Below, in pieces: positions 1-64,000 of a DNA stretch of 64,000 bases. The stretch comes from Candidatus Uhrbacteria bacterium. GTDB lineage: Bacteria > Patescibacteriota > Patescibacteriia > UBA9934 > GWF2-40-263. Location: NCBI GenBank assembly GCA_023246355.1, contig JAHFIQ010000005.1, positions 3,086 through 67,085 of the forward strand, in the 5' to 3' direction. Position numbers and translations under genes: made by a program. The first letter of the stretch is position 1, and each line of letters starts with the position of its first letter. The notes beneath the pieces are model-generated. The model had not been told where the DNA came from. It searched no databases and saw nothing but the letters and a program-made list of their open reading frames with translations.

Positions 1-30
1 GCTTGACTATACTTGATGAGCGATAAACGG

Positions 31-582
31 TCAAGAACGGGCGAGAACCATAATCATCCGGCCATTTTGGAACTTGATCGGCTGCTCAACCCGCAGAGGG
101 TAATGGGCTTTGAGCATTTCAAGGAATTGGTTCATGACCGTCTCGGCAACGTCTTTGTGCGCCTTCTCGCGTCCTCGAAGCGGAAGATCGACTTGGACCT
201 TGTCGCCCTTCTCAAAAAACTTTTTTGCCTGCTCGACTCGGACTTCCAGATCATGGGTGCCGATTCTCACAGAGAGACGAATGCCTTTGGTTTCAATCTC
301 CTTGGACTGGGCCTTGCGCTTCTTGGCTTCTTTTTCTTTTTGATATTTGAATTGGCCGTAGTCAAGAATTTTGCACACAGGCGGTTCAGCTTTTGGCGAG
401 ACCTCAACCAAGTCCATTTCTTTTGCTTGAGCCATAGCAATGGCTTCTTCAAGAGGAAGAACTCCGAGCGCTTCGCCCTGCGCCCCAATCACACGAACCT
501 GCTCGGCTTTGATACGGGCATTGACGCGATATTGTTGGATGTCGAGCTTGGGTCTGCGAAATCGATGTCTGTGGATACGCAT
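31..582 (-). CDS. infC: Translation initiation factor IF-3
   Basis: Translation has the IF-3 N- and C-domain signatures (VRVIGAQGEALGVLPLEEAI...MDLVEVSPKAEPPVCKILDYGQFKYQ...). The true start may be a non-ATG codon, as is common for infC. Confidence 0.85.
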   Translation of the reverse strand: MRIHRHRFRRPKLDIQQYRVNARIKAEQVRVIGAQGEALGVLPLEEAIAMAQAKEMDLVEVSPKAEPPVCKILDYGQFKYQKEKEAKKRKAQSKEIETKGIRLSVRIGTHDLEVRVEQAKKFFEKGDKVQVDLPLRGREKAHKDVAETVMNQFLEMLKAHYPLRVEQPIKFQNGRMIMVLARS

Positions 583-671
583 AGGATGTGCAACACTCTA
601 ACCAAAAGGTTCAAAAAAATCAATACAAAATGAAAACCCCACCGCGCTTCTTGAGCGGATGGGGGAGAGGA

Positions 672-1070
672 TCACTTGGCGTCGCCCACCGCATCGGGCG
701 GCGAGGTACTCGCGTCCGGAGCCGCGGTCTGCGCCGCAGAGGGCGAGTGGAGCGTGAACTCGAAGGCGCCGTCTTCCTTGTACACGGCCGTGGCCGAGAA
801 GATCTCGTCGCCACACTTCACCACGACATGGCCGTCCTGGTCCTGCGTCCGGTTGGGATCGACGAAGGCGCAGTCTCTGCGCGTGACCGGGGTTGGCGGT
901 GCCACCACAGCGCTCTGAGCCGGTTCGGCCGCCTTGGGAGCCTGCGCGAGATCCGGCTCCGGAGTGGCTTCCTGCACGATCTCCTGTGCAGGAGCCGCAG
1001 GGGGCTGGTTGGCGTCATCGTAGGTCTGGTTGGAACAAGCGCTCAGGATGAGCGTCAAAAGCAGAGTCAT
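672..1070 (-). CDS. Small secreted lipoprotein (hypothetical)
   Basis: Internal start MTLLLTLILSAC has a signal peptide and lipobox, with a GGAGAG RBS 7 nt upstream. Pro/Ala-rich linker follows. The longer 672..1148 ORF is probably an N-terminal over-extension. Confidence 0.55.
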   Translation of the reverse strand: MTLLLTLILSACSNQTYDDANQPPAAPAQEIVQEATPEPDLAQAPKAAEPAQSAVVAPPTPVTRRDCAFVDPNRTQDQDGHVVVKCGDEIFSATAVYKEDGAFEFTLHSPSAAQTAAPDASTSPPDAVGDAK

Positions 1071-1180
1071 GGCTCTCTCCGTGTGAGGGACCTCGGCAAA
1101 ACGTTTTTGCCAAGAGCAAAAGATAATCCAGCCGTCCTCCATTGTCAATGAGCTGTTCTCGTGAGAGCATGGTCTCTGAT

Positions 1181-1627
1181 ATGTCCACGCTTGCCATCAA
1201 CAAGACCGCTCGATTTGACTATGAGATTTTACAAAAGCTCGAAGGCGGCTTGGTGTTGACTGGTTCCGAGGTCAAGTCGATCAAGGCAGGTCATGTTCAG
1301 TTGAAGGGAGCGTTTTTGGATTTGCGCGGCAACGAGCTGTGGCTCAAGAATGCGTTTGTGACAGCCTACAAGCCTGCGGGAGTCAGAGACGATTATGACC
1401 CAAGTCGTAATCGAAAAGTGCTAGTGCACAAACGCGAGCTCATGAAACTCGTGGGCAAACATCACGCCGAGGGGCTCACGCTCATCCCGCTGTCTCTGTA
1501 CACAAAAGGAGGACTCATAAAACTCGAATTTGCTGTCGCACGTGGAAAGAAGCAGTTTGAAAAGCGTGAGGCGATCAAGAAGCGGGATGTACAGCGCCAA
1601 ATCCGCGAGAAACTCAAGGGGAACTGA
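1181..1627 (+). CDS. smpB: SsrA-binding protein SmpB
   Basis: FDYEILQKLEGGLVLTGSEVKSIKAG...LHKRELMKL...KGGLIKLEFAVARGKKQFEKRE is a typical SmpB. Start chosen at MSTLAINK. Confidence 0.85.
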   Translation: MSTLAINKTARFDYEILQKLEGGLVLTGSEVKSIKAGHVQLKGAFLDLRGNELWLKNAFVTAYKPAGVRDDYDPSRNRKVLVHKRELMKLVGKHHAEGLTLIPLSLYTKGGLIKLEFAVARGKKQFEKREAIKKRDVQRQIREKLKGN

Positions 1628-1764
1628 CGGTCGACACCGATCGTCATCCCGAGGTCGCCGAGGGATCTCATTCGTACCCCCTTGATTTTTTTTCAAAATG
1701 GGAGTATCATGGCCGCTGTCTTACGATCCACATCTTCCATGTGGACTGAGGCTCAGGAGGCACC

Positions 1765-2025
1765 ATGCAGAAAATTTTCTTGGGATTGATCGTGACGATT
1801 CTGGTCATCCTCGCGCGCTTCGTCTTCATCAGCGACCCCGATCTGGGTGCCGCCGTGACGGGCTTTGCTGCTCTCACCTTCGTGTCTCTGGGTGCGCGGT
1901 ACGCATTCGCGAATCCGGGTTCCGGCGTCCAGAGTTCCGTCCTCTCAGACATGGACGGCCCCAACCAGGGATGGGATCCGCGCACCATCGAAGCCGCTCG
2001 CCGTCGCGCCGACGGGATGGAGTAG
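1765..2025 (+). CDS. Small membrane protein (hypothetical)
   Basis: 86-aa ORF with an N-terminal TM helix (LGLIVTILVILARFVFI). C-terminus ARRRADGME is shared with the next mini-ORF. Confidence 0.3.
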   Translation: MQKIFLGLIVTILVILARFVFISDPDLGAAVTGFAALTFVSLGARYAFANPGSGVQSSVLSDMDGPNQGWDPRTIEAARRRADGME

Positions 2026-2028
2026 ATC

Positions 2029-2172
2029 ATGGAAATAACACCTTGGATTTGTGCTGGAACACTATTGGGTGTCAGTCCTTTTTTGATCATGTGGTTTCTT
2101 GAAGTCTTGGCTGAGCGTCGAATGCGGCATCACATCGACGCCAGGCGCCGTCGTGCCGACGGAATGGAGTAG
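2029..2172 (+). CDS. Mini-ORF, 47 aa (hypothetical small membrane peptide)
   Basis: Starts 3 nt after the upstream stop (TAGATCATG). Ends with the same RRRADGME* tail. Confidence 0.2.
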   Translation: MEITPWICAGTLLGVSPFLIMWFLEVLAERRMRHHIDARRRRADGME

Positions 2173-2175
2173 ATC

Positions 2176-2271
2176 ATGTTCTGGGCATGTATGGGATCGT
2201 TGTCCGTCATTCTGATTCTGATCTCCTTGGCGCTGTTCACTGCTCCGAGTCCACCAGACCAACAAGAGTGA
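2176..2271 (+). CDS. Mini-ORF, 31 aa (hypothetical small membrane peptide)
   Basis: Third ORF in the TAGATCATG-coupled series. Hydrophobic (SLSVILILISLALF). Confidence 0.15.
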   Translation: MFWACMGSLSVILILISLALFTAPSPPDQQE

Positions 2272-2534
2272 TTCCGCCGTCTGCTTGACGGCACTGCCTG
2301 CCTACAACGGCGGGTTTTCTGTTACAAAAGAAAAGAGCTCGCAGGTTGCGAACTCGTGGTGATGATCAGCGACCTGTGAGCTGTGCCCAGTGCTGCTTGG
2401 GACGCAGACGGAGAGAGAAGATGGCGTCGGCATGATCGCCTACGGCTCAGGCCGTTGGCGGGCAGCTATCAGAAAAAGTGTCCGCAGTATTTTTTTGGAC
2501 AAAAATACCCAGACGTATGTCTAGGTATTTATGT

Positions 2535-2922
2535 TGGTGGAGCTGGGGAGAATCGAACTCCCGTCTGGAAGGATTCGCACCGTGATGGTTCCAAGTTCAT
2601 TCACGCCTGATACCTTGCCACGCTCAAGGCGTGAAGCAATACGTGACAAGGAGCCGATCGCAACTCTTGAACATGAGAGATCGGTGACCTCATGTTCCAG
2701 CCTGATGATATAACACCCGACTGTTGGTTATCAGACGTCACCAACGCGGATGGCCCTCAGCTTACGCGAGGACAGGGGCAAAAGATGGAACGCGAAATGC
2801 ATTCTTGATCATTGCCATGACGTTGTTTGCAGTTGTCGTCGTGCACGGAAATATTTACGAGCTGCCGTACCGGCTCGACTTGATCACGGATGGTAGGCCT
2901 ACCATCGATACCGATCAGCCCC
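2535..2922 (-). ncRNA. ssrA: tmRNA (SsrA)
   Basis: On the minus strand the 5' end GGGGCUGAUCGGUAUCGAUGG pairs with the 3' end ...GGGAGUUCGAUUCUCCCCAGCUCCACCA. This gives a tRNA-Ala-like acceptor with a G3:U wobble, a T-loop GUUCGAUUC and an encoded CCA. Candidate tag ORF ...AFRVPSFAPVLA-UAA. Lies next to smpB. Confidence 0.8.
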
Positions 2923-2930
2923 ATCGCAGG

Positions 2931-2959
2931 AGTCTATGCCATTTTACGTTTTTGGTCAA
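2931..2959 (-). promoter_or_regulatory. Putative sigma70-like promoter for ssrA
   Basis: Minus strand reads TTGACC-17nt-TAGACT, about 9 nt upstream of the tmRNA 5' G. Confidence 0.35.
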
Positions 2960-2996
2960 TCGTGTAGAATCCTCCGCGGCTCTCACGGAGACTCTG

Positions 2997-4385
2997 ATGA
3001 CGCATGCCCACCATTCTTCTCCTGCCCCAGCTTCTGTACCACGCACCGATCCTTTCTTCGCGGATTCTGCCAATGATCGCGTGGTGCGCGGACCGCACCA
3101 TCGTCGTTTCCTGCCACCCTCGCAGATGTTTCTCATCAGGATGGGACTCGAAAGCTACCGTCGTGACCATCCCGGACGTCCAACCTTCGATGCCTCGCAA
3201 GGGGACGGCGGCGCGAGTCTGGGAGGCATCCCGCACCGGGAGCTCGTAGAGGCACTGGACCGGTTTCTTCCCAGCGTTCACGCAACGGCCTACGGTACAC
3301 CGCAAGGTGACGTGCGAGTTCGCGCGGCGATCTTTGCGAACTACTACCGGCTCTCGCCTGACTCCGGCCTCACGCCCGATCATGTGGTCCTCACCGACGG
3401 CGGACGCGATGCACTCTCCAAGTGGTACCAGGCGATCCAGATTCTGGCCGGCGTATCAGGAGACTGTCTGCTCACCTCGGCCGCTCCGTGGATTTCCTAC
3501 GGCCACGGTTCGTATCTTGCAGGGTTGAACCTGCTGTGCGCGCCATCGACCGACGGAAGTTTCAAGATCACACCCGAAGGTGTGAAGGCCAGCATCAAGT
3601 TTGCCTCTCAAGAAGTCTATCGTGTTCGAGCGCTGGTGATCACCACACCTGACAATCCTACCGGAACCTTCTACACGCAAGAGGAAGTGGTCGAGCTCAT
3701 TCAGGAGGCAACGGATTGTGGTTTGAGCCAGATCCTTGTGGACCTCATGTACCAGACCGTGCTGGATGATGACCATGTGCGGTACGACATTCCAGCGATC
3801 CTGGCTGCCCTCTCACCTGAAGCACGTCGTCGCGTGACGTTCATGGACGGACTCACCAAGTCGGCAGGAGCGAGCAATGTTCGCCATGCACACTTGCTGT
3901 GCGGCGACCTGCACATGGCAAAGTGTCTGACCGCCATTGCGTCCCACACGGTGCTTCCCAATGTGTTGGGAGAAGCTGCAGCGTTTGAGGTCTATGGAGC
4001 TGAGCATCCTGATCAGCATCCCTGGATTCGCCGTGTGGTTGAACCGACCACCAAGAGTCGAGCGCTGTTCCGTGCCAGGATGATGGGATTTGACCATCGC
4101 TTCGTTGCAGATCAGGGCTACTACGGGTTCGTGCATGTGGCACCGTGGTTGGAACGCCGTGTGCCTGACCATCTCATGTTCCGTGATGCGCGTGATCGAG
4201 TCATCGAAACCATTCATGACACCAATGATTTGGTCGCGTACCTCACGGCCCGTCATGGCCTCGCGGTCGTGCCAGGCGCCCCGTTCCATCAACCCGAGTT
4301 CATTCGCTTCAGTCTCGCGAACACTCCCGACTACACCGGAGCCGCTGTGGTGCGCTTCAACGAAGCCCTTCACGCACTCGAGTAG
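2997..4385 (+). CDS. PLP-dependent aminotransferase, class I/II
   Basis: LVITTPDNPTGTFYT and FMDGLTKSAGASNVR (PLP lysine) motifs. GGAG RBS 8 nt upstream of ATG 2997. The 2724..2996 part of the listed ORF overlaps ssrA and is rejected. Confidence 0.7.
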   Translation: MTHAHHSSPAPASVPRTDPFFADSANDRVVRGPHHRRFLPPSQMFLIRMGLESYRRDHPGRPTFDASQGDGGASLGGIPHRELVEALDRFLPSVHATAYGTPQGDVRVRAAIFANYYRLSPDSGLTPDHVVLTDGGRDALSKWYQAIQILAGVSGDCLLTSAAPWISYGHGSYLAGLNLLCAPSTDGSFKITPEGVKASIKFASQEVYRVRALVITTPDNPTGTFYTQEEVVELIQEATDCGLSQILVDLMYQTVLDDDHVRYDIPAILAALSPEARRRVTFMDGLTKSAGASNVRHAHLLCGDLHMAKCLTAIASHTVLPNVLGEAAAFEVYGAEHPDQHPWIRRVVEPTTKSRALFRARMMGFDHRFVADQGYYGFVHVAPWLERRVPDHLMFRDARDRVIETIHDTNDLVAYLTARHGLAVVPGAPFHQPEFIRFSLANTPDYTGAAVVRFNEALHALE

Positions 4386-4413
4386 TTCAACACCGAGCCA
4401 TCACAGGCTCGTT

Positions 4414-6591
4414 TTATTTTAGCGTTTCAATGAAGGCGTTCACTTCCTGGGCTGATTCTGGATGCAGTGTTCGATACTGCACAGCGGTCTCGATCGCCTG
4501 TTGGATTCGGCCATCTGCGGCATAGGCAGCAGCGAGTTTGGGAAGAAGGGCATCGTTATTTGGTTCAACGGCTCGGGCGGACTCATAGAGAAACACAATT
4601 TTTGGGGTGTCTCCTACACCGATGTAGTAGTTAATCAGCCAATCAAAGGCTTGTGCGCTTGTGAGCTGCTCTCCCTGCTGAAGACTTTGAATAGCCAGAG
4701 GAGCGGCACGCGAAAGATCGCCATCACGAGCATAGATGAGCGCAAGGGTGAACAGGGCATCTGGGTGATTAGGCGCAAGGACGAGTGCGGCCTGAATGGT
4801 TTTTTCCGCCTCGTCGCGTAAACCATTCACCGTCTGCATATTAGATAGCACGATGAGCGCTTCCACCCGCGTGGGAGCCAGCTCGATGGCACGAGAGACA
4901 ATAGCGAAACTTTCTTGGCTGACAGGGGTGTTTGTTGCAACTGCATAAGAGAGTTCCAAACGCGCCGCCCGATACCAATTGTAGGCTCGAACAGGATGTC
5001 GACGCAGGGTTTTTTCGTAGGCCTGATGTGCCGATGAATAGATGGCAGTCGTGAGTCCTGGATCCTGGATGTTTCCCTTGATCTGTTGCTCCAAAGTATC
5101 GCTGTAGAGGTCAGCAAGCAAGGCAATGTCGTAGACAAAAAATGCCTGAGAGACACGATCAAGATGTTCGACTTGTTGCTGGGGACTCTCGTGATCGCGC
5201 GAGATGACTTGTCCGTACAGAGAGAATTGTGAGGCGGTTGGAATGAGTAAGAAGAAAATAATGATGAGAGGCACGACCAGACTCAGTGGACGTATCCACC
5301 TCCAGAGTGTGCCAGAACGGATGTGCTGTTGCGGAGGGATGGGTGCATCAAAGACCAAGGCCAAGAAAAAATAAAACGACACCAGAGGGACAATCGTATT
5401 GAAGACAAATAAATTTTGAACGAGATAGGCCACAAGAGCAGACATCAAGGCACAGGGTGGTATCCACGAGTCTTGTGATTTCCGTTTCAGAATCGTTCGG
5501 GTAATGACAAAGAGGTACAGGAGGTAGCTCAGGAGTGTGAAGATCCCACCGGTGGCAAGAATTTCTAAAATTTGATTATGCGGCTTATCTGGCCAGCTTC
5601 CAGATTCCTCATACAGATCGTTGGGATAATATCGGTCGGCGATGCGGTAGAAATTTTGGTGTCCGACGCCAAACCAGGGATCGTCCATCCAGCCGATCAC
5701 GGCGAGCCGCCAGTAGGTGAGACGGCTGCTCACACTGGCATCGGTATAGTGTGTCAGTCGATAGAGATCCGTTCCTTGTGTTGATGTGTATCTGAGGCTC
5801 AATCCGACAACAGAAAGGAGGAGACATCCCAGCACGAGACAGAGCCATGTTTTTCTTCGTTGCGCCTTTTGCGTGTGTGTGACCAAAGAGATCACCCCCC
5901 AGGTGACGCATCCAATCAGCACACCCAAGTAGGCTCCTCGTGTTTCAGAAGCCAGGATGCCAAGGCCTGTGGTAAGCGCACAGATAGCAAAGATCGACCT
6001 CCAGAGACGGGTTTTTTCCCGGACGAACATTCCGATCGAAAGAAAAAAAGGAATCATGAGGCTGGCCGCAAAGAACACCGGATTGCCGATCGTCGAAGAA
6101 GACCTCGTTTCAAACACATCGATGCTTGGGAGTAGGTTCAGATGTTGCAAAGCACCGATGGTTCCTACGAGCATGCCTACGCACAGGAACAAACGAACCA
6201 GGACGATACGGCTTGACTTCCAGGTTTGGAACAGGGTGACGAGCGCCAAAAAAAAGATAAAGAGGTGGTAACGCAAAAATAAGCCGTCAACGCGAGAGGC
6301 GTTTCCCAAAAAACTATTCCATGGGTCAACACCGACCGAGGCGGATAGACTCATGAGGCAAAAGTACAGCAGGAGCGACAGGGGAATGGGATGGGTCAAA
6401 ATAGAACGTCTTTCCGGCAGTCGTGAAAGATGAAAGACGAAGAAGGGAAGGGAGAGCTCAATCAAAAAAACGAAGAAAAAAATCTTTGTGCTGAGGAACG
6501 GAGCATACAAGGTTCGTAAAAAGATGAGAGGGGTGATGAGACAGAGTCCAAGGAGGAACGCGAGGCATTTTTCTGGAAAGGTGTGGGACAT
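4414..6591 (-). CDS. O-antigen ligase (Wzy_C)-like polytopic membrane protein with C-terminal TPR repeats
   Basis: N-terminal ~400 aa is multi-TM with a large periplasmic loop typical of the O-antigen ligase family. C-terminal ~250 aa shows TPR-like helical repeats. Confidence 0.55.
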   Translation of the reverse strand: MSHTFPEKCLAFLLGLCLITPLIFLRTLYAPFLSTKIFFFVFLIELSLPFFVFHLSRLPERRSILTHPIPLSLLLYFCLMSLSASVGVDPWNSFLGNASRVDGLFLRYHLFIFFLALVTLFQTWKSSRIVLVRLFLCVGMLVGTIGALQHLNLLPSIDVFETRSSSTIGNPVFFAASLMIPFFLSIGMFVREKTRLWRSIFAICALTTGLGILASETRGAYLGVLIGCVTWGVISLVTHTQKAQRRKTWLCLVLGCLLLSVVGLSLRYTSTQGTDLYRLTHYTDASVSSRLTYWRLAVIGWMDDPWFGVGHQNFYRIADRYYPNDLYEESGSWPDKPHNQILEILATGGIFTLLSYLLYLFVITRTILKRKSQDSWIPPCALMSALVAYLVQNLFVFNTIVPLVSFYFFLALVFDAPIPPQQHIRSGTLWRWIRPLSLVVPLIIIFFLLIPTASQFSLYGQVISRDHESPQQQVEHLDRVSQAFFVYDIALLADLYSDTLEQQIKGNIQDPGLTTAIYSSAHQAYEKTLRRHPVRAYNWYRAARLELSYAVATNTPVSQESFAIVSRAIELAPTRVEALIVLSNMQTVNGLRDEAEKTIQAALVLAPNHPDALFTLALIYARDGDLSRAAPLAIQSLQQGEQLTSAQAFDWLINYYIGVGDTPKIVFLYESARAVEPNNDALLPKLAAAYAADGRIQQAIETAVQYRTLHPESAQEVNAFIETLK

Positions 6592-6647
6592 ACGGTGGTC
6601 GAGACATTCTACCTCATCTTCTAACTGTGCTATAATTCAGTCAACCT

Positions 6648-7676
6648 ATGCATCCGCCGCAATCGGTGAGCATTTCCACCGCGACGTTTATTAAAGCTGT
6701 TGTTATTGTTCTTGGCATTTGGTTTTTGTGGTACGTGAGAGACGTCGTTGCGATTTTGGTCGCGTCGCTTTTACTTTCCTCGCTCATTGAACCCTTTGCC
6801 GCAACTCTTCACGCGCGGCATATTCCTCGTGGACTCGCGGTGCTCATCGTGTACACGGTGTTGCTCACCCTCGTCTCGATTCTCACGGTTCTGCTTGTGC
6901 CAGCAGTCAGCACTCAGGGAGGACAATTGTTGAATTCTGTTTCAACGTCGTTCAGTGGCGTGGCGCATTCGTTTGGTGCGCTTCAGAATTTTACACAGAC
7001 GCATGGGCTTGCGGATAATTTTTCAAGCTCCATCACATCATTGCAAGAAGCGTTTGGACAATCCGTTGGTTCCATTTTTAGCACGGTGAAGGGGGTCGTC
7101 ACAGGCGTAGTCGCCACATTCATTGTGATGGTGCTTGCGTTTTACATGGTGGTGGAAGAGGAGAAAGTGCGAAAATATTTTCGCTCTCTCGCCCCGATCG
7201 AATATCAACCGTACGTGGGGCATCTCATGAAAAAGGTTCAAAAAAAAATGGGGGAGTGGTTGCGTGGGCAATTGATTTTAGCGCTCGTGGTTGGAACGTT
7301 GATTTTTATTGGCCTCTCGATGTTTGGAGTGCCGTATGCGCTGTTGCTTGCGCTGATAGCCGGCGTGCTTGAAGTCGTTCCCTATGTGGGGCCCGTGCTC
7401 TCACTCATTCCAGCGGTCATCATTGGTTTGGCGCAATCGCCGGTGATTGGTTTGGCTGTGGTACTTTTGTATGTGCTCGTTCAGCAGATCGAAAATCACG
7501 TCCTCGTTCCAAAAATCATGCAGACGGTTACAGGACTCAATCCCATCATCAGTATTTTGGCGCTTCTTGTTGGCATCAAAGTTGCCGGACTCGTGGGCGC
7601 GATTTTTTCTATTCCTCTGGCCATGATTGGTGTCGTGATGCTTGAAGATTTATTCGGTGACATGACTGAATCCTAA
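6648..7676 (+). CDS. AI-2E family transporter (PerM/UPF0118)
   Basis: Eight-TM profile and conserved stretches (GQLILALVVGTLIFIGL...PYALLLALIAGVLEVVPYVGPVLS) typical of AI-2E. Confidence 0.7.
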   Translation: MHPPQSVSISTATFIKAVVIVLGIWFLWYVRDVVAILVASLLLSSLIEPFAATLHARHIPRGLAVLIVYTVLLTLVSILTVLLVPAVSTQGGQLLNSVSTSFSGVAHSFGALQNFTQTHGLADNFSSSITSLQEAFGQSVGSIFSTVKGVVTGVVATFIVMVLAFYMVVEEEKVRKYFRSLAPIEYQPYVGHLMKKVQKKMGEWLRGQLILALVVGTLIFIGLSMFGVPYALLLALIAGVLEVVPYVGPVLSLIPAVIIGLAQSPVIGLAVVLLYVLVQQIENHVLVPKIMQTVTGLNPIISILALLVGIKVAGLVGAIFSIPLAMIGVVMLEDLFGDMTES

Positions 7677-7677
7677 T

Positions 7678-8076
7678 ATGCGCTATTATCATCGCCATTC
7701 TTTTTTTCCTCTGGTCATTATCTTGCTCTCCCTTCTGTTAGGCTTCTTTATTTTTCTCACCGTGAGTCGTGAGCGGCCGGTGGTGGAACAAACGTCTGTC
7801 GCGCCGGTGGATGAACAATCGTATCGAGAAGAGCTCATGCTTCTGCTCACCACATTTGAAACAGACATGAATGCGGCGCCTGACAACGCGGGAAAGCTCT
7901 CTATTGCCCAGAGCACGTTTGCTGAGGTGATTGCTCTGCGCGTTCCACCAGAAGAGAAAGACCTGCATCTCTCGCTCGCACTCGCTCTTTCAAACATTCA
8001 GACAGCCCTCAAAGGGTCTGACCCAGATATCAGCATTTATGTGCTTCAAATTCAGACGATCACAGAGAGTTTATGA
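7678..8076 (+). CDS. Hypothetical membrane-anchored protein
   Basis: N-terminal TM helix. ATGA start/stop overlap with the neighbouring genes. Confidence 0.4.
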   Translation: MRYYHRHSFFPLVIILLSLLLGFFIFLTVSRERPVVEQTSVAPVDEQSYREELMLLLTTFETDMNAAPDNAGKLSIAQSTFAEVIALRVPPEEKDLHLSLALALSNIQTALKGSDPDISIYVLQIQTITESL

Positions 8077-8822
8077 CCCGTGTGGAAAAAAATGCTTCCG
8101 TGAAGGAAGAACTTGAACAGATGAAGGGGAGCGTGGTGGCAGAAGTTCGTGAGCACAATCGCAAACGTCGTCCCATGCTCACCTGCAGCCTTGTCATGCT
8201 CTTTTTTGTCCTGTGTTTTTTTGCGTGGATGGCTTGGCTTATCGCCTCAACAGGTTTTGTCCGGGTTCCTTTGTTCACGTCGCTTGCCTATCACACACCT
8301 GAACCTCTCCATACGGTTGAGCCAGGAGTCCCTGTTGACGTATTTGCCCACGAGCAGCTGACGAGCGAAGTAACGAAACGTCTGCAAGCAGGTTCTGGTG
8401 AGATCGAAGATCGTACGATCTCGCTCACGATTTCTGAATCTTCGTTGACCGCAACCCTACGTTCCCTCATGGAAGAATCAGGTCTCACGTTTCTTGATGC
8501 ACATGAAGCACAGATCGCTCTGTCACCGGGCTCAGGTGCTTCCCTGTTTGTTCCTCTATCCAACAATGACCTGCACTCCGCGATCACTCTTGAAATGGAC
8601 GTTGGGGTGCTGGATGGAAAAATTGCTCTTACACCTACGCTCCTGCGAGTGGGGAGTCTGAACGTGCCGCGGGTGTTTCTGGTGAGACTCTTGGATCCAC
8701 TGATCGCGCAGGAAGTGGAAACGCTCAATGATGAACTTACGGGTTATGCAGATGTGACTGCCGTTCAAGTGACAGAGGGATTTGTGACGCTGACCGGAGA
8801 GCTGTCTGTTGAAATCCAATAG
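8073..8822 (+). CDS. Hypothetical membrane-anchored protein
   Basis: One N-terminal TM helix. Translationally coupled in the same operon. Confidence 0.4.
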   Translation: MTRVEKNASVKEELEQMKGSVVAEVREHNRKRRPMLTCSLVMLFFVLCFFAWMAWLIASTGFVRVPLFTSLAYHTPEPLHTVEPGVPVDVFAHEQLTSEVTKRLQAGSGEIEDRTISLTISESSLTATLRSLMEESGLTFLDAHEAQIALSPGSGASLFVPLSNNDLHSAITLEMDVGVLDGKIALTPTLLRVGSLNVPRVFLVRLLDPLIAQEVETLNDELTGYADVTAVQVTEGFVTLTGELSVEIQ

Positions 8823-8824
8823 GT

Positions 8825-9589
8825 ATGATTCTTTTGCATCGCATTACATCATTTGGCATCGCCCTTGTGGCCCTGTTCAGTTTTGTTTTGCTCCTGGAAG
8901 GATTTACGCATCCACTCCTGGTTGTTTTGTTGTGCACGATTTTTTGTGGTCTTTTACTTGCTCGGCTCCTCAATGTTCAGGTACGAACATTTCAGTTTTG
9001 GCATCTCTTTGGCACACCGATGTTATTCTTACTTTCGAGTTTTGGATTATTTTTTCTTTTAGAGTCCGTCAGTATCAAATGGGTGCTTGCAGGACTCGTC
9101 ACTGTTTTTCTTCTGTTGTTTGTCGAGCACGTGTTTAATTTTATTCATCTTCCATCGAAGTATCAGCCTTTCACGCTTGAATATCTGTCCCAGCTCCTGC
9201 ATGTCCTTTCTGTTTTTTTTCTCGCGACGTTGGGATTTGGATTAAGACTTTTTTTGCATGCACCGCTGTGGTTGCTCTGTCTCGCGTTTTTCCTTGTCCT
9301 CACCTTCATCATGTACGGCACGCTCTTTGCCAGCAAGGTGGATGCACTCAAGGCACGACCCTATGCCCTGGCCACCGCGCTTCTCATCACCGAACTTTTC
9401 GCTGTGATTTCTTTTCTCCCCACAGGATTTTATACCAACGCCGCTTTTTTGGCTCTCGGAGTCTATGTCCTGTTGGGCTTGTCACGGGCCGATGCCTTGC
9501 ATAAGCTCTCCCGCGAAGTGTTGCGACGGTATCTAACCATTTTTGTCTTCCTTGGCGCGGTGATTGCTCTGACGTCTCAATGGATATGA
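8825..9589 (+). CDS. Hypothetical polytopic membrane protein
   Basis: About 7 predicted TM helices, no recognisable motif. Confidence 0.4.
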   Translation: MILLHRITSFGIALVALFSFVLLLEGFTHPLLVVLLCTIFCGLLLARLLNVQVRTFQFWHLFGTPMLFLLSSFGLFFLLESVSIKWVLAGLVTVFLLLFVEHVFNFIHLPSKYQPFTLEYLSQLLHVLSVFFLATLGFGLRLFLHAPLWLLCLAFFLVLTFIMYGTLFASKVDALKARPYALATALLITELFAVISFLPTGFYTNAAFLALGVYVLLGLSRADALHKLSREVLRRYLTIFVFLGAVIALTSQWI

Positions 9590-10659
9590 AACATTTTTCA
9601 ACAGCCACCATCCAGATCATGATCCTTGCCATCGTCCTTGGGGCTGGGAGCGGAGTGATTGCCACCGCGCTCACCAACAGCGCCCTGTCCCAATATGCCT
9701 TTGAGTTGTCAAAACTCACCGAGCCGCTGAGGCTCACGCAAGCCCAACCTCGTGCTGTGCCGCAGGGCTACGAAGACGCACTCACGACCCTTCAAACCGA
9801 ATCGCTCAAAGCCGTTGGTTCTGTCTTTTCCTCTGCCATTCCTGCAACCGGATTTTCCACAGAGGCTGCGCTAGGCCCTGTTGTGGCTCTCACCTCAGAC
9901 GGCTGGATGCTTTCTGCATTTGGATCCGTCGCCTCGCAGGTCGCGCTTGGCGATCAGTCCTGTGTGATCGATGATGTGCGTGTCCATGGTTCAGGTCTAT
10001 CTTTTCTCCATTGTGAAACAAGCAACGCGCCAGTCGTTGATCTAGGAGAAGGCTATGATCTTGCTCCGGGGGATCAAGTGTTTGTCGTGGAAGGTCCTGA
10101 GCGTTTCGTGTTTACGAGTGTGAAGTCGCTCACATGGGGAGGGAGTCCTGTACAGGCTTCTGATGAGCCTTCACGTCGCATAGCGCTCAGCTTTGACTCA
10201 ACACTGAAAGCTGGATCACCGGTGTTTAATCTCTCTGGGGAACTGGTTGGTGTGATTGATCCAACTCACGATGAGCCATTGGTGATCCCCTTTGAGCATC
10301 TGGCGATCGCGTTTGAACAAGTGCTGGAAGGTCGTGAAGCATTTTCATCAAGCACGCTTGGAGTCAAGGCGATTGAGCTTTCGCACACCGTTGGGTTGCC
10401 AGAGGATGTCACGCACGGACTCAAGAGTGGTGCGTTGTTATTTGATCGTGGATCCGTGGTCGCCGGAGGCGCTGCGCAAACAGCAGGACTGTTGCGAGGG
10501 GATGTGATTCTTTCCTTTGATGGAGAAACGATCGGAGAGAATCGAACACTCGATGATTTGGTCGCACGTGTCATGCCTGGCGTCGAGGTTGTCTTGGTTG
10601 TGGATCGGGGCGGTGAGAGAATGGAATTCACGGTGACATTGGGGTCTTCGTCTAAGTGA
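9580..10659 (+). CDS. Trypsin-like (HtrA/S1C-like) domain protein with C-terminal PDZ domain
   Basis: Clear PDZ (GLKSGALLFDRGSVVAGGAAQTAGLLRGDVILSFDGETIG). N-terminal domain is trypsin-fold-like, but the GDSGGP serine motif appears as GSPVFNLSGELVGV, so it may be inactive. Confidence 0.45.
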   Translation: MDMKHFSTATIQIMILAIVLGAGSGVIATALTNSALSQYAFELSKLTEPLRLTQAQPRAVPQGYEDALTTLQTESLKAVGSVFSSAIPATGFSTEAALGPVVALTSDGWMLSAFGSVASQVALGDQSCVIDDVRVHGSGLSFLHCETSNAPVVDLGEGYDLAPGDQVFVVEGPERFVFTSVKSLTWGGSPVQASDEPSRRIALSFDSTLKAGSPVFNLSGELVGVIDPTHDEPLVIPFEHLAIAFEQVLEGREAFSSSTLGVKAIELSHTVGLPEDVTHGLKSGALLFDRGSVVAGGAAQTAGLLRGDVILSFDGETIGENRTLDDLVARVMPGVEVVLVVDRGGERMEFTVTLGSSSK

Positions 10660-11321
10660 GTTATAATAGTTCTGGTATGAGTCAACCAAATTATCTTCGT
10701 GACATCATGAGCTCCTGGCATTCGGTGGTCATGTTTGGATTGCTTGGTCTTGTGCTTGCGCTCATTGTCTCGTTCGTTCAACCACTTCGCTATTCTTCCA
10801 CCGCGCGATTGCTCATCTTGCAAGATGTGGGTTCAAGTGTGGATGCCTACACTGCCTCGCGTGCTGAGGAACGCATTGCAGATAATCTTTCAACCCTCTT
10901 GTACACGAGCACGTTTTTTGATCAGGTCATGAATGCGGGATTTGATATCGACCAAACGATTTTTCCAGACGACGATTCTAAAGCGAGAAAAGTTTGGGGC
11001 AACATGGTGAACGCGACCGTGGCACGCGGTTCAGGACTGTTATCCGTAACCGCCTATCACCGCGACGTTGATCAGGCTGAACAAATCGTCCGAGCGATTG
11101 CACTGGTCCTCACAGAGCATGTCGATGAGTACACGTCAGGCGGGAGCGTTTCTGTGCGTCTTGTGGACGAGCCGCTGAATTCTCGGTGGCCGGTGAAGCC
11201 GAATATTTTGGTGAATATATTATCTGGGTTTATCCTAGGCGGCTTTGTTGGAATAGGGTTTGTCATGTTGCAAACCCAGCGTATTCGCCGTCGGCATCAG
11301 CTGGTGCATGAAGAATTTTAG
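10656..11321 (+). CDS. Wzz-like polysaccharide chain-length determinant family protein
   Basis: N-terminal TM, periplasmic domain, and C-terminal TM (ILVNILSGFILGGFVGIGFVMLQ) as in Wzz/GumC-type proteins. Confidence 0.5.
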   Translation: MSYNSSGMSQPNYLRDIMSSWHSVVMFGLLGLVLALIVSFVQPLRYSSTARLLILQDVGSSVDAYTASRAEERIADNLSTLLYTSTFFDQVMNAGFDIDQTIFPDDDSKARKVWGNMVNATVARGSGLLSVTAYHRDVDQAEQIVRAIALVLTEHVDEYTSGGSVSVRLVDEPLNSRWPVKPNILVNILSGFILGGFVGIGFVMLQTQRIRRRHQLVHEEF

Positions 11322-11877
11322 GTGGAGCAGGTGGCACAGGTGGATCAGGTGGTTAGATCCACCTTTTCTACCTAGTCCACCTTACCCACCTACCTAAAAA
11401 GCCCACATTGAGAACCTTCTTACTGGCGGATCGACGCGAGGAGGAGACGCGTGGAGCGCTGTGAGAAGGCCCTCAAAACGGGCTCTTTTTGTTTTCCTTT
11501 GGTTACTCTTGGCCGGCAAAAGGGTACCAAATACGTCAAAAAGCGTCAATTGCCAGCACGGCTTTTCCTGCCAGCCGCTCTTGACAAAAATTGCTTCCCG
11601 TGCTATCTTTGGACGTTCACCGTGAGACAGAAAACCGTGAATTGAAGCGGTTTGATGTTCGCTCATGACACCTCCTCCTTGTCGTGACGTGAATATCAGA
11701 CCACTTGAGGCCATGGTCACAGCGAGTTGGATATCAAGATGTCCCACTTGCTGTGACTATGCGCTGAGTTCTCTACAACCAGCCTAAGTCAACAATCTGT
11801 GTAGGGAGGTGGATAAGGTAGAAGAGGTGGAAAAGGTGGATCTAACCACCTGATCCACCTACTCCACCTACGCCACC
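11321..11877. mobile_element. MITE/IVS-like unit bounded by ~75-bp inverted GGTGGA-repeat arms
   Basis: Arm 11321..11394 is the near-exact reverse complement of arm 11802..11877, with the core aggtggatcaggtggttagatccacct. The ~400-bp cargo has a promoter-like TTGACA-17-TATCTT (11582..11610) and a small ORF. Confidence 0.5.
11394..11666 (-). CDS. Hypothetical 90-aa ORF inside the GGTGGA-bounded unit
   Basis: Strong SD (AAGGAGGAGG) 6 nt upstream of ATG 11666. No recognisable domain. Confidence 0.2.
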   Translation of the reverse strand: MSEHQTASIHGFLSHGERPKIAREAIFVKSGWQEKPCWQLTLFDVFGTLLPAKSNQRKTKRARFEGLLTALHASPPRVDPPVRRFSMWAF

Positions 11878-12008
11878 TTTCCCAACACACCCGTCGTTCC
11901 CCAGTCAGGGGCCGACGGTTGGGGTCACGCGGCATCCTGCCGAGTGAAGCCCATAAACGGTCCCTGACGGGTGGACAGCCACCCCCTACCCAGCCTGGAG
12001 AAGAAGTC

Positions 12009-13376
12009 ATGCGTATCGTCCTCCTTGCCGGCATTGCCGGCCTCATCAGCAGCTCCGCGTTCGCCGCCAGCCCCCACCCCACCGCGCAGGATGCGGACGG
12101 TGACGGGTCCTTCGTCTCGACCATGGACGTCAACGGCGACGGCGCCAAGGACGCCAAGGACATCGGCGTGAAGGCTTCGGCCTACGACTGCGACGACGGA
12201 CACAAGTCCATCCACCCGGGCGCGACGGAAGTCGTCGGCGACGGGACGGACCAGGACTGCAACGGCTCGGACCTCACCATGCCCGTCACCGACGTGGTCT
12301 GGAAGCGGTTCATCGCCAACGAGTACAAGGGCCGTGCCCCGTCCGTGGCGGTGTTCGCCGCCGAGTACGCCCGGGTCACCGCGGCCAGCTCGCGCATGAG
12401 CATCGACGCGATCGACGGGAAGTTCAAGGTCAGCGATCCGGACGTGGACGCCTTCCGCGACATCTACATCGGAACCTCGAAGGTCCTCGGGACCGACGGC
12501 ATCCGTGAGATCGTCACCCTGGAGGAGGCCTCCCACTTCCGCGGCGGCAGCGCCAGCGGCGGCGGGGGAGTCTCCACGAAGACCGTGATCAAGCTCGCCG
12601 ACAAGAGCGCCGAGAAGGCCGTCAAGGTCGAAACCGAGGCGCGCCTCAAGTGGCAGGTCGAGCGCGAAGGCGAGCTCGCCGGGATCACCCAGGCGGTGAA
12701 CACGCACGGTGAGGACATCGAGAAGAACGCGGAGGCGATCGAAGCCGAAGCCGAGGCGCGAGCCGACGCGGACGAGGTGCAGGATCGCGACATCAAGGCC
12801 GCCAAGGATGCGGCCGACGGCGCGGTCTCGACCGCCAACTCGATGGCGTCCCGTGGCACGTTGATCGAGGGCTATGCCCTCGCCGGCGCGCTCGTGGGTT
12901 CGCCCGTGACCGACGACGACGACTTCGCCCGTCAACCCCTCGGTGGTGGTGTCGGAGCAGGCATCAACATCGGTGCGGATCTCGAGGAGTCCCGAGTGAA
13001 CGCCTTCGTCGACGCCTTCATCGGCGGCGACGGTGGAGCGGGCCCGGCCCACTCCGAGGCCGTCGGGATCGAAATCGTGCCAGACGATGGGATCCTCGGC
13101 ATCGACCGCCTGGGCGGGTTCCTCGCCTACAGCCAGCGTTCGTCGCAGCCCAACGCCCTCGAGACGCAGGTCTTGGGGCGCAACCCGCTCATCGGCATCA
13201 GCTACGTGAGTACGTTCTCCCCGAACGCGAAGAACGGCGCCCACGGACTGTTCCAGGTCCGTCTCGGCGTCGGTCCCGAGTTCCTCGGGATCGCGGGTGA
13301 TCACGTCTCCGACGAAGTCGGAGTCGCGGGTCGCCTGACCATCGCGATCGGCGGCGGCATCGGCGCCCTGAAGTAG
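12009..13376 (+). CDS. Secreted protein with MopE-like Cys/Asp metal-binding motif
   Basis: Signal peptide MRIVLLAGIAGLISSSAFAAS, motif DCDDGHKSIHPGATEVVGDGTDQDCNG. GGAGAAG RBS. First gene of the GC-rich island. Confidence 0.5.
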   Translation: MRIVLLAGIAGLISSSAFAASPHPTAQDADGDGSFVSTMDVNGDGAKDAKDIGVKASAYDCDDGHKSIHPGATEVVGDGTDQDCNGSDLTMPVTDVVWKRFIANEYKGRAPSVAVFAAEYARVTAASSRMSIDAIDGKFKVSDPDVDAFRDIYIGTSKVLGTDGIREIVTLEEASHFRGGSASGGGGVSTKTVIKLADKSAEKAVKVETEARLKWQVEREGELAGITQAVNTHGEDIEKNAEAIEAEAEARADADEVQDRDIKAAKDAADGAVSTANSMASRGTLIEGYALAGALVGSPVTDDDDFARQPLGGGVGAGINIGADLEESRVNAFVDAFIGGDGGAGPAHSEAVGIEIVPDDGILGIDRLGGFLAYSQRSSQPNALETQVLGRNPLIGISYVSTFSPNAKNGAHGLFQVRLGVGPEFLGIAGDHVSDEVGVAGRLTIAIGGGIGALK

Positions 13377-13465
13377 CAACAGCTACGACGACTTAGGCTG
13401 GTGATAAATCGTGGCTGACCTCGCCTTCCGCGGAGACACGCAAGCGGTCCACGCCATTCGCTACG

Positions 13466-13500
13466 CCTAGCCGGCTTCCTTGTGAAAACAGGGGAGCCGG
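13466..13500 (+). terminator. Putative intrinsic terminator
   Basis: ccggcttcc...ggggagccgg stem followed by tattaattttt. Confidence 0.35.
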
Positions 13501-13746
13501 TATTAATTTTTGCCTGGTTTTTTGGCTGTTTGAAGCCATTGACAAACTCATCTAAATCTGGTACCTTAGTCTCTTCGTTCATTGAAACAAAACCCAGCAA
13601 TTCTTACGAAAAGAAGGTTGTAGGTTATAGGGAGTACGGGAAGGAATCGAGAGATTTGTGCGCAGAGATAGACTCTGCTTACAAACCTCTCGATTCCAAC
13701 GGCGCAAACCCGCGCCCGAGGGTCGTCTCACCAAAAGGAGAGGATC

Positions 13747-14490
13747 ATGACCCGTTTCACGCCCTTCACGGTCCTCGTGGCCGCAATGTTTTTCAACGCC
13801 TGCACGCCGATCGACATCGGCGACGACAAGGACGACTGCGACAAGTGCTCGGACACCGACGCGGACACGGACGCCGATGCGGACACGGACGCCGACACCG
13901 ACGCCGATTCCGATTCGGACACCGACGCTGACAGCGGCGACCCGGATCAGGACGGCGACGGCTACAGCACCGAGCCCGACTGCGACGACGCCAACGACGA
14001 CGTCTACCCCGGTGCCGACGAGATCTGCAACGACATCGATGACAACTGCGACGGCCAGATCGACGAGGGATGCGAGGACGACTGGTCCGACTACATCTGG
14101 TCCAGCGGCGACTACGTGTACTTCTCGGACGACGGCTTCTCCGGCGAGATGTACCCCGGGGCGTCGGCCTACATGGTCGGCTACGGCGGTGATCTCGACT
14201 GGACGCTGGACTCGAGCTACAAGGTCTCGCCCTCCAGCGGTGCCTACGCATTCAACACGTCCGGTTGGGACCACGACTGTTACGAGGTGACCTTGGTCTC
14301 CTCGCTCCAGTCCAACGGCTCCGCGGCCACGTCGATCGACAACACCGGCGACTGGTGGGACAACTTCGACCTCTGCGAATCGGAATCCGATACCGCGGAC
14401 TCGTGGTGTTCCTACCAGGGCGGCTACAACTACCTCGTCGCCTTCTGCGTGACCTCCTCGGGGGTCGTGCCGGACGGTGACGGGATCTAG
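13747..14490 (+). CDS. Lipoprotein with (TDAD)n linker and MopE-like Cys/Asp repeat
   Basis: Lipobox FFNAC, DTDADTDADADTDADTDADSDSDTDAD linker, DCDDANDDVYPGADEICNDIDDNCDGQIDEGCED motif. AAAGGAGAGG RBS. Confidence 0.55.
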   Translation: MTRFTPFTVLVAAMFFNACTPIDIGDDKDDCDKCSDTDADTDADADTDADTDADSDSDTDADSGDPDQDGDGYSTEPDCDDANDDVYPGADEICNDIDDNCDGQIDEGCEDDWSDYIWSSGDYVYFSDDGFSGEMYPGASAYMVGYGGDLDWTLDSSYKVSPSSGAYAFNTSGWDHDCYEVTLVSSLQSNGSAATSIDNTGDWWDNFDLCESESDTADSWCSYQGGYNYLVAFCVTSSGVVPDGDGI

Positions 14491-14684
14491 CCTTCCCTCG
14501 CGGTTGGCAACGTCCCTGGATTTCGGGGCGTCCGTAGTAGGTAAGGGTGCTGGGTCCTCCGGTGGTTGCTGATGCGCGGGGTTGTTGGACGAGAACCCGC
14601 GCCCGCACCCATCTCTCACCTCCTGGTTTCGGGGCTCCCTACTTGCTACGGGCGCCCCCATTCCAGGAGGCGTTTTATTTTGTG

Positions 14685-14727
14685 GGGAGGTGGAAGAGGT
14701 GGATTAGGTGGAAGAGGTAGGGCAAGG
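14685..14727. repeat. GGTGGA-repeat arm (left) of the unit carrying the four-helix-bundle gene
   Basis: ggaggtggaagaggtggattaggtggaagaggtagggcaagg. Inverted partner at 15121..15147. Confidence 0.5.
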
Positions 14728-15082
14728 AGGAAAACGGAGTTTAACTGAAAGACTTGCAAGCATTCTTTGAAGCTCGTAGATGAGCGTCAACAAGTTGTCG
14801 TCGTCCCTTGCATATCCCAATCGCACACAGAGCAAAACTTGAGTATCGAGCTCTGCAAGTGAACCTCGGGCTATGGCAATAAAGTGAGAATAATCCCTTC
14901 GTGTTCCTCTTGACTTTCCTTCGGCTATGTTGGATGGAACTGATATGGCGGAGCGTCTCATTTGAGACACAAGACCAAATCGTTCATCAGCAGGTAAGGT
15001 CTTTGTAAGTTCATAAACTTTCTCAACAATAATCATTGCTTTTTGCCACACAAATAGATCCTTGTATTTGATGTAAGCCATA
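14704..15082 (-). CDS. Four-helix-bundle protein (23S rRNA IVS protein / Avd-like family)
   Basis: MAYIKYKDLFVWQKAMIIVEKVYELTKTLPADERFGLVSQMRRSAISVPSNIAEGKSRGTRRDYSHFIAIARGSLAELDTQVLL matches the IVS four-helix-bundle family motif pattern. Lower GC than the surrounding genes. Confidence 0.7.
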
Positions 15083-15120
15083 CCTTTTGGTGATTTTACC
15101 ACCTTTCCCTTATTAATCTG

Positions 15121-15147
15121 ATCCACCTAGTCCACCTTTTCCACCTC
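15121..15147. repeat. GGTGGA-repeat arm (right)
   Basis: atccacctagtccaccttttccacctc, inverted relative to 14685..14727. Confidence 0.5.
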
Positions 15148-15396
15148 ACAACCTATGTCCACAACTCTTGACAAAATCACTAAAATATGATATAGTAAGC
15201 CGTTCAATAATGAGCAATAAAGCCTCATTTATTGGGACAAAACACGGTTTTCAACAGGTTAGGAAAGGGTACAGGACTTGTCCGTTTTGAAGCGACAGCA
15301 TAGGCTGATGCGCAAAACGGATACGTCCTGGCCGCCTCGCCCCGAGGTGGTTCAACCCTCCCCGAATGGGGAACCCTGCAACCTGGAGAAGAACCC

Positions 15397-16896
15397 ATGT
15401 CCCGTATCACCCTCCTGGCCCTCGTGGGCCTTTCCGCCGGCTGTGGCTTCGAAGTCGAGCGCGACAACGACTGCAACGAGTGCAGCAACATCGTCCCCGC
15501 CGACGCGGACACCGACACGGACACGGACGCCGACAGCGACGCGGACACCGACACGGACACCGCCGAGCCCACCGAGCCGTACTACGACGCGGATCGCGAC
15601 GGCTACTCGACGCTGCTCGACTGCAACGATGCCGACGCGGCGATCAACCCCACCGCAACCGAGGTCTGCGACAGCGCGGACAACGACTGCGACGGCGAGA
15701 TCGACGAAGGCCTGGCGACCGCGAGCTACTACGTCGACAACGACGGCGACGGCTACGGAGCCGGCGAAGCGGTCGAGTTGTGCGAGGTGCCCGAGTCGGG
15801 CTACAGCTCGGTCAGCGGCGACTGCAATGACGCCGACTCCGCGTTCTACCCCGGCGCCGAGGACGTCCCCGGCGACGGCCTGGACACGGACTGCGACGAC
15901 GAGACCGAGCCTGCGGACACCGAGACCAGCGACGGCGAGGACGACACGACCGGCGACGAGCCGGAAGACGAGTCCGAGACGGACGAGGGTTCCGGGTCCA
16001 CCGAGACCGACGACGGTTCCGACGAGGAGCCCGCGGTCGACGCGGATGCGGACGGCTACAGCGTCGTGAGCGATTGCGACGATTCCGATCCCGCGATCAA
16101 CCCCGGCGCGTCCGAGATCCTCGACAACGAGGTCGACGAGGATTGCGACGGAATCGCCCAGGTCACCCCGACCGAGAACGACGTCGACGGCGACGGTTCG
16201 GAAGTCGGGAGCGACTGCGACGACAGCGACGCCAGCGTCAGCCCCGCGGCCACCGAGGTCTGCGACAGCGTGGACAACGACTGCGACGGCTCGATCGACG
16301 AGGGTGTCACGAGTACGTTCTACGCGGACGTCGATGGCGATGGCTACGGCGGCTCCACCTCGAGTGTGACCGCCTGCTCCGTGTCCAGCGGCTACGTCGG
16401 GAACAGCACCGATTGCGACGACAGCGATGCGAGCGTCAGCCCCGCGGCCACCGAGAGCTTCGACGAGCAGGACAACGACTGCGATTCGGAGATCGACGAG
16501 GACTGGCAGATCGTGGCCGAGGTGACCTACGGGTCCTCCGGCTACTACGTCTTGAACGCGCAGGTGTTCGACGACGTGGACGAGCTCGGCAGCGCGTGGG
16601 ATCCCGAGACCGACACCGAGTCCTCCGGGACCACGGTCGCGATCGAGTACGCCACCGCCGAGTACGGCGACCTGTCCGCCTCCTGCGGGCTGCGCCTGAA
16701 CGTGAGCGAGGGCAACCCCGCCACGGACTGGCTCTGCTCCGGCTCCGCCATCGACACCGCGGCCGCCTCGGTCGACGTGTGGTTCTCCGGCACCTGGTAC
16801 GACGAGAGCGATCTCGTGGTCTGGGACGCCGGTCTCGGGAACGGCTCCTGCTCCGCGCTGCTCGTGGTCTCCACCTCGAGCGACTGCCAGCCCTAG
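15397..16896 (+). CDS. Lipoprotein with multiple MopE-like Cys/Asp repeats
   Basis: Lipobox LSAGC, (TD)n acidic linker, at least 6 repeats of the CxDxDxxxxPGAxExCDxxDNDCDGxIDEG type. Confidence 0.55.
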   Translation: MSRITLLALVGLSAGCGFEVERDNDCNECSNIVPADADTDTDTDADSDADTDTDTAEPTEPYYDADRDGYSTLLDCNDADAAINPTATEVCDSADNDCDGEIDEGLATASYYVDNDGDGYGAGEAVELCEVPESGYSSVSGDCNDADSAFYPGAEDVPGDGLDTDCDDETEPADTETSDGEDDTTGDEPEDESETDEGSGSTETDDGSDEEPAVDADADGYSVVSDCDDSDPAINPGASEILDNEVDEDCDGIAQVTPTENDVDGDGSEVGSDCDDSDASVSPAATEVCDSVDNDCDGSIDEGVTSTFYADVDGDGYGGSTSSVTACSVSSGYVGNSTDCDDSDASVSPAATESFDEQDNDCDSEIDEDWQIVAEVTYGSSGYYVLNAQVFDDVDELGSAWDPETDTESSGTTVAIEYATAEYGDLSASCGLRLNVSEGNPATDWLCSGSAIDTAAASVDVWFSGTWYDESDLVVWDAGLGNGSCSALLVVSTSSDCQP

Positions 16897-16921
16897 GCTC
16901 GGCAGGCTAGCCCCGCTAGCG

Positions 16922-16968
16922 ACAAACACCACGTTGGTGCTCGTCGTCAGCGGGGTGTTTGTTTTAGA
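16922..16968 (+). terminator. Putative intrinsic terminator
   Basis: caaacacc...ggtgtttg stem followed by ttttag. Confidence 0.35.
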
Positions 16969-16970
16969 CA

Positions 16971-17090
16971 CACCTGCAAAACTCGCGATCTTGCGTTTCA
17001 CGGGGCCCCACCACCTCCTCAACGTAGTTTTCACTACGTCTCGGAGGCTGGCTTCCCCGTTCAACGCAATCTCATCGAGTTTTGCAGGTG
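16971..17090 (-). repeat. 118-120-nt long-hairpin repeat element, copy a (inverted orientation)
   Basis: About 90% identical to the copies at 45063..45178 and 49926..50043. Perfect 15-bp terminal inverted repeat cacctgcaaaactcg/cgagttttgcaggtg. Confidence 0.7.
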
Positions 17091-17317
17091 TGTCTTGGTC
17101 ATTTTTGGCTATTCTTAGCGGAACCTATTGACAATTCCTGTGTATCATGGTAAAAGAAGCAGTCAAAAACATGGTACTTTGAGCCTGATCGCGAGCTGGC
17201 TTTTGTGGGATCGACCCCCAAAAGCCAGGCCGAGATCTTCCCAATCTCTCACTACCCCGCTCAGGCCTGGGTAAGTCCTTAGCGGGACGAGAGAAAACCC
17301 CCAAGTAGGAGACGAAG

Positions 17318-19726
17318 ATGCGTTCGCACTTCCTCTGTATCTGTATCCTGGCCCTCACGGGCTGTCCGACCTTCGAGGTCCAGCGAGATCCGGACGTGAC
17401 CGTCCTGCCGGTCGATCAAGACATCGACAACGACGGCGTCAGCATGGACATCGACTGCGACGACAGCGACGCGTCGATCGGTGGCCCCACGGCCTGGTAC
17501 CTCGATCTCGACGGCGATTCCTTCGGCGACAGCAACGTCTCCGAAGACGCTTGCGAGGCGTGGGATCGGTACGTGGCGATCGCCGGCGATTGCAACGACC
17601 AGGACGCCGGGATCAACCCCAGCGCGATCGAAGTGTGCGACGACGTCGACAACGACTGCGAAGGCACGATCGACGAAGGCGCAAGCGATGCCACGGCATG
17701 GTTCGCGGATGCGGATCAGGACAGCTACGGCGACGTGGAGAACTACGTCACGGCCTGCGACCAGCCCGATGGCTACATCGGCGACTGGAGCGACTGCGAC
17801 GATGCCAACCCGGCCGTGAACCCCGGCGAGTCCGAGGTCTGCGACGAGATCGACCAGAACTGCAACGGTGAAGTCGACGAGGGTGTGCAGAGCACGTACT
17901 TCGCGGACGTCGACGGCGATTCCTTCGGGGACGCCGAGAGCTCCGCGGACGCGTGTTTGGCGCCCAGTGGCTACGTGGAAGACGCGACCGATTGCAACGA
18001 CGGTGAGGCTTCGGTGAACCCGAGCGCCACCGAAGTGTGCAACGGCATCGACGACGACTGCGAAGGCACGATCGACGAAGGCGCAAGCGATGCCAGCACC
18101 TGGTACAGCGACGTCGATGGCGACGGCTTCGGCGACGTGAACGTGAGCGAGATTTCCTGCGAGGCCTCATCCGGCTTCGTGAGCGATTCCGCGGACTGCA
18201 ACGACACCGACGCCAGCGTGAACCCCTCCGCGATCGAGACCTGCGACAACATCGACAACGATTGCGATGGCGCCGTGGATCCCTCGACCTCCGTGGGCAC
18301 CGGTACCTGGTACGTGGACGACGACAACGACGGCTGGGGCGACAGCTCCGGCACGCCGGTCGTGCAGTGCACCCAGCCCGATGGCTACCTGGCCGATGCG
18401 AGCGATTGCGATGACAGCGACGCCACGGTGAACCCGAGTGGGACCGAGGTGTGCGACGGCATCGACAACAACTGCGACGGGTCCACGGATCCGGACGACA
18501 GCGCGGACGTCAGCACCTGGTACGCGGATCTGGACGGCGATGCCTTCGGGAATGCGAGCGTGAGCTCGGTTTCCTGCGAGGCCGACCCCGGGTTCGTGGC
18601 CGATGCGACCGATTGCGACGACACGGAGTCCTCGGTGAACCCGAGCGCCACCGAAGTCTGCAACGAGGTCGACGACGACTGCGACAGCGCGGTCGACGAG
18701 GACGTGGAGATCACGTTCTACGGCGACTGGGACAACGACGGGTACGGCAACAGCGCCGTCACCGAGTCGGCGTGCGAAGCCTCGGCAGGCTACGTGAGTG
18801 ATGGGAGCGATTGCGACGACACCAAGTCGGCGGTCAACCCCGGAGCGAGCGAAGTCTGCGACGAGATCGACGACGACTGTGACGGTCTCACCGACGATCA
18901 GGACGACTCTACGGACGAGTCCACGATGTCGGAGTTCTACGCCGACGCCGACGCCGACACCTACGGCGATGCCAGCTCGAGCTATGTCTCGTGCGAAGCG
19001 CCCGATGGCTACGTCGAAGACGCAACGGATTGCGACGACGGTGACGTCGGAAGCTATCCGGACGCGCCCGAGACCTGCGACGGCCTCGACAACGACTGCG
19101 ATGGCAGCGTGGACGAGAACCTCTACTCCGATTGGTACGAGGATCTCGACGGTGACCTGTTCGGCGCCGGAGCGGTGGTCAGCGTGATCTGCAACGGTTC
19201 CACCGGGAACCTCGTGGACAACGCGGACGATTGCGACGACAACGAATCGGGAACCAACCCGGACGCGACCGAGGTGTGCGACGAGATCGACAACAACTGC
19301 GACGGCGACGTCGACGAAGGTGTCGAGACGACGTACTACCAGGATGCGGACGGCGACAGCTACGGCGATGCGTCCACCAGCGACGATGCCTGCGAAGCGC
19401 CCAGCGGGTACGTGGAGGATTCCACGGACTGCGACGACGCCGATGCGAGCGTGAATCCCGGTGTGGCCGAGATCGATGCCAATGGCATCGACGACGACTG
19501 CGACGGGGGAATCGACGACGAGGGCATCTATTGCTGCCTGGACAACGACAGCGATGGCTACGGCGATCCCTCGTACTGCGAGTACGAAGGCACCGGGGTC
19601 TGCGACAGCGGCTACGTCGAAGGCGATGGCGACTGCGAAGATCACAACTACGCGGTTCACCCTCTCAGCCTGGACATTCCCGGCGACGGTGAGGATTCCG
19701 ACTGCGACGGCGATACCGAAGGCTAG
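17318..19726 (+). CDS. Large lipoprotein with ~13 MopE-like Cys/Asp repeats
   Basis: Lipobox LTGC. Repeated CDDxDxxxNPxAxExCDxIDNDCDGxVDEG units along the whole protein. AGGAGA RBS. Confidence 0.6.
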   Translation: MRSHFLCICILALTGCPTFEVQRDPDVTVLPVDQDIDNDGVSMDIDCDDSDASIGGPTAWYLDLDGDSFGDSNVSEDACEAWDRYVAIAGDCNDQDAGINPSAIEVCDDVDNDCEGTIDEGASDATAWFADADQDSYGDVENYVTACDQPDGYIGDWSDCDDANPAVNPGESEVCDEIDQNCNGEVDEGVQSTYFADVDGDSFGDAESSADACLAPSGYVEDATDCNDGEASVNPSATEVCNGIDDDCEGTIDEGASDASTWYSDVDGDGFGDVNVSEISCEASSGFVSDSADCNDTDASVNPSAIETCDNIDNDCDGAVDPSTSVGTGTWYVDDDNDGWGDSSGTPVVQCTQPDGYLADASDCDDSDATVNPSGTEVCDGIDNNCDGSTDPDDSADVSTWYADLDGDAFGNASVSSVSCEADPGFVADATDCDDTESSVNPSATEVCNEVDDDCDSAVDEDVEITFYGDWDNDGYGNSAVTESACEASAGYVSDGSDCDDTKSAVNPGASEVCDEIDDDCDGLTDDQDDSTDESTMSEFYADADADTYGDASSSYVSCEAPDGYVEDATDCDDGDVGSYPDAPETCDGLDNDCDGSVDENLYSDWYEDLDGDLFGAGAVVSVICNGSTGNLVDNADDCDDNESGTNPDATEVCDEIDNNCDGDVDEGVETTYYQDADGDSYGDASTSDDACEAPSGYVEDSTDCDDADASVNPGVAEIDANGIDDDCDGGIDDEGIYCCLDNDSDGYGDPSYCEYEGTGVCDSGYVEGDGDCEDHNYAVHPLSLDIPGDGEDSDCDGDTEG

Positions 19727-19740
19727 GTCTTCACGACCAA

Positions 19741-19778
19741 CGACCCGACTCAGCACTGCTGGGTCGGTTTTCTATTTG
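19741..19778 (+). terminator. Putative intrinsic terminator
   Basis: GC stem cgaccc/gggtcg followed by gttttctatttg. Confidence 0.4.
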
Positions 19779-19779
19779 T

Positions 19780-19850
19780 GACGATCGCAAAAAGTTTTTA
19801 GAAAATTTGCGATCGCAAAAAATTTTTCCGCCGTTTGCGATCGTCACCTT
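19780..19850. repeat. Three direct repeats containing the palindrome GCGATCG(C/T)
   Basis: gacgatcgcaaaaag / ttgcgatcgcaaaaaa / ttgcgatcgtcacc spaced about 25 bp apart, upstream of the 19995 gene. Confidence 0.4.
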
Positions 19851-19994
19851 TAGCCTGTTTGGCTAAAATAAGCTAAGAAAGTTTGTTTGCTTGGGGATAG
19901 AAGGCTTGACAGTTCTTCGGTATTCAGGCAATCTTCCAACCTCCACCAGCGCCGGCGGGATCCTCCGTTTGTGACTGGTTGAGGCCACCTCCCC

Positions 19995-22211
19995 ATGGAG
20001 AGCAACGTGAACCGATGTCTTTGGGCCCTTTGGGCCTGTGTACTGTTTTTCCTGGCAGGATGCCAGGGCTTCAACACCGCAACCGACGAGTCCTACGACA
20101 AGCAGGCAGCCTCCCGCGGCACCGGCCCGGACGATGACGGCGACGGCTACGGCGCGGTCCTCGACTGCGACGACACCGACGAGGACGTCAATCCCGGCGC
20201 CAACGAAGATCCCAGCAACGAGATCGACGACGACTGCGATGGCGCCACGGACTGCGACGACAACTCGGCCGACCTCACCGAGTCGTGCTACGACGGCGAT
20301 GACGATGGCGACTGCGCGGACACCAACGGCGACGGCGAGATCGACGTGGTCTTCCTGTGCAACGTCGACAACGACGAGAACGCAGCCACGATCGCGGCGC
20401 AGACCGGCGGCGATGCAGATCTCATCCAGAACTACATCGAGGTCGAGTACGAGGGTGACTCGGTTTCGGGCTACACCCTGCCCGATCCCGACTGCAACGA
20501 CGACAACGCGGATGTGAACCCCTCGGCCTCCGAGGTGTGCAACGGCGTGGACGACGATTGCAACGACCAGGTCGACGACGGCGTTTCGACTCCCACCGCG
20601 TTCTACGCGGATGCGGACGAGGACGGCTTCGGCGATGCGGACAGCTCGGTCACCGAGTGCGAGATGCCCTCGGGCTACGTCTCGGACTGGACCGACTGCG
20701 ACGATACCAACGCGGCGATCAATCCCGATGCGATCGAAGTCTGCGACGACGGTGACGTCGACGAAGACTGTGATGGTTCGGACGATGGTTCGGATGCGAT
20801 CGGCATGACCGACTGGTACCTCGACGCGGACGACGACTCGTACGGTGATGTCTACGTTTCCACCTCGTGCGACAACCCGTCCAGCGAAGTGCTCGTGGAC
20901 AACAGCGACGATTGCGACGACGACAACGCCGACGTGAATCCGGAAGCGATCGAGGTCTGCAACGGCTTCGACGATGACTGTGACGACATGATCGACGACG
21001 AGGACGACTCCACGGACGAGTCCACGATGACCGATTGGTACGTCGACAGTGATGTGGATGGTTACGGCAGCAGTGCCACCAGTACCACCCAGGCGTGCGA
21101 CATGCCATCGGGCTACGTCAGCAATGCCACCGACTGCAACGACTCGGCCCCCGGAATCAACCCCGCTGCCACCGAGATCTGCGACAGTGCGAACGTGGAC
21201 GAGGACTGCGACGGGCTGAGCGACAATCTGGATTCCTCTGCATCCAGTTCCGGCAAGAGCACGTTCTACGCGGACGTCGATCTCGACGGCTACGGGAACT
21301 CGGCTTCCACCAGCAGTGCCTGCGACGCCTCTACCGGCTGGGTCACGAATTCCACCGATTGCAACGACGCGGACGCGACGGCTTACCCCGGCGCTACCGA
21401 ATCGTGTGACGGTGTGGACGACGACTGCGACGGTACGGCCGACGACGGCGTGGAGACCACGTTCTACGCGGACACGGATGATGATGGTCGTGGCAATGCC
21501 AGCTCGACCGAGTCCGCCTGCGAAGCCTCCACGGGCTACGTGAGCAACTCGGACGACTGCGATGACACGGACGAGACCGTCTACTTGAACGCCGACGAGC
21601 TGTGCGACGACCAGGACAACGACTGCGACAGTGATGTCGACGAAGCGGCGGTCGATCAGACCACCTGGTCGCGCGATCGTGACGGAGACGGCTACGGAAA
21701 CCCCGATGCCGCGACCTTCACGAGCTGCGATGCGCCCGGCGGGTACGTGGAGACGAGCGGCGACTGCGATGACACGGACGAGGACGTCAATCCGGCGGCC
21801 ACGGAAGTGTTCAACGAGTACGACGACGACTGCGACGACCTGATCGACGAGAACACGAGCTGCATCACGGTGATCGAGATCTTGAACGATGGCGGTGAAG
21901 CCACGACGATTTCGGCGATCGTGAGCGACGACTCGACGCTCGACGGCGAGTGGTATCCGGGCGGCGTCCCCGGTGTGTCGGTGGTCGCGACCTCCTTGGG
22001 AGGCGACGACTGGGACTACGAGAGCACCATGGATCTGTGCATCGGGAGCTCCGGCTACGTGATCATCCACGCCGAGTTCGAGGACGGTTCCTCGCTGTGC
22101 GAGAGCATGGCGGCGACCGGCCTCGTCTACGGGACCATGGATGACATCGATCTGGACGCGGTCGCCTACGACAACCTCGACGGCACCTGCGACACGATCC
22201 TCACGCGCTAG
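19995..22211 (+). CDS. Large lipoprotein with MopE-like Cys/Asp repeats
   Basis: Lipobox FLAGC. At least 10 MopE-like repeats, then a C-terminal non-repeat ~120 aa. Confidence 0.6.
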   Translation: MESNVNRCLWALWACVLFFLAGCQGFNTATDESYDKQAASRGTGPDDDGDGYGAVLDCDDTDEDVNPGANEDPSNEIDDDCDGATDCDDNSADLTESCYDGDDDGDCADTNGDGEIDVVFLCNVDNDENAATIAAQTGGDADLIQNYIEVEYEGDSVSGYTLPDPDCNDDNADVNPSASEVCNGVDDDCNDQVDDGVSTPTAFYADADEDGFGDADSSVTECEMPSGYVSDWTDCDDTNAAINPDAIEVCDDGDVDEDCDGSDDGSDAIGMTDWYLDADDDSYGDVYVSTSCDNPSSEVLVDNSDDCDDDNADVNPEAIEVCNGFDDDCDDMIDDEDDSTDESTMTDWYVDSDVDGYGSSATSTTQACDMPSGYVSNATDCNDSAPGINPAATEICDSANVDEDCDGLSDNLDSSASSSGKSTFYADVDLDGYGNSASTSSACDASTGWVTNSTDCNDADATAYPGATESCDGVDDDCDGTADDGVETTFYADTDDDGRGNASSTESACEASTGYVSNSDDCDDTDETVYLNADELCDDQDNDCDSDVDEAAVDQTTWSRDRDGDGYGNPDAATFTSCDAPGGYVETSGDCDDTDEDVNPAATEVFNEYDDDCDDLIDENTSCITVIEILNDGGEATTISAIVSDDSTLDGEWYPGGVPGVSVVATSLGGDDWDYESTMDLCIGSSGYVIIHAEFEDGSSLCESMAATGLVYGTMDDIDLDAVAYDNLDGTCDTILTR

Positions 22212-22217
22212 CGACAG

Positions 22218-22268
22218 CTGCGGCTACATCAAATCTTCTTCGGAAGAGATGATCGTAGCCGCTTTTAT
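22218..22268 (+). terminator. Putative terminator (long imperfect hairpin plus T-rich tail)
   Basis: cggctacatcaaatcttc ttcg gaagagatgatcgtagccg then cttttatgtt. Confidence 0.35.
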
Positions 22269-22282
22269 GTTACAATTACACC

Positions 22283-23809
22283 ATGATCAACCTGCGTACG
22301 GTTTACAAACGTGCCGAAGAGCATACCGCGTGGTTTGCGGTTGGATTGTTTGCGCTGCTTACGTTGCTCATCGTGTTGCAGTCTGTTTTTTCTCCAGCAC
22401 TTGTGCTCTCTGGTGTTATCGTGGCCATTGTCTTGGTGGTTACATGTCTGCGTCCTGAACTCGCCCTTGGGCTGCTCGCGGTCTATCTCCCGTTTGAGTC
22501 CGTGTTGCTCAAGTTTGTTCCTGATGACATTTATTTCTTTGCACGCTACGGATCCGAGGCGCTTATTTATTTGGTCGCGGCCGTGGTTTTTTGGAGGATT
22601 TTCTCAGGGAAGCAAGCCTATCGCGCCACACGTTTCGATTTGCCCTTTCTTTTGTTCCTGGCTGTGCTTCTTGCCTCAACGCTCGTGAACCTTGTCTCAC
22701 CGACGGTTGCGATTCTCGGCGCGCGGCAGATTTTGCGATTCATGATCGTGTTTTTTCTTGTGGTGCAAATAGCGCCATCGAAAGCCTTCATCAAAAAACT
22801 GACCTGGATTCTGTTTGGCATTGTCGTGTTTCAGTCAGTGCTCGGAATCGCGCAGTCCGTGATCGGTGAGCCGCTGGATCAGTTGCTTCTCCCTTCCGAA
22901 GATCGTGCGCTGGGAAGCCTTGTGCTCACAGAAGGAGTCGAACAATTTTGGGATCCAGGATCGCGTGTGTTTGCCACGCTTGGTCGCTACGACCGTCTGG
23001 GAAATTTCCTGTACATTTTTCTATTGCTCGCCACCGGGTTTCTTTTTACAAAACAAATGCGTGAGAAACACACCTGGTTGCCATGGCTTTTTGCGATCGG
23101 CATTCCTGCCATGGTGCTGACGTACTCACGTTCATCTTGGTTTGCCTTTCTGTTTGGGTTCGTTTTGATTGGCCTTCTCATCAAAAAAGACCGGCGTGTT
23201 CTGGCAGGTCTCGGAGCGTTTGTGTTGTTTCTCGGTTTGGTTCTTGGCGGTTCAGGCCTCAACGTGAGTCTCATCACCGAGGCGCCTGGGCAATCCCTCA
23301 CAGAGAGATTTTATGAGAGCTTTAGTTATGCTAGATGGCGAGGGGAGTATTACGGTTTGGGTCGCGTGTTTTGGTTTATTCACACACCGCTCACGGTTGT
23401 GGCTGCTTCGCCGTTTTTGGGATTTGGTCCAGGACAGTTTGGCGGGGGCGCGGCGGCAACTCTGCGCAACACGAGTGTCTACGAAGAACTCGGACTTCCG
23501 TTTGGCGTGTTTGGTACAGAAGGATTCATCGATAACAACTGGTTTTCACTGTGGGGCGAAACAGGAACGCTGGGGATGATTTTTTATGTCTGGTTGTACG
23601 GAGGATTATTTTTCTTTGCCCTGAAGGTCGCACGGGAATCAAAAGATCCGTTCGTGCAATCGATCGCTCTGGGTGTGGCAGCGATTTTGCTTGGTGTGGC
23701 GTTCAACGGTTTTACCTCGACGATTTTGGAGATCCGCACCAGTGCGTTTTATCTCTGGCTGTACGCTGGTTTTTTGTATGTGTTCTATGAAAATCATCCA
23801 AGCCAATAA
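22283..23809 (+). CDS. O-antigen ligase/polymerase (Wzy-like) family membrane protein
   Basis: About 11 TM helices. Wzy_C-like segment LTYSRSSWFAFLFGFVLIGLL with a large periplasmic loop. Confidence 0.55.
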   Translation: MINLRTVYKRAEEHTAWFAVGLFALLTLLIVLQSVFSPALVLSGVIVAIVLVVTCLRPELALGLLAVYLPFESVLLKFVPDDIYFFARYGSEALIYLVAAVVFWRIFSGKQAYRATRFDLPFLLFLAVLLASTLVNLVSPTVAILGARQILRFMIVFFLVVQIAPSKAFIKKLTWILFGIVVFQSVLGIAQSVIGEPLDQLLLPSEDRALGSLVLTEGVEQFWDPGSRVFATLGRYDRLGNFLYIFLLLATGFLFTKQMREKHTWLPWLFAIGIPAMVLTYSRSSWFAFLFGFVLIGLLIKKDRRVLAGLGAFVLFLGLVLGGSGLNVSLITEAPGQSLTERFYESFSYARWRGEYYGLGRVFWFIHTPLTVVAASPFLGFGPGQFGGGAAATLRNTSVYEELGLPFGVFGTEGFIDNNWFSLWGETGTLGMIFYVWLYGGLFFFALKVARESKDPFVQSIALGVAAILLGVAFNGFTSTILEIRTSAFYLWLYAGFLYVFYENHPSQ

Positions 23810-24995
23810 ATTCTACTTCATGCAAGGCGGCGCCGAGCGCTACCTGCTTGATGTTTCATCCTGGCTCGCCTCTCAGAGTCACGAGGTGATTCCGTTTGCC
23901 ATGCAGCATCCGGATAATCTTGAAACGCCGTATCAAAACTATTTTCCATCGTTTGTTCAGACAGGTCGCGTGACAGCCAACTGGCAGGGGATTCGGACGC
24001 TCACACGGATGGTCTATTCCCTGGAAGCGCGCCGCAAGATGGCAACGCTCATCGCTCACACCAAACCCGACCTCGCTCACATCCACAATATTTACACGCA
24101 GCTTTCGCCGTCTATTCTCCACACACTGAAAGATCAGCACGTGCCGGTTGTGATGACGGTTCACGATCATCATCTCATCTCACCGCAGTACAACATTTGG
24201 GCGCACGGTTGTGGTGAGGATTATCGCGATGTGGGACTGGTGCGCGGCACGCTCTCCCGGTTTCACAAAAAATCCATGCTCGCCAGCTTTGCTCAGACAG
24301 CTGTCTACAAATTTCATCGCTTCTTGCAAATCTACGAACGCGGCGTTGATCTCTTTGTCTGTCCATCGCAGTACATGAAACGACAGCTCATCCGTGGCGG
24401 ATTCCCTGAGGAAAAAATTCGGGTGAACCACTTTGGCATTGATGAGAAGGTGTTTACCCCACGCTACGATCATGATCGGTATTTTTTCTATGCCGGGAGA
24501 CTCTCGGAAGAAAAAGGCGTGGAGACGATTATTCGTGCGGCCAAAATCATCGGCGACGTGAAAGTTAAAATTGCTGGCCGTGGACCTCAGAGTGATCGGC
24601 TACATCGTCTGGCTCACGATGTGCCTGGCGTAGAATTTCTCGGGTTTAGATCTCCCGAAGAGCTGAAAGAACTCTATCGCGGTGCGATCGCGGTCCTGCT
24701 CCCATCCCGTGTTCATGAAAATTTTCCTTTGATGGTTTTGGAAGCGCTTGCCTCAGGCAAGCCGGTCATTGCCAGTGATGTTGGCGGTGTGCCTGAAATG
24801 ATCGATGACCGTGTGAATGGATTCCTTGTATCTCCAACAGATGATTTCGGTTGGGTTGAGGCCATGATGCGTCTTGCCATTGACGACCGACTTTGTGAGT
24901 CCATGAGCCGTGCTGCCCGCACCACCGTTGAACATCGGTTCAAACTGGATGATCACTATCGAAGGTTGATGGAGTGTTATCAGGAGGTGATGTAA
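23769..24995 (+). CDS. Glycosyltransferase family 4
   Basis: Start MKIIQANKFYFMQGG. GT4 C-terminal signature EEKGVETIIRAAK...FPLMVLEALASGKPVIASDVGGVPEMI. Upstream part of the listed ORF is rejected. Confidence 0.7.
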   Translation, partial: VFCMCSMKIIQANKFYFMQGGAERYLLDVSSWLASQSHEVIPFAMQHPDNLETPYQNYFPSFVQTGRVTANWQGIRTLTRMVYSLEARRKMATLIAHTKPDLAHIHNIYTQLSPSILHTLKDQHVPVVMTVHDHHLISPQYNIWAHGCGEDYRDVGLVRGTLSRFHKKSMLASFAQTAVYKFHRFLQIYERGVDLFVCPSQYMKRQLIRGGFPEEKIRVNHFGIDEKVFTPRYDHDRYFFYAGRLSEEKGVETIIRAAKIIGDVKVKIAGRGPQSDRLHRLAHDVPGVEFLGFRSPEELKELYRGAIAVLLPSRVHENFPLMVLEALASGKPVIASDVGGVPEMIDDRVNGFLVSPTDDFGWVEAMMRLAIDDRLCESMSRAARTTVEHRFKLDDHYRRLMECYQEVM

Positions 24996-25021
24996 CCTAA
25001 AACTCCCCATGACAGGGAGTT

Positions 25022-26176
25022 TTAGGTGGTGCGTTGCGCCAGCTCTGGCTCAAGCCACAGAAGCTCATACAGATACTCGGTCGTCTCCGCAATATCTTTC
25101 CAGTCGTAGGTCTTGGCGATGTACGTCCGTGCCTCAGCACCGACCGCACGCACATGCTCTGGGCTCTCGAGCATCATTTTGAGATGTGTCACGAGGTCCT
25201 TGACGTCTCCGGTTTTAAATGTGAGGCCATGTTCTTTTGTGAGCTCCAGGTTTTCTGGAATATCCGAGGACAGCACACATTTTCCATAGCTCATTTCCTC
25301 TAGGACGGCAATCGGGAGACCTTCTGATTCCGACGGATGCACGGCAGCATAGGCGTTGCCAAACAAGGCATGCAATGTCTCGCCGGTTTGATTTCCTGTG
25401 AGCACGATCGATGGGTCGTCCTGAGCAAGAGTGTGGAGCTCTTTCACGTACGCATCGGTAAACGCCGAGCCTCCCACGATCGCGAGTTTTTTGTTTCCAA
25501 CCAGTTCTGGATTCTGTTGTTTGAGTTTTTTCCAAGCCTTGATGAGCACATGAGCACCCTTGTGAGCCACCAAACGAGCACACATGATGAAGTACTGGTT
25601 TGGCACAAGTCCGAAGACGTCCAAGAGTTTGGGGTCTGGGTCGGTCAGAGGAATCTGTGTGCCGTTTGGAATGTATTTGGCGTCCACGCCGTAGGAAAGT
25701 CTGATGTAGGTTTCCAGCGTCTTTGACACAGAGATGGTCGCGTCTGGAATCATGCACGCCATTCTCTCACCCAGATTCAACATGAGGCGCGCCAACACTC
25801 CCCATTTTTGATGATGGCGATCGATGCAGTGAAACGTCACGACCACTTTTGCCGATGGACGCAAGATTTTTGGAAGCCAGGATAACAGCGCCGGACCCAC
25901 GCCATGGAAGTGATACACGTCTACTTTTTCTCGTGTGGCTTTCAGGATCGAGGTGAAGGTGTGTGTGATCGCGTCCAAGTGCTTGGTGGCAATGCCCCAG
26001 GTCTTGAGACAGTGCACGCCTTTGTAGTCGCGAATCGGCCAGACATACCAGGAACGGCAAAACACGAGGACCTCATGTCCACGTGCGGCCAACTCGACTG
26101 AGAGCTCTTCCACATGCCGTTCAATGCCCCCAGATCGAGCAGGGATTCCCTTTTGCCCAATCATTGCGATTCTCAT
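25022..26176 (-). CDS. Glycosyltransferase family 4
   Basis: MRIAMIGQKGIPARSGGIERHVEELS N-terminus and GT4 C-terminal domain (ESEGLPIAVLEEMSYGKCVLSSDI). Confidence 0.7.
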   Translation of the reverse strand: MRIAMIGQKGIPARSGGIERHVEELSVELAARGHEVLVFCRSWYVWPIRDYKGVHCLKTWGIATKHLDAITHTFTSILKATREKVDVYHFHGVGPALLSWLPKILRPSAKVVVTFHCIDRHHQKWGVLARLMLNLGERMACMIPDATISVSKTLETYIRLSYGVDAKYIPNGTQIPLTDPDPKLLDVFGLVPNQYFIMCARLVAHKGAHVLIKAWKKLKQQNPELVGNKKLAIVGGSAFTDAYVKELHTLAQDDPSIVLTGNQTGETLHALFGNAYAAVHPSESEGLPIAVLEEMSYGKCVLSSDIPENLELTKEHGLTFKTGDVKDLVTHLKMMLESPEHVRAVGAEARTYIAKTYDWKDIAETTEYLYELLWLEPELAQRTT

Positions 26177-26257
26177 ATTGACGCTGCAGTATAACAAAAA
26201 AAGGCCATTTTGTCAATGGTCTCCACCAGAAAAAGGCCTAAAATAGCCTAAAGATTA

Positions 26258-28078
26258 CTATTCTTCAACTCGAGCTTTATCGCTGGCCATGAGGTCATTT
26301 GGAAGGTTCGTGGTGACCTCTGAACCGGAGGCACTGACAAAGGCTCCGGTGCGGCTATCTGTGGCCGTGAGATGGATGTCAGACAGGAGCGTTGGTATTT
26401 CTTCGATCATGGTTATATCCGGTGTGATCGCAAGCTCAAAGGCAACGCCAACGACCTTGCTTGTTGGTGAGAGGGTTGGTTCAAGACTCGCGAGTTCCCA
26501 ACTGATGATTCCTGTCTCTGGATCGAATTCAACTCCGTTGTTTTGCGAAGTGCTTTGTCTGCCCGTGAAGGTCACGTTGTCGCCGACGGTGCCTTCAATC
26601 ACTACGTTCGTGAGCTCGTTGATGGTGCCGCCCACATGCCAAAAAACCCAGTACGTTGTTTTCTCGCCAACCGTTGGAGGAAGAGATCCGCGTCCAAGCT
26701 GATCACCGGTGGCGGTTGCATAACGACCAAAAGATTCCAGCATCACCGGAGTGGTGATGGGAGTTGTGAGGGAAGATCCTTTACTTGAGATCCGCTGTCC
26801 TGTTCCATCACCCAGTGTGTACGTGGCGGTGCAGCGAGAGACAAGATCGAGACCGTCGTAATCGGTTGTCTCGCTTTGAAGAATCGATGAACGCAGTCGA
26901 ACCGGGATGCTGATTTCGCCAGACGCTCCTGGAGATACGGACGCAAGTTCGGGAGAGGTTGCACTCGTGATCTCGTAGACGTCTTTGGAAAAAAATGGCG
27001 AGTCAGATTCAATTCCCAACACGACGTTCGTCAGGTCATTCTCTCCAATATTTTCATAACGGACCGTGAAGAGGATTTCAGATCCAGGCTCAGCCGAAGA
27101 CTTCGTGATGCCATGCTCGATTTTGAGTTGTGGAGGAACAACAGGAGCGGTATGTGTGAGCGTCTCTTGTCGGTAACGATCTTCTCCAAAGGTAAACGAT
27201 GGATGGAACACGAAGGTGACTTGATCGCCCGTGTCGCCAAGGGAACCCACAAACGTCATGGATCCTGTTTCTCCTGCAGCGATCCCTGGAACTTCAAATA
27301 CGTTGTTGATGAAAGCTGGTGTTGAACGCACAAGTGTGAACCCCTCAGGCCACTCAGGTTCGATCGCAATGGTTGGAAAATCAATTTCGCCTTTGTTCGC
27401 GTAGGTGATGATTCCTTCGATTGGCTGATAGGCGATAAGTTTTTCAGGCAGCGTGAGGGCGAGCTCAAGGGTGGAAGAAGCAGGGGAAAATGTGTGTGTC
27501 GCTGTTTTGCGAGCTGCGACGTCTTTGTCTGTCCCGTGAGTGAAACGGAGGGTGCTGGTAAATGTTTGTTCGCCTCCGACGTCTCCAAACATCACGCCTT
27601 TGACATGAAATGAACCAACCGCGCCAACCGGAATGGTTCCAAGATCAAGGGCGTCCTGTTCCTCCAGGAGAAAATGATCAGGATAGGTGAGTGTGAGTTG
27701 GGCGTTTCTCAGTTCTTCACCTGTGTCGTTTCTGTACTCGATCACGAGTGTGGAGGACGCTCCTGCCACGATTTCTCTTGGCGCAACGGTTGCTTCAAGG
27801 GCGAGGTTGTCCTCAAAAGTCGTCTGTGGAGCAAGAGAAAGAAAGGCGAGTGATATTCCAATGCCGATGAGCGCGCCAATGAGCAAGAGATCAAACGCAA
27901 ACAACAAATGGGCAAACGCAGATTTTCCCCGGTAGCGTTTATCAAACCACTTCACAAACGGAAACAGAATCATCCGACCAGGATGCACAGACAAACAAAC
28001 CGCGCGACCAAGAATGGAATCGGGTTTGGAAACACTGTTGCAGGCAAGGCCTGTTTTTATTTCGTCTGGAAGATTCAT
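26258..28078 (-). CDS. Membrane-anchored DUF11-type (conserved repeat domain) surface protein
   Basis: One TM near the N-terminus, then repeated Ig-like modules with the DUF11 pattern (LTLTYPD..., FTVRYENIGENDLTNVVLG). Confidence 0.45.
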   Translation of the reverse strand: MNLPDEIKTGLACNSVSKPDSILGRAVCLSVHPGRMILFPFVKWFDKRYRGKSAFAHLLFAFDLLLIGALIGIGISLAFLSLAPQTTFEDNLALEATVAPREIVAGASSTLVIEYRNDTGEELRNAQLTLTYPDHFLLEEQDALDLGTIPVGAVGSFHVKGVMFGDVGGEQTFTSTLRFTHGTDKDVAARKTATHTFSPASSTLELALTLPEKLIAYQPIEGIITYANKGEIDFPTIAIEPEWPEGFTLVRSTPAFINNVFEVPGIAAGETGSMTFVGSLGDTGDQVTFVFHPSFTFGEDRYRQETLTHTAPVVPPQLKIEHGITKSSAEPGSEILFTVRYENIGENDLTNVVLGIESDSPFFSKDVYEITSATSPELASVSPGASGEISIPVRLRSSILQSETTDYDGLDLVSRCTATYTLGDGTGQRISSKGSSLTTPITTPVMLESFGRYATATGDQLGRGSLPPTVGEKTTYWVFWHVGGTINELTNVVIEGTVGDNVTFTGRQSTSQNNGVEFDPETGIISWELASLEPTLSPTSKVVGVAFELAITPDITMIEEIPTLLSDIHLTATDSRTGAFVSASGSEVTTNLPNDLMASDKARVEE

Positions 28079-28093
28079 ACACCTATCGTATCC

Positions 28094-30109
28094 CTAAAAC
28101 GAACTCAGCGTAAACACGTCCGTGGTGAGGCCAAGGATTTCATCGATGCCATCGTCGTCGATATCCGCTGCAACAACTTCCAGTCCGTCGCGATCCGTTC
28201 GGTCATCAACGTAAAATTCTGATTTCAAATTTCCATCTCGATCGTAGACGCGAGCCAGGGGCGATCCTCCACGTCCTGGACCTGTCACGATGTCATCAAC
28301 TCCATCACCATCCACGTCTCCCACAGCCACGTTTACGCCGCCACGAAACCCGCTGTCATAGGCAAAGAATCCTGGGTTGATGAGTGTTCCGTCTTTGCGA
28401 AACACACGTACATGCGGCCCGCCGTTATATCCTGCACCGCAGATGATTTCTTTGATGCCGTCGCCGTTTAAGTCTCCGATCGCAACGTTGACTCCGCCAC
28501 GAAACGAATCCGCATAGGCAAAAAATCCAGGATTGATGAGCACACCATCGCCGTTGAAGACACGCACATGCGGCCCGCCACCATTTTCTGTTCCGGTTAC
28601 AATCTCGACGGTCCCATCGTTTTCAATGTCGCCGACAGAGATATTGATGCCTCGCGAGTAGGTTTCGGTGTAGGGAGCAAACTTTTTGTAAAGCGATCCG
28701 TCAGACTCATAGATATACACGTAGGTATCGTTGGCCAGAACCGTCTCGCGTTCGCCATCGTTGTCTGTGTCGTACTTGATGACCTGCATGCCACCTCGTT
28801 GGGTTGAGTCGTAGGCGAAAAATCCAGTGCGCGTGGCTTCACCGTCAAGGTTGTATACCCGAGCAAACGATCCATTCAAAAAGGTCGCATCCAAAATTTC
28901 TTCGATTGGTCGGAGCAGAATAATTCCGTCCTTTGAGGCAAGCGTGATCGAGGACACAATGGAACCGCTGTTCACGGTTGGATCCTGTGTGCCGTGGAGT
29001 TTTTCGTACTCGCCGTCGAGTTTGACGGTTTGTGTCGTTGCGGTGGCATTCACAATCACGGCACCTTGCTCGAAATCTCGCATCCAGACACCGGTGTCGA
29101 TTTCTGCGTCCTGGGGGTTGAGAGTGTTTTGAATGTCACCCTTTGGCGCGCCAAGATAGGCATCATACTCATCGTAGGTCCAGAGCTGGGCATGGCTTTC
29201 TGTTCCATAATCAAAGGCAAAGAATCCGTTTCCCAAAAGCGTCGTGGTGATTCCGAATCGGATTTTTTGGTAGTCATCGTTGTCGCCGTTGTTTTCTGTG
29301 TTGACGTTCACGACCTGAACAGAGTCATACCCAACATCGTCTTCAAGGTTGAGATACTCGTCCGTCATGTTCTCCCACTCAGCAAGTGTGTCATCAGAGG
29401 AAGGAAACGTTTCAAACATGCGGCCGTTCACATACGGTGCGAAATCAGGATTGGAAGAACCGTTGGTGATTAGGATGTAGTCCTTGCCGATTGTGTCACG
29501 CGTTGATTGGAACAAATCCTGGTACCGTGATGCCCACAGTGCGTTGGCCGTGCTTGCAGAATCATTTTTTCCATCCTGATTCACATCGACATTTCCCACC
29601 CAGCTGATCGAGTCCTGGACCTCGTCGTAGAACACACCATCCCAGTAGCCGGTTGAGAGGACCTCGTCGTTCACAAATTCTGGAAGGAATTCAGACCAGC
29701 CGCTGTTCAAGTTGAGGGCACGCGTTCCGGTCCAGACAGACACTTGGTTTCCACTACCGTCTTTGAGCCACCAGTCGTCTTCGATTTGGCGGTACAGTTT
29801 TTGATGGAGCGAATCATCCCAGTACAAATCGTTCCAACTGACCGTGGCGATGTAGGGGAGGATCACGATGTCGCTGTTGATATCTCGGATCTTTTGAAAG
29901 AAGGATTTGTTATATACTTGAGCTTCGACGGGAATCACAATTAAGTCGAATTCCGCCAGAGTTGTAAGTGCGTCATCGAGCGTCTTGCCAGACATCAAAA
30001 AATAGTTCGCGGTACGAACGAATTCATGGGAATCGATAGCTGCGTTTGTCTGTGTTCCTTGGCCCAAGATGAGTCCAAGCGCAAGGAACAGAGAAAACAG
30101 TCGGCGCAT
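28094..30109 (-). CDS. Secreted glycoside-hydrolase-like (GHL) domain protein with C-terminal FG-GAP/VCBS-type repeats
   Basis: Signal peptide. The N-terminal ~400 aa resemble putative glycosyl hydrolase-like families. The C-terminus carries 4 or more repeats GDxxxDGxxExVxGxGxGGGPHVRVF. Confidence 0.5.
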   Translation of the reverse strand: MRRLFSLFLALGLILGQGTQTNAAIDSHEFVRTANYFLMSGKTLDDALTTLAEFDLIVIPVEAQVYNKSFFQKIRDINSDIVILPYIATVSWNDLYWDDSLHQKLYRQIEDDWWLKDGSGNQVSVWTGTRALNLNSGWSEFLPEFVNDEVLSTGYWDGVFYDEVQDSISWVGNVDVNQDGKNDSASTANALWASRYQDLFQSTRDTIGKDYILITNGSSNPDFAPYVNGRMFETFPSSDDTLAEWENMTDEYLNLEDDVGYDSVQVVNVNTENNGDNDDYQKIRFGITTTLLGNGFFAFDYGTESHAQLWTYDEYDAYLGAPKGDIQNTLNPQDAEIDTGVWMRDFEQGAVIVNATATTQTVKLDGEYEKLHGTQDPTVNSGSIVSSITLASKDGIILLRPIEEILDATFLNGSFARVYNLDGEATRTGFFAYDSTQRGGMQVIKYDTDNDGERETVLANDTYVYIYESDGSLYKKFAPYTETYSRGINISVGDIENDGTVEIVTGTENGGGPHVRVFNGDGVLINPGFFAYADSFRGGVNVAIGDLNGDGIKEIICGAGYNGGPHVRVFRKDGTLINPGFFAYDSGFRGGVNVAVGDVDGDGVDDIVTGPGRGGSPLARVYDRDGNLKSEFYVDDRTDRDGLEVVAADIDDDGIDEILGLTTDVFTLSSF

Positions 30110-30111
30110 AG

Positions 30112-30396
30112 TTAATCTTCCTTTTCTTCCTTGAGCCCTTCTGGATTAGGTGAGTACAACTTGGCGTTGATTTTCCACTGATCCACAAATTGACCAATGC
30201 CGCCCTTGTCCCGCTTGTTCCGCACGGTGGTGGTGCGTTGTGACCATCGTAGCAAAGATTCAAAATTCAGTTTGTACCTGCCTTGGACGACCACGTAGGT
30301 AATTTCGCCAGAAAGAATTGCCCGACGAACCGTGCGTTGGCTCACGCCGAACATCTTTGCAGCTTCGGAGACGGAAAGACGAATAATGGATTTCAT
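30112..30396 (-). CDS. Excisionase/MerR-type helix-turn-helix DNA-binding protein
   Basis: SVSEAAKMFGVSQRTVRRAILSGEI is an HTH_17/excisionase-family motif. 94 aa. Confidence 0.55.
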   Translation of the reverse strand: MKSIIRLSVSEAAKMFGVSQRTVRRAILSGEITYVVVQGRYKLNFESLLRWSQRTTTVRNKRDKGGIGQFVDQWKINAKLYSPNPEGLKEEKED

Positions 30397-30397
30397 A

Positions 30398-30487
30398 GGG
30401 AAGGTGGACTAGGTGGATGAGGTGGAAAGGTTGAAAGGATTAAATGATCGGAACCACCTAATCCACCTTGGCTACCTTATCCACCTG
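30398..30487. repeat. Stand-alone GGTGGA-repeat long hairpin (empty member of the inverted-repeat unit family)
   Basis: gggaaggtggactaggtggatgaggtggaaagg - loop attaaatgatcgg - aaccacctaatccaccttggctaccttatccacctg. Lies immediately 5' of the HTH gene. Confidence 0.55.
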
Positions 30488-30628
30488 TTTACCTGTGTAT
30501 AACACTGTCTGTCGATGCCAGTGTAGACAAAAAAGTCTGGTCTGTCAATCAAGTATTGATTTTTCAGCCTATTAATGCTATTTTCCTCGCTGCGCTTCCA
30601 TAGAACCTAATGCCGTGCAACTTCCCTT

Positions 30629-31192
30629 GTGCAACCAACAAAGCGTGAAAAATTCCTGCTCACAAGAATCCGAGTTTTTAAGGACGAACACGCATTCGAG
30701 GCGCTTTTGAGTGAATACTCACCAGCACTCCAACGGTTCCTTTACAGCAAACTTCCCAATCACCACGATGTTGAGGATGCCTATTCCACACTCATGCTTC
30801 GGCTCTGGGAATACACGATCCGGACGCCGGTTGAACATTTTTCCGGACTGGCTTACACGATTGCCCGCGGGGTCGTTGCAGAGTTCTATCGATACCGGGA
30901 AGGGAAGGAACAGGTCCCTATCAGTGGAGGAGAGGGCGAAGAAGGAGTCGAAGTCGAATCTGGGTATTCTGCTGAATACGTCGAGACGCAGATCGACTCA
31001 CAGCTTGTGAAGGAAGGAATGAAGAAACTGAAAAATGAAGATGATAGGGAAATCCTGTTACTGCGCTTTGTCGAGGGTTATCGAGTGAAAGACATTGCCA
31101 AGTACCTGGGCAAAACAGAAAATGCCACTTCGGTGCTCATCTACCAAGCCTTGAAAAAAATTCGTGCAAGCATTTTGAAAAGAAAAACATAG
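30629..31192 (+). CDS. RNA polymerase sigma factor, sigma-70/ECF family
   Basis: Region 2 (DVEDAYSTLMLRLWEY) and region 4 HTH (DREILLLRFVEGYRVKDIAKYLGKTENATSVLIYQALKKIR). GTG start. Confidence 0.65.
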   Translation: MQPTKREKFLLTRIRVFKDEHAFEALLSEYSPALQRFLYSKLPNHHDVEDAYSTLMLRLWEYTIRTPVEHFSGLAYTIARGVVAEFYRYREGKEQVPISGGEGEEGVEVESGYSAEYVETQIDSQLVKEGMKKLKNEDDREILLLRFVEGYRVKDIAKYLGKTENATSVLIYQALKKIRASILKRKT

Positions 31193-31207
31193 AAAGGTCC
31201 TGAGGTT

Positions 31208-32104
31208 ATGGACAAACTCGACCGACAAATCATCGATACCCTCAAGTCCCTGAAGGATGACCCTGCCTTTGGTGGTGGTTATGATTTTGCGGCCACGCAC
31301 AAGCAGGCGCTTTTGAAAAATGGTTTTTCTCTTCCTGCATCCTCTCATCAATACACGTGGCGCGATTATCTTGAAACCTACACCTGGGAGTTTACACACT
31401 CCATGCTGCGCCCACTGGGAGCAGCCGTGGCCGTGTTTGTTTTTGCGATCACGGGTTTTATCTCGGTCGCAAACGCTTCTGGTCGCGCGCTTCCTGGGGA
31501 CGAGTTGTACGGGGTGAAACTGGGTATTGAAAAAGCGCAGCTCGCTTTGGCTTTCAGTGCAGATAGTCGTGCCAATCTTCAGGTCGAGTTTGCCAGCCGA
31601 CGGCTTGAGGAAATGGTAGAGCTCGCGGCCACGTTGCACCAGGATGCTCCTGAGACGGTTCAGGTGGCGGTGGATCGCTTCAAGAGTGAGGTGTCCACGA
31701 TCAAGGCAGAACTTCAAGAACAGACAGGAACGCAGGAATCAAAAACCGAACTTGCCAAGGCCGTTGGTCGAAAAACAGAAGCGTACTCTTCGACGGTTGC
31801 CTCAACGTCAACCGAGTTATCACCCGAGGTCCGAACAGAAGTTTCAGAGATTATTGAACAGACCAAGGACCAAGCCGTGGAAGTCATTATCACAGCGCAC
31901 GAACAAACACCTGATGAAGAAACAGAGCACGAACTCGCGCTGGCTCTTGAAACAGAGATTGCTGATATGAAACTCCAGTTTGGTGATGCGTCCGCTGAGC
32001 CGGTCGAAGCTGCACTTGCCTTGCAAGCAGAAGGCAATTATCGCCGTGCATTCCAAGTCCTCAAAGAATTTGCCCTTGTTCACGAGTTGGACGTCCTTCC
32101 CTAA
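31208..32104 (+). CDS. Putative anti-sigma factor-like membrane protein (hypothetical)
   Basis: Immediately downstream of the sigma factor. One TM (AAVAVFVFAITGFISVA) and a helical C-terminal domain. Confidence 0.35.
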   Translation: MDKLDRQIIDTLKSLKDDPAFGGGYDFAATHKQALLKNGFSLPASSHQYTWRDYLETYTWEFTHSMLRPLGAAVAVFVFAITGFISVANASGRALPGDELYGVKLGIEKAQLALAFSADSRANLQVEFASRRLEEMVELAATLHQDAPETVQVAVDRFKSEVSTIKAELQEQTGTQESKTELAKAVGRKTEAYSSTVASTSTELSPEVRTEVSEIIEQTKDQAVEVIITAHEQTPDEETEHELALALETEIADMKLQFGDASAEPVEAALALQAEGNYRRAFQVLKEFALVHELDVLP

Positions 32105-32261
32105 GAAGGAATTCCGGCCCGCTTCTTCATCCTTTGATGGAGAGGCTTTAAGCTCATTAATTCACGCTTGCCAAAGGTCGAGGCCGCAATGCGGTCGCAA
32201 AGCGCTGATTAAAAAAAGCCCCTAACCAGGGCCAAAAAGGTTCACCCAGTTCATCTGGGTA

Positions 32262-35200
32262 TTGTACGAAATTTATCTTATGTCTAACTCCCTTCAATTG
32301 AAGAAAGTGCTCACGATCGCGGTTGCAAGCGCCACCATCCTTTGGACGGCTGGTCTTGCTGCGTTCGTGCCAACCCAGGCCAAAGCCGCCGAATACGGCG
32401 ATTTGATCATGGGCGAGACACTCTCAACCGTCTATTACTACGGTTCTGATGGTCAGCGCTACTCCTTCCCCAACGAGAAAACCTATTTCTCTTGGTACGA
32501 GGATTTTGACGATGTCGTTCAGATTTCCGATGAGGATCTCGCTGACATCACCCTTGCTGGAAATATTGTCTATCGTCCAGGTTCGCACTGGATCAAAATT
32601 GAGTCTGACGAAAAGGTGTACGCGGTTTCAACCGATGGTTCTATCCACTGGGTAGAGTCTGAAGAAGTTGCCGAAGGCCTTGCGGGCAGCGATTGGAACA
32701 TGTTTATCGATGATGTTCCAGACGTGTTCTTCGTTGACTACACCGTTGGTGACTCTCTGGACGATGCGTCCATGGGGTACGACGGCATGCTCTGGTCCGA
32801 TGGCTCCTCCACCTATCACATCATGGATGGTGAATACCACATGGTGACCGATGACGGTATGGAAGCCAACATGTTCCAAGACGGTTTCGTCCTTATGGGC
32901 GATGGCGTTGACTTGGACTCTCTGACAGAGGGCGATGACATCGATTCCGAGTCCGCTTCTTTGACAGACGCCGCTCAAATGGTTGAGGGCGATGAGTACG
33001 AAGAGACCGAATACATCGACGTTTCTGTCTCCGATGACTCTCCAGCCGCTTCCACCTACATCGCTGGTCAGGCTCTCGCTCATGTCGTTTCCTACGACTT
33101 CGAGAACCCAACAAGTGAGGATGTGGTCGTGACCGGTCTTTCCCTTGATCGCACAGGTGTGTCTTCGGACACCACTCTTGCCGCTGTGTACCTCTTTGAT
33201 GGGTACATGCGCGAGAGTGATTCCGCCACGGTTTCAAGCGGTACGATTTCTTGGAATGACACAGGCGATACGGGATTGTTCGTGATCCCAGCCGGTGAGA
33301 CCAAGACCATTGACGTGCGCACGCACGTAGCCGCTTCCACTGGTGGTCAGACCTTCGGACTTGATCTGTTGGACGAGTCTGATGTCGAATTCGATGGTGC
33401 CAACGAAGCTTCGGGATCCTTCCCACTTGAGAGCGAAGTCCACACCGTGGCCACGCTTCCAAGCAACTTCGCCACCTTCGCCTTTGCCACAGCCTCCACT
33501 CCATCGGCCAACACCTCTCTTGATCCACAAGACGACTATCGTCTTTGGGAAGAGACCGTGACCGTTGGAAACAACGAGGTCTACCTCTACTCTGCTTCCT
33601 TCCGCAACATCGGTTCCGTTGACGCAGAAGATGTCCAGAACTGGCAGCTCTACGTAGCAGGAACTCAGGCTGGTGACGATGTCGCCCAGCAGGAATCGGT
33701 AGACGGCTATGTCACGTTTGATCTTTCTGCTGATCCAGTGAAGATGAACACCGGTTCACACGTCGTGAAGGTGCTTGCCGATATCATCGGCGGTTCCACA
33801 CGCACCGTGACCGTTGGTCTTCGCGATACAGCCGATATCTTCGTGACCGATGAAGATTACGAAGAGCCAATCCTTGTTACCGGTAACACCACGTCCACCA
33901 CCGCAGCCTTTGCGGCTCAGGACGCGGGTGCACAGACCATCTCCTCTGGTGAAGTAACCTTCACCAAGACGACGGATTCTGCTTCCGGTGACATTATCGA
34001 TGGCGCATCCAATGTCTCTCTCGGTTCCTTTACCGTGCGAGCCACAGGTGAGGCCATGAAGATTGAAAACTTGCCAATCCAGATCGATGAAGACGATGCA
34101 GACACGACCTACACCTTGCGCAATGGTGCGCTGTATGTCGATGGCACACAGGTGGGTTCCACCACAGCGATTGCTGGTGACACGGATTCCACCCTTGCCT
34201 ACACATCCTTCACCTTCGGATCATCCTTCATCGTCTATCCTGGTTCACCAGTGACGTTGGAGATTCGTGCGGATGCGTACAACTCTGACGGAACAGATGA
34301 CGTCGATGCTAACGACACCATTCAGGTGCAGATCGACGGCGGTTCTCCTTCCAGCAACGTGCTGCGCAAGGTCTCCGGCTCCTACATCTCCCGCCCAGCG
34401 GCTGACGTAGAGGGCAACATCCTCACGGTCCGAACCGGTGCACTCACAACAGCGAACAACTCAAGCTATGCGGCTCAGTCAGCTGTCGCTCCAAAGACCC
34501 AATATAAAGTTGGTTCCTGGACCGTCACAGCCAACACAACCGAAGCTGTGAACCTCACAACCTTCGATGTGGACTTCTCCGCAGCCGCTTCTGATGCTTC
34601 TGCTGCTGCTGACTACACCAACCTCTACATTACCTACGGACCAGATGGAGATGAGAACACCTCCAACACGAAGACCACTGTTTCTCTGACGACCAACTCC
34701 TGGTCGACCAGCTACACCTTGGATGCTGGTGAAACGATCTACGTGAACGCCTATGCTGACGTCGCCACATCTGTGACCGATGACTCAGACGGCGATGACA
34801 TCATCACTGCTGACCTTGATGTGGATGCAACAGCCTCGAGCTCTGCAACCTCTATCGACGGCTCTGATGTGTCAGCCTCAGCCATTACGTGGTACACCGC
34901 TGGTTCGTTCACCTCCGCTGTTGGTGGTGCAACTCCAGTTGCCAAGGACGTGGCTGCAGGTCAGACCATTGAGGCAGCCCAGTTCAAGTTAACGGCCGTA
35001 CGTGAGAGCTTCAACATCACTCAAATGGAGTTTGAAGTTGGTACTGCTGCAGCCGCCGGCGTGATTAGCAGCGTTATGCTCTACGACGGCAGCACCTTGC
35101 TTGGCTCCGCTGTCATGTCTGAAACCCCAAGCAATGACACAGGTGATGGTGAAACAGACGGAACCGCAGGTTTGTCTGCTCTCATCACAGGCCTGGACAT

Positions 35201-36104
35201 TGATGTCGCAGCTGGCACAAACAAGACCCTTACAGCCAAGCTCGCGCTCAATGACATTGGTTCAGGTATGGCCAGCTCGCAGAACAACCTGGCTCTGACC
35301 TTGGACTACATGCGCTACACGGACAGCCAGGGCACTGTGCAAACAGGAGCCACGAGCTACACCGACCGCGCAGGTAACGAGATTCGTGCCTACAACTCTC
35401 TCCCAACCGTGTCCGCGGTCGATTTGACCAACTCCACGCTTGTGAACGGACAGGCCATTGATCTCTACAAGTTCACCGTATCGGCCAACAGCAACGGATC
35501 GATTGCGCTCAAGCAGCTCGCGCTGCCAATCAGCTACACCGACTCCGATGCTGACACCATGTGTGTGAACCTCTGGAAGTTGTACAAGAACGGTACAGAT
35601 GTTTCGACCAGCTCATCCGCTGTCGTCTTGGAAGACGAAGATGGTGAGGACATCGAGGGCGGAACCTCCAGTGCCTGTTCCACACCTCTTGCAGAAGGCG
35701 ACACAACGGTCTACATCATCTGGGACACCAACGAAGAAGTTATTACCGCTGGTGAAACCGTGACCTACACTCTGCGTGCCACTCCAGTTGGATTTGACTC
35801 CGACGGTGACACAGGAGATGAGGACTACTTCACGATTTACCTTGCTGGTGATAGTGCTCACAACCAGGCCACCAACGCTGACATCTGTCTTGAAGATGCA
35901 GGAGCTGGTGAAATCTGGCAGTTGGATAACCAGGTCAGCTCTGCCTGTACCACGGCTTCCTCCAACAACACCGCCTACAACTTCATCTGGTCTGATAACT
36001 CTGGTGAGTCGCATGACGCATCCAGTGAAACAGGATCCGGTGACTGGACAGACGGATACTTGGTCTTGAATCTCGACCTCGCGGGAGAGACCTGGGCTAA
36101 GTAA
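32262..36104 (+). CDS. Giant secreted repeat protein (1280 aa), Ser/Thr/Asp-rich, Ig-like repeats
   Basis: Signal peptide ...TQAKAAEY. Conserved N-terminal ~150-aa module (YYYGSDGQRYSFPNEKTYFSWYEDFDDVV) shared with the 36270 gene. Confidence 0.55.
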   Translation: MYEIYLMSNSLQLKKVLTIAVASATILWTAGLAAFVPTQAKAAEYGDLIMGETLSTVYYYGSDGQRYSFPNEKTYFSWYEDFDDVVQISDEDLADITLAGNIVYRPGSHWIKIESDEKVYAVSTDGSIHWVESEEVAEGLAGSDWNMFIDDVPDVFFVDYTVGDSLDDASMGYDGMLWSDGSSTYHIMDGEYHMVTDDGMEANMFQDGFVLMGDGVDLDSLTEGDDIDSESASLTDAAQMVEGDEYEETEYIDVSVSDDSPAASTYIAGQALAHVVSYDFENPTSEDVVVTGLSLDRTGVSSDTTLAAVYLFDGYMRESDSATVSSGTISWNDTGDTGLFVIPAGETKTIDVRTHVAASTGGQTFGLDLLDESDVEFDGANEASGSFPLESEVHTVATLPSNFATFAFATASTPSANTSLDPQDDYRLWEETVTVGNNEVYLYSASFRNIGSVDAEDVQNWQLYVAGTQAGDDVAQQESVDGYVTFDLSADPVKMNTGSHVVKVLADIIGGSTRTVTVGLRDTADIFVTDEDYEEPILVTGNTTSTTAAFAAQDAGAQTISSGEVTFTKTTDSASGDIIDGASNVSLGSFTVRATGEAMKIENLPIQIDEDDADTTYTLRNGALYVDGTQVGSTTAIAGDTDSTLAYTSFTFGSSFIVYPGSPVTLEIRADAYNSDGTDDVDANDTIQVQIDGGSPSSNVLRKVSGSYISRPAADVEGNILTVRTGALTTANNSSYAAQSAVAPKTQYKVGSWTVTANTTEAVNLTTFDVDFSAAASDASAAADYTNLYITYGPDGDENTSNTKTTVSLTTNSWSTSYTLDAGETIYVNAYADVATSVTDDSDGDDIITADLDVDATASSSATSIDGSDVSASAITWYTAGSFTSAVGGATPVAKDVAAGQTIEAAQFKLTAVRESFNITQMEFEVGTAAAAGVISSVMLYDGSTLLGSAVMSETPSNDTGDGETDGTAGLSALITGLDIDVAAGTNKTLTAKLALNDIGSGMASSQNNLALTLDYMRYTDSQGTVQTGATSYTDRAGNEIRAYNSLPTVSAVDLTNSTLVNGQAIDLYKFTVSANSNGSIALKQLALPISYTDSDADTMCVNLWKLYKNGTDVSTSSSAVVLEDEDGEDIEGGTSSACSTPLAEGDTTVYIIWDTNEEVITAGETVTYTLRATPVGFDSDGDTGDEDYFTIYLAGDSAHNQATNADICLEDAGAGEIWQLDNQVSSACTTASSNNTAYNFIWSDNSGESHDASSETGSGDWTDGYLVLNLDLAGETWAK

Positions 36105-36217
36105 ACCTTCCCTGATTCTAGGGAAAACCTTTCTTCGACCATCCACACGTCTCACTGGCATCCGGTTTGAGGATTCGTTCACAAACCTTGGCCTATCGAG
36201 ACCGGGATCTCGAGGAT

Positions 36218-36246
36218 CCATACCCACGCCTTCGGGCGTGGTTTTG
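36218..36246 (+). terminator. Intrinsic terminator
   Basis: cccacgccttcgggcgtgg followed by ttttggttt. Confidence 0.55.
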
Positions 36247-36269
36247 GTTTGTGTTACAATGTCACTACT

Positions 36270-37736
36270 ATGACCAAGAAGACTTACGTTCTCTCTCTTG
36301 TGCTTTTCGGCATCTACGCCTTTTCGGCTCACGCCTCCTCAACTTGGATCGAACAAGACCATGGCACCATGCAGAGCGTGCGGGGGATTGTGAAAGCCGG
36401 TGACACACTCGTTGCGGTTGGCAACAGCGGTTACATGATGACGTCTTCCGATGACGGAGAGACCTGGACATTGTCGAGTCGAATTTCCAGTGCGTGGTGG
36501 CATGATGTGTCCTTGGAATCCGACGGTGATGTCGTGGCTGTGGGAGAGTCGGGAACGTATGCGACTTCCACCAACAATGGGACCTCCTGGTCATCTGGCT
36601 CATTGGGTGTTTCTAATCACTTGTACGGCGTGGATGAATCGGGGTCTTATGGGTATATCGTTGGCGCGGGTGGTACGGTTTTGTATCTTGCCAATGGCCG
36701 GTGGGTCAGTGGAACGCCAAATGTGACAGATAATCTCTACGATGTGCAGGATAATGGCGATGGGACATCGTGGATTGTCGGAGCCGCAGGGCGCGTGTTG
36801 AAGGCGAGCAATGGCGGAGTCTCGTGGACGAATCTCGGACGCGTGGCCACGGATGATTTACAAGGCGTTTATTTCTCGTCATCCACAACAGGATGGGTCA
36901 TCGGCGACATGGGGACGTTCAAGAAGACGACCGATGCTGGGACCTCTTGGGCGAGCGTGAGCGTCAGCGGATTATCGTCACAAGATTTGTATGACATCCA
37001 GGTTTCGGGCGACAACATGGTCATCGTAGGCGACAAGATTATGTTGATGAGCGAGGACGGCGGTGATACATGGAGTGCACAGGATTTTGCGGACGAGAAC
37101 ATCACCTTTTTTGCCGCGACCTATGATACGGACGGTAGTCTTTGGGCGGCTGGAACAGATTTTGATGTCTGGTCGAGTGTGTATCGGTATGAGGTGGAAG
37201 AGGTGGCTGAGGGAGATGCGGTGGAAGAGGAAACTACGGAGGTAGCCCCAGGCTTCAGCCTGGGTGAAGCTGAAACGAATAATCTCATCAAACTCACATG
37301 CGAAGGGGAGACAGCGGCGACCGATCCGTGTCGTGCCGTGTATTTTTACGGCTCAGATGGCAAGCGCCATGCGTTCCCAAATGAAAAAGTTTTTTTCACG
37401 TGGTACGAGAATTTTGATAATGTGATCGAGGTGACCTCTGAGTTCATGTCAGATCTCACGCTCGGATCAAACGTGACGTACCACCCTGGCATTAAGATGG
37501 TGAAGTTTCAGAGTGTGAGGACTGTGTACGCGGTCAGTGCCATGGGAGTGCTGCGTGCGATCGCCAGTGAAGACGTAGCGACGGATCTTTACGGTGCTGA
37601 CTGGAATCAACAGATCGATGACATCTCGGATGCGTTTTTAGGCAACTATGATTTCGGTGAGGACATCAACTCAACGGCGGATTTCGATGTCGAAGCAGAG
37701 GCAGACTCCGTGAGTGAATTGGATGACAATTTCTAA
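36270..37736 (+). CDS. BNR/Asp-box (Ycf48-like) beta-propeller protein with C-terminal conserved module
   Basis: Signal peptide. Five Asp-box motifs (SSDDGETW, STNNGTSW, ASNGGVSW, TTDAGTSW, SEDGGDTW). C-terminal module FYGSDGKRHAFPNEKVFFTWYENFDNV is homologous to the N-terminus of the 32262 protein. TACAAT -10 box upstream. Confidence 0.6.
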   Translation: MTKKTYVLSLVLFGIYAFSAHASSTWIEQDHGTMQSVRGIVKAGDTLVAVGNSGYMMTSSDDGETWTLSSRISSAWWHDVSLESDGDVVAVGESGTYATSTNNGTSWSSGSLGVSNHLYGVDESGSYGYIVGAGGTVLYLANGRWVSGTPNVTDNLYDVQDNGDGTSWIVGAAGRVLKASNGGVSWTNLGRVATDDLQGVYFSSSTTGWVIGDMGTFKKTTDAGTSWASVSVSGLSSQDLYDIQVSGDNMVIVGDKIMLMSEDGGDTWSAQDFADENITFFAATYDTDGSLWAAGTDFDVWSSVYRYEVEEVAEGDAVEEETTEVAPGFSLGEAETNNLIKLTCEGETAATDPCRAVYFYGSDGKRHAFPNEKVFFTWYENFDNVIEVTSEFMSDLTLGSNVTYHPGIKMVKFQSVRTVYAVSAMGVLRAIASEDVATDLYGADWNQQIDDISDAFLGNYDFGEDINSTADFDVEAEADSVSELDDNF

Positions 37737-37763
37737 GAAGGTCGATAAAATACCGCCATTCGT

Positions 37764-39797
37764 ATGAAGCGGTCTTTTATTTTAAAACTGGCAGTGATTA
37801 TCACGATTTTATCTATGATCGTGCTTCCTTTGCTTGTAGGAGCACGAGAGGCAAGCGATCCATTCCGCTCTGAACAATGGTATTTGGATCAAATTTCCGC
37901 CCCGTCGGCTTGGGAGGTCGAGACAGGATCAAACGAGACGGTTGTGGCCGTGCTCGATGCGGGGTTTGATTTGGAACATGAAGATCTACAGGGTCAGTTT
38001 TGGAAAAACGAAGATGAAACGCCTGGTGATGATCGCGACAATGACAACAATGGTTTTGAAGATGATGTCCACGGATGGGATTTCGTGGATGGGGACGGTG
38101 ATCCAAGTCCAGACACAAGCGGCACGGACACGGTCGTGTCACACGGCACGGTCATTGCTGGAATCATTGGTGCTGCCGCAAACAACGGATTGGGCATCAC
38201 GGGCATCAACTGGGATGTGGCGATCATGCCGCTGCGGGTGCTCGATAAAAACGGCGCAGGTTCCACCGTGGATGTTCGCCACGCCATTGAGTATGCGGTG
38301 GACAATGGCGCGGACGTCATCAATCTCAGCTTTACGTTTTCCACCATCGACGAACGTTTGCGTGACACAATTCTCTGGGCGTATGAACAAGGCGTTGTTG
38401 TGGTGGCAGCCATTGGGAACGGGGAAGTCGATACAGATGTGACGCCGATCTATCCTGCGTGTTTTGATTTGACATTGGGTGTCAACGCGGTGATCGGTGT
38501 GGCCGCAACAAACACGCAGGACGTGAAAGCAGATTTTTCCAACTTCGGGACACGCTGTGTGGATCTTTCGGCTCCTGGGACAGATGTCTTTGCCACGGTG
38601 TATCACGATGAGGATGTTCTGTCGTTCATTACTTCCTACGCGTCACCTTGGGAAGGGACATCGATTGCCGCTCCGATGGTTTCCGGTGCAGCTGCGCTTT
38701 TGCGTTCTGCGTATCCATCACTCACTCCCGATCAAGTGAGAAACGCTCTGAAGCTCTCGGTAGACCCCGTTGCCGAGACATCACTTGAAGCGCGCATGCG
38801 ATTGGGAGCTGGACGATTGAATCTAGAGCGAGCTCTCCGGTATGCACAGACTTTTGCCAATGGGTCTGGATCAACTCAAGAAACAAATGCGCACACGTCG
38901 TCAGGTTCATTTGTGGTTGCACAGGCGCGTGGATCTGAATCCATCGTGCGTCGAGTGGATGGCGCCGGAGAAGTTCTGGCTGAGTTTCAGGCGTATCCGA
39001 GCGGATTTCGCGGCGGCGTTCGTGTGGCCATGGGAGACGTAAACGGTGATGGCGTGGAGGAGGTCATCACTGGCGCAGGACCAAGCGGTGGACCGCAGGT
39101 GAGGATTTTTGATCTTGAAGGAAAGGTCATGGGACAATTTTTCGCCTTTGAAGAGGGCGATCGTAATGGAATTTTTGTCGCCACGGGAGATGTAAATGGC
39201 GATGGGATCGATGAGATTCTCGTGACTTCGGATGCCGGCGGCACGGGTCAGGTACGGATTTTTAATCGCTACGGCCATTTGAAGGGCGCGTATTTCCCGT
39301 TTGGCAGAACAGCCGAGCCCGTCCGTGTTGCCACGGGGAATCTTGATGGTGACTCCGAGTCTGAAATTGTGAGTGTACTGGGAAAGGGAAGTGATGGGCG
39401 CATGTTGATCCATGACGGCAATGGCCGGTATGTCGGTTCCGCGACCGCATTCAATACCAGCGTGGATGCCCTGACCATTGCCACAGCTGACATAGATGGC
39501 GATGGTGTCGACGAGATTGTCGTCGGATCGGGCGCGGGTCACAGTCCGCAAGTTTCCGTGTATACTTCATCAGGTGAAGAACGCGCAAAATTTTTTGCTT
39601 TTCCGGTTTCATTCACCGGAGGCGTAGAAGTTGCGGCTGGAGACCTGGATGGGAATGGCACAAGTGAGATCTATGTGTTTCCTGCCTCTGCCGGTGGCCC
39701 GCAGGTCAGGATATTTAGTGAGGAGAACACTTTGATCGGAAGTTTTTTTATCTTTGATACGGCGTTGCGCCTTGGCGGGTCGATCGCTATTTGGTAG
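37764..39797 (+). CDS. Subtilisin-like (S8) serine peptidase with C-terminal FG-GAP-type repeats
   Basis: Catalytic triad motifs VAVLDAGFD, HGTVIAGIIGA, GTSIAAPMVSGAAALL. C-terminal repeats GDVNGDGVEEVITGAGPSGGPQVRIF. Confidence 0.7.
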   Translation: MKRSFILKLAVIITILSMIVLPLLVGAREASDPFRSEQWYLDQISAPSAWEVETGSNETVVAVLDAGFDLEHEDLQGQFWKNEDETPGDDRDNDNNGFEDDVHGWDFVDGDGDPSPDTSGTDTVVSHGTVIAGIIGAAANNGLGITGINWDVAIMPLRVLDKNGAGSTVDVRHAIEYAVDNGADVINLSFTFSTIDERLRDTILWAYEQGVVVVAAIGNGEVDTDVTPIYPACFDLTLGVNAVIGVAATNTQDVKADFSNFGTRCVDLSAPGTDVFATVYHDEDVLSFITSYASPWEGTSIAAPMVSGAAALLRSAYPSLTPDQVRNALKLSVDPVAETSLEARMRLGAGRLNLERALRYAQTFANGSGSTQETNAHTSSGSFVVAQARGSESIVRRVDGAGEVLAEFQAYPSGFRGGVRVAMGDVNGDGVEEVITGAGPSGGPQVRIFDLEGKVMGQFFAFEEGDRNGIFVATGDVNGDGIDEILVTSDAGGTGQVRIFNRYGHLKGAYFPFGRTAEPVRVATGNLDGDSESEIVSVLGKGSDGRMLIHDGNGRYVGSATAFNTSVDALTIATADIDGDGVDEIVVGSGAGHSPQVSVYTSSGEERAKFFAFPVSFTGGVEVAAGDLDGNGTSEIYVFPASAGGPQVRIFSEENTLIGSFFIFDTALRLGGSIAIW

Positions 39798-41878
39798 ACA
39801 CTATGACCTATCAGACCAGTAAGATTTATGCTCGGATTGTCGTCTTCTTTTTGTTTTTGTCTTTGGCGTTTCCTGCGTCTGCCCTCACACCAGATGACGA
39901 ATATCTTTCCGAGCAATGGTATCTGACAAACATTGGTGCTGAGGACGCCTGGGAAACATCCACCGGCGACAACGAAGTCGTGGTGGCCGTGCTCGATACA
40001 GGTGTTGATTTGGATCATCCAGATTTGGAAGCGAACATCTGGGAGAACCCAGGGGAGGACCCAGACAACGGTAAGGACGATGATCACAATGGCTACGTCG
40101 ATGATGTGCATGGGTACGATTTTGTCGATGATGAGGGAGATCCGATGCCAAGTCTTGAAGGAAGTTTTGACACCGACGCGGTGAGTCATGCAACCGTGAT
40201 CGCGGGCATCATTGGCGCAGTTGGGGATAATGCAGACGGCATCGCGGGCATCAACTGGAATGTGAAAATTATGTCCGTGCGTATTTTGGATTCCGACGGT
40301 GTTGGCGATGCAGAGCTCGCTCGTGAAGGGGTGGAGTATGCAACAGAAAATGGCGCGGATGTGATCAATCTCAGTTTTACGGGTTTTGATGTGGATCCGG
40401 CTCTGCGTGATGCTGTTCGTGATGCCTACGATGCAGGCATCGTCGTTGTGGCAGCGATGGGCAACGCCGATGGGGGAGGCCTCGATATTGATGAGACGCC
40501 CATCTACCCAGCCTGCTACGGCGAGCATGCGGATGAGGATTGGATTTTGGGTGTGGCTGCGACTACGATCGATGATGAGAAAGCCGATTTTTCCAATTAC
40601 GGTTCCACCTGCACAGACATTTCTGCGCCAGGGGAAAATATTTTCAGTGCGGTGTTTCAAGATGACGACGTCCCAGAATTGGCCGAAGGCTATTATCAGG
40701 AGGGCTGGTCAGGGACCTCGATGGCCTCACCGATGGTTGCGGGAGCCGCGGCGTTGTTGTTGGCAAATTATCCGTCGCTCACGCCCGACGAGATCAAAAC
40801 GATCCTGCGTTTGTCTGCTGATCCGGTGATCGCGACCGGATCAGCGAAAGGAAAAATGGGTGCAGGTAGACTGAATATCGCAAACGCGATTGCGGCAGCG
40901 CCGTCGTTTGCGGACGTGGGAGAAGATTCCGTGTCCGCTGCTTCTGTGGAAGCATCGTCCAGTTACAGAATCGCGGTGGCTCCTGAGAGCGGTTCTCCGC
41001 CAACCGTTCGTGTGTTTGTGAATAGTGGAAGTGAGGTTGTCGCAGAGTTTGATGCCTATGACTCAGCGTTTACCGGTGGTGTGCGACTCACTATGGGAGA
41101 TGTCGATGGGGACGGGGAAGAAGAAATTGTCACTGTGCCAGGACCAGGCGGAGGACCGCAGGTGCGCATTTTCGATTTGGAAGGCAATCTCGAACGTGAC
41201 TTTTTTGCCTTTGAGGAGAGTTTACGATCAGGCTATTTTGTTGCGACCGGGGATGTGGATGGCGACGGCGTGGAAGAGATTGTGGTGAGTACAGATGAAG
41301 GCGGAAATGGTCGCGTAGGCATTTTCGACAAAGACGGGAATGAAGTGGAGGATTCGTTCATGCCGTTTTCCGATGTCAGTGGAAAGAGAAGTGTCCGTGT
41401 GGCCATGGGAGACGTTGATGGGGACGGGGAAGACGAAGTGATCGTGTGCTTAGGCTCAGGCCATGAGCCGATGATTCGTGTCCTTGAGTCTGATGGGGAT
41501 GTTGTGAGTGAGTTTTTGGCGTATGCTTCCACGTACACCAAGGGCGTGTTCGTTGCCTCGGGAGATTTGGATGGTGATGGCGATGATGAAATTGTCACAG
41601 GGACAGACAACGGTGGCGGGCCACAGGTACAGATCTATGATGGCGAGGGAAGCTGGCTGGGAACGTTTTTTGCCTATGACTCGGCGTTTCGTGGTGGGGT
41701 GCGTTTATCTGTCGGGAATCTTTCTGAGTGGCCAGGCGCGTCGATTATCACAGCCGCTGGTCCAGGTGGTGGGCCGCATATTCGTGTCTACAATGGTTAC
41801 GCGGAGTTGATTGGGACCTTTTTCAGCGACGAGGTGAGTGACCGCGACGGAATCAATTCAGGAGCGTGGGGATTATAA
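39791..41878 (+). CDS. Subtilisin-like (S8) serine peptidase with C-terminal FG-GAP-type repeats (paralog)
   Basis: VAVLDTGVDLDH, HATVIAGIIGA, GTSMASPMVAGAAALL, then GDVDGDGEEEIVTVPGPGGGPQVRIF repeats. Start may be ATG 39803. Confidence 0.7.
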   Translation: MVDTMTYQTSKIYARIVVFFLFLSLAFPASALTPDDEYLSEQWYLTNIGAEDAWETSTGDNEVVVAVLDTGVDLDHPDLEANIWENPGEDPDNGKDDDHNGYVDDVHGYDFVDDEGDPMPSLEGSFDTDAVSHATVIAGIIGAVGDNADGIAGINWNVKIMSVRILDSDGVGDAELAREGVEYATENGADVINLSFTGFDVDPALRDAVRDAYDAGIVVVAAMGNADGGGLDIDETPIYPACYGEHADEDWILGVAATTIDDEKADFSNYGSTCTDISAPGENIFSAVFQDDDVPELAEGYYQEGWSGTSMASPMVAGAAALLLANYPSLTPDEIKTILRLSADPVIATGSAKGKMGAGRLNIANAIAAAPSFADVGEDSVSAASVEASSSYRIAVAPESGSPPTVRVFVNSGSEVVAEFDAYDSAFTGGVRLTMGDVDGDGEEEIVTVPGPGGGPQVRIFDLEGNLERDFFAFEESLRSGYFVATGDVDGDGVEEIVVSTDEGGNGRVGIFDKDGNEVEDSFMPFSDVSGKRSVRVAMGDVDGDGEDEVIVCLGSGHEPMIRVLESDGDVVSEFLAYASTYTKGVFVASGDLDGDGDDEIVTGTDNGGGPQVQIYDGEGSWLGTFFAYDSAFRGGVRLSVGNLSEWPGASIITAAGPGGGPHIRVYNGYAELIGTFFSDEVSDRDGINSGAWGL

Positions 41879-41898
41879 ATTTGCTATACTGGTCGCAT

Positions 41899-42915
41899 AT
41901 GTCTCAACCTCTCACCTTTGAAAATAAGAATATCGTTGTGACCGGCGGTGCTGGATTTCTTGGCTCGCATTTGTGTGAGAGACTTTTGGCGGATGGGCAC
42001 CGTGTGGTATGCGTCGATAATCTTTCCACAGGTGAAGCTCGTAACATCGAAGCACTGTTGCAACACACGAACTTTCGATTTATCCGATTGGATATCAATC
42101 AACCATTTGAGATCGAGAATTTTCCTGAGCTGGCGGCCTTCAAATTCCCGTTTCAAGGCATTCAAGAGATCTATCATTTTGCGTGTCCAACGAGCATTAA
42201 AAATTTCGATCAGTTTAAAATTCAGACTCTCCTTTCTAGCTCATTGGGAAATTATTACGTGCTTGAATTGGCTAAAAAATATCGCGCGAAAATTTTACTG
42301 GCGTCCAGTTCCGTGGTGTATGGTTCAAGGCAGGATGGGGCGCCGCTGGTTGTCGAAACCGATCAGGGGATTGTCGACCATCTTTCTCCTCGTGCCTGTT
42401 ACGACGAAGGAAAGCGTTTTTCCGAGACCATGTTTGAAACCTACCGTCAGGTGCATAGCTTGGAGGTTCGGATCGCGAGAATTTTTCGCACCTACGGACC
42501 TCGCATGCCGTTGTTTGATGGCCAGTTGATTCCAGATTTTATTTTGAACGCGCTGGATGGAAAAGAACTGGTGATGTACGGTGGGCGCGAATTTCGCACG
42601 TCGCTTGCTTTTGTCACAGATGTGATCGATGGTCTGGTTCGGGTGATGGAATCCAAAGATGATCCAGGACCTGTGAATCTCGGCAGCGACGTCGACTTGG
42701 CGCTTGAGGATGTGGCAAAAAAAATCATCGCGATGACGGATTCTTCATCTCAGATCGTTGAAGGCGAAAGTATGATTTTTCTCTCAGAGCTTTCTTTGCC
42801 GCGCATTGACCGTGCCAAGGAACTTGGTTGGTTTCCCTTGGTGCGACTTGAAGATGGTCTGCGCAGAACGATTGAATACATGAAAGCGAATAAGATTTTG
42901 TATAGCAATTTATGA
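41899..42915 (+). CDS. NAD-dependent epimerase/dehydratase, UDP-glucuronate decarboxylase (UXS)-like
   Basis: IVVTGGAGFLGSHLCERL Rossmann motif and YxxxK-type SDR core, typical of the UXS/ArnA family. Confidence 0.65.
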   Translation: MSQPLTFENKNIVVTGGAGFLGSHLCERLLADGHRVVCVDNLSTGEARNIEALLQHTNFRFIRLDINQPFEIENFPELAAFKFPFQGIQEIYHFACPTSIKNFDQFKIQTLLSSSLGNYYVLELAKKYRAKILLASSSVVYGSRQDGAPLVVETDQGIVDHLSPRACYDEGKRFSETMFETYRQVHSLEVRIARIFRTYGPRMPLFDGQLIPDFILNALDGKELVMYGGREFRTSLAFVTDVIDGLVRVMESKDDPGPVNLGSDVDLALEDVAKKIIAMTDSSSQIVEGESMIFLSELSLPRIDRAKELGWFPLVRLEDGLRRTIEYMKANKILYSNL

Positions 42916-43607
42916 AGGTGATTGCCCTCATACCTGCCTACAACGAAGAGGCGACCATTGCAGAGGTGTTGCAAAAAACAAAACCGTTTGTGGACGGGAT
43001 GATTGTGGTCAATGATGGTTCATGGGATCGCACTTCACAGATCGCCCAAGGACAAGGAGCGGTAGTCGTGAGCCATGTGGTCAACCGTGGACTCGGCGCG
43101 GCGATCGGAACTGGTTTTGCGGCTGCCAAGTGTTTGGGGGCAGATGTGGTTGTGACACTTGATGCGGATGGTCAGCACGACCCCCATGAGATCCAAAAAT
43201 TTGTTGCGGCGATTGAGGCAGGGGCTGACGTGGTGATCGGGTCGCGTTTGCTTGAAGACACCTCCCCTTGCCAAGGGGAGGTCGGGAGGGGTCGTATGCC
43301 GCTTCATCGAAAAGTGGCCAACACGATTGGGAATCTTGTGACCTTTCTCTTGTTCGGTGCATGGGTGACAGACAGTCAATCTGGATTCCGTGCGTTCACG
43401 AGATTCGCCCTCTCAAAGATTGAGATCAAGACGAACCGCATGGAGGTTTCTTCAGAACTGATCGCCGAGGCGCGTCGTCATGAACTGAATCTCGTCGAAG
43501 TTCCGATCAAAGCGATCTATACCGACTATTCCCTTTCCAAGGGTCAGAATTTTTTTGTGGGAATCAAGACAGTACTGAAACTTGTTGTTCGACGCCTGAT
43601 GTCGTAG
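42912..43607 (+). CDS. Glycosyltransferase family 2 (Dpm1/GtrB-like)
   Basis: IPAYNEEATIAEVL...VVNDGSWDRT...DADGQHDP are GT2 motifs. Confidence 0.7.
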   Translation: MKVIALIPAYNEEATIAEVLQKTKPFVDGMIVVNDGSWDRTSQIAQGQGAVVVSHVVNRGLGAAIGTGFAAAKCLGADVVVTLDADGQHDPHEIQKFVAAIEAGADVVIGSRLLEDTSPCQGEVGRGRMPLHRKVANTIGNLVTFLLFGAWVTDSQSGFRAFTRFALSKIEIKTNRMEVSSELIAEARRHELNLVEVPIKAIYTDYSLSKGQNFFVGIKTVLKLVVRRLMS

Positions 43608-43611
43608 TTGT

Positions 43612-43947
43612 ATGGATGTGATACAAATTTTGATCGTCGTGTTTGCCCTGTTTGCCCTCTCACGCACGGTTTGGCAATTCAAAAAAGGGACGTTGTCGTT
43701 CGTCTGGCTTTTTTTCTGGATCTTGTTTTGGCTCGGTGTTGGATTCGTTGCTGTTCTTCCGCAGACCGCGGACATGGTAGCCCGCGTGGTTGGTGTTGGA
43801 AGAGGAGCTGATGTGGTGATCTATGTTTCTTTGCTCGCCTTGTTCTATTTGATCTTCCGCGTCTACATCAAAATCGAACAGGTAGAGAGAGAGGTCACGG
43901 GGCTGGTGCGGAAATTGGCGCTCGACGAACTGGAGGAGAAAAAATAA
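43612..43947 (+). CDS. DUF2304-like small membrane protein
   Basis: 111 aa with 3-4 TM helices, directly downstream of the GT2 gene. This pairing is common for DUF2304. Confidence 0.45.
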   Translation: MDVIQILIVVFALFALSRTVWQFKKGTLSFVWLFFWILFWLGVGFVAVLPQTADMVARVVGVGRGADVVIYVSLLALFYLIFRVYIKIEQVEREVTGLVRKLALDELEEKK

Positions 43948-43948
43948 C

Positions 43949-45049
43949 ATGATGCCTCGCGTTGCCATTATTTATCTCTGTTACAACAACCGCGCCTATC
44001 TCGAGGATGTTTTTGCTTCCGTCGAAAAATTGCAGTACCCCCGTGAGCAACTTGAGGTTGTGGTCGTTGATAATGATTCCAAAGACGGGAGTCCTGAGTG
44101 GTTGCGTGCCCACCAGGGCATCACGTTTTTACCAAGTGAAAAGAATCTTGGATTTGCTGAGGGGAATAATGTGGGCATCCGTCACGCGATGTTGCATGGC
44201 GCTCAGTATGTCTACTTGTTAAACGGCGACGCCAAGCTTCATCCGGAGGCGATCATGGAGGCGGTGAAACTGGCAGAGTCAGACCAAACCATTGGCTCTG
44301 TGCAGTCGAGAATCATGTTGTGGAAGCATCCGGATATTGTGAACGTCACCGGAGGCATGGTGCATTTTTTGGGCTTTGGTTTTGCCCGCGACAACGGAAA
44401 AGCTTGGGATGGGGTCAGGTCCGACTTCCGACTTTTGGGTTTAGATGTCCAGGATCAAAAAAGTCGGAAGTCGGACCTGACCCCATTTGAAATCGCCTAC
44501 AGCAGTGGAGCGGCTGTACTGTATCGAGCCTCTGTGTTGCAGAAGGTCGGCTTGTTGGATTCATTCCTCTTTCTCTATCACGAGGACCTTGAACTTGGTT
44601 GGCGTATCCGTCTGGCCGGTTACAAGAACGTGTTGGCCATCGATTCGATTGCGTATCATGACTACGAGTTCAAACGCTCCATCAAAAAGTTTTATTGGAT
44701 GGAACGCAATCGTGTGCTCGTCCATTGTTCTCATCTCACACTCAGGTCGCTCGCTCTGCTTGCGATTCCGATGCTTCTTGCTGAACTTGGACTCATCCTA
44801 TTTGCGATCAAGGGTGGCTGGATTCGCGAGAAGGTTCTCGTGTACGTGAGTCTTTTCAGTCCTCGGTCCTGGAGGTACGTCAAAACAAAACGTCGCGAGA
44901 GCCGGCTCTTGCGACGTGTCGGAGATCGTGAAATTGTGCGCCTGTGGACCGGGAAAATTGAGCATCAGGAAACCCAAAGTTTCATCGTGGATCGCTTGAT
45001 CAATCCATCTTCATCAGCGCTTTGGAAGGTTCTTCGAGCTTTCATTTAA
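43949..45049 (+). CDS. Glycosyltransferase family 2
   Basis: VAIIYLCYNNRAYLEDVF...VVVVDNDSKDGS...NLGFAEGNNVG. Confidence 0.65.
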   Translation: MMPRVAIIYLCYNNRAYLEDVFASVEKLQYPREQLEVVVVDNDSKDGSPEWLRAHQGITFLPSEKNLGFAEGNNVGIRHAMLHGAQYVYLLNGDAKLHPEAIMEAVKLAESDQTIGSVQSRIMLWKHPDIVNVTGGMVHFLGFGFARDNGKAWDGVRSDFRLLGLDVQDQKSRKSDLTPFEIAYSSGAAVLYRASVLQKVGLLDSFLFLYHEDLELGWRIRLAGYKNVLAIDSIAYHDYEFKRSIKKFYWMERNRVLVHCSHLTLRSLALLAIPMLLAELGLILFAIKGGWIREKVLVYVSLFSPRSWRYVKTKRRESRLLRRVGDREIVRLWTGKIEHQETQSFIVDRLINPSSSALWKVLRAFI

Positions 45050-45062
45050 TATTCTAGCTGGC

Positions 45063-45178
45063 CTCCCAAAATCGATGAGATTACCTTGAACGGGGAAGCC
45101 AGCCGCCGAGACGTAGGTAAATCCTACGTTGAGGAGGTGGCGGGGCCCCGTGAAAGGTAAGATCGCGATTTTGGGAGG
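45063..45178 (+). repeat. 118-nt long-hairpin repeat element, copy b
   Basis: cctcccaaaatcg...cgattttgggagg terminal stem. About 88% identical to copies a and c. Sits in the convergent intergenic gap between two GT2 genes. Confidence 0.7.
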
Positions 45179-46018
45179 TCAGCTTTTTTGTCCCAGCCAC
45201 TTGAGGGTGTACTTGAGCCAACTCATGATGTGAATCCGTGTGGTGCGGTTGTGAAGGATTTTATCGATCGTGCCTTTTCCTTTTGCTGAATCTTTACTAT
45301 ACGCATGATAGAGCACCGCCTCGGGAAGATAATACACCGGGCGGCCATGGAGCCAGCTTGTCCGACACAGGTCAACATCTTCGTAATACATGAAGTAGCG
45401 ATCATCAAATCCGCCTAGTTCGCGGAACAGGTTGCCTTCGATCATGAAGGCAGACCCTTGCACCCAATCAACCATCCGACGCTTGTTGTGATCAAAATCC
45501 TCCATGAGGAATTGCTGTTTGTGTGACGTCACTCGGTTTTTTTTGAAGAGCGATGTTCGTTGCATGATGGGGGTGAGCACCGAGGGAAATCGTCGGCAGG
45601 TTTCTTGAAGTCGTCCATCCATGTACAAAATTTTTGGCGCCGCAATGCCGACCTTTGGGTGGTTTTTGAGAAAGCGATACAGTTTCATCAGAACCTCCGG
45701 ATCATCCACCCGAGTATCTGGATTCAAAAAGAAATAATAGTCCGAGTCGACTTCCTCTGCCCCACGGTTACACGAGCGACCAAATCCCACGTTCACGTTG
45801 CGAAGGATGACGATCGCTTGGGGAACATGTTTTTTTACCAGGGCATGTGCGTCGATTTTTGTCGATGCGTTGTCGACCAAAATAAATCGCACCTTGAGCG
45901 GTGTTGCCTCAAGGAGTTTTTGAACAGAGTGAAGACACGCCTCATCCAGACGATTGGCAGAAACCGTGACGATGGCGATGTCGACGCGTTCTTTTGGGTA
46001 GACGCTTGTTACTTCCAC
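45179..46018 (-). CDS. Glycosyltransferase family 2
   Basis: IAIVTVSANRLDEACLHSVQKLL...ILVDNAS...NVGFGRSCNRG. Confidence 0.65.
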   Translation of the reverse strand: MEVTSVYPKERVDIAIVTVSANRLDEACLHSVQKLLEATPLKVRFILVDNASTKIDAHALVKKHVPQAIVILRNVNVGFGRSCNRGAEEVDSDYYFFLNPDTRVDDPEVLMKLYRFLKNHPKVGIAAPKILYMDGRLQETCRRFPSVLTPIMQRTSLFKKNRVTSHKQQFLMEDFDHNKRRMVDWVQGSAFMIEGNLFRELGGFDDRYFMYYEDVDLCRTSWLHGRPVYYLPEAVLYHAYSKDSAKGKGTIDKILHNRTTRIHIMSWLKYTLKWLGQKS

Positions 46019-46905
46019 AGATTGGATTTTATCTGCACGAGATCAGTGAGTGCTCCAATCCCGATCACAAGAGGTCGAAGGGCGTAAATGATCCACGCCT
46101 GCCAGGGCGGACACCACTTAGCAAAGTACCGCGCCATGGAGAGAGAAAACTGTGTTTGCTTCCACCGGGATGATTGTTGCTTGAATGATTGTCCGATCAA
46201 ATCGGTGCAGGAAACAGTGGCATCGTACCAGATACGAAATCCTGCTTGGCGAACGCGTTTGCAAAAGTCGACTTCCTCAAACCAGATAAAAAACGTTTGT
46301 GCATCGAGCACGCCGATCTTTTCCATCACATCACGTCGAAACGCAAAAAACGATCCTCGCACTTGATCGACATTCTGCGAAACGTTGTAGTCGAAATCTT
46401 TTGCCAGATATTGATTCACAACATCGGGAAACAGATGGGGGAGTTTGAGCAGGATGGCGAGCTGATCGCGAAATTGAGGATCACGGCGCACGGAAGCAAC
46501 CACGGATCCCCGTCCGACCTGGTCGTCCGGGCGGGCATTTTCACGAACCAGTTTTACACCCATCACACCGATGTCTTTGTGCGTCGTTAGCGTCTGATAG
46601 GTGTGATCGACCACGTCCTTGCCCATCATCATGTCAGGGTTGAACAGCACGAGCACCTCGCCCTTGGCCATCTTGAGTCCTTGATTGCAGGCATAGGCAA
46701 AACCACGATTGGCATCGTTTTGAATGAGATGCACAGAGGGAAAATACGTTCGAATCATCGTGGCCGTGCCGTCGCTTGATCCGTTATCAATCACAAGCAC
46801 CTCGAATGCTTCACGTGTTTGCATGGAAAACAGATGTGAAAGATTGTCTTTCAGCTGTTCACGGACATTCCAGGAAACGATGATGAGAGAAACCTTCGGT
46901 TGCAT
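46009..46905 (-). CDS. Glycosyltransferase family 2
   Basis: VSLIIVSWNVREQLKDNLSHL...VLVIDNGSSDGT...NRGFAYACNQG. Confidence 0.65.
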   Translation of the reverse strand: MQPKVSLIIVSWNVREQLKDNLSHLFSMQTREAFEVLVIDNGSSDGTATMIRTYFPSVHLIQNDANRGFAYACNQGLKMAKGEVLVLFNPDMMMGKDVVDHTYQTLTTHKDIGVMGVKLVRENARPDDQVGRGSVVASVRRDPQFRDQLAILLKLPHLFPDVVNQYLAKDFDYNVSQNVDQVRGSFFAFRRDVMEKIGVLDAQTFFIWFEEVDFCKRVRQAGFRIWYDATVSCTDLIGQSFKQQSSRWKQTQFSLSMARYFAKWCPPWQAWIIYALRPLVIGIGALTDLVQIKSNLWK

Positions 46906-47100
46906 AACGTGGGCATCTTACGTGTGCATAGAGAGCTTTGTCCACGGTGTATTGACTTTTTCTTCATTTTATGCTATTTTTCTTGTCTGTTCACCCTCAA
47001 GGTTTCAGTGTTGAGTGTGGCGTTTTGAGGCTATTATTGGCCCCAGGCCGCCATTCTCAACAAACAAAGACAAGGTTTACGGGGCGCTCTGTGCGTTCCT

Positions 47101-47931
47101 GTGGGCTGGTCAGAGATGGCTCTGAGGTGTTCTGTGAACGTGTTCATTGACCAGATGGTGGATTTCAAGAATCGTTTCTTCCGGCTCGGTGGGACGATGG
47201 CGCTTTTCCTCAACCTCCTCGGTGATGACGAGCTGATGGAGCACATGATCAAGAGCGCTGAGGAGAAGGCTAACGCCAACCCGTTCGAGCAGACGGTGGA
47301 CGAGCAGATCGCCGCGCTGCGGGCTCAGAATGAGGCTGGCAGCTGGGGCATCACCGAGGACGTGTTCGTCCGGCTCGCGCAGACCGCGCCTGCTTGGCCC
47401 AAGGGTAAGGACGCCTACCGCTCGCTCCGTATCCGTTTCGGCGAGGGGGACGAGGGAGTGGCACTCACCTTCGAACGACATGCTGAGGCCATGAAGCGCG
47501 TCCACGACCCGAAGTTCTGGCGGTGGGAATTGCTTCACTCCGGAACGGTGCCCTATCAGGGCAAGTCGGTCGAGCGCCTGCGGCTCTTGAACGGCAATCA
47601 GAGCCACAAGGCCGTCGTCGAGTGGGTAATCATCAGCGACCTGTCAGCCAACCGCACGCGGAAGGACATCACTTCCGTGCGAAGTGTCCAGTCCCTCGCG
47701 GACGAAGGCCTCGTACTGGCGTGGATGTTCCCGAAGCGGGCGCAGGCGATCGACTACGACAAGTGGTGCGCCTGGTACTGCGGAGGCTACGAGTCAAACG
47801 TCCCCGAGCACGGCGAGGAGTGGCAGCGCGTGGTGGTCGTGGGCCGCGACACCGTTTCCGGTAGGGTCCACCTGCACGCCAGCTGGCGGAGCGGCGACAA
47901 CTCGGGCTACTCCGTTCCTCCCCTCGGGTAG
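47101..47931 (+). CDS. DGR target (variable) protein; C-terminal VR
   Basis: Its last 131 bp (47798..47928) is the VR copy of the TR at 48292..48422. No signal peptide. N-terminus unverified. Confidence 0.6.
   Translation: MGWSEMALRCSVNVFIDQMVDFKNRFFRLGGTMALFLNLLGDDELMEHMIKSAEEKANANPFEQTVDEQIAALRAQNEAGSWGITEDVFVRLAQTAPAWPKGKDAYRSLRIRFGEGDEGVALTFERHAEAMKRVHDPKFWRWELLHSGTVPYQGKSVERLRLLNGNQSHKAVVEWVIISDLSANRTRKDITSVRSVQSLADEGLVLAWMFPKRAQAIDYDKWCAWYCGGYESNVPEHGEEWQRVVVVGRDTVSGRVHLHASWRSGDNSGYSVPPLG
47798..47928 (+). repeat. DGR variable repeat (VR)
   Basis: 131 bp aligned to the TR with 15 substitutions, all opposite TR adenines. Ends 3 nt before the target stop codon. Confidence 0.9.
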
Positions 47932-47951
47932 CGCTCGGAACTTGGCAGCTT

Positions 47952-48010
47952 GGAGCTCGGCAGCCCTTGGACTTCAATCCTTGGTGCTGCCGGCTCCTTT
48001 TCATTTTGTT
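47952..48010 (+). terminator. GC-rich hairpin plus T-tract immediately downstream of VR (terminator / DGR-associated stem-loop)
   Basis: ggagctcggcagc ... gctgccggctcc (12 bp, 1 bulge) followed by ttttcattttg, 20 nt after the stop. Confidence 0.5.
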
Positions 48011-48291
48011 ATAATAGTTTTGGAGAGTAGGCCAGTGCGCCGGTGTTTACGGATGCCGGTCGCCGAAATCTCTTGCAATCCCAATATGCCGTCAGAATCC
48101 AGCCTTCGCTTGAAGGTAGGAGTGTGCGGTGCGGATTGGCGAGCACTCCGCATTTCATTTTGGAACCAGCCTTCGCTGAAGCTACGGCCGGCAGGCCAGT
48201 CGAGCGTGCGAACGGCGAAGGGTTCCGCATAAAATTCAGGGTATGGATGCGTCTGTACCCAGTGTCATGGAAGAATGGAATGTGAAGGGAG

Positions 48292-48422
48292 ACGTCCCCG
48301 AGAACGACGAGGAGTGGCAGAACGTGGTGGTCGTGAACCGCAACACCGATTCCGGTAAGGTCAACCTGAACGCCAACTGGCGGAGCAACGACAACTCGGG
48401 CTACTCCGTTCCTCCCATCGGG
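48292..48422 (+). repeat. DGR template repeat (TR)
   Basis: AAC-rich (at least 9 AAC codons in frame). Invariant partner of the VR. Lies inside a spurious 69-aa ORF. Confidence 0.9.
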
Positions 48423-48466
48423 AGTTCTCATCAAGGCAAAGGGGCGCCATGAAGCGCTCCTTCATG

Positions 48467-48862
48467 CTATCCGACGACTTTCATCCATCCGCCGAGCATC
48501 CTGCCCGTGTCTATCAGTTTTGATTCCATGTTTAGATACTGAACGTTCGTGATGCATTTGCAGTCCTTACACAGCCGTACCAGCAACTTCGTGGTATCGA
48601 CCTTAGCACTCGCTTCTTTTAGTCTGACGAGCTTCTCTGTTGGAATCGACGTCGCGGCGGCACCAAGAAGGAGTTCAAGTATCGAAAGAAGATATCTGGA
48701 ACAGGTTTCGCCAAGCGTATAGCGTTGGGGTTTCGGAAATTTTTTCATCACTTCGTTCCACAGGACATAAGCATCATAAAGCGTATGTACGATTGGAATA
48801 TCGCCAGGTCCTCCGTTCAACAACGTTCGTTCTTCCCGATTGAGTCGGGGGGGGGGTGTCAC
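48467..48862 (-). CDS. avd: Accessory variability determinant (Avd)-like four-helix-bundle protein
   Basis: 131 aa with KFPKPQRYTLG...LGGWMK features of Avd. Divergent from the RT and overlapping its 5' end. Confidence 0.6.
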   Translation of the reverse strand: MTPPPRLNREERTLLNGGPGDIPIVHTLYDAYVLWNEVMKKFPKPQRYTLGETCSRYLLSILELLLGAAATSIPTEKLVRLKEASAKVDTTKLLVRLCKDCKCITNVQYLNMESKLIDTGRMLGGWMKVVG

Positions 48863-49844
48863 TATTCATAAGGCAGAAGCTCGTGATTTATTTGATCGTT
48901 TGGTTTCGATTGAAAATTTGTTTTTGGCGTGGAGACGTTTCTGCAAAGGAAAACGGAGTCGTCATGATGTGATGGTATTCGAACGGAGGCTGGAAGACAA
49001 TCTTTTTGCTATCCGTGAGGAACTTCTTTTCGGATTGTATCAGCACAGTCGGTATGAGCGATTCACCATTCACGATCCGAAAGAGCGAACAATCCACAAA
49101 GCGATCATCAAGGATCGGGTTGTTCACCAAGCTATCGTGAACATTATTGAGCCACTATTCGAGAGAGGTTTCATTTTCGACAGCTTTTCTTGTCGTGTTG
49201 AGAAAGGAACACATGCTGCAGTACGAAGGCTGCGAATGTTTTTGCATCGAGCATCCCAAAACGATACGAAAACGGTCTATGCGCTGAAATGCGATGTGCG
49301 GAAGTTTTTTGACTCTGTAAACCATTTGGTTCTGCTAGAGCTGCTTGCCAAGCGGATTGAAGACCCTGCGACTATCAGGGTCCTTAAAAATATTATCAGT
49401 AGCTTTTCTGTTTTACCTCATACAGGTATTCCGCTTGGGAATCTCACGAGCCAGTTATTTGCAAATATCTATCTTCACGAACTCGACTGGTTCGTGAAAC
49501 AGAAACTTCGTGTCAGATATTATGTCCGTTATTGTGATGATTTTATTATGCTGTCGCTGTCCAAGACAGAAGCAGTGGTTTTGATTGAACAAGTTGACGC
49601 ATTCCTGCAGGAGCGTCTTAAGGTCCAACTCCATCCCAACAAGGTTCACGTTCGCACTTGGACGCAGGGTGTAGACTTTCTTGGTCACGTTCTTCTTCCA
49701 CGAGCAACTATTCTTCGTCCAACAACCGCTCGTCGTGTCATTGAACGTGCTACGAGAGAAAACGCTACGTCTTACCTTGGTTTGTGTGTCCACGCCGATG
49801 CCTACGAAGTCCGTAGAACGATCATGAATAAAACAAACATCTAG
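48840..49844 (+). CDS. DGR reverse transcriptase
   Basis: RT motifs 1-7. YCDD catalytic motif. Motif 4 reads LGNLTSQ (the I/LGxxxSQ DGR hallmark). 334 aa, TTG start. Confidence 0.8.
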   Translation: MSRGGGVTIHKAEARDLFDRLVSIENLFLAWRRFCKGKRSRHDVMVFERRLEDNLFAIREELLFGLYQHSRYERFTIHDPKERTIHKAIIKDRVVHQAIVNIIEPLFERGFIFDSFSCRVEKGTHAAVRRLRMFLHRASQNDTKTVYALKCDVRKFFDSVNHLVLLELLAKRIEDPATIRVLKNIISSFSVLPHTGIPLGNLTSQLFANIYLHELDWFVKQKLRVRYYVRYCDDFIMLSLSKTEAVVLIEQVDAFLQERLKVQLHPNKVHVRTWTQGVDFLGHVLLPRATILRPTTARRVIERATRENATSYLGLCVHADAYEVRRTIMNKTNI

Positions 49845-49856
49845 CTGCTTCAAATG

Positions 49857-49910
49857 CCGTGGCACGTCGTTCCCGCCAAAGGCGGGCGCGGCGCGAACGA
49901 CGTGCCGTGG
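49857..49910 (+). other. Strong compound stem-loop after the RT gene
   Basis: 16-bp outer stem ccgtggcacgtcgttc/gaacgacgtgccgtgg (2 G-U in RNA) enclosing ccgcc-aaa-ggcgg. No U-tract follows. Confidence 0.5.
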
Positions 49911-49925
49911 TATAGTACAACGAGA

Positions 49926-50043
49926 CCTCTGAAAAACTCGATGAGATTGCGATGCGCGGGGAAGCCAGCCTCCGAGACGTCGAAAACTACGTTGAGGAGG
50001 TGGCGGGGCCCCGCAAGTCGCAAGATCGCGAGTTTTGCAGAGG
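49926..50043 (+). repeat. 118-nt long-hairpin repeat element, copy c
   Basis: cctctgaaaaactcg...cgagttttgcagagg terminal stem. About 90% identical to copies a and b. Confidence 0.7.
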
Positions 50044-50057
50044 TCCCAATCGTTTTT

Positions 50058-51227
50058 ATGGACAAGGCTCACCTCACCATCGCCCATGTGGTCTGCACCT
50101 ATCCACCGTATCGCGGAGGGATGGGGAATGTTGCGCATGAATATGTCGAGCGACTCAGAGCTCGGGGCTACAACGTGCACGTGTTTACCATTCAAGATAC
50201 AGAAATAGATGATGACCCGCGCTATGTGCACCGCATTCCCGGCATCATCCAAATTGGAAATGCCGGAGTATTACCGTCGCTATTTCATCGCCTGTCTGGT
50301 TTTGATCTGGTTCATCTTCACTATCCTTTTTTTGGCGGCGCAGAACCGGTCATTGTGAGAAAAGCCATGACGCAGGATCAAGGACTTGTCATGACCTATC
50401 ACATGGATAATTTCGGTGCAGGTGTCAAAGGCGCGCTGTTCAGTGCCCATCGTCGCCTGTTATTTCCGTGGCTCGTGAATCGCGTGGACAGAATTTTGGT
50501 GAGCTCCATGGATTATGCCAAACATTGTGCGCTGGCTGAATTGGATGTGATGGACAGAATCGAAGAACATCCCTTTGGCGTGGATCTGGAGCGGTTTCAT
50601 TCAGGCGTGGAGCAGGAGTTGCGTGTGCGTCACCACATCAAACAAGACGTACCCGTTTTGTTGTTTGTGGGTGGGCTTGATGCCGCGCATGAGTTCAAAG
50701 GACTTTCCGTTTTGTTTGAGTCACTCAGTCATCTTTTGAATCAAGAGTGGCATCTGGTGATCGTCGGGGACGGGGCACTCAAGGAAACGTATCGAGAACA
50801 GGCACGCGAGAGAGGGCTCGGCGATCGTGTGACGTTTGCAGGAGCTGTCTCGCAGGATGATCTCCCGCGTTATTACCGTCTGGCGACGGTGCACCTGTTT
50901 CCTTCAACAAAACGCGCGGAGTCCTTTGGATTAGTCGCCCTGGAAGCTGCTGCCTCTGGAATTCCTTCCATCGCGTCAGATCTTCCGGGCGTCAGAACCG
51001 TTGTGCGTGACGGAGATACGGGACTGCTCGTTTCGCCTGGGGATGTTGAGTCACTGAAAAAAGCCATCCTCACCCTGCTTGAACAACCAGACTTGCGATC
51101 ACGCCTTGGTCTTTCAGCGCGAGTGAATGCACAGGCGCACTATCACTGGGAGCCGCTCATAGATCGACTGGAGGCGACGTATGATTCTGTCTTGGGGCAG
51201 CAAGCAAAGCGTCACTATCGAGTATGA
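50058..51227 (+). CDS. Glycosyltransferase family 4
   Basis: Start MDKAHLTIAHVVCTYPPYRGGMGN. GT4 C-terminal domain ESFGLVALEAAASGIPSIASDLPG. Confidence 0.7.
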   Translation: MDKAHLTIAHVVCTYPPYRGGMGNVAHEYVERLRARGYNVHVFTIQDTEIDDDPRYVHRIPGIIQIGNAGVLPSLFHRLSGFDLVHLHYPFFGGAEPVIVRKAMTQDQGLVMTYHMDNFGAGVKGALFSAHRRLLFPWLVNRVDRILVSSMDYAKHCALAELDVMDRIEEHPFGVDLERFHSGVEQELRVRHHIKQDVPVLLFVGGLDAAHEFKGLSVLFESLSHLLNQEWHLVIVGDGALKETYREQARERGLGDRVTFAGAVSQDDLPRYYRLATVHLFPSTKRAESFGLVALEAAASGIPSIASDLPGVRTVVRDGDTGLLVSPGDVESLKKAILTLLEQPDLRSRLGLSARVNAQAHYHWEPLIDRLEATYDSVLGQQAKRHYRV

Positions 51228-52453
51228 AGATCGGGATCGTTTCAAATCTCTATCCACCGGATGCCCGTGGCGGAGCAGAGCTCGTGGCACAGCGCGTGGC
51301 CGATGCTCTGTATGAACGCGGTCACGAAGTGTTTGTGCTCAGCACGCAGCCCTACGACGGCCTGCGATCGTTGTTTGCCCGCGTGCGAGAGAGAACATTG
51401 GAAGTCGTGTATCGTTTTTTTCCACTGAACGTCTACTACGTCAGAAACGACGGGCGCGTGTGGTTTCCCATTCGCCTGCTTTGGCATCTCATCGATCTTT
51501 TCAGTCCATGGGCGAGAGCCGCCATGGCTCACGTTATTGCTGATGAACATCCAGAGGTGATCATCACTCACAACTTGAAAGGCATCGGTGTGGGAATCGC
51601 TCGGGAGATTCAGTTGCGTGGCGTGCCACATATCCACACGCTGCACGATGTACAGCTCTCTGTGCCCAGTGGTTTGCTGATGGCGGGAGAGGAACAGTCC
51701 TTCCTGAATCGATCTTTTTTGCGCCGATGGTATGAGGCAGCGGTACGGCGACAGATGGGGACACCGGATCTGGTTCTCTCACCATCGAAATTTTTGGCAG
51801 ACTTTTATCTGGAGCGGGGGTTGTTTTGTGACACACGCTTGGAAGTTCTTGCCAATCCTCTGCCACCAGGAAATCGACCCGAGCTTCCCAAAACACGACC
51901 GCAGATGAAGACGAAATTTTTATTCGTGGGTCAGCTGGAAGCACACAAGGGCATTCTCTTGCTGTTGGATGCGCTCGATCAACTCGGGGACGTGGAAATG
52001 CATTTCGCCGGTGAGGGGTCGCTTGCTGAGTTTGTGAGTGAACGCGCTGTGCGTGATCCTCGCGTGACGTATCACGGGTTTGTCTCACTCGATAACTTGG
52101 TCAAGCTGTTGGAAAATATCGACGCGGTCGTGCTTCCATCGATCTGTTACGAAAATTCTCCAACCGTTATTTATGAAGCATTCTTGATTGGTGTGCCCGT
52201 GATCGCATCGAGGATCGGTGGCATTCCAGAGATTGTGAAGGAGGAACTTTCAGGACTCCTTGTCACTCCGGGCAGCGTGCAGGAATTGGTCGCTGCCATG
52301 CGTCGGATTCACAACGAACGGGAGTTGTGGTGGGAGAGAACACAATCGATTCGTGCGTATGCCCTGCAATTCGGATTAGACAATTATGTCAGACGTTTGG
52401 AAGCGCTTATAGAGGAAGTGGTGAAAAAAGAAAACTCACCTGTTGGTGAGTAG
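51224..52453 (+). CDS. Glycosyltransferase family 4
   Basis: MKIGIVSNLYPPDARGGAELV...ENSPTVIYEAFLIGVPVIASRIGGIPEIV. Confidence 0.7.
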   Translation: MKIGIVSNLYPPDARGGAELVAQRVADALYERGHEVFVLSTQPYDGLRSLFARVRERTLEVVYRFFPLNVYYVRNDGRVWFPIRLLWHLIDLFSPWARAAMAHVIADEHPEVIITHNLKGIGVGIAREIQLRGVPHIHTLHDVQLSVPSGLLMAGEEQSFLNRSFLRRWYEAAVRRQMGTPDLVLSPSKFLADFYLERGLFCDTRLEVLANPLPPGNRPELPKTRPQMKTKFLFVGQLEAHKGILLLLDALDQLGDVEMHFAGEGSLAEFVSERAVRDPRVTYHGFVSLDNLVKLLENIDAVVLPSICYENSPTVIYEAFLIGVPVIASRIGGIPEIVKEELSGLLVTPGSVQELVAAMRRIHNERELWWERTQSIRAYALQFGLDNYVRRLEALIEEVVKKENSPVGE

Positions 52454-52464
52454 AGAGGGTGGCG

Positions 52465-52809
52465 TCAGTTGACTGACTCGCCCCCCTTGCGGCCCCGAGT
52501 GGCTGCTGCGTGAAAGAGAATGTCGGGGTTGGCCTGGAGCTCCGGAGATGGAAGGTCCACGCTCAGATCTTCAACTTCCTTGATGACGATCGTCGTGCCT
52601 TTTCCAATCCCTTGCCTCGTACGGACGCGTGAGGTGATTTTGGAAGGACGCTGCATGGCGTGAATCATTGGATGAGTGAAGACAATGGAGTTGGCCGCGG
52701 CCAATCGTGCCATTTCCATCGCCATCTCGGTCGCGTCAGCGAACTCGACGATCGTTTGCACTTGTTCCTCAGGCTGTCCTTGTTGGAACACGAGGAAGGT
52801 GATTTTCAT
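52465..52809 (-). CDS. Hypothetical small protein
   Basis: ORF with start MKITFLVF. No confident family assignment. Confidence 0.3.
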   Translation of the reverse strand: MKITFLVFQQGQPEEQVQTIVEFADATEMAMEMARLAAANSIVFTHPMIHAMQRPSKITSRVRTRQGIGKGTTIVIKEVEDLSVDLPSPELQANPDILFHAAATRGRKGGESVN

Positions 52810-52835
52810 GCGGATCATGGAGACTCTCGGGATAT

Positions 52836-52896
52836 GGGGTCAGGTCGGGTTATGGACATTTTGAAAAACAGAATGTCCATAACCCGACCTGACCCC
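52836..52896. repeat. REP-like perfect hairpin (24-bp stem)
   Basis: ggggtcaggtcgggttatggacat - 13-nt loop - atgtccataacccgacctgacccc. An identical stem occurs at 54370..54430. Confidence 0.75.
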
Positions 52897-52900
52897 ACCT

Positions 52901-53800
52901 TCACTTTCCTCTGCTTATTCTTCCTACCACAGATCGGTCGATACCAACAAGCTTAGCGATTTCTGTCGTTAAATATCCGCATCGCAACCGAGCAAAAACA
53001 ATCCCTTCGTTTCGTTTAGTCTTTGTCGTGGCGTCGGCAAAAATTTCCTCAAGAGTCGGTCGACCAACGATCCGTTCTTCTCGACGGTACTCCTTGAGTT
53101 CCTCTACTCCATTCGTTTTCTCCCAAATCCAACTCACGAATTGAGGACTGCCTAAGAGGAAACCGTTTGAAACGTCATCGTAAGGGTTTCTTGCATCAGA
53201 CCCTTCATCGACAAACTGTCGGTACTCTTGCTGGGCTTCCTGTTTTTTTTTCGAAAAATGAGTCAGGAGCCAATCTACGCGCAGCCACTCAGGCGAGGTG
53301 GACGCACCACAGGTTGCACGATAACTACTCCATTTCCATTCTTTTGGGTGTTTTACAAGGTGAGCGCGAACAGGATTCAAAACGATATAACGAGCCACTT
53401 CCAGAAGGTATGTCTCTTTTTCAATGACGAACGCCTTGTATCTACCTTGGAAGAGGTGTCCGACACGTCCGTGTACTGCGTTAAACCACTGAGAGTAGTT
53501 TCCGTTGAGATCTCGCATGGCAATCGCAAGGTTTGCGTCGAGTGTCTCCAAAAGCAAGTGATAGTGGTTTCCCATGAGACAATACGCGTGGCACAGGAGG
53601 TTATGTGTCTTACAAGTATCCTGAAGCCATCTCAAAAATCGACGTCGGTCATGATCGGTCAAAAAAATATCTTGTTTGGCGTTTCCTCGAGCAATGACGT
53701 GATAGAGCGCACCTGGATATTCAATACGTAAAGGTCTTGACATAGATTTTTTAATGATTTGTTTAGTTTCTTCTGGGAACATAAAACCCCCAAAATTCAA
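52901..53800 (-). CDS. REP-associated tyrosine transposase (RAYT; IS200/Y1 HUH family)
   Basis: YHVIARGN...HAYCLMGNHYHLLLE (HuH)...GHLFQGRYKA (catalytic Tyr region). True start is probably MSRPLRIEYPG. Confidence 0.7.
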   Translation of the reverse strand: MNFGGFMFPEETKQIIKKSMSRPLRIEYPGALYHVIARGNAKQDIFLTDHDRRRFLRWLQDTCKTHNLLCHAYCLMGNHYHLLLETLDANLAIAMRDLNGNYSQWFNAVHGRVGHLFQGRYKAFVIEKETYLLEVARYIVLNPVRAHLVKHPKEWKWSSYRATCGASTSPEWLRVDWLLTHFSKKKQEAQQEYRQFVDEGSDARNPYDDVSNGFLLGSPQFVSWIWEKTNGVEELKEYRREERIVGRPTLEEIFADATTKTKRNEGIVFARLRCGYLTTEIAKLVGIDRSVVGRISRGK

Positions 53801-53941
53801 AAGATGAAGTCATGGGGGGATTATTGACACCAACAGTGGGAAATGAAACCCAGTTGCACTCTAACTACATCATTTTTTTCGTTCTGTGTCAATGATTATT
53901 TGTGGATAGATTTACTTCTGGTATCTCTCCTTTTGGAGTTT

Positions 53942-54355
53942 TTACTTGCTGATCTCACTTATTGACGTGACATACCCAAGCTCATCAATATCATTTTCTT
54001 GATAATCAAGTAAAAATATCGAATGGGCGTAAGGATCGGACGTATTGGACTTGAAGTCCTCACTAAATTCTTGATAGCTCATCCTTCGACCATCCAACAA
54101 GGTAACCAATGGAGCTTGATCACCAACTGCCGGATAGAGGATTACAGGTAGGTGCCCATTTTGTTTGAACAAAAAATTCGGAGTTCCCCAAGGTGAGATA
54201 TCAAGACTCACAATTTGCCCTATATTGTCGCCGATGACGATGGTTGGGCTCGTTGGCGCAAGTGTTGGATATATTAGACGGAATGCTGTCCATCCAATGA
54301 TAATACCCAAAAGGCAGAATCCGACCGGCTTGCAACGAGACGAAATTTTGATCAT
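53942..54355 (-). CDS. Hypothetical secreted/membrane-anchored protein (cargo of REP-bounded unit)
   Basis: N-terminal hydrophobic segment. No motif. Confidence 0.35.
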   Translation of the reverse strand: MIKISSRCKPVGFCLLGIIIGWTAFRLIYPTLAPTSPTIVIGDNIGQIVSLDISPWGTPNFLFKQNGHLPVILYPAVGDQAPLVTLLDGRRMSYQEFSEDFKSNTSDPYAHSIFLLDYQENDIDELGYVTSISEISK

Positions 54356-54369
54356 ACAGTTTAGGTTTA

Positions 54370-54430
54370 GGGGTCAGGTCGGGTTATGGACATTCTCTTT
54401 TCCAAAATGTCCATAACCCGACCTGACCCC
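54370..54430. repeat. REP-like perfect hairpin (24-bp stem), second copy
   Basis: Same arms as 52836..52896 with a different 13-nt loop. Confidence 0.75.
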
Positions 54431-54434
54431 ATTC

Positions 54435-56570
54435 TTAGAAATTATACTCAAACACATACACTTGCCCCTCGCCGACACTGCGCCAGTCGTCGGCGGTGGA
54501 CTTGGCGGTTTCGATGATACGAGGCGCCTCCCACCAGTAGCTGTTCACAAGAAAGAAGAGTGTGGTGATGTCGCCATGCTCTGGAACCAAATCAAGAGCT
54601 GACTGTGCGGTCTCTCGGGTTGGTGATTCGTTCATGGCCAAGAATGATTCGTACAGGTCACCACCAGTCGGAATCGGATAGAAAAAGAGATCACCGAAGT
54701 AGCGAAAACCGATTTCGGAAATGGCCGCGGCAGAGACAGATTGATTAGCAAGGGCAATGTAGGGTTGGCCACCAGCGAGTTCTTCGGTGAGATAGACGGC
54801 ATCGATGTCGGCCGAGCTTACGTTGAACCCTCGATTGGTTTCATAGGCATCGCGTCTGGGATAAGCAAGGTAGAGGGAGCTGCCAGAGATGGCGATCAAG
54901 AGCATCAGCACAGACGCCCGCAGCACCAGTGGTTGCGTTTTGAGATTCATGAAGACATGGCCGAGTCCCAAGATAAGATAGGGAGAAAGAAAGAAGATGA
55001 TAAGCGGCACCAAGCGCGCAGCGTAGTTGGTGCGTTCATAATCGATGAGAAATGAAAATTGGAGCGCCGTTTTCATGATGAGATAGTTAACGGTCAGAGC
55101 GATCACGGTGAGCAGAATCGCCCGGAAGCGTCGTGAGAGGTCTTGGTGATATTCCTGCCAGGCGAAGATCACGATGGCGATGACCAGCAGGGTCGCGTTT
55201 AAACCGTAGAGGTACACGAGATCCAACAGAGGTGAAAATCGATTTTCAAAAAACACGTTCAAGTTGAGTTGCGACAGCCACGTCAGTGGGTTCAGGGCGC
55301 TCACATTCACACCGAGATCTTGGTGGGTGACGAGCGCGTTCATCACAAACGAGAGCGGGAGAATCACACAGGCCACTAGGATGAGAAAGCCGCGGACAGC
55401 GCGGTTGGTTTTTGGGGTACCTGGATTGGTGCGGGAAGGATCGGTCGCGAGAAACATGAAATAGAGCAGCCCGGGGATGCCGGCGATGGGGTGAATCAAG
55501 AGCGTGGTCAAGGCGCTCACAAAAAGGACGCGCAGTCGTGGATGTTCTTTTTCAAGAAGATAGGGAACAGAAGCGAGGACAAGTAAGAGTGTCCAGAGAT
55601 TGGCGAGGGCCTGTGGAGTTGTGACAATGAAGTTTGATAGCGGGAGCAGAAATAAACCCATGAGGCTCATCATGGCGATCGAACGTTTGCGGGTGATGTG
55701 AGCGGCGGCAAAAAACCAGGCAGCGGGAAGAAGCAACGTCGTGAGCACAGGAACCAGAAACGTGTCAGCCAGATCAACGGAAATCAGAAATCCATGGTGC
55801 AGGAAGAGGACGAGTACATACTGACCAATGTAATAAAAGGGTTTGGGTGTGATCGTGCCAAATTCGGCGAGGTGGAGTTCGGTGGCTTTGTGGATGAACG
55901 AATCAAATCCAAAACCGAGGGGAAAAACAATGGCCGCGACGCTCAACAACCCAAAGAGGCAGAGGCAAAAAAGCAACAGGGAAAGCGCGCGTTCTTTTCC
56001 ACGAACCAGGAGTCCAAAGATCAGGGCCGACGCAAGAATGAACAACAGAAATACTGAAATGGGCAAACGTTCCCAGACAGATCGGACCGCGTCCACAACT
56101 GGATGTTGTGCGAGCGTCACAAAGAAGAGTGTCAGAAGCAGGAGGATGGCGCTTGTGGTGATGAGCACCATTCGAGGAATGGCATGACGACGTTCATGCC
56201 AAAGATCGTGGACGTGAGCAAACAACGAATGGTGTGTGGCTTTTTTACAAGCCCAGAGCATGAGAGGTGGGGTGAGTAGAATTGTGACCTGGATGACTTC
56301 GGGTGTGACTTTCCAAATGTAGTAGCTTGCGGTGAGTACAAGGATGAGGATCGAAAGCAACGTCCAGACGCCGAGCCACCAACGCAGAATGGCCTTCTCA
56401 GCCTGCGTGATGACACCACCCAGCTCCCAGCCGTAAAATCCAACATAGGCAACAAGCAATATCACGCCAATGCTTTGGTTATTCAAGATGAATGTGTTTA
56501 CGACAAAAGCCGCTAGAAACAGCAGGGCGAAAATGGTAGAGTGAATGCGATGGAACATAAGCTGTTTCAT
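54435..56570 (-). CDS. Large polytopic membrane protein (possible GT-C-type glycosyltransferase; hypothetical)
   Basis: At least 14 TM helices plus a C-terminal soluble domain. No firm motif. Confidence 0.4.
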   Translation of the reverse strand: MKQLMFHRIHSTIFALLFLAAFVVNTFILNNQSIGVILLVAYVGFYGWELGGVITQAEKAILRWWLGVWTLLSILILVLTASYYIWKVTPEVIQVTILLTPPLMLWACKKATHHSLFAHVHDLWHERRHAIPRMVLITTSAILLLLTLFFVTLAQHPVVDAVRSVWERLPISVFLLFILASALIFGLLVRGKERALSLLLFCLCLFGLLSVAAIVFPLGFGFDSFIHKATELHLAEFGTITPKPFYYIGQYVLVLFLHHGFLISVDLADTFLVPVLTTLLLPAAWFFAAAHITRKRSIAMMSLMGLFLLPLSNFIVTTPQALANLWTLLLVLASVPYLLEKEHPRLRVLFVSALTTLLIHPIAGIPGLLYFMFLATDPSRTNPGTPKTNRAVRGFLILVACVILPLSFVMNALVTHQDLGVNVSALNPLTWLSQLNLNVFFENRFSPLLDLVYLYGLNATLLVIAIVIFAWQEYHQDLSRRFRAILLTVIALTVNYLIMKTALQFSFLIDYERTNYAARLVPLIIFFLSPYLILGLGHVFMNLKTQPLVLRASVLMLLIAISGSSLYLAYPRRDAYETNRGFNVSSADIDAVYLTEELAGGQPYIALANQSVSAAAISEIGFRYFGDLFFYPIPTGGDLYESFLAMNESPTRETAQSALDLVPEHGDITTLFFLVNSYWWEAPRIIETAKSTADDWRSVGEGQVYVFEYNF

Positions 56571-57159
56571 TTTACCACGTATGGTGCAACGGGATCCTCA
56601 CGAACTCTATCCTCACGATATTCTTTTGCGTTACACGCTGGTTCCGTTGATTCCACGATTCATCACACCCAATGGCGTGACCGTGTTACGAATGATTTTG
56701 ACGCCCGTGGTCCTGTGGTTTTTGTGGTTGGAACAATTTGCGATTGGCGTTCCGCTTTTTTGGTTCTTGGCGTTTACCGACGCGCTGGATGGTTCTCTGG
56801 CACGCCTCAGAAACCAGATCACGCCCTGGGGGACGTTTTACGATCCGCTCGCGGATAAAATCTTCATTGGATCTGTGGTGCTCGTGGTTGTTGTGAAGCA
56901 TGTGAACATTTTTTTTGGTCTGCTCATTGTGTTGGTGGAGATCTCGATCATTCTTGGAGCCTTTTTTCGCAGACGTCAGGGAAGAATCGTAAGCGCCAAT
57001 TTTTTTGGAAAGACCAAAATGTTTTTACAAGTGCTCGGTGTGACGTTTCTCTTAATCGCCCTGTGGGCAGGATTTGATTTGTTTATTCCACTCTCTGTCG
57101 CGACCTTGTCTTTGGCAATCGTCTTTGCCGTGATTAGTTTATTTACGTATGGTCTCTAA
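56545..57159 (+). CDS. CDP-alcohol phosphatidyltransferase family protein (PgsA-like)
   Basis: DALDGSLARLRNQITPWGTFYDPLADK matches the D-G-x2-A-R-x8-G-x3-D-x3-D motif. Confidence 0.6.
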   Translation: MRWNISCFILPRMVQRDPHELYPHDILLRYTLVPLIPRFITPNGVTVLRMILTPVVLWFLWLEQFAIGVPLFWFLAFTDALDGSLARLRNQITPWGTFYDPLADKIFIGSVVLVVVVKHVNIFFGLLIVLVEISIILGAFFRRRQGRIVSANFFGKTKMFLQVLGVTFLLIALWAGFDLFIPLSVATLSLAIVFAVISLFTYGL

Positions 57160-58714
57160 AATCGTGATGAGTAGTGTCGCCGTCATTTTTTTTCTCGGGA
57201 CACTCATGCTCGTCAATCCTTCCCATCTCTACGTTTCACCTGACGAGACCGCGAACGCATATTTTGCAAATCTGTTTTCGCAGACAGGATCGTTTCAGGG
57301 GACCGTTGATGCCCTGGCATCCGTTCTTGATGGCGGTTTGCATCCCCGCAGCTCTGTCTCCGTTGAAGGTGTGCTTCTTCCAGGATCATTTCTTGGGCTG
57401 CCGTTTCTCTACGGCGCGATCGCGACACTTGTTGGATCATGGGTGTTCTGGATCCTGACGCCGCTGATCACGATTCTCGCCGCGCTTGCCTGGGGGAGAC
57501 TCGTTGAGAAACTCACGAGTCCACTCATCGGTAAACTTTCCTTTGGTTTATTCCTCTTGCATCCAGCCGTGTGGTATTACTCGTCGCGAGGTCTCATGCA
57601 CAACGTGCTGTTTGTCGATTTGCTTGTCCTGTGTGTGTGGCTGTTTTTGGAAAGACCTATCAAGCAAAGGCTTCTGAATGATCTGCTCTCTGGTTTGCTC
57701 TTGGGTCTTGCTCTGTTCGTTCGCACGTCTGAGTTGTACTGGATCGCAGGTGCCGTGCTCCTCGCCGGGCTTTTTTGGTTGAGACAGATTCCTTACAGAA
57801 GAATTTCTCTGGCGTTTCTGGGACTCCTCTGTGGCCTGACTCTCTTGTTCGTCATGAACACCCTCACCTATGGAAGCCCATTGCAAACAGGCTACACCAT
57901 AGGCGCCACGCAGATTCAGGATTTGCAGTCGAGCGATAGTTTGGACGCGCTCACCACTCTTCCATTTGGATTTCATCCCATGAACGCGTGGCGACATATG
58001 CTTGCCTACGGTGTCCAGATGTTTTGGTGGCTCTCTGCTCTCACGTTGCTTGGATTTTTCATTTTGTGTTCACAGAAACACCATCGACGGTCTGTGAGAT
58101 CCAGCCTGTTGATTGCCAGCCTGATTTCGATCTGGCTCGTATTCATGTACGGCAGCTGGGAGATTCACGACAATCCAGACCCGCTGCAGATCACCATGGC
58201 CAACTCGTACGTTCGGTATTGGTTGCCGCTCTACCTGTTTTCAACCCCCATGATCGCTGCGGCGATCGGGTGGATTTCTGAGCGTGGACGATCACGTTTT
58301 GCTCGTGGGACGATCGTGACAGCTCTGTGTCTGCTCGTTTTGGGATTGAACATCCACGCCACGTTTCTTCAAGGAGAAGATGGTCTGATCACGATGCGCC
58401 GGCAATTACAAGAATCTGCCGCCATTCAAGAATCCGTGTTGCGTCTGACGCCTGGGGATGCGGTGATCATCGTGGATCGCGCGGATAAATTGTTTTTTCC
58501 CGAGCGTCGCGTTGTGTATCCTCTGCGTGACGAGGCGACCTATGAGGCTATGCCGGTTCTCGTTTCGCACGTGCCGCTGTATTATTATGGCATCACGTTT
58601 CCGCAGACGGATCTTGACTATCTCAACGATTCAAGACTGAAACGGATGGGTTTACAGATTGAGCTCATACAAACCTACGACCAGGAGTCGCTGTATCATA
58701 TTTTTTCTCCATGA
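57149..58714 (+). CDS. GT-C family glycosyltransferase (ArnT/PMT-like) membrane protein
   Basis: About 11 TM helices. First periplasmic loop has a conserved acidic DE motif (YVSPDETANAYF). Confidence 0.45.
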   Translation: MVSKIVMSSVAVIFFLGTLMLVNPSHLYVSPDETANAYFANLFSQTGSFQGTVDALASVLDGGLHPRSSVSVEGVLLPGSFLGLPFLYGAIATLVGSWVFWILTPLITILAALAWGRLVEKLTSPLIGKLSFGLFLLHPAVWYYSSRGLMHNVLFVDLLVLCVWLFLERPIKQRLLNDLLSGLLLGLALFVRTSELYWIAGAVLLAGLFWLRQIPYRRISLAFLGLLCGLTLLFVMNTLTYGSPLQTGYTIGATQIQDLQSSDSLDALTTLPFGFHPMNAWRHMLAYGVQMFWWLSALTLLGFFILCSQKHHRRSVRSSLLIASLISIWLVFMYGSWEIHDNPDPLQITMANSYVRYWLPLYLFSTPMIAAAIGWISERGRSRFARGTIVTALCLLVLGLNIHATFLQGEDGLITMRRQLQESAAIQESVLRLTPGDAVIIVDRADKLFFPERRVVYPLRDEATYEAMPVLVSHVPLYYYGITFPQTDLDYLNDSRLKRMGLQIELIQTYDQESLYHIFSP

Positions 58715-60111
58715 TGTTTACTCGACTGTTTCAATGCGTCATCGTCACGATCCCGATTCTTCTCTTCGGTTGGCTTTTAACGCAGTGGCTTGTGCCATCG
58801 GGTGTCTTTTTTGTGAGCCACATCGTTGGGGAAGAATCACCGTTTATCGACGAGCTTCAGCCTGGGACTCGTGTCATCGCTCCCCAAGATGGGGCACAAT
58901 CCATAGTTGGTGACCCTGTGTTTTTCTTCGTCCATCCGCATCGCGACTTTGAGCGCATTGTCCTGGAAGTTTGGTTTCAAAATGCATCGGTTCCGATTGT
59001 GGAACTTGGCGCGCTTGTCACGAGCCATCCAGAATCATACGAGCTTTTTCCCCTGCAGAATCGCTTGATCGATGAGTCCTCATGGAGTCGATTGGACGAG
59101 GACGGCATGGTCCTTCTGCAGAGAGAAAAAACGTATGACTCGCTTGCAGATTTTTTTGCAGATCCACCTCTGCGCGATTCCGTGGCGACCTATCGCACGA
59201 CCTTTGACGTTCCGTATCGATTGGCCAATTATCAACCAACCTCCTCTGTGCAAACGATTGATGCCTCTTTGCGTGGTCATCAGGAATTCAAAACATATAT
59301 AAAAAACGAAACGCTGAATTTTACGTTCCACTACATGGACATGAATCGTGATGATGGGGCCGATGTGGTGCGCGTAACTGTTTTTAATGAAGCAGGCCAG
59401 CCCGTTGTCGAGGCGCGAGCCGATGATGATGGCGATGCCGCAGACGATGCGATCGCCACGGGAATGGAAACGCTCGAGCTCACGGCTTCTGGATTGCCGG
59501 AGGGTGTGTACAAGGTGGTCATGGACACCACGCGCGATGTGTTTTTTCGATCGATCAAAACCTCTCAGCAAAAAATCGTCTTTTCGGGATCCGTATTCAT
59601 TGGGGATGAAATTGGGTATCATGAGGTCCCACAAGGAGCCGTGCTGTACACCGAGTCGAATCGTCTCCGATTGCAAACGCGTCACGCAGAAGGTGTGCAA
59701 ACGATTTCAACAGAGACAACGACTTTGGAAATCTTGGAACCCTATGTCTGGTATGTGCTCTCTCTTGATGGACAGGACCTGGACCGCATTGAGATTCCCA
59801 CGGGCGACGTAGAAATCGTGACCGATGGGAAGCTGGCTTTTTCCCCGTCGCAGTATTTTAATCCCGATCCGATCACGCTGAGCGCTTACACTGATCTGGA
59901 TGATGCACACATCGATTACGTCCTTGCACAGTACTCGTCTCCCAGACAAGAAGGGGACTGGTTGGTCGCCGATGTTTCGTTTGACACACAAAAGATCTCC
60001 ACGGAAGATTCGACCTGGAAGTTTAGTTTTTCCACGCCTGGCATTGAGGAATTGGACGCGAGTCTCTTGGTTCATGCGATCAACGCCTGGATGTATCGAG
60101 AAAAATTATGA
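58711..60111 (+). CDS. Hypothetical membrane-anchored protein
   Basis: N-terminal TM then a large soluble domain. Coupled to the upstream gene. Confidence 0.4.
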   Translation: MMFTRLFQCVIVTIPILLFGWLLTQWLVPSGVFFVSHIVGEESPFIDELQPGTRVIAPQDGAQSIVGDPVFFFVHPHRDFERIVLEVWFQNASVPIVELGALVTSHPESYELFPLQNRLIDESSWSRLDEDGMVLLQREKTYDSLADFFADPPLRDSVATYRTTFDVPYRLANYQPTSSVQTIDASLRGHQEFKTYIKNETLNFTFHYMDMNRDDGADVVRVTVFNEAGQPVVEARADDDGDAADDAIATGMETLELTASGLPEGVYKVVMDTTRDVFFRSIKTSQQKIVFSGSVFIGDEIGYHEVPQGAVLYTESNRLRLQTRHAEGVQTISTETTTLEILEPYVWYVLSLDGQDLDRIEIPTGDVEIVTDGKLAFSPSQYFNPDPITLSAYTDLDDAHIDYVLAQYSSPRQEGDWLVADVSFDTQKISTEDSTWKFSFSTPGIEELDASLLVHAINAWMYREKL

Positions 60112-60470
60112 TTTGGAAATCACCCACCTTGCATGCTCTCCCAACACTCTGTAAAACAGGATTCATCGTGTCCATTTCTTCCTATGTTCTTTTTTGGACG
60201 ACCGATCTGCTCGTGCCTGGTTTTGTCTCGCGCTATTTTTCTGTGCATCTTTTTTTGGCGGCTGCCATTGTGACGGGGGTGTGTTGGTCGTTGACGCTCA
60301 AGGAGTATGAAGAACAGCCCTGGCTCCAGCTGCTCGTCGCGATCCTTCTCGGAATCCTCGCCTGTGTGATAGTCTGGAACTCCGGTGAAGATCTGGGAGG
60401 CTATCGGCTGCTTGTGGCTGCTGTTGCCTTGTGTGCCCCCTTGCTCATTCTTCAACTTCTCAAAGAATAA
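60108..60470 (+). CDS. Hypothetical small membrane protein
   Basis: 3-4 TM helices. Confidence 0.3.
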   Translation: MIWKSPTLHALPTLCKTGFIVSISSYVLFWTTDLLVPGFVSRYFSVHLFLAAAIVTGVCWSLTLKEYEEQPWLQLLVAILLGILACVIVWNSGEDLGGYRLLVAAVALCAPLLILQLLKE

Positions 60471-60472
60471 GT

Positions 60473-60880
60473 ATGGATTTTTGCCTCTTTTGTAAAATTG
60501 TTGCTCATGAGATTCCCGCGACGATCTTGTACGAGGATGATTCAACGATCGCGTTTCTGGACATCAATCCCGTGAAGCCTGGTCATACGCTGGTCGTCCC
60601 AAAAGTTCACGGGGCAGATTTCCGTGAGTCTCAGGTGCACGATCTTACGGCGGTCATAGAAACGGCGAAGAAGATCGCCCCAGCGATTTTGAAAACCGTT
60701 GGCGCGCAAGGATTCAATTTTAGCAGTAATGTTGGTGCGGCTGCTGGTCAGGTCATTTTCCACACGCACTTTCATCTGATCCCTCGTCACAACGGCGACG
60801 GACTCGTCAACTGGCCGCACGAAGGGGCAACACAGGAGGAACTTGCGGAACTTGGAAATAAGATTCGCGTTCAGCTATGA
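60473..60880 (+). CDS. HIT family (histidine triad) hydrolase
   Basis: CLFCKIV...HTHFHLIPR histidine triad. Confidence 0.7.
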   Translation: MDFCLFCKIVAHEIPATILYEDDSTIAFLDINPVKPGHTLVVPKVHGADFRESQVHDLTAVIETAKKIAPAILKTVGAQGFNFSSNVGAAAGQVIFHTHFHLIPRHNGDGLVNWPHEGATQEELAELGNKIRVQL

Positions 60881-61416
60881 AGTGGAAAACACTCAACACA
60901 ACAATGATCGAGGGTAATCCATTTGTGCGATTTTTTGTTGACGAGTTTGAAACACCATCCGGAAAGAAAGGGAAGTATTTTTATCATGTCAACGGCAATG
61001 GCGATGGCTTTGTTAGTGTCTTTGTTCAGACACTGAACAACACATTTATCATGACCAACGAATACCGCTACTTATTTGATCGAGTGTCGTTGGGGAATCC
61101 GAAAGGTTCCATTGAACCAAACGAATCGATCGAAGAAGCTGCCATGCGTGAAGTGGTGGAAGAATGCGGGTACAAACCTTCTGAGATTATTTCTTTGGGA
61201 TGGGTTGCCAGTGCGAATGCCATATCAAAAGAACGGATGCATGTTTTCCTTGGGAAGAACCCTGTGAGACTTGGTCAGAAACTCGATGAACTGGAGGACA
61301 TTACCGTTCGCGAAATGACAGTTCGAGAGATCGATGAGGCGATTGCCACGGGGGAAATTTGGGATGGTGCAACAGTTTCTGGCTGGTACAAGGTAAAACT
61401 TTATTTGGGACTATGA
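60877..61416 (+). CDS. NUDIX hydrolase
   Basis: Nudix box GNPKGSIEPNESIEEAAMREVVEECGY. Confidence 0.6.
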   Translation: MKWKTLNTTMIEGNPFVRFFVDEFETPSGKKGKYFYHVNGNGDGFVSVFVQTLNNTFIMTNEYRYLFDRVSLGNPKGSIEPNESIEEAAMREVVEECGYKPSEIISLGWVASANAISKERMHVFLGKNPVRLGQKLDELEDITVREMTVREIDEAIATGEIWDGATVSGWYKVKLYLGL

Positions 61417-62417
61417 AAATTCTCATCACCGGCGGCGCAGGGTTTATGGGAAGCAACATGATTCACTATCTGTTGCGTCAGTATCAAGACGTTCAGATTG
61501 TGAACCTCGACCTGCTCACTTATGCTGGAAATTTGGAAAGTCTTACTGATATTGCTGATGATCCGCGCTATCAATTTGTCAAAGGTGATATTGCCGATCC
61601 GAGGGTGCTCGATCAAGTCGTGCCTGGAGTGGACCTCATCATCAATTATGCGGCCGAGACACATGTAGACCGTTCCATTTTAGATGCCCGCGCCTTTGTG
61701 CAAACAAATGTGAACGGCGTTCATGAACTTCTTGAGGCGGTGAGGCGTCATGGAACTCCTCGCTTTGTGCATATCTCCACCGATGAAGTCTTTGGGGCTG
61801 TCATGGAAGGGGAAAGTACTGAGCAGTCAAAATTTGAACCGCGCTCTCCCTATGCTGCCTCCAAGGCCGCTGGAGATCATCTCTGTCATGCCTATGCCGT
61901 CACCTATGACGTCCCGGTGATTGTGACACACTCGGTGAATTATTATGGCCCGCATCAATTTCCTGAAAAGCTCATTCCGCTGTTTACGATGAATCTGCTC
62001 GAAGGAAAAAAAGTTCCGGTCTATGGCGATGGCATGCAAGTCCGTGAATGGATTTTTACCGAGGATCACTGCCGTGCGATTGATCTGATCGCGCAAAAGG
62101 GAAGACTGGGTGAAGTTTACAATATCGGGACCGGCTATCGCGTGCCAAATATTGAGATCACCAAAAAACTCTTTGTCCTCACAGGTCGTGACGAATCCGC
62201 CATTGACTATGTCGCCGACCGCAGAGGTCATGACAGGCGTTATGCCCTCAATGCAGATAAATTGCGCACAGAGCTCGGTTGGGAGCCGCAGATCGCGTTT
62301 GACCATGGGCTTGCCAAAACTGTTGAGTGGTACCAGACTTGCGGTGAATGGGTGAATCACTGCCGCACAGGAGCGTATAAAGAGTATTACGAAAAGCAGT
62401 ACATAAATCGCGTATGA
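61413..62417 (+). CDS. rfbB: dTDP-glucose 4,6-dehydratase
   Basis: MKILITGGAGFMGSN, YAAETHVDRS, YAASKAAGDHL motifs. ATGA overlap with the upstream gene. Confidence 0.8.
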   Translation: MKILITGGAGFMGSNMIHYLLRQYQDVQIVNLDLLTYAGNLESLTDIADDPRYQFVKGDIADPRVLDQVVPGVDLIINYAAETHVDRSILDARAFVQTNVNGVHELLEAVRRHGTPRFVHISTDEVFGAVMEGESTEQSKFEPRSPYAASKAAGDHLCHAYAVTYDVPVIVTHSVNYYGPHQFPEKLIPLFTMNLLEGKKVPVYGDGMQVREWIFTEDHCRAIDLIAQKGRLGEVYNIGTGYRVPNIEITKKLFVLTGRDESAIDYVADRRGHDRRYALNADKLRTELGWEPQIAFDHGLAKTVEWYQTCGEWVNHCRTGAYKEYYEKQYINRV

Positions 62418-63292
62418 AAATTCTCATTTTTGGAAAAGGCTACATGGGAGGGCGCTGTGCCTCTGTCTGGGGAGAGGAGGCAGTGCACTCCGAGGTGTTT
62501 GTCCACTCTGTGGAAGATGCGCTTAACGAAATCCGTCGGGTACAGCCAGACGCGGTTTTGAATGCCGCCGGTGTGCGTGGGAAACCCAATGTTGACTGGT
62601 GTGAGGATCACCAACGAGAAACGATTCGGGGGAACACACTGCTCCCGATTCTCCTCTCTGAGGCATGTCAGGAAGCAGGCGTGTATCTTCTGCATATGGG
62701 CTCTGGTTGTATTTTCTACGGTGACTCGCATCATGAAGATCGTGCGTGGCGTGAACACGATCATGGCAATCCCATTCCGGTGTACTCACGTAGCAAGTGG
62801 GCGGCAGATCTTGTCCTCTCGACCTTGCCCAATGTCGGCATTGCACGCATTCGGATGCCGATTGACTGGAAGCCAGCGCCAGACAATCTGATCGACAAAC
62901 TTGCTCGCTATCCAAAAGTGATCGACGTGGAAAACTCGGTGACGATCGTGGACGACATGGTGGACGTCTTTCATCAACTGATGGCGCAGCGTGCTTCCGG
63001 TGTGTTTCATGTGACCAATCCTGGCACCGTGAAGCATCGTGAAATTTTAGAGCTGTATCGTGAGCTTGTGGATCCGTCTCATTCTTGTGAGTGGATCGGG
63101 AACGACGACTTGGTTGCACAAGGCCTTGCTACAAAAGGACGATCAAACAATTTTCTTGCGAGTGACAATCTCGTGAACGTCGGCATCCACATGCGACCAG
63201 CCAAGGAATCCCTACGCGATACCATGGAACGGTATGCCTGGGAAAAACGAGGTGGGGGAGGTTGTGGAGATAGCTGCGGGTGTAGCCACTAA
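62414..63292 (+). CDS. rfbD: dTDP-4-dehydrorhamnose reductase
   Basis: RmlD-like MKILIFGKGYMGG...NAAGVRGKPNVDWCE. Follows rfbB with an ATGA overlap. Confidence 0.7.
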   Translation: MKILIFGKGYMGGRCASVWGEEAVHSEVFVHSVEDALNEIRRVQPDAVLNAAGVRGKPNVDWCEDHQRETIRGNTLLPILLSEACQEAGVYLLHMGSGCIFYGDSHHEDRAWREHDHGNPIPVYSRSKWAADLVLSTLPNVGIARIRMPIDWKPAPDNLIDKLARYPKVIDVENSVTIVDDMVDVFHQLMAQRASGVFHVTNPGTVKHREILELYRELVDPSHSCEWIGNDDLVAQGLATKGRSNNFLASDNLVNVGIHMRPAKESLRDTMERYAWEKRGGGGCGDSCGCSH

Positions 63293-63295
63293 GCA

Positions 63296-63322
63296 AAAAC
63301 CGAGCCAGGCTCGGTTTTTGGA
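63296..63322 (+). terminator. Intrinsic terminator
   Basis: aaaaccgagccaggctcggttttt. Confidence 0.6.
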
Positions 63323-63401
63323 TATCTGGTAAGTGCTTGACCGATGTGTCCATTTCTGGTTGAATGCACCCCTTCAGACGTTCGTCTGAAAAGGAGGAGC
63401 T

Positions 63402-64000
63402 GTGGCGCAGGCCAAGCATCAACCCATTGACACACACGCTGCAGCGAAAGAAAACAAAGCAGCAGCGCAGGCAAGGCACCTGGAGGAGATAAATACCTTC
63501 CTTGCGGTTCGTGATCTTGCTCCCATTGCCAGAACAGGCGACAAGGATCGTCACGAGACTGAATTGGTCGGCATCGCCAGAATTGGCCACGAAAACCCCT
63601 GGTACTCCATCATCGGGTTTGATGTGCTCCATCCGGACGGTCGTCCGGGTCAGTTTTTTCTCCGCTTCCAGGCGCAGGGAGCTCATGGCATGCCCATGAT
63701 TGTCCTGCCGATGGTAAACGACCACCTCGTGTTCGTTTACCAGCACCGCGCGGCTGTCTCGCGTTGGCTCACGGAAGCTCCGCGCCAGTTCGCCAAGTCA
63801 ACACTTGAGCCGTCGATCCTCGACCGCAAAGTGATCGAGTTGGCGCAGCGTGCTGGCCTCCACGATAGATTCCCATCGCATGGGCTTCCGCTTGGCCTTT
63901 TGGGCCGTGAGGCAGTTTCGCTCATGCTCGGTGAGCAGATGAACGTCCTGGAAGTCGTTCAACTGGACGACGGCATGCCCGAGGACAGCGGCTACGACAC
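63402..64000 (+). CDS. Hypothetical protein (partial, runs off window; GTG start; not in ORF track)
   Basis: AAAGGAGGA SD 6 nt upstream of GTG 63402. Open frame to the window end. GC-rich. Confidence 0.3.
   Translation, partial: MAQAKHQPIDTHAAAKENKAAAQARHLEEINTFLAVRDLAPIARTGDKDRHETELVGIARIGHENPWYSIIGFDVLHPDGRPGQFFLRFQAQGAHGMPMIVLPMVNDHLVFVYQHRAAVSRWLTEAPRQFAKSTLEPSILDRKVIELAQRAGLHDRFPSHGLPLGLLGREAVSLMLGEQMNVLEVVQLDDGMPEDSGYD

Follow-up and report, generated by a model that had tools for sequence, protein, structure and literature searches.

What is a run of ten guanines doing at the point where the 5′ ends of two DGR genes overlap in antisense? In the window, by which the whole 64-kb stretch of analyzed DNA is meant, the run occupies positions 48847..48856 and is the sole G or C run of at least 7 nt. 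It lies 13 nt after the ATG 48869 of avd, 62 nt after the ATG 48785 of the DGR reverse transcriptase (RT), and ~430 nt from the template repeat (TR). The first-pass annotation had recognized the ten-G run, placing it one base off at 48846..48855, and had correctly read CCC CCC CCC in the Avd frame as Pro-Pro-Pro. The G10:C10 homopolymer encodes Pro(n) in avd and Gly(n) in the RT, and it is proposed to act as a slipped-strand switch. That the tract is a contingency switch gating Avd and RT together is probable on the evidence assembled here.

The DGR cassette and the layout of its genes

The window element, of Patescibacteria type, is a bona fide DGR: 15 out of 15 mismatches between its TR and variable repeat (VR) are located at TR adenines. 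The TR (48292..48422, forward strand) contains 32 adenines and pairs with the VR (47798..47928, forward strand) over 131 nt at 89% identity. The VR sits at the 3′ end of the target gene, 3 nt short of the stop codon, and its consensus is identical in four assemblies of the window element. The target gene is an ORF on the forward strand (47101..47931, 276 aa; the gene-caller start at 47116 gives 271 aa) that finds no family match in Pfam or NCBIfam. The adenine-confined differences and the 3′-terminal VR are accompanied by an adjacent RT of the DGR type. DGR-type RTs are characterized by an [I/L]GxxxSQ motif that replaces the QGxxxSP of group II introns, and the motif 'IPLGNLTSQLFANIYL' is present in the translation. 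The RT scores 76 bits against RVT_1 (cut-off 29.6 bits); its NCBIfam matches include no DGR-RT family, and the group II intron model stays below its cut-off.

A stable hairpin at 48435..48468 (forward strand) directly follows the TR on its 3′ side and abuts the avd stop codon. It folds with −20.5 kcal/mol (z = −2.8 for the enclosing segment 48423-48480) and is possibly a spacer structure of the DGR RNA or a terminator. A scan of the whole 64-kb window against Rfam returns a tmRNA as its sole match and nothing in the 49840-50100 repeat. A consensus scan of both strands of 47900-49200 for promoters and terminators finds none, including no sigma-70-like promoter.

The avd gene (48467..48869, reverse strand) lies between TR and RT, and its core ORF is intact. 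The 131-aa minus-strand ORF with a GTG start (48467..48862), which had been taken for Avd from its sequence pattern, is indeed Avd. It scores 47.3 bits against Pfam bAvd PF22296 (gathering score 40 bits) and 67.3 bits (E=1.2e-18) against the NCBIfam equivalog DivGenRetAVD NF033474 (DGR-Avd), the latter below the model cut-off of 80 bits. The comparison with BPP-1 Avd that had been suggested along with this assignment bears it out: the AlphaFold (AF2) model (pLDDT 86.6) is a four-helix bundle with helices at residues 25-41, 46-72, 76-102, and 108-132. Its best PDB match in Foldseek is BPP-1 Avd (4dwl_D, TM 0.72/0.88, rmsd 1.6 Å), 8ub7 Avd is matched too, and a profile search reaches 4dwl at E=0.007. 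Residues 1-12 are modeled with a pLDDT below 50 and form a disordered N-terminal tail that contains the tract-coded prolines; a variable number of prolines should therefore be tolerated.

The divergent orientation of avd had been regarded as unusual, which does not agree with the published record. The order of a forward-strand TR, a reverse-strand avd, and an RT on the TR strand is the TR-(avd)-RT architecture B3, to which 90% of CPR DGRs belong (Wu et al. 2018, PMC5758913). The same layout is found in all 142 relatives with an avd gene (73 and 69 in two locus sets). The homopolymer is the new part.

Start codons and the phase of the window copy

The functional starts are likely ATG 48869 for avd and ATG 48785 for the RT (48785..49844, forward strand), the latter being the complement of the His codon in the Avd peptide 'IPIVH'. 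With these starts the 5′ coding ends would overlap in antisense by ~85 nt (48785..48869), in codon-aligned register and with the G tract inside, and not by 23 nt. The overlap of ~23 bp described earlier holds for the GTG-initiated avd ORF against the TTG-initiated RT ORF (23 nt), and fails for the likely ATG starts. A Shine-Dalgarno sequence is not visible before either ATG.

The frames of both genes depend on the tract length. ATG 48869 is in frame with Avd at G9 or G12 only, yielding 133 or 134 aa; at the assembled G10 its frame stops after 31 aa, and GTG 48862 is the only start in frame upstream of the run. ATG 48785 opens an RT of 352 aa at G9 but only a 28-aa stub when the tract is G10; this length alone allows a TTG-initiated RT ORF (48840..49844, 334 aa). 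In an in silico series from G8 to G12, G9 gives the 352-aa RT together with a 133-aa Avd that is identical to the protein of another assembly (P0002), and G10 truncates both ATG frames. A test of alternative starts, as had been suggested at the outset, points to ATGs that are in frame at G9/G12, not at the length that was assembled.

The assembled G10 is the ATG-off phase for avd and RT. The window copy is probably off or weakly on, because G10 leaves in frame only GTG 48862 (avd) and TTG 48840 (RT), neither of which has a visible ribosome-binding site. As these two codons are in frame, 'off' may really be 'low'. GTG and TTG were also considered as the general starts of the two genes and discounted, as both genes have in-frame starts in that phase at only 7 of 57 loci. 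Further inside avd, TTG 48823 and TTG 48820 are in-frame codons 3′ of the run and possible internal starts for the complete Avd core. Initiation at these codons could free Avd from tract control in this window.

Gene callers treat the RT differently. They start it at ATG 48972 (290 aa), losing the conserved N-terminus, and protein records carry this 290-aa ATG form; no record matches the exact 334-aa TTG-initiated RT. Public gene calls also include RTs of 347-355 aa that run through the poly-Gly.

The junction tract among relatives

Dinucleotide shuffles of the window yield G runs of at least 9 nt 0.18 times, and the window run on its own is therefore only mildly improbable. The tract is nonrandom because the same junction carries runs in relatives. 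A run of G7-G15 (in one case G29) is found at the avd/RT junction of 78 non-redundant related loci. It occurs in 46 of 74 loci of the first set (window counted) and in 40 of 67 loci of an independent metagenome set, and four loci carry (TC)n or (GT)n in its place. Among 50 G/C runs of at least 8 nt in 602 kb of related loci, 43 are located at this junction (p ~1e-70); the loci are phylogenetically related, and this and the following p-values overstate independence. The run-bearing relatives span many CPR lineages (RT identity 42-74%), and on an RT tree the run was gained or lost at least 15 times. A metagenome scan with the window-specific flanks and a variable gap gave no match.

The first-pass annotation had left room for an assembly artefact, which is rejected. 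Homopolymers are error-prone, two-color Illumina chemistry makes poly-G, and the G29 locus is implausible. Against such an origin, G10 is present in each of four contigs that were obtained independently from four samples with two assemblers, have readable DNA, and match the window at ~100% identity. More than 80 contigs, which stem from many different studies, years, and assemblers, have a run at the same position, internal to long contigs, and the tract lengths of single elements are reproduced in 5, 7, and 6 assemblies made independently of each other. Some noise in the lengths could come from erroneous consensus calls at long G runs and from the few Nanopore-derived MAGs; as an explanation of the tract itself, a sequencing or assembly error has a negligible chance of being right.

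The architecture around the run varies. In run-free relatives, the ATGs of avd and RT stand back to back. In type II loci, the run precedes the RT ATG by 8-35 nt. Relatives with TR and RT and without avd are organized as ATG-leader-(G)n-RT core; of four that carry a run, one is in frame, and so is an Avd-less relative with an interrupted tract. The interrupted CCACCGCCA-type tract would be a locked-on form. Across the compared sequences, the tract is conserved in place and not in length or sequence.

This pattern bears on the idea that the G run is a sequence-specific motif, such as a Shine-Dalgarno-like element for the RT, a former of a G-quadruplex or R-loop, or a binding or priming element of the DGR RNA, with incidental effects on coding. 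On the RT/TR-sense strand the run consists of G in every case, and its position before the RT ATG in type II loci would suit such a motif. Its length, however, is anywhere between 7 and 15 and is not constant among identical elements, and (TC)n, (GT)n, or interrupted tracts substitute for it, the frames then being intact. G10 alone is unable to form an intramolecular quadruplex, and ~430 nt separate the run from the TR. A motif function is accordingly very improbable, and a function through the reading frame fits better.

The frames themselves are scrambled. The nearest upstream avd ATG is in frame in 21 of the 78 non-redundant run loci (~27%), and the three phases are populated 21/34/23, which is no departure from uniform (p=0.15). 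In run-free relatives the avd ATG is in frame in 49 of 51 loci (Fisher p=3e-16 against the run loci); among the compared loci, frame scrambling is confined to repeat-bearing ones. Decaying pseudogenes are ruled out as the source of the out-of-phase loci, in which the RT ORF is intact in 55 of 55 and the Avd core ORF in 54 of 55.

The antisense register of the starts is conserved as well. Of 61 loci in which the RT has no ATG past the run, 60 have the codon complementary to the avd start in register with the codons of the RT (p ~1e-27), and in these codon-aligned loci the spacing varies by multiples of 3 only. An RT-strand ATG upstream of the run and inside avd shares the avd-on phase in 57 of 57 loci that have no RT ATG after the run. 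The Avd His codon that is complementary to this ATG is CAT in 25 of 33 loci without their own RT ATG versus 1 of 13 with one; overall, CAT is used 32 times and CAC once.

These observations also weigh on the alternative that the tract is not coding at all. Avd (from TTG 48823) and RT would then start 3′ of the run, and the tract would belong to a short divergent intergenic or promoter region, acting, if at all, through promoter spacing. The two in-frame TTGs after the run are consistent with this, as are the NCBIfam Avd profile match, which begins at Avd residue 23, and the gene callers, which often choose avd starts after the run (117/118-aa products). On the other side, the stretch from the run to the Avd core offers no canonical start in 27 of the 47 run loci that were collected first, and the N-terminal peptide M-x-x-x-I-S-PPP-R is kept across relatives. 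The codon alignment in 60/61 loci with its triplet spacing argues for coding on both strands, the bias for CAT over CAC points to a selected ATG, and the Avd-less loci retain an ATG ahead of the run. The back-to-back ATGs of run-free relatives leave no space for an intergenic promoter. A noncoding tract is thus rather improbable, and translation through the tract from both ATGs is preferred.

Tract length varies between otherwise identical elements. Ten contigs from ten samples represent the P0160 element; over up to 2,381 nt they differ in nothing but the tract (100% identity otherwise), which is G9 in four and G10 (the in-frame length) in six. The P0168 element occurs with G9, with G10 (five contigs), and with G11, and the loci L035 and L117 (G10 and G9) are identical over 3,967 nt apart from one G. 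Contigs of the window strain were retrieved by the exact 290-aa RT, a probe that is unbiased as to tract phase; five encode the G10 Avd and one (P0002) the G9 Avd. The P0002 contig is 1 nt shorter, and all gene coordinates past the tract are shifted by 1; the G10/G9 difference of the window strain is deduced from this shift and the P0002 protein, whereas the P0160, P0168, and L035/L117 tracts were read in DNA. The G9 Avd is also encoded on a 77-kb contig from a strain that differs slightly. Four elements including that of the window thus vary in tract length in otherwise identical or nearly identical DNA, and the G9 variant from other assemblies of the window strain would be the on form. The P0018 element shows no length variation in seven assemblies, all C9 and in the avd-off phase, in a look-up that was biased to out-of-phase forms and could not have found an in-frame one. 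The P0007 look-up returned one locus only.

An alternative to a heritable switch is slippage at the RNA level. If RNA polymerase or the ribosome slipped or attenuated at the run, every length would yield some Avd and RT; the tract would be a constitutive damper and its variation in DNA a neutral by-product. Long homopolymers are known to provoke transcriptional slippage, and the near-uniform phases with ~27% in frame and nonetheless intact downstream ORFs agree with this reading. The ~70% of out-of-phase consensus sequences fit a frameshift bypass just as well, and the widely distributed P0018 element is out of frame (C9) in 7 of 7 assemblies. Against it stands the DNA-level length polymorphism in four elements. 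Dinucleotide repeats, as found at some loci, are classic substrates of DNA slippage and poor ones for RNA polymerase slippage, and the efficient known cases of transcriptional slippage involve A/T runs. Slippage in RNA is therefore unlikely, although it is the strongest of the alternatives to a switch written in DNA.

A candidate switch and its counterparts in known systems

The recurrence of the run at the junction and its length change between otherwise identical DNA make a random on/off mutator switch the most likely interpretation. The slipped-strand switch put forward in the first-pass annotation is hence supported, and it is strengthened by the comparative phase statistics and the tract-length polymorphism. 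In the proposed mechanism, replication slippage would gain or lose one G in a tract that lies 3′ of both avd ATG 48869 and RT ATG 48785, the latter inside avd. Both ATGs would come into frame at one and the same length (G9 or G12 here), so that a single slip would toggle both trans-acting DGR proteins. Avd and RT would be switched on and off jointly, heritably, and reversibly, and mutagenic retrohoming would take place in only a fraction of cells or populations at any time. In silico and by comparison, the locus has the features of a contingency locus: a long uninterrupted repeat in 5′ coding sequence, length variation, and frame toggling with the rest of the gene intact. From these features we infer that switching is frequent and reversible and that the tract controls DGR activity. 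We also lean, less firmly, toward a CPR-wide master switch that would turn DGRs on and off in a heritable and stochastic manner, one slip toggling avd and RT. Some elements including that of the window may have three levels (ATG/ATG high, GTG/TTG low, off).

To our knowledge, DGRs are the only targeted protein hypermutation system of prokaryotes. CPR bacteria carry very many DGRs and very few conventional regulators. A contingency locus in command of a diversity generator would amount to bet-hedging on evolvability itself, by a simple, genome-readable mechanism that frameshifts Avd and usually the RT too. Tract phase would then predict which populations diversify, and truncated-looking or miscalled avd and RT genes of CPR bacteria (RT 290 aa, Avd 118 aa) would be explained. 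Ignoring the tract misassigns both starts and the on/off state in annotation and in surveys of DGR activity. The locus would represent a new class of contingency loci, in which one repeat serves two antisense-overlapping genes of uncultured environmental bacteria. Homopolymers or phase variation in DGR avd or RT genes were not found in the searchable literature (Wu 2018, Roux 2021, DiGReF 2012, a 2021 RT review, and a 2024 survey).

The closest relatives are the CPR B3 DGRs (Wu et al. 2018, PMC5758913; clade 2 of Roux et al. 2021, PMC8144416), which share gene order, orientation, and host group with the window element. These papers describe neither a homopolymer nor 5′ ends that overlap, nor phase variation, and the window adds the tract and its phase logic. 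The DGR of BPP-1 (avd-TR-brt; 4DWL, RNP 8UB7) shares the adenine-specific mutagenesis from TR to VR, the four-helix bundle of Avd, and the RT motif LGNLTSQLFAN. Its genes are co-oriented, whereas in the window an antisense avd separates TR from RT and overlaps the RT at its 5′ end; the two Avd proteins are only ~19% identical in sequence. We know of no repeat tract in the BPP-1 DGR.

The poly-G/C contingency genes of Campylobacter, Neisseria, Helicobacter, and Haemophilus, which undergo translational phase variation (e.g., PMC8355987, PMC5084427), resemble the window locus in having a G:C run of 8-12 a few codons past the ATG and a tolerant N-terminus. Isogenic length polymorphism, ~1/3 of copies in frame, an intact downstream ORF, and possible second-phase starts are further shared properties. 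Alternative starts in different frames are known from lic1 of Haemophilus influenzae. The contingency genes usually gate one surface or modification gene, whereas here two divergent mutagenesis genes in antisense overlap would be gated, and the window hosts are uncultured, nonpathogenic, ultra-small bacteria.

The hifA/hifB fimbrial switch of Haemophilus influenzae uses (TA)n in overlapping divergent promoters. As proposed for the window, two divergent genes are controlled together by a single simple repeat that lies between them. The hif repeat alters promoter spacing and is thus transcriptional; the window repeat is inside both coding regions, and its action would thus be translational. Phasevarions are based on phase-variable DNA methyltransferase (mod) genes and are second-order switches, in which, as proposed here, a repeat-driven switch sits atop an enzyme that alters many phenotypes. 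In phasevarions the downstream effect is an epigenetic change of a regulon, whereas in the window it would be targeted protein hypermutation.

The DGR cassette and its Avd

The element around the run is a bona fide diversity-generating retroelement (DGR). Its template repeat (TR, 48292-48422, plus strand) and variable repeat (VR, 47798-47928, plus strand) form a 131-nt repeat pair, and all 15 of the 15 mismatches between them fall at TR adenines. The VR makes up the 3′ end of the target gene (ORF 47101-47931, plus strand), which is neighbored by glycosyltransferase genes. The target protein (271-276 aa) has no family match in Pfam or NCBIfam, and its variable C-terminus (…WRSxDNSGYSVPP(L/I)G) may represent an unclassified variable-ligand-binding fold. 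The cassette is ordered target with VR (+), TR (+), avd (-), and reverse transcriptase (RT, +). The RT ORF (48840..49844, plus strand, 334 aa from a TTG start) contains an RVT_1 domain and the sequence LGNLTSQLFAN, a motif typical of DGR RTs. The 131-aa minus-strand ORF (48467..48862, GTG start) and its overlap of ~23 bp with the RT gene are both present as described in the first-pass annotation, the two ORFs sharing 23 nt between GTG 48862 and TTG 48840. The homopolymer within this overlap has the ten G reported there, but its position is 48847..48856 and thus one base to the right of the assigned 48846..48855.

The 131-aa protein is an Avd, as had been proposed from its sequence pattern. It passes the Pfam bAvd profile (47.3 bits, gathering score 40 bits) and stays below the cut-off of the NCBIfam DGR-Avd equivalog (67 bits against 80, E=1.2e-18), whose alignment begins only at residue 23. 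The comparison with BPP-1 Avd suggested at that stage gave a matching fold. An AlphaFold2 model (21 homologues in the alignment, pLDDT 86.6) forms a four-helix bundle, with residues 1-12 as a disordered tail. The best PDB match is the Bordetella phage Avd 4DWL (TM 0.72/0.88, rmsd 1.6 Å), followed by the Avd chains of the DGR ribonucleoprotein 8UB7, and 4DWL is again the top hit in a sequence profile search (E=0.007). The tract-coded prolines map to the disordered N-terminal tail of the model, which fits a tail that tolerates a variable residue count.

The divergent orientation of avd had been called unusual, which holds only relative to DGRs outside the Candidate Phyla Radiation (CPR), since this layout is ordinary in the CPR clade. 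Two sets of RT relatives were compared: 80 from species-representative genomes, mostly Patescibacteria MAGs (42-67% identity), and 80 further ones from metagenomes. Wherever an Avd is detectable, avd immediately precedes RT and runs on the opposite strand (73/73 in the first set, 69/69 in the second). Wu et al. 2018 (PMC5758913) termed the same architecture, TR-(avd)-RT with a reverse-strand avd, B3 and reported it for 90% of CPR DGRs and hardly any others. One sub-family of five RT relatives (L049, L052, L067, L122, and L133) has no avd detectable within the fetched flanks.

Several further features surround these genes. A stable hairpin (48435-48468) directly follows the TR and adjoins the avd stop codon; the segment that contains it (48423-48480) folds with -20.5 kcal/mol (z = -2.8). 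A comparable hairpin follows the TR in avd-less relatives such as L049 and L067, and the structure may be a spacer of the DGR RNA. Right after the RT stop, a 24-nt inverted repeat (49854-49913, 83% complementary, 12-nt loop) looks terminator-like and has no T-run. A direct repeat of ~110 nt (45068-45177 and 49934-50040, 74-83% identical), for which no Rfam match was found, encloses a 4.9-kb block with two minus-strand glycosyltransferase genes and the whole cassette. The second copy follows closely on the RT stop, in the 5′ part of ORF 49854-51227, whose gene call in another strain begins ~68 codons later. The repeat pair may delimit a block that was inserted or duplicated, or else represent a shared leader. 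Farther away, 63-nt inverted repeats (52834-52896 and 54370-54432, 97% identical) flank a Y1_Tnp gene (ORF 52901-53800, minus strand; IS200/IS605-like or REP-associated tyrosine transposase). A tmRNA gene (2535-2922, minus strand, tag peptide ANNVMAMIKNAFRVPSFAPVLA) is the sole Rfam or ARAGORN match in the window.

Recurrence and length polymorphism of the tract

The G10 tract is the sole G or C run of at least 7 in the 64 kb, where shuffling predicts 0.18 G runs of at least 9. Among the relatives, a run on the RT-sense strand between the Avd and RT cores is found in 46 of 74 first-set loci (G7-G15, window included) and 40 of 67 second-set loci (G7-G11 and one outlier of G29, in L137, which is either a hyper-expansion or a poly-G assembly artefact). 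After removal of duplicates 78 run loci are left, with modal lengths of 9 and 10; a few of the MAGs are Nanopore assemblies, in which homopolymer lengths are unreliable. Four loci carry (TC)6-7 or (GT)8-10 in place of the G run. In 602 kb of related loci, 43 of the 50 G/C runs of at least 8 lie at the junction (p ~1e-70; the loci are phylogenetically related, and this and the other p-values overstate their independence), and four of the remaining seven at the 5′ end of RT in loci that are truncated or lack avd. In L037 the junction is without a run, and a second G10 (3629-3638) follows shortly after the 3′ end of avd. On a neighbor-joining tree of 132 distinct RT cores, 84 of them with a run, the pattern requires no fewer than 15 gains or losses, and one large clade is without it. 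Because the position is kept across wide divergence whereas length and repeat unit are not, the comparison points to repetitiveness itself as the selected trait. The same two features, namely the varying length and the dinucleotide repeats that substitute for the G run, contradict a sequence-specific motif.

Tract length really varies between otherwise identical copies. Copies were looked up by identical RT protein, and the run lies outside this ORF, which leaves the search unbiased for tract length. The element of RT protein P0160 occurs on ten contigs from ten samples with 100% identity over as much as 2,381 nt, the sole gap being the tract (G9 in four, G10 in six); its avd ATG is in frame at G10, where a 128-aa Avd is called. 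The P0168 element has G9, G10 (five contigs), and G11 in 99.7%-identical DNA, with G11 as the in-frame length. Loci L117 and L035 are identical over 3,967 nt but for one G, in frame with G9 and out of frame with G10. The exact 290-aa RT of the window is found on six contigs, of which five, with G10, encode the 131-aa Avd. The remaining contig (SRR14366780), shorter by 1 nt than its G10 counterpart and with all genes beyond the tract shifted by 1, encodes a 133-aa Avd (P0002, MNSDTPPRLN...) that is the exact G9 translation from ATG 48869. A slightly different strain also encodes P0002, on a 77-kb contig. Among the four G10 contigs compared at the DNA level there is no length variation, and each is essentially identical in sequence to the window. 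The P0018 element has C9 (avd strand) in 7/7 assemblies, in a look-up blind to the in-frame form. A sequencing or assembly artefact is excluded for the G run.

Avd and RT frames across the tract

Both genes of the window have an ATG upstream of the tract. With G9, Avd reads from ATG 48869 (133 aa) and RT from ATG 48785 (352 aa); with G12 the products are 134 and 353 aa, and neither length offers other in-frame starts. In the assembled G10 form these frames stop after 31 and 28 codons, respectively, and GTG 48862 (131-aa Avd) and TTG 48840 (334-aa RT) are in frame in that phase only. With G8 or G11 both ATGs are out of frame, and only the internal TTGs 48823/48820 are left for Avd. No obvious Shine-Dalgarno sequence precedes either ATG, and no sigma-70-type promoter was detected.

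The avd side recurs in the relatives. Of the 47 first-pass run loci (the first set's 46 plus one later excluded), 46 have an avd-strand ATG that lies 3-36 nt upstream of the C-run and is open to it, and 27 lack any ATG, GTG, or TTG between run and Avd core. Public Avd proteins of the clade share the N-terminus M-x-x-x-I-S-PPP-R...ERKLL-GGPGDIPIVH; further members of these 90%-identity clusters are annotated at 117-118 aa, from a start farther downstream. Only 21 of 78 run loci have the upstream ATG in the frame of the Avd core, compared to 49 of 51 relatives without a G run (Fisher p=3e-16). The three phases are occupied by 21/34/23 run loci, and a uniform distribution is not rejected (p=0.15). 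Decay of the out-of-phase loci is ruled out by RT ORFs of at least 290 aa in 55/55 and intact Avd cores in 54/55. The main rival to a DNA-level switch is slippage at the RNA level, which would make all DNA phases leaky. The uniform distribution is equally compatible with both, and the two could coexist.

On the RT side, run loci were divided by the presence of an ATG between the run and the conserved RT start (I/L)F..I.S.ENL. In type II (21 loci) this ATG is present and the run touches avd only; in type I (57 loci, window among them) it is absent. The complement of the type I avd start codon reads as a His codon in register with the RT frame in 60/61 (chance 1/3; p ~1e-27), and its distance to the RT core changes only in steps of 3 nt. 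A plus-strand ATG lies 26-68 nt upstream of the run and is open to it, sharing the in-frame tract length (mod 3) of the avd ATG in 57/57 type I loci; in the first set the shared phase holds for 32/32, the other two phases for 7 and 0 of 32. In most cases this ATG is complementary to the Avd IPIVH motif's His codon, which is CAT in 25/33 first-set type I loci versus 1/13 of type II (p=3e-5); the overall ratio of CAT to CAC is 32 to 1. Where the tract is interrupted and the same His-ATG is present (L007, L013, L023, L024, and L060), both ATGs are in frame with a 48-93-nt antisense overlap.

An RT start upstream of the run is confirmed as possible, at the level of gene structure, by two independent lines, the avd-less loci and database RT calls (347-355 aa) whose frame runs through poly-Gly, such as P0065, P0071, P0078, and P0099. 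In the avd-less loci a TR-like end and the hairpin are followed by an RT that starts with ATG, a leader of 2-10 codons, (G)9-11, and then LK..(I/L)F..., so the tract occurs in RT-only cassettes too; L067 (G9) and L133 (interrupted tract) are in frame, and L049, L052, and L122 are out. A promoter-spacing role of a noncoding tract is contradicted by these loci, by the missing downstream avd starts, by the codon register of the avd start complement in the RT frame, and by the CAT bias.

Shortly before the run, an extra in-frame RT start (ATG, GTG, or TTG) is found in 28/57 type I loci in the +1 phase (one G longer than avd-on; TTG 48840 in the window) and in 3/57 in the +2 phase. Some public RT calls (MSPGPP...) use the +1 start, which could provide a second permissive phase for RT. 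Alternative starts for both genes at once exist in the +1 phase in only 7/57, so the GTG 48862/TTG 48840 pair is probably fortuitous, or at most a low-expression state.

The junction tract as a proposed contingency switch

A slipped-strand contingency switch, the idea raised in the first-pass annotation, is the best-supported reading of the junction tract, on the strength of the phase statistics and the DNA-level length polymorphism. The tract would gate Avd wherever tract and avd co-occur; in type I elements, the window included, it would gate RT in the same phase, whereby both required trans-acting factors would be made only at one residue class mod 3. The parts, their conservation, and the in-silico frame consequences are observed alongside these statistics and the polymorphism, and from them we infer start-codon usage, switching rate, reversibility, and an effect on retrohoming.

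The DGR, its Avd, and the B3 architecture are already known. Full-text searches and the key DGR surveys covered, among them Wu et al. 2018 and Roux et al. 2021, gave no mention of a repeat tract, overlapping avd/RT starts, or phase variation of DGR genes. New here is the contingency-locus switch, in this best-supported reading, as an integral part of the CPR DGR cassette.

Follow-up and report, generated by a model that had tools for sequence, protein, structure and literature searches.

Of the repeats described so far, bcr1 of the Bacillus cereus group comes closest to the element analysed here, itself a new family within a known kind of repeat. bcr1 is ~155 bp long, carries 5 bp direct repeats, is transcribed, has a non-conserved distribution and keeps its structure through compensatory changes (PMC3184786). 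The element shares with bcr1: a small size (~127 bp against ~155 bp); a dispersed, intergenic, non-coding and strain-variable occurrence with short direct repeats; and a stable secondary structure kept by compensatory base changes. No mobilising transposase has been assigned to bcr1 (PMC3184786), and none was found for the element in the loci examined. The element differs in forming a single uninterrupted hairpin, in its 4-6 bp duplications and conserved loops of GA/GA type, in occurring in Patescibacteria, and in having no sequence similarity to bcr1. Transcription has been shown for bcr1, whereas that of the element is predicted.

ERIC and Correia (NEMIS) elements are MITEs of 100-160 bp with terminal inverted repeats and target duplications, found in intergenic DNA near gene ends; when co-transcribed they form long RNA hairpins and can alter mRNA stability (PMC3184786). 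The element resembles them in size, terminal inverted repeats, duplications and intergenic location. ERIC and Correia elements duplicate the dinucleotide TA and pair mainly via their terminal repeats. In contrast, the element has an arbitrary duplication of 4-6 bp, is paired over its whole length, and has an interior that is better conserved than its termini.

REPINs are ~110 nt in length, consist of two inverted halves, show compensatory changes, are extragenic and are presumed to pass through a single-stranded intermediate; their terminal REP 16-mers are invariant and the spacer is variable (PMC3116915). A hairpin of about 110 nt in two inverted halves, compensatory changes, a location outside genes and a presumed single-stranded intermediate are the points of likeness. 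REPINs flank their RAYT gene and insert without target duplication, and these features of REP/REPIN-RAYT systems, together with conserved termini around a variable spacer, are not those of the element: it does not flank a RAYT gene, it has duplications, and its pattern of conservation is the opposite.

PATEs, palindrome-associated transposable elements that derive from IS200/IS605, resemble the element in being short, non-coding and hairpin-forming, in genomes encoding Y1 transposases. They retain two separate hairpins of an IS200/IS605 parent, one from its left end and one from its right, and insert 3' of a fixed tetra- or pentanucleotide; they are not known to have terminal inverted repeats or duplications. 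None of these features match the element, which is a single continuous hairpin with no flank motif, and no TnpA/TnpB element with similar ends was seen at the loci examined. Integron attC sites carry R''/R' boxes (RYYYAAC/GTTRRRY) and form cassette ends in arrays beside an integrase, with no flanking duplications. The likeness here lies in an imperfect palindrome of 60-140 nt in which structure rather than sequence is conserved, one strand is functional and extrahelical bases are kept. Compared by eye, the element has no R boxes, arrays or integrase and does have duplications, and an attC identity was rejected on these grounds.

The three copies in the window

The window, which is the whole 64-kb stretch of DNA that was analysed, contains three copies of the element, with ends as set by a covariance model (R1):

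16967-17094, minus strand: copy 1, 128 nt, 145 bits with model R1
45056-45184, plus strand: copy 2, 129 nt, 129 bits with model R1
49922-50047, plus strand: copy 3, 126 nt, 137.5 bits with model R1

The initial annotation had placed three copies at these sites, and the model finds each of them with slightly wider limits. Their pairwise identity, put there at 88-90%, is 79-87% when measured. In the core described there as conserved, copy 2 carries a single change (CCGCC instead of CCTCC) and copy 3 a small apical deletion. Each of two core patterns occurs exactly three times in the window, against an expectation of 0 from shuffled sequence.

Every copy in the window folds as one extended imperfect hairpin, as first described, with RNA minimum free energies of -72 to -82 kcal/mol and z-scores of -9 to -14; none of 200 shuffles was equally stable. 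The values are: -82.2 kcal/mol for copy 1 (z -14.3; the complement strand reaches -66); -73.3 kcal/mol for copy 2 (z -11.2); and -71.9 kcal/mol for copy 3 (z -8.8). The hairpin takes up the full 126-129 nt of the element, which is without coding capacity. The terminal, second and third stems quoted in the initial annotation, and the compensatory differences between them, are correct.

The element is neither a fragment of a tRNA or rRNA nor a product of assembly. A tmRNA at 2535-2922 is the sole Rfam match in the window at gathering thresholds; ARAGORN likewise finds this tmRNA only. At E<=10, comparison of the element with Rfam returns generic miRNA-hairpin noise and no family match. A contig assembled independently from another sample matches the window with 100% identity across 11.5 kb, copies 2 and 3 included, and an assembly artefact is rejected on this basis.

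Copy 1 lies between two plus-strand MopE-repeat genes (15397-16896 and 17318-19726) and is antisense to both. Copy 2 occupies the entire gap between two GT2 glycosyltransferase genes that run towards each other (43949-45049, plus; 45179-46018, minus), where it provides the final codon and stop of the minus-strand gene. Copy 3 is in sense orientation between an extended -10-like box, TGGTATAGT (49908-49916), and the ATG of a GT4 glycosyltransferase gene (50058). This box is conserved upstream of GT4 in four genomes and is, from that conservation, a putative promoter; a simple promoter scan returned nothing at this position. In this cell-surface polysaccharide locus the element has rewritten gene ends and a predicted 5' leader. 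Recognition of the element is of use in annotation, as it keeps such hairpins from being called sRNAs or parts of ORFs. The listed ORF 49854-51227 runs uninterrupted through copy 3.

Insertion sites and distribution

Some genomes carry the element at sites that are empty in their relatives, which identifies it as an insertion. The window's surface-polysaccharide locus recurs with unchanged gene order, at ~74% nucleotide identity, in three related genomes, and a model search of these syntenic loci (L030, L031/32 and L033/34) finds no copy of the element. At the site of copy 2, the two GT2 genes of all three relatives overlap tail to tail by ~26 nt, and the blocks of nucleotide synteny are interrupted at 45006/45181. 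At the site of copy 3, the divergent GT2/GT4 spacer measures 62-110 nt in the three relatives; the window has a DGR cassette and copy 3 in this position. The empty sites in L030, L031 and L033 read TATAGTAGAAC^CGTTTTATGG, and the filled site has TATAGTACAAC-element-AATCGTTTTTATGG. Set against each other, the two kinds of site give the probable target duplication of copy 3:

49918-49921, plus strand: probable left duplication, CAAC, with one mismatch to the right
50047-50050, plus strand: probable right duplication, CAAT

The right duplication is followed by CGTTTT(T)ATGG, which matches the empty sites. The C at 50047 could alternatively close the element, which would make the duplication AAC/AAT. 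A further empty site lies in the window's own genome, at a junction between S41 peptidase and NUDIX genes that is filled at locus L006.

The same comparison with empty sites shows two distinct insertions around an ancestral GT4 promoter region, one of the DGR cassette and one of the element. Several identities suggested by this neighbourhood or by short motifs were considered and rejected. The element is not a DGR template or variable repeat, as the true TR/VR pair is 48292-48422 / 47798-47928. It is not the RNA of the reverse transcriptase beside copy 3, as the other copies are not near reverse transcriptases. A retron ncRNA or a group II intron domain was rejected on the same grounds as the DGR repeat, and also in view of an Avd-like ORF. 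A hammerhead-like CUGAUGA, seen by eye in CGAUGAG, has no support from Rfam.

Target duplications were scored in 14 copies with the ends fixed at the first and last positions of the model. Exact direct repeats of 4-6 bp flank six of these, at the following loci:

L001: AGGTTC
L002: ACTTC
L005: TCCT
L006: TGAC
L007: ATGA
L017B: ACTGT

The chance of at least four matching bases is ~0.004 per copy. The copies that bear direct repeats belong to the youngest subfamilies. No flanking duplication is seen at seven of the copies, copies 1 and 2 of the window among them (no recognisable duplication at copy 1; k=0 in this test), and the length of the duplications is non-uniform at 4, 5 or 6 bp. The flanks of the 14 copies have no motif in common.

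Nucleotide similarity between loci is confined to the element itself, and the neighbours are unrelated genes of housekeeping or surface function: PfkB, MFS, AlaRS, S13, atpB/atpF, NUDIX, tRNA-His and sigma-70. Among the 12 of 14 copies with an assigned orientation relative to these neighbours, six are sense, four are antisense (copy 1, L002, L007 and L017B) and two lie between convergent genes. The element has landed between genes or at their final codons, with no gene disrupted, and several copies (copy 2, L006, L017B and L035) overlap a stop codon. Together, the empty sites, duplications and unrelated neighbours bear out the earlier proposal of a dispersed mobile repeat.

Scanning a genome collection with the right-arm core ACGTTGAGGAGGTGGNGGGGCC gave seven true loci: four in the Candidatus Uhrbacteria MAG JACRJW01, and three in the MAG CAYJVP01, which is labelled 'uncultured Gammaproteobacteria'. 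This label is doubtful, because CAYJVP01 has the S41-NUDIX synteny of the Patescibacteria loci, at 58% protein identity, and also carries the two palindrome families found there. A metagenome scan added one true copy, adjoining tRNA-His, with three further matches due to chance. The model also found copies outside the search pattern, namely two at L017 and, in the window's own genome, a fourth copy (L035, 12737-12864) located 8 kb past the window end. This brings the total to 14 copies, 12 of them distinct, in six assemblies or contig sets, with a density in the window's genome of ~1 copy per 18 kb. Three viral scans gave chance matches in coding DNA only, and blastn against plasmids and phages gave no match to the element. 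As far as the searches show, the element is restricted to a narrow group of Uhrbacteria-like Patescibacteria. The window itself belongs to a ~77 kb contig of an ENA metagenome of groundwater type, and its proteins have homologues in Uhrbacteria/Patescibacteria.

Complete (100%) identity occurs between two copies inside one MAG; L005 and L006 show 100% identity. Copies from the window and from JACRJW01 are 90-92% identical at non-orthologous sites, whereas syntenic coding DNA is ~74% identical. The contrast indicates that a shared lineage was recently active or exchanged, that constraint is strong, or that both apply.

Structure and covariation of the hairpin

Covariation was assessed in the 12 distinct copies, in an alignment fitted to the model that comprises 48 pairs and 572 pair cells. 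Standard pairs fill 98.3% of the cells. Changes on both sides are seen at 20 of the 48 pairs, against 7.5±1.7 in shuffles, and none of five covariation measures was reached by any of 500 shuffles. When the partners are slid by 1-3 columns as a control, pairing falls to 39-47%. An independent MAFFT alignment of nine copies gives a similar picture, with 16 double-change pairs against 5.8±1.5. The proposal in the initial annotation that the hairpin itself is under selection is thus borne out with the enlarged set, and the selection is strand-specific.

The hairpin that is kept consists of: seven helices; a bulged A and a bulged G; an AA/GGGG loop; and GA/GA 2x2 loops. At the three 2x2 internal loops, GA stands opposite GA in most copies, with little or no variation at two of them. 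One U·G pair is invariant across the 12 copies and one G·U pair nearly so. The apical loop is not conserved, and GNRA tetraloops (GAAA, GGAA, GAGA) cap several copies. The element ends in G(G/A)GACC...GGTC(C/T)C, with terminal inverted repeats of roughly 19 bp: one end reads G(G/A)GACC..TG.AAAACTCG, also written G(G/A)GACC..AAAACTCGATGAG, the other is its complement, and in almost every copy the first ~19 nt at one end pair with those at the other.

The outer 9 bp are the most variable part of the element and the interior is the most conserved, although the right-arm core of that interior was the search pattern. As 10 of the 14 copies were gathered by an exact match to this pattern, conservation of the right-arm core is partly forced. 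Two observations bear on the remainder. In the unselected left arm, by count, ~7 of 25 columns are variable in the core and ~25 of 35 in the outer third. The L017 copies, which were not selected by the pattern, bring double changes to the core itself (GCGA/TCGC for GCCA/TGGC, and CCGCC/GGUGG).

On the element's own strand, G·T pairs outnumber A·C pairs by 35 to 3. One specific strand of the element is therefore under selection. As RNA, the sense strand is 10-17 kcal/mol more stable than the complement; calculated with DNA parameters, the gap narrows to 1.6-5 kcal/mol. This stronger asymmetry under RNA energy rules is a weak pointer, derived from folding models, that the selected strand may be RNA. 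The selected single strand could be either a transposition substrate (ssDNA) or an RNA.

Mobilisation and maintenance of the element

Patescibacteria have very small genomes and few recognised mobile elements, and a literature search found no description of MITEs in this group. Insertion, short target duplication, terminal inverted repeats, lack of coding capacity and dispersed copies are the defining features of MITEs (PMC3184786). The element has all of these: it is non-coding and shorter than ~400 bp; it has terminal inverted repeats and short target duplications; and its dispersed copies differ in presence and absence between genomes. The element is therefore probably a structured fold-back MITE, mobilised in trans by a staggered-cutting transposase, whose hairpin is selected on one strand. 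The transposase would be of DDE type or similar. The window encodes no staggered-cut transposase matching this proposal, and a search of ~400 kb of loci found no DDE transposase, solo end or longer element with the same ends; the sole transposase-like gene seen is a Y1. One sequence of ~176 nt at L006 (5519-5694, minus) shares the ends only, and its fold is not significant.

The Y1 gene at 52901-53800 was pointed out in the initial annotation, which leaned towards a PATE- or REP-type ssDNA hairpin moved by a Y1/HUH (RAYT-like) transposase. Its product does have a Y1_Tnp domain (Pfam, 46.9 bits), but the match to NCBIfam REP_Tyr_transpos, at 74 bits, is below the 80-bit cut-off. The protein family comprises thousands of 60-77% identical homologues in Patescibacteria. 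The gene and the next ORF are bracketed by a different palindrome, GGGGTCAGGTC...GACCTGACCCC:

44411-44484: third copy of GGGGTCAGGTC...GACCTGACCCC, with a different interior
52836-52897: bracketing copy, a 62-nt perfect palindrome GGGGTCAGGTCGGGTTATGGACAT...ATGTCCATAACCCGACCTGACCCC
52901-53800, minus strand: RAYT-like gene
54370-54431: bracketing copy, the same 62-nt perfect palindrome

The inverted 11-mer brackets the RAYT gene at every homologous locus examined (L013-16, L017-19 and L020; six distinct). The GGGGTCAGGTC...GACCTGACCCC family surrounds the RAYT gene, keeps its ends while its hairpin-forming interior varies, and lacks flanking duplications; in this it fits the description of REPINs (PMC3116915) much better than the element does.

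Movement of the element itself by the Y1/HUH enzyme is improbable. Strand-specific folding and conserved irregularities are what HUH substrates would show, no transposase other than Y1 was seen at any of the loci, and REPINs also undergo compensatory changes (PMC3116915). Proximity seems at first to add to this, with copy 3 located 2.9 kb from the Y1_Tnp gene and a copy at L017 lying 94 nt downstream of a 73%-identical RAYT homologue, outside the bracketing palindrome. However, at ~1 copy per 18 kb an element within 3 kb of any gene is unsurprising, so the position of copy 3 is no evidence of a link, and no element lies within 5-10 kb of the RAYT gene at L013-16, L020 or L030. The palindrome that does accompany the gene everywhere is the other one, itself dispersed (44411-44484). 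The variable ends and conserved interior of the element are the reverse of a REPIN, and its 4-6 bp target duplications are not a product of IS200/IS605 or REP-type transposition; HUH/Y1 transposition (IS200/IS605, PATEs, REPs) is not known to leave target duplications. The PATE/REP assignment and the proposed link to the gene at 52901 are thus not supported, in view of the duplications, the reversed conservation and the palindrome that brackets the gene in the window and at all six distinct homologous loci.

The covariation could also arise if the copies were a multi-copy family of independently transcribed structured sRNA genes, for instance protein-binding or regulatory, or if arm-to-arm repair or gene conversion in an extruded hairpin or cruciform kept the arms complementary without selection. 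An sRNA family would account for: the strong covariation; the invariant U·G, the nearly invariant G·U and the GA/GA loops conserved in most copies; the GNRA caps; the strand asymmetry, large with RNA rules and small with DNA rules; and the better conservation of the element relative to adjacent coding DNA. Yet promoter- or terminator-like sites do not consistently accompany the copies, the gene neighbourhood is not conserved, both orientations occur, the apical loop is not conserved and Rfam has no match. Target duplications and empty sites mark the copies as insertions, and some of them overlap stop codons (L006, L017B, copy 2); together these observations leave independent sRNA genes with little likelihood. 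As for repair, long palindromes can extrude, arm-to-arm correction would imitate covariation, and both strands fold almost equally with DNA parameters. Such correction should also remove mismatches and bulges, yet the irregularities persist across 12 copies and several genomes. The 35:3 excess of G·T over A·C follows the element's strand whatever its genomic orientation, where symmetrical repair predicts none. Arm-to-arm repair is accordingly unlikely as the cause of the covariation, and is the least probable of these explanations.

Under the fold-back MITE reading, the covariation needs an additional explanation, because a transposase binding double-stranded ends would conserve those ends rather than let them covary. 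A transposase of this kind explains neither the covariation of the terminal stem nor the invariant interior loops, which is a point against the MITE reading. Most of the double changes separate subfamilies at non-orthologous sites in different genomes; one such subfamily variant, GCGAUGCGCGGGG...CCCCGCAAGUCGC, is common to copy 3, L001, L002 and L004. If selection on the hairpin acts mainly on the propagating (master) lineage, as this distribution would imply, it suggests that the folded single strand matters for propagation. A cis-acting RNA role is less likely, since the copies show no orientation bias, which speaks against a strand-specific function in cis. Once inserted, the element is likely to be passively co-transcribed with its neighbours and would then form a very stable RNA hairpin. 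Copy 3 would form the 5' leader of the GT4 mRNA, and its very stable 5' hairpin may be tolerated, or may be mildly useful as an end-protecting or terminating structure.

A further, unlikely reading is that the folded strand itself (ssDNA or RNA), with its invariant bulges and its conserved GA/GA and AA/GGGG loops, is the substrate of Patescibacteria machinery that makes 4-6 bp duplications. If true, this would explain both the covarying termini and the double changes that separate subfamilies. No prokaryotic miniature element is known to combine structure- and strand-specific recognition with staggered-cut integration, possibly via an RNA intermediate.

A single family here shows target duplications and empty sites together with strong strand-specific covariation, and offers a clean system in which to ask how hairpins are maintained in bacterial repeats. 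What is unusual is that structural selection, strong and strand-specific, is found alongside target duplications. It is one of at least three distinct families of mobile palindromes in a single 64 kb window:

the structured fold-back element
a REPIN-like family that accompanies the RAYT gene
a small GC-rich palindrome family

One copy of the REPIN-like family sits in frame within a glycosyltransferase gene.

A palindrome family bracketing the RAYT-like gene

The RAYT-like gene, a Y1_Tnp-domain ORF, and the ORF next to it are bracketed by two 62-nt perfect palindromes, each with the ends GGGGTCAGGTC...GACCTGACCCC:

52836-52897: 62-nt perfect palindrome, on one side of the gene and its neighbor
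52901-53800, minus: RAYT-like gene
53942-54355, minus: neighboring ORF, within the same bracket
54370-54431: 62-nt perfect palindrome, on the other side

The inverted 11-mer of these palindromes is also found on both sides of the Y1_Tnp genes in all homologous loci examined (L013, L014-16, L017-19 and L020). The GGGGTCAGGTC...GACCTGACCCC palindrome is likely the cognate REP/REPIN of this widespread Patescibacteria Y1 family.

A 74-nt palindrome of the GGGGTCAGGTC family (44411-44484) is located in frame inside the GT2 glycosyltransferase gene (43949-45049, plus), where it encodes a peptide of the form GVRS...DLTP. Close GT2 homologues contain inserts at the identical point; these differ in length and sequence, starting with GVRS and ending with DLTP. 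The insert is absent from more distant homologues. The GT2-gene palindrome acts like the Rickettsia palindromic elements, which insert into coding sequences.

GC-rich palindromes and the region upstream of GT4

A third palindrome family is small and GC-rich, with the core CACGTCGTTC...GAACGACGTG; the copy in the window has an inner CCCGCCAAAGGCGGG hairpin. Members are located at:

Window 49854-49913: GC-rich palindrome
L001 4310-4351: GC-rich palindrome
L033 ~6265-6300: GC-rich palindrome
L031 ~12940-12975: GC-rich palindrome
L007 ~5122-5152: similar GC-rich hairpin pair, present as an insert

The palindromes of the window and of L001 include a 42-nt stretch that is 100% identical. At the putative GT4 glycosyltransferase promoter of the syntenic surface-polysaccharide loci, the palindrome is absent from L030, present in L033 with CGTGG on either side, and represented in L031 by a variant with paired changes. 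In L007, the left arm of the ~126-nt fold-back hairpin element is split by a similar CCGCC...GGCGG hairpin pair.

The mechanical ORF list contains a 457-aa ORF (49854-51227, plus) that is in frame with the GT4 gene and spans both the GC-rich hairpin and element copy 3 (49922-50047, plus). Homologues and gene calls place the GT4 start at ATG 50058, giving a protein of 389 aa. As the GT4 frame is free of stops across copy 3, gene callers could over-extend this gene.

The window also contains a diversity-generating retroelement (DGR; 46970-49850):

47798-47928: variable repeat, at the 3' end of ORF 47101-47931
48292-48422: template repeat, 89% identical to the variable repeat
48467-48862, opposite strand: Avd-like ORF, scoring 67 bits in NCBIfam and thereby under the cut-off of 80 bits
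48840-49844: reverse transcriptase

The entire cassette is missing at the syntenic locus in 3 related genomes. At its left edge (~46940-46975), there seems to be a second GT4 promoter region, diverged from the first.

Loci from MAG CAYJVP01

The MAG that contains L005-L007, CAYJVP01, carries the label 'uncultured Gammaproteobacteria'. This label is probably wrong, as CAYJVP01 has S41-NUDIX synteny in common with the Patescibacteria genome of the window (58% protein identity) and shares with it the 126-nt element as well as a palindrome of the GGGGTCAGGTC type.

A ~176-nt stretch of L006 (5519-5694, minus) begins with the left end of the element, GGAACCTCTGAAAAACTGATGGATGTTCGTT, and terminates in AGAGGTTTCC. 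Its interior consists of GC-rich hairpins, and with a z of -2 the stretch does not fold significantly better than its shuffles. Possibly it represents a relative, decayed or composite, with only the termini in common.

Other features of the window

The G+C content of positions 12000-20000 is 61-63%, as compared to ~51% elsewhere. This block encodes several large proteins of MopE-type (PF11617) putative metal-binding repeats, and element copy 1 (16967-17094, minus) is located between two of the repeat protein genes:

15397-16896: MopE-type (PF11617) repeat protein gene
17318-19726: MopE-type (PF11617) repeat protein gene
19995-22211: MopE-type (PF11617) repeat protein gene

A tmRNA gene is located at 2535-2922 on the minus strand (Rfam 123 bits), with the ARAGORN tag peptide ANNVMAMIKNAFRVPSFAPVLA.
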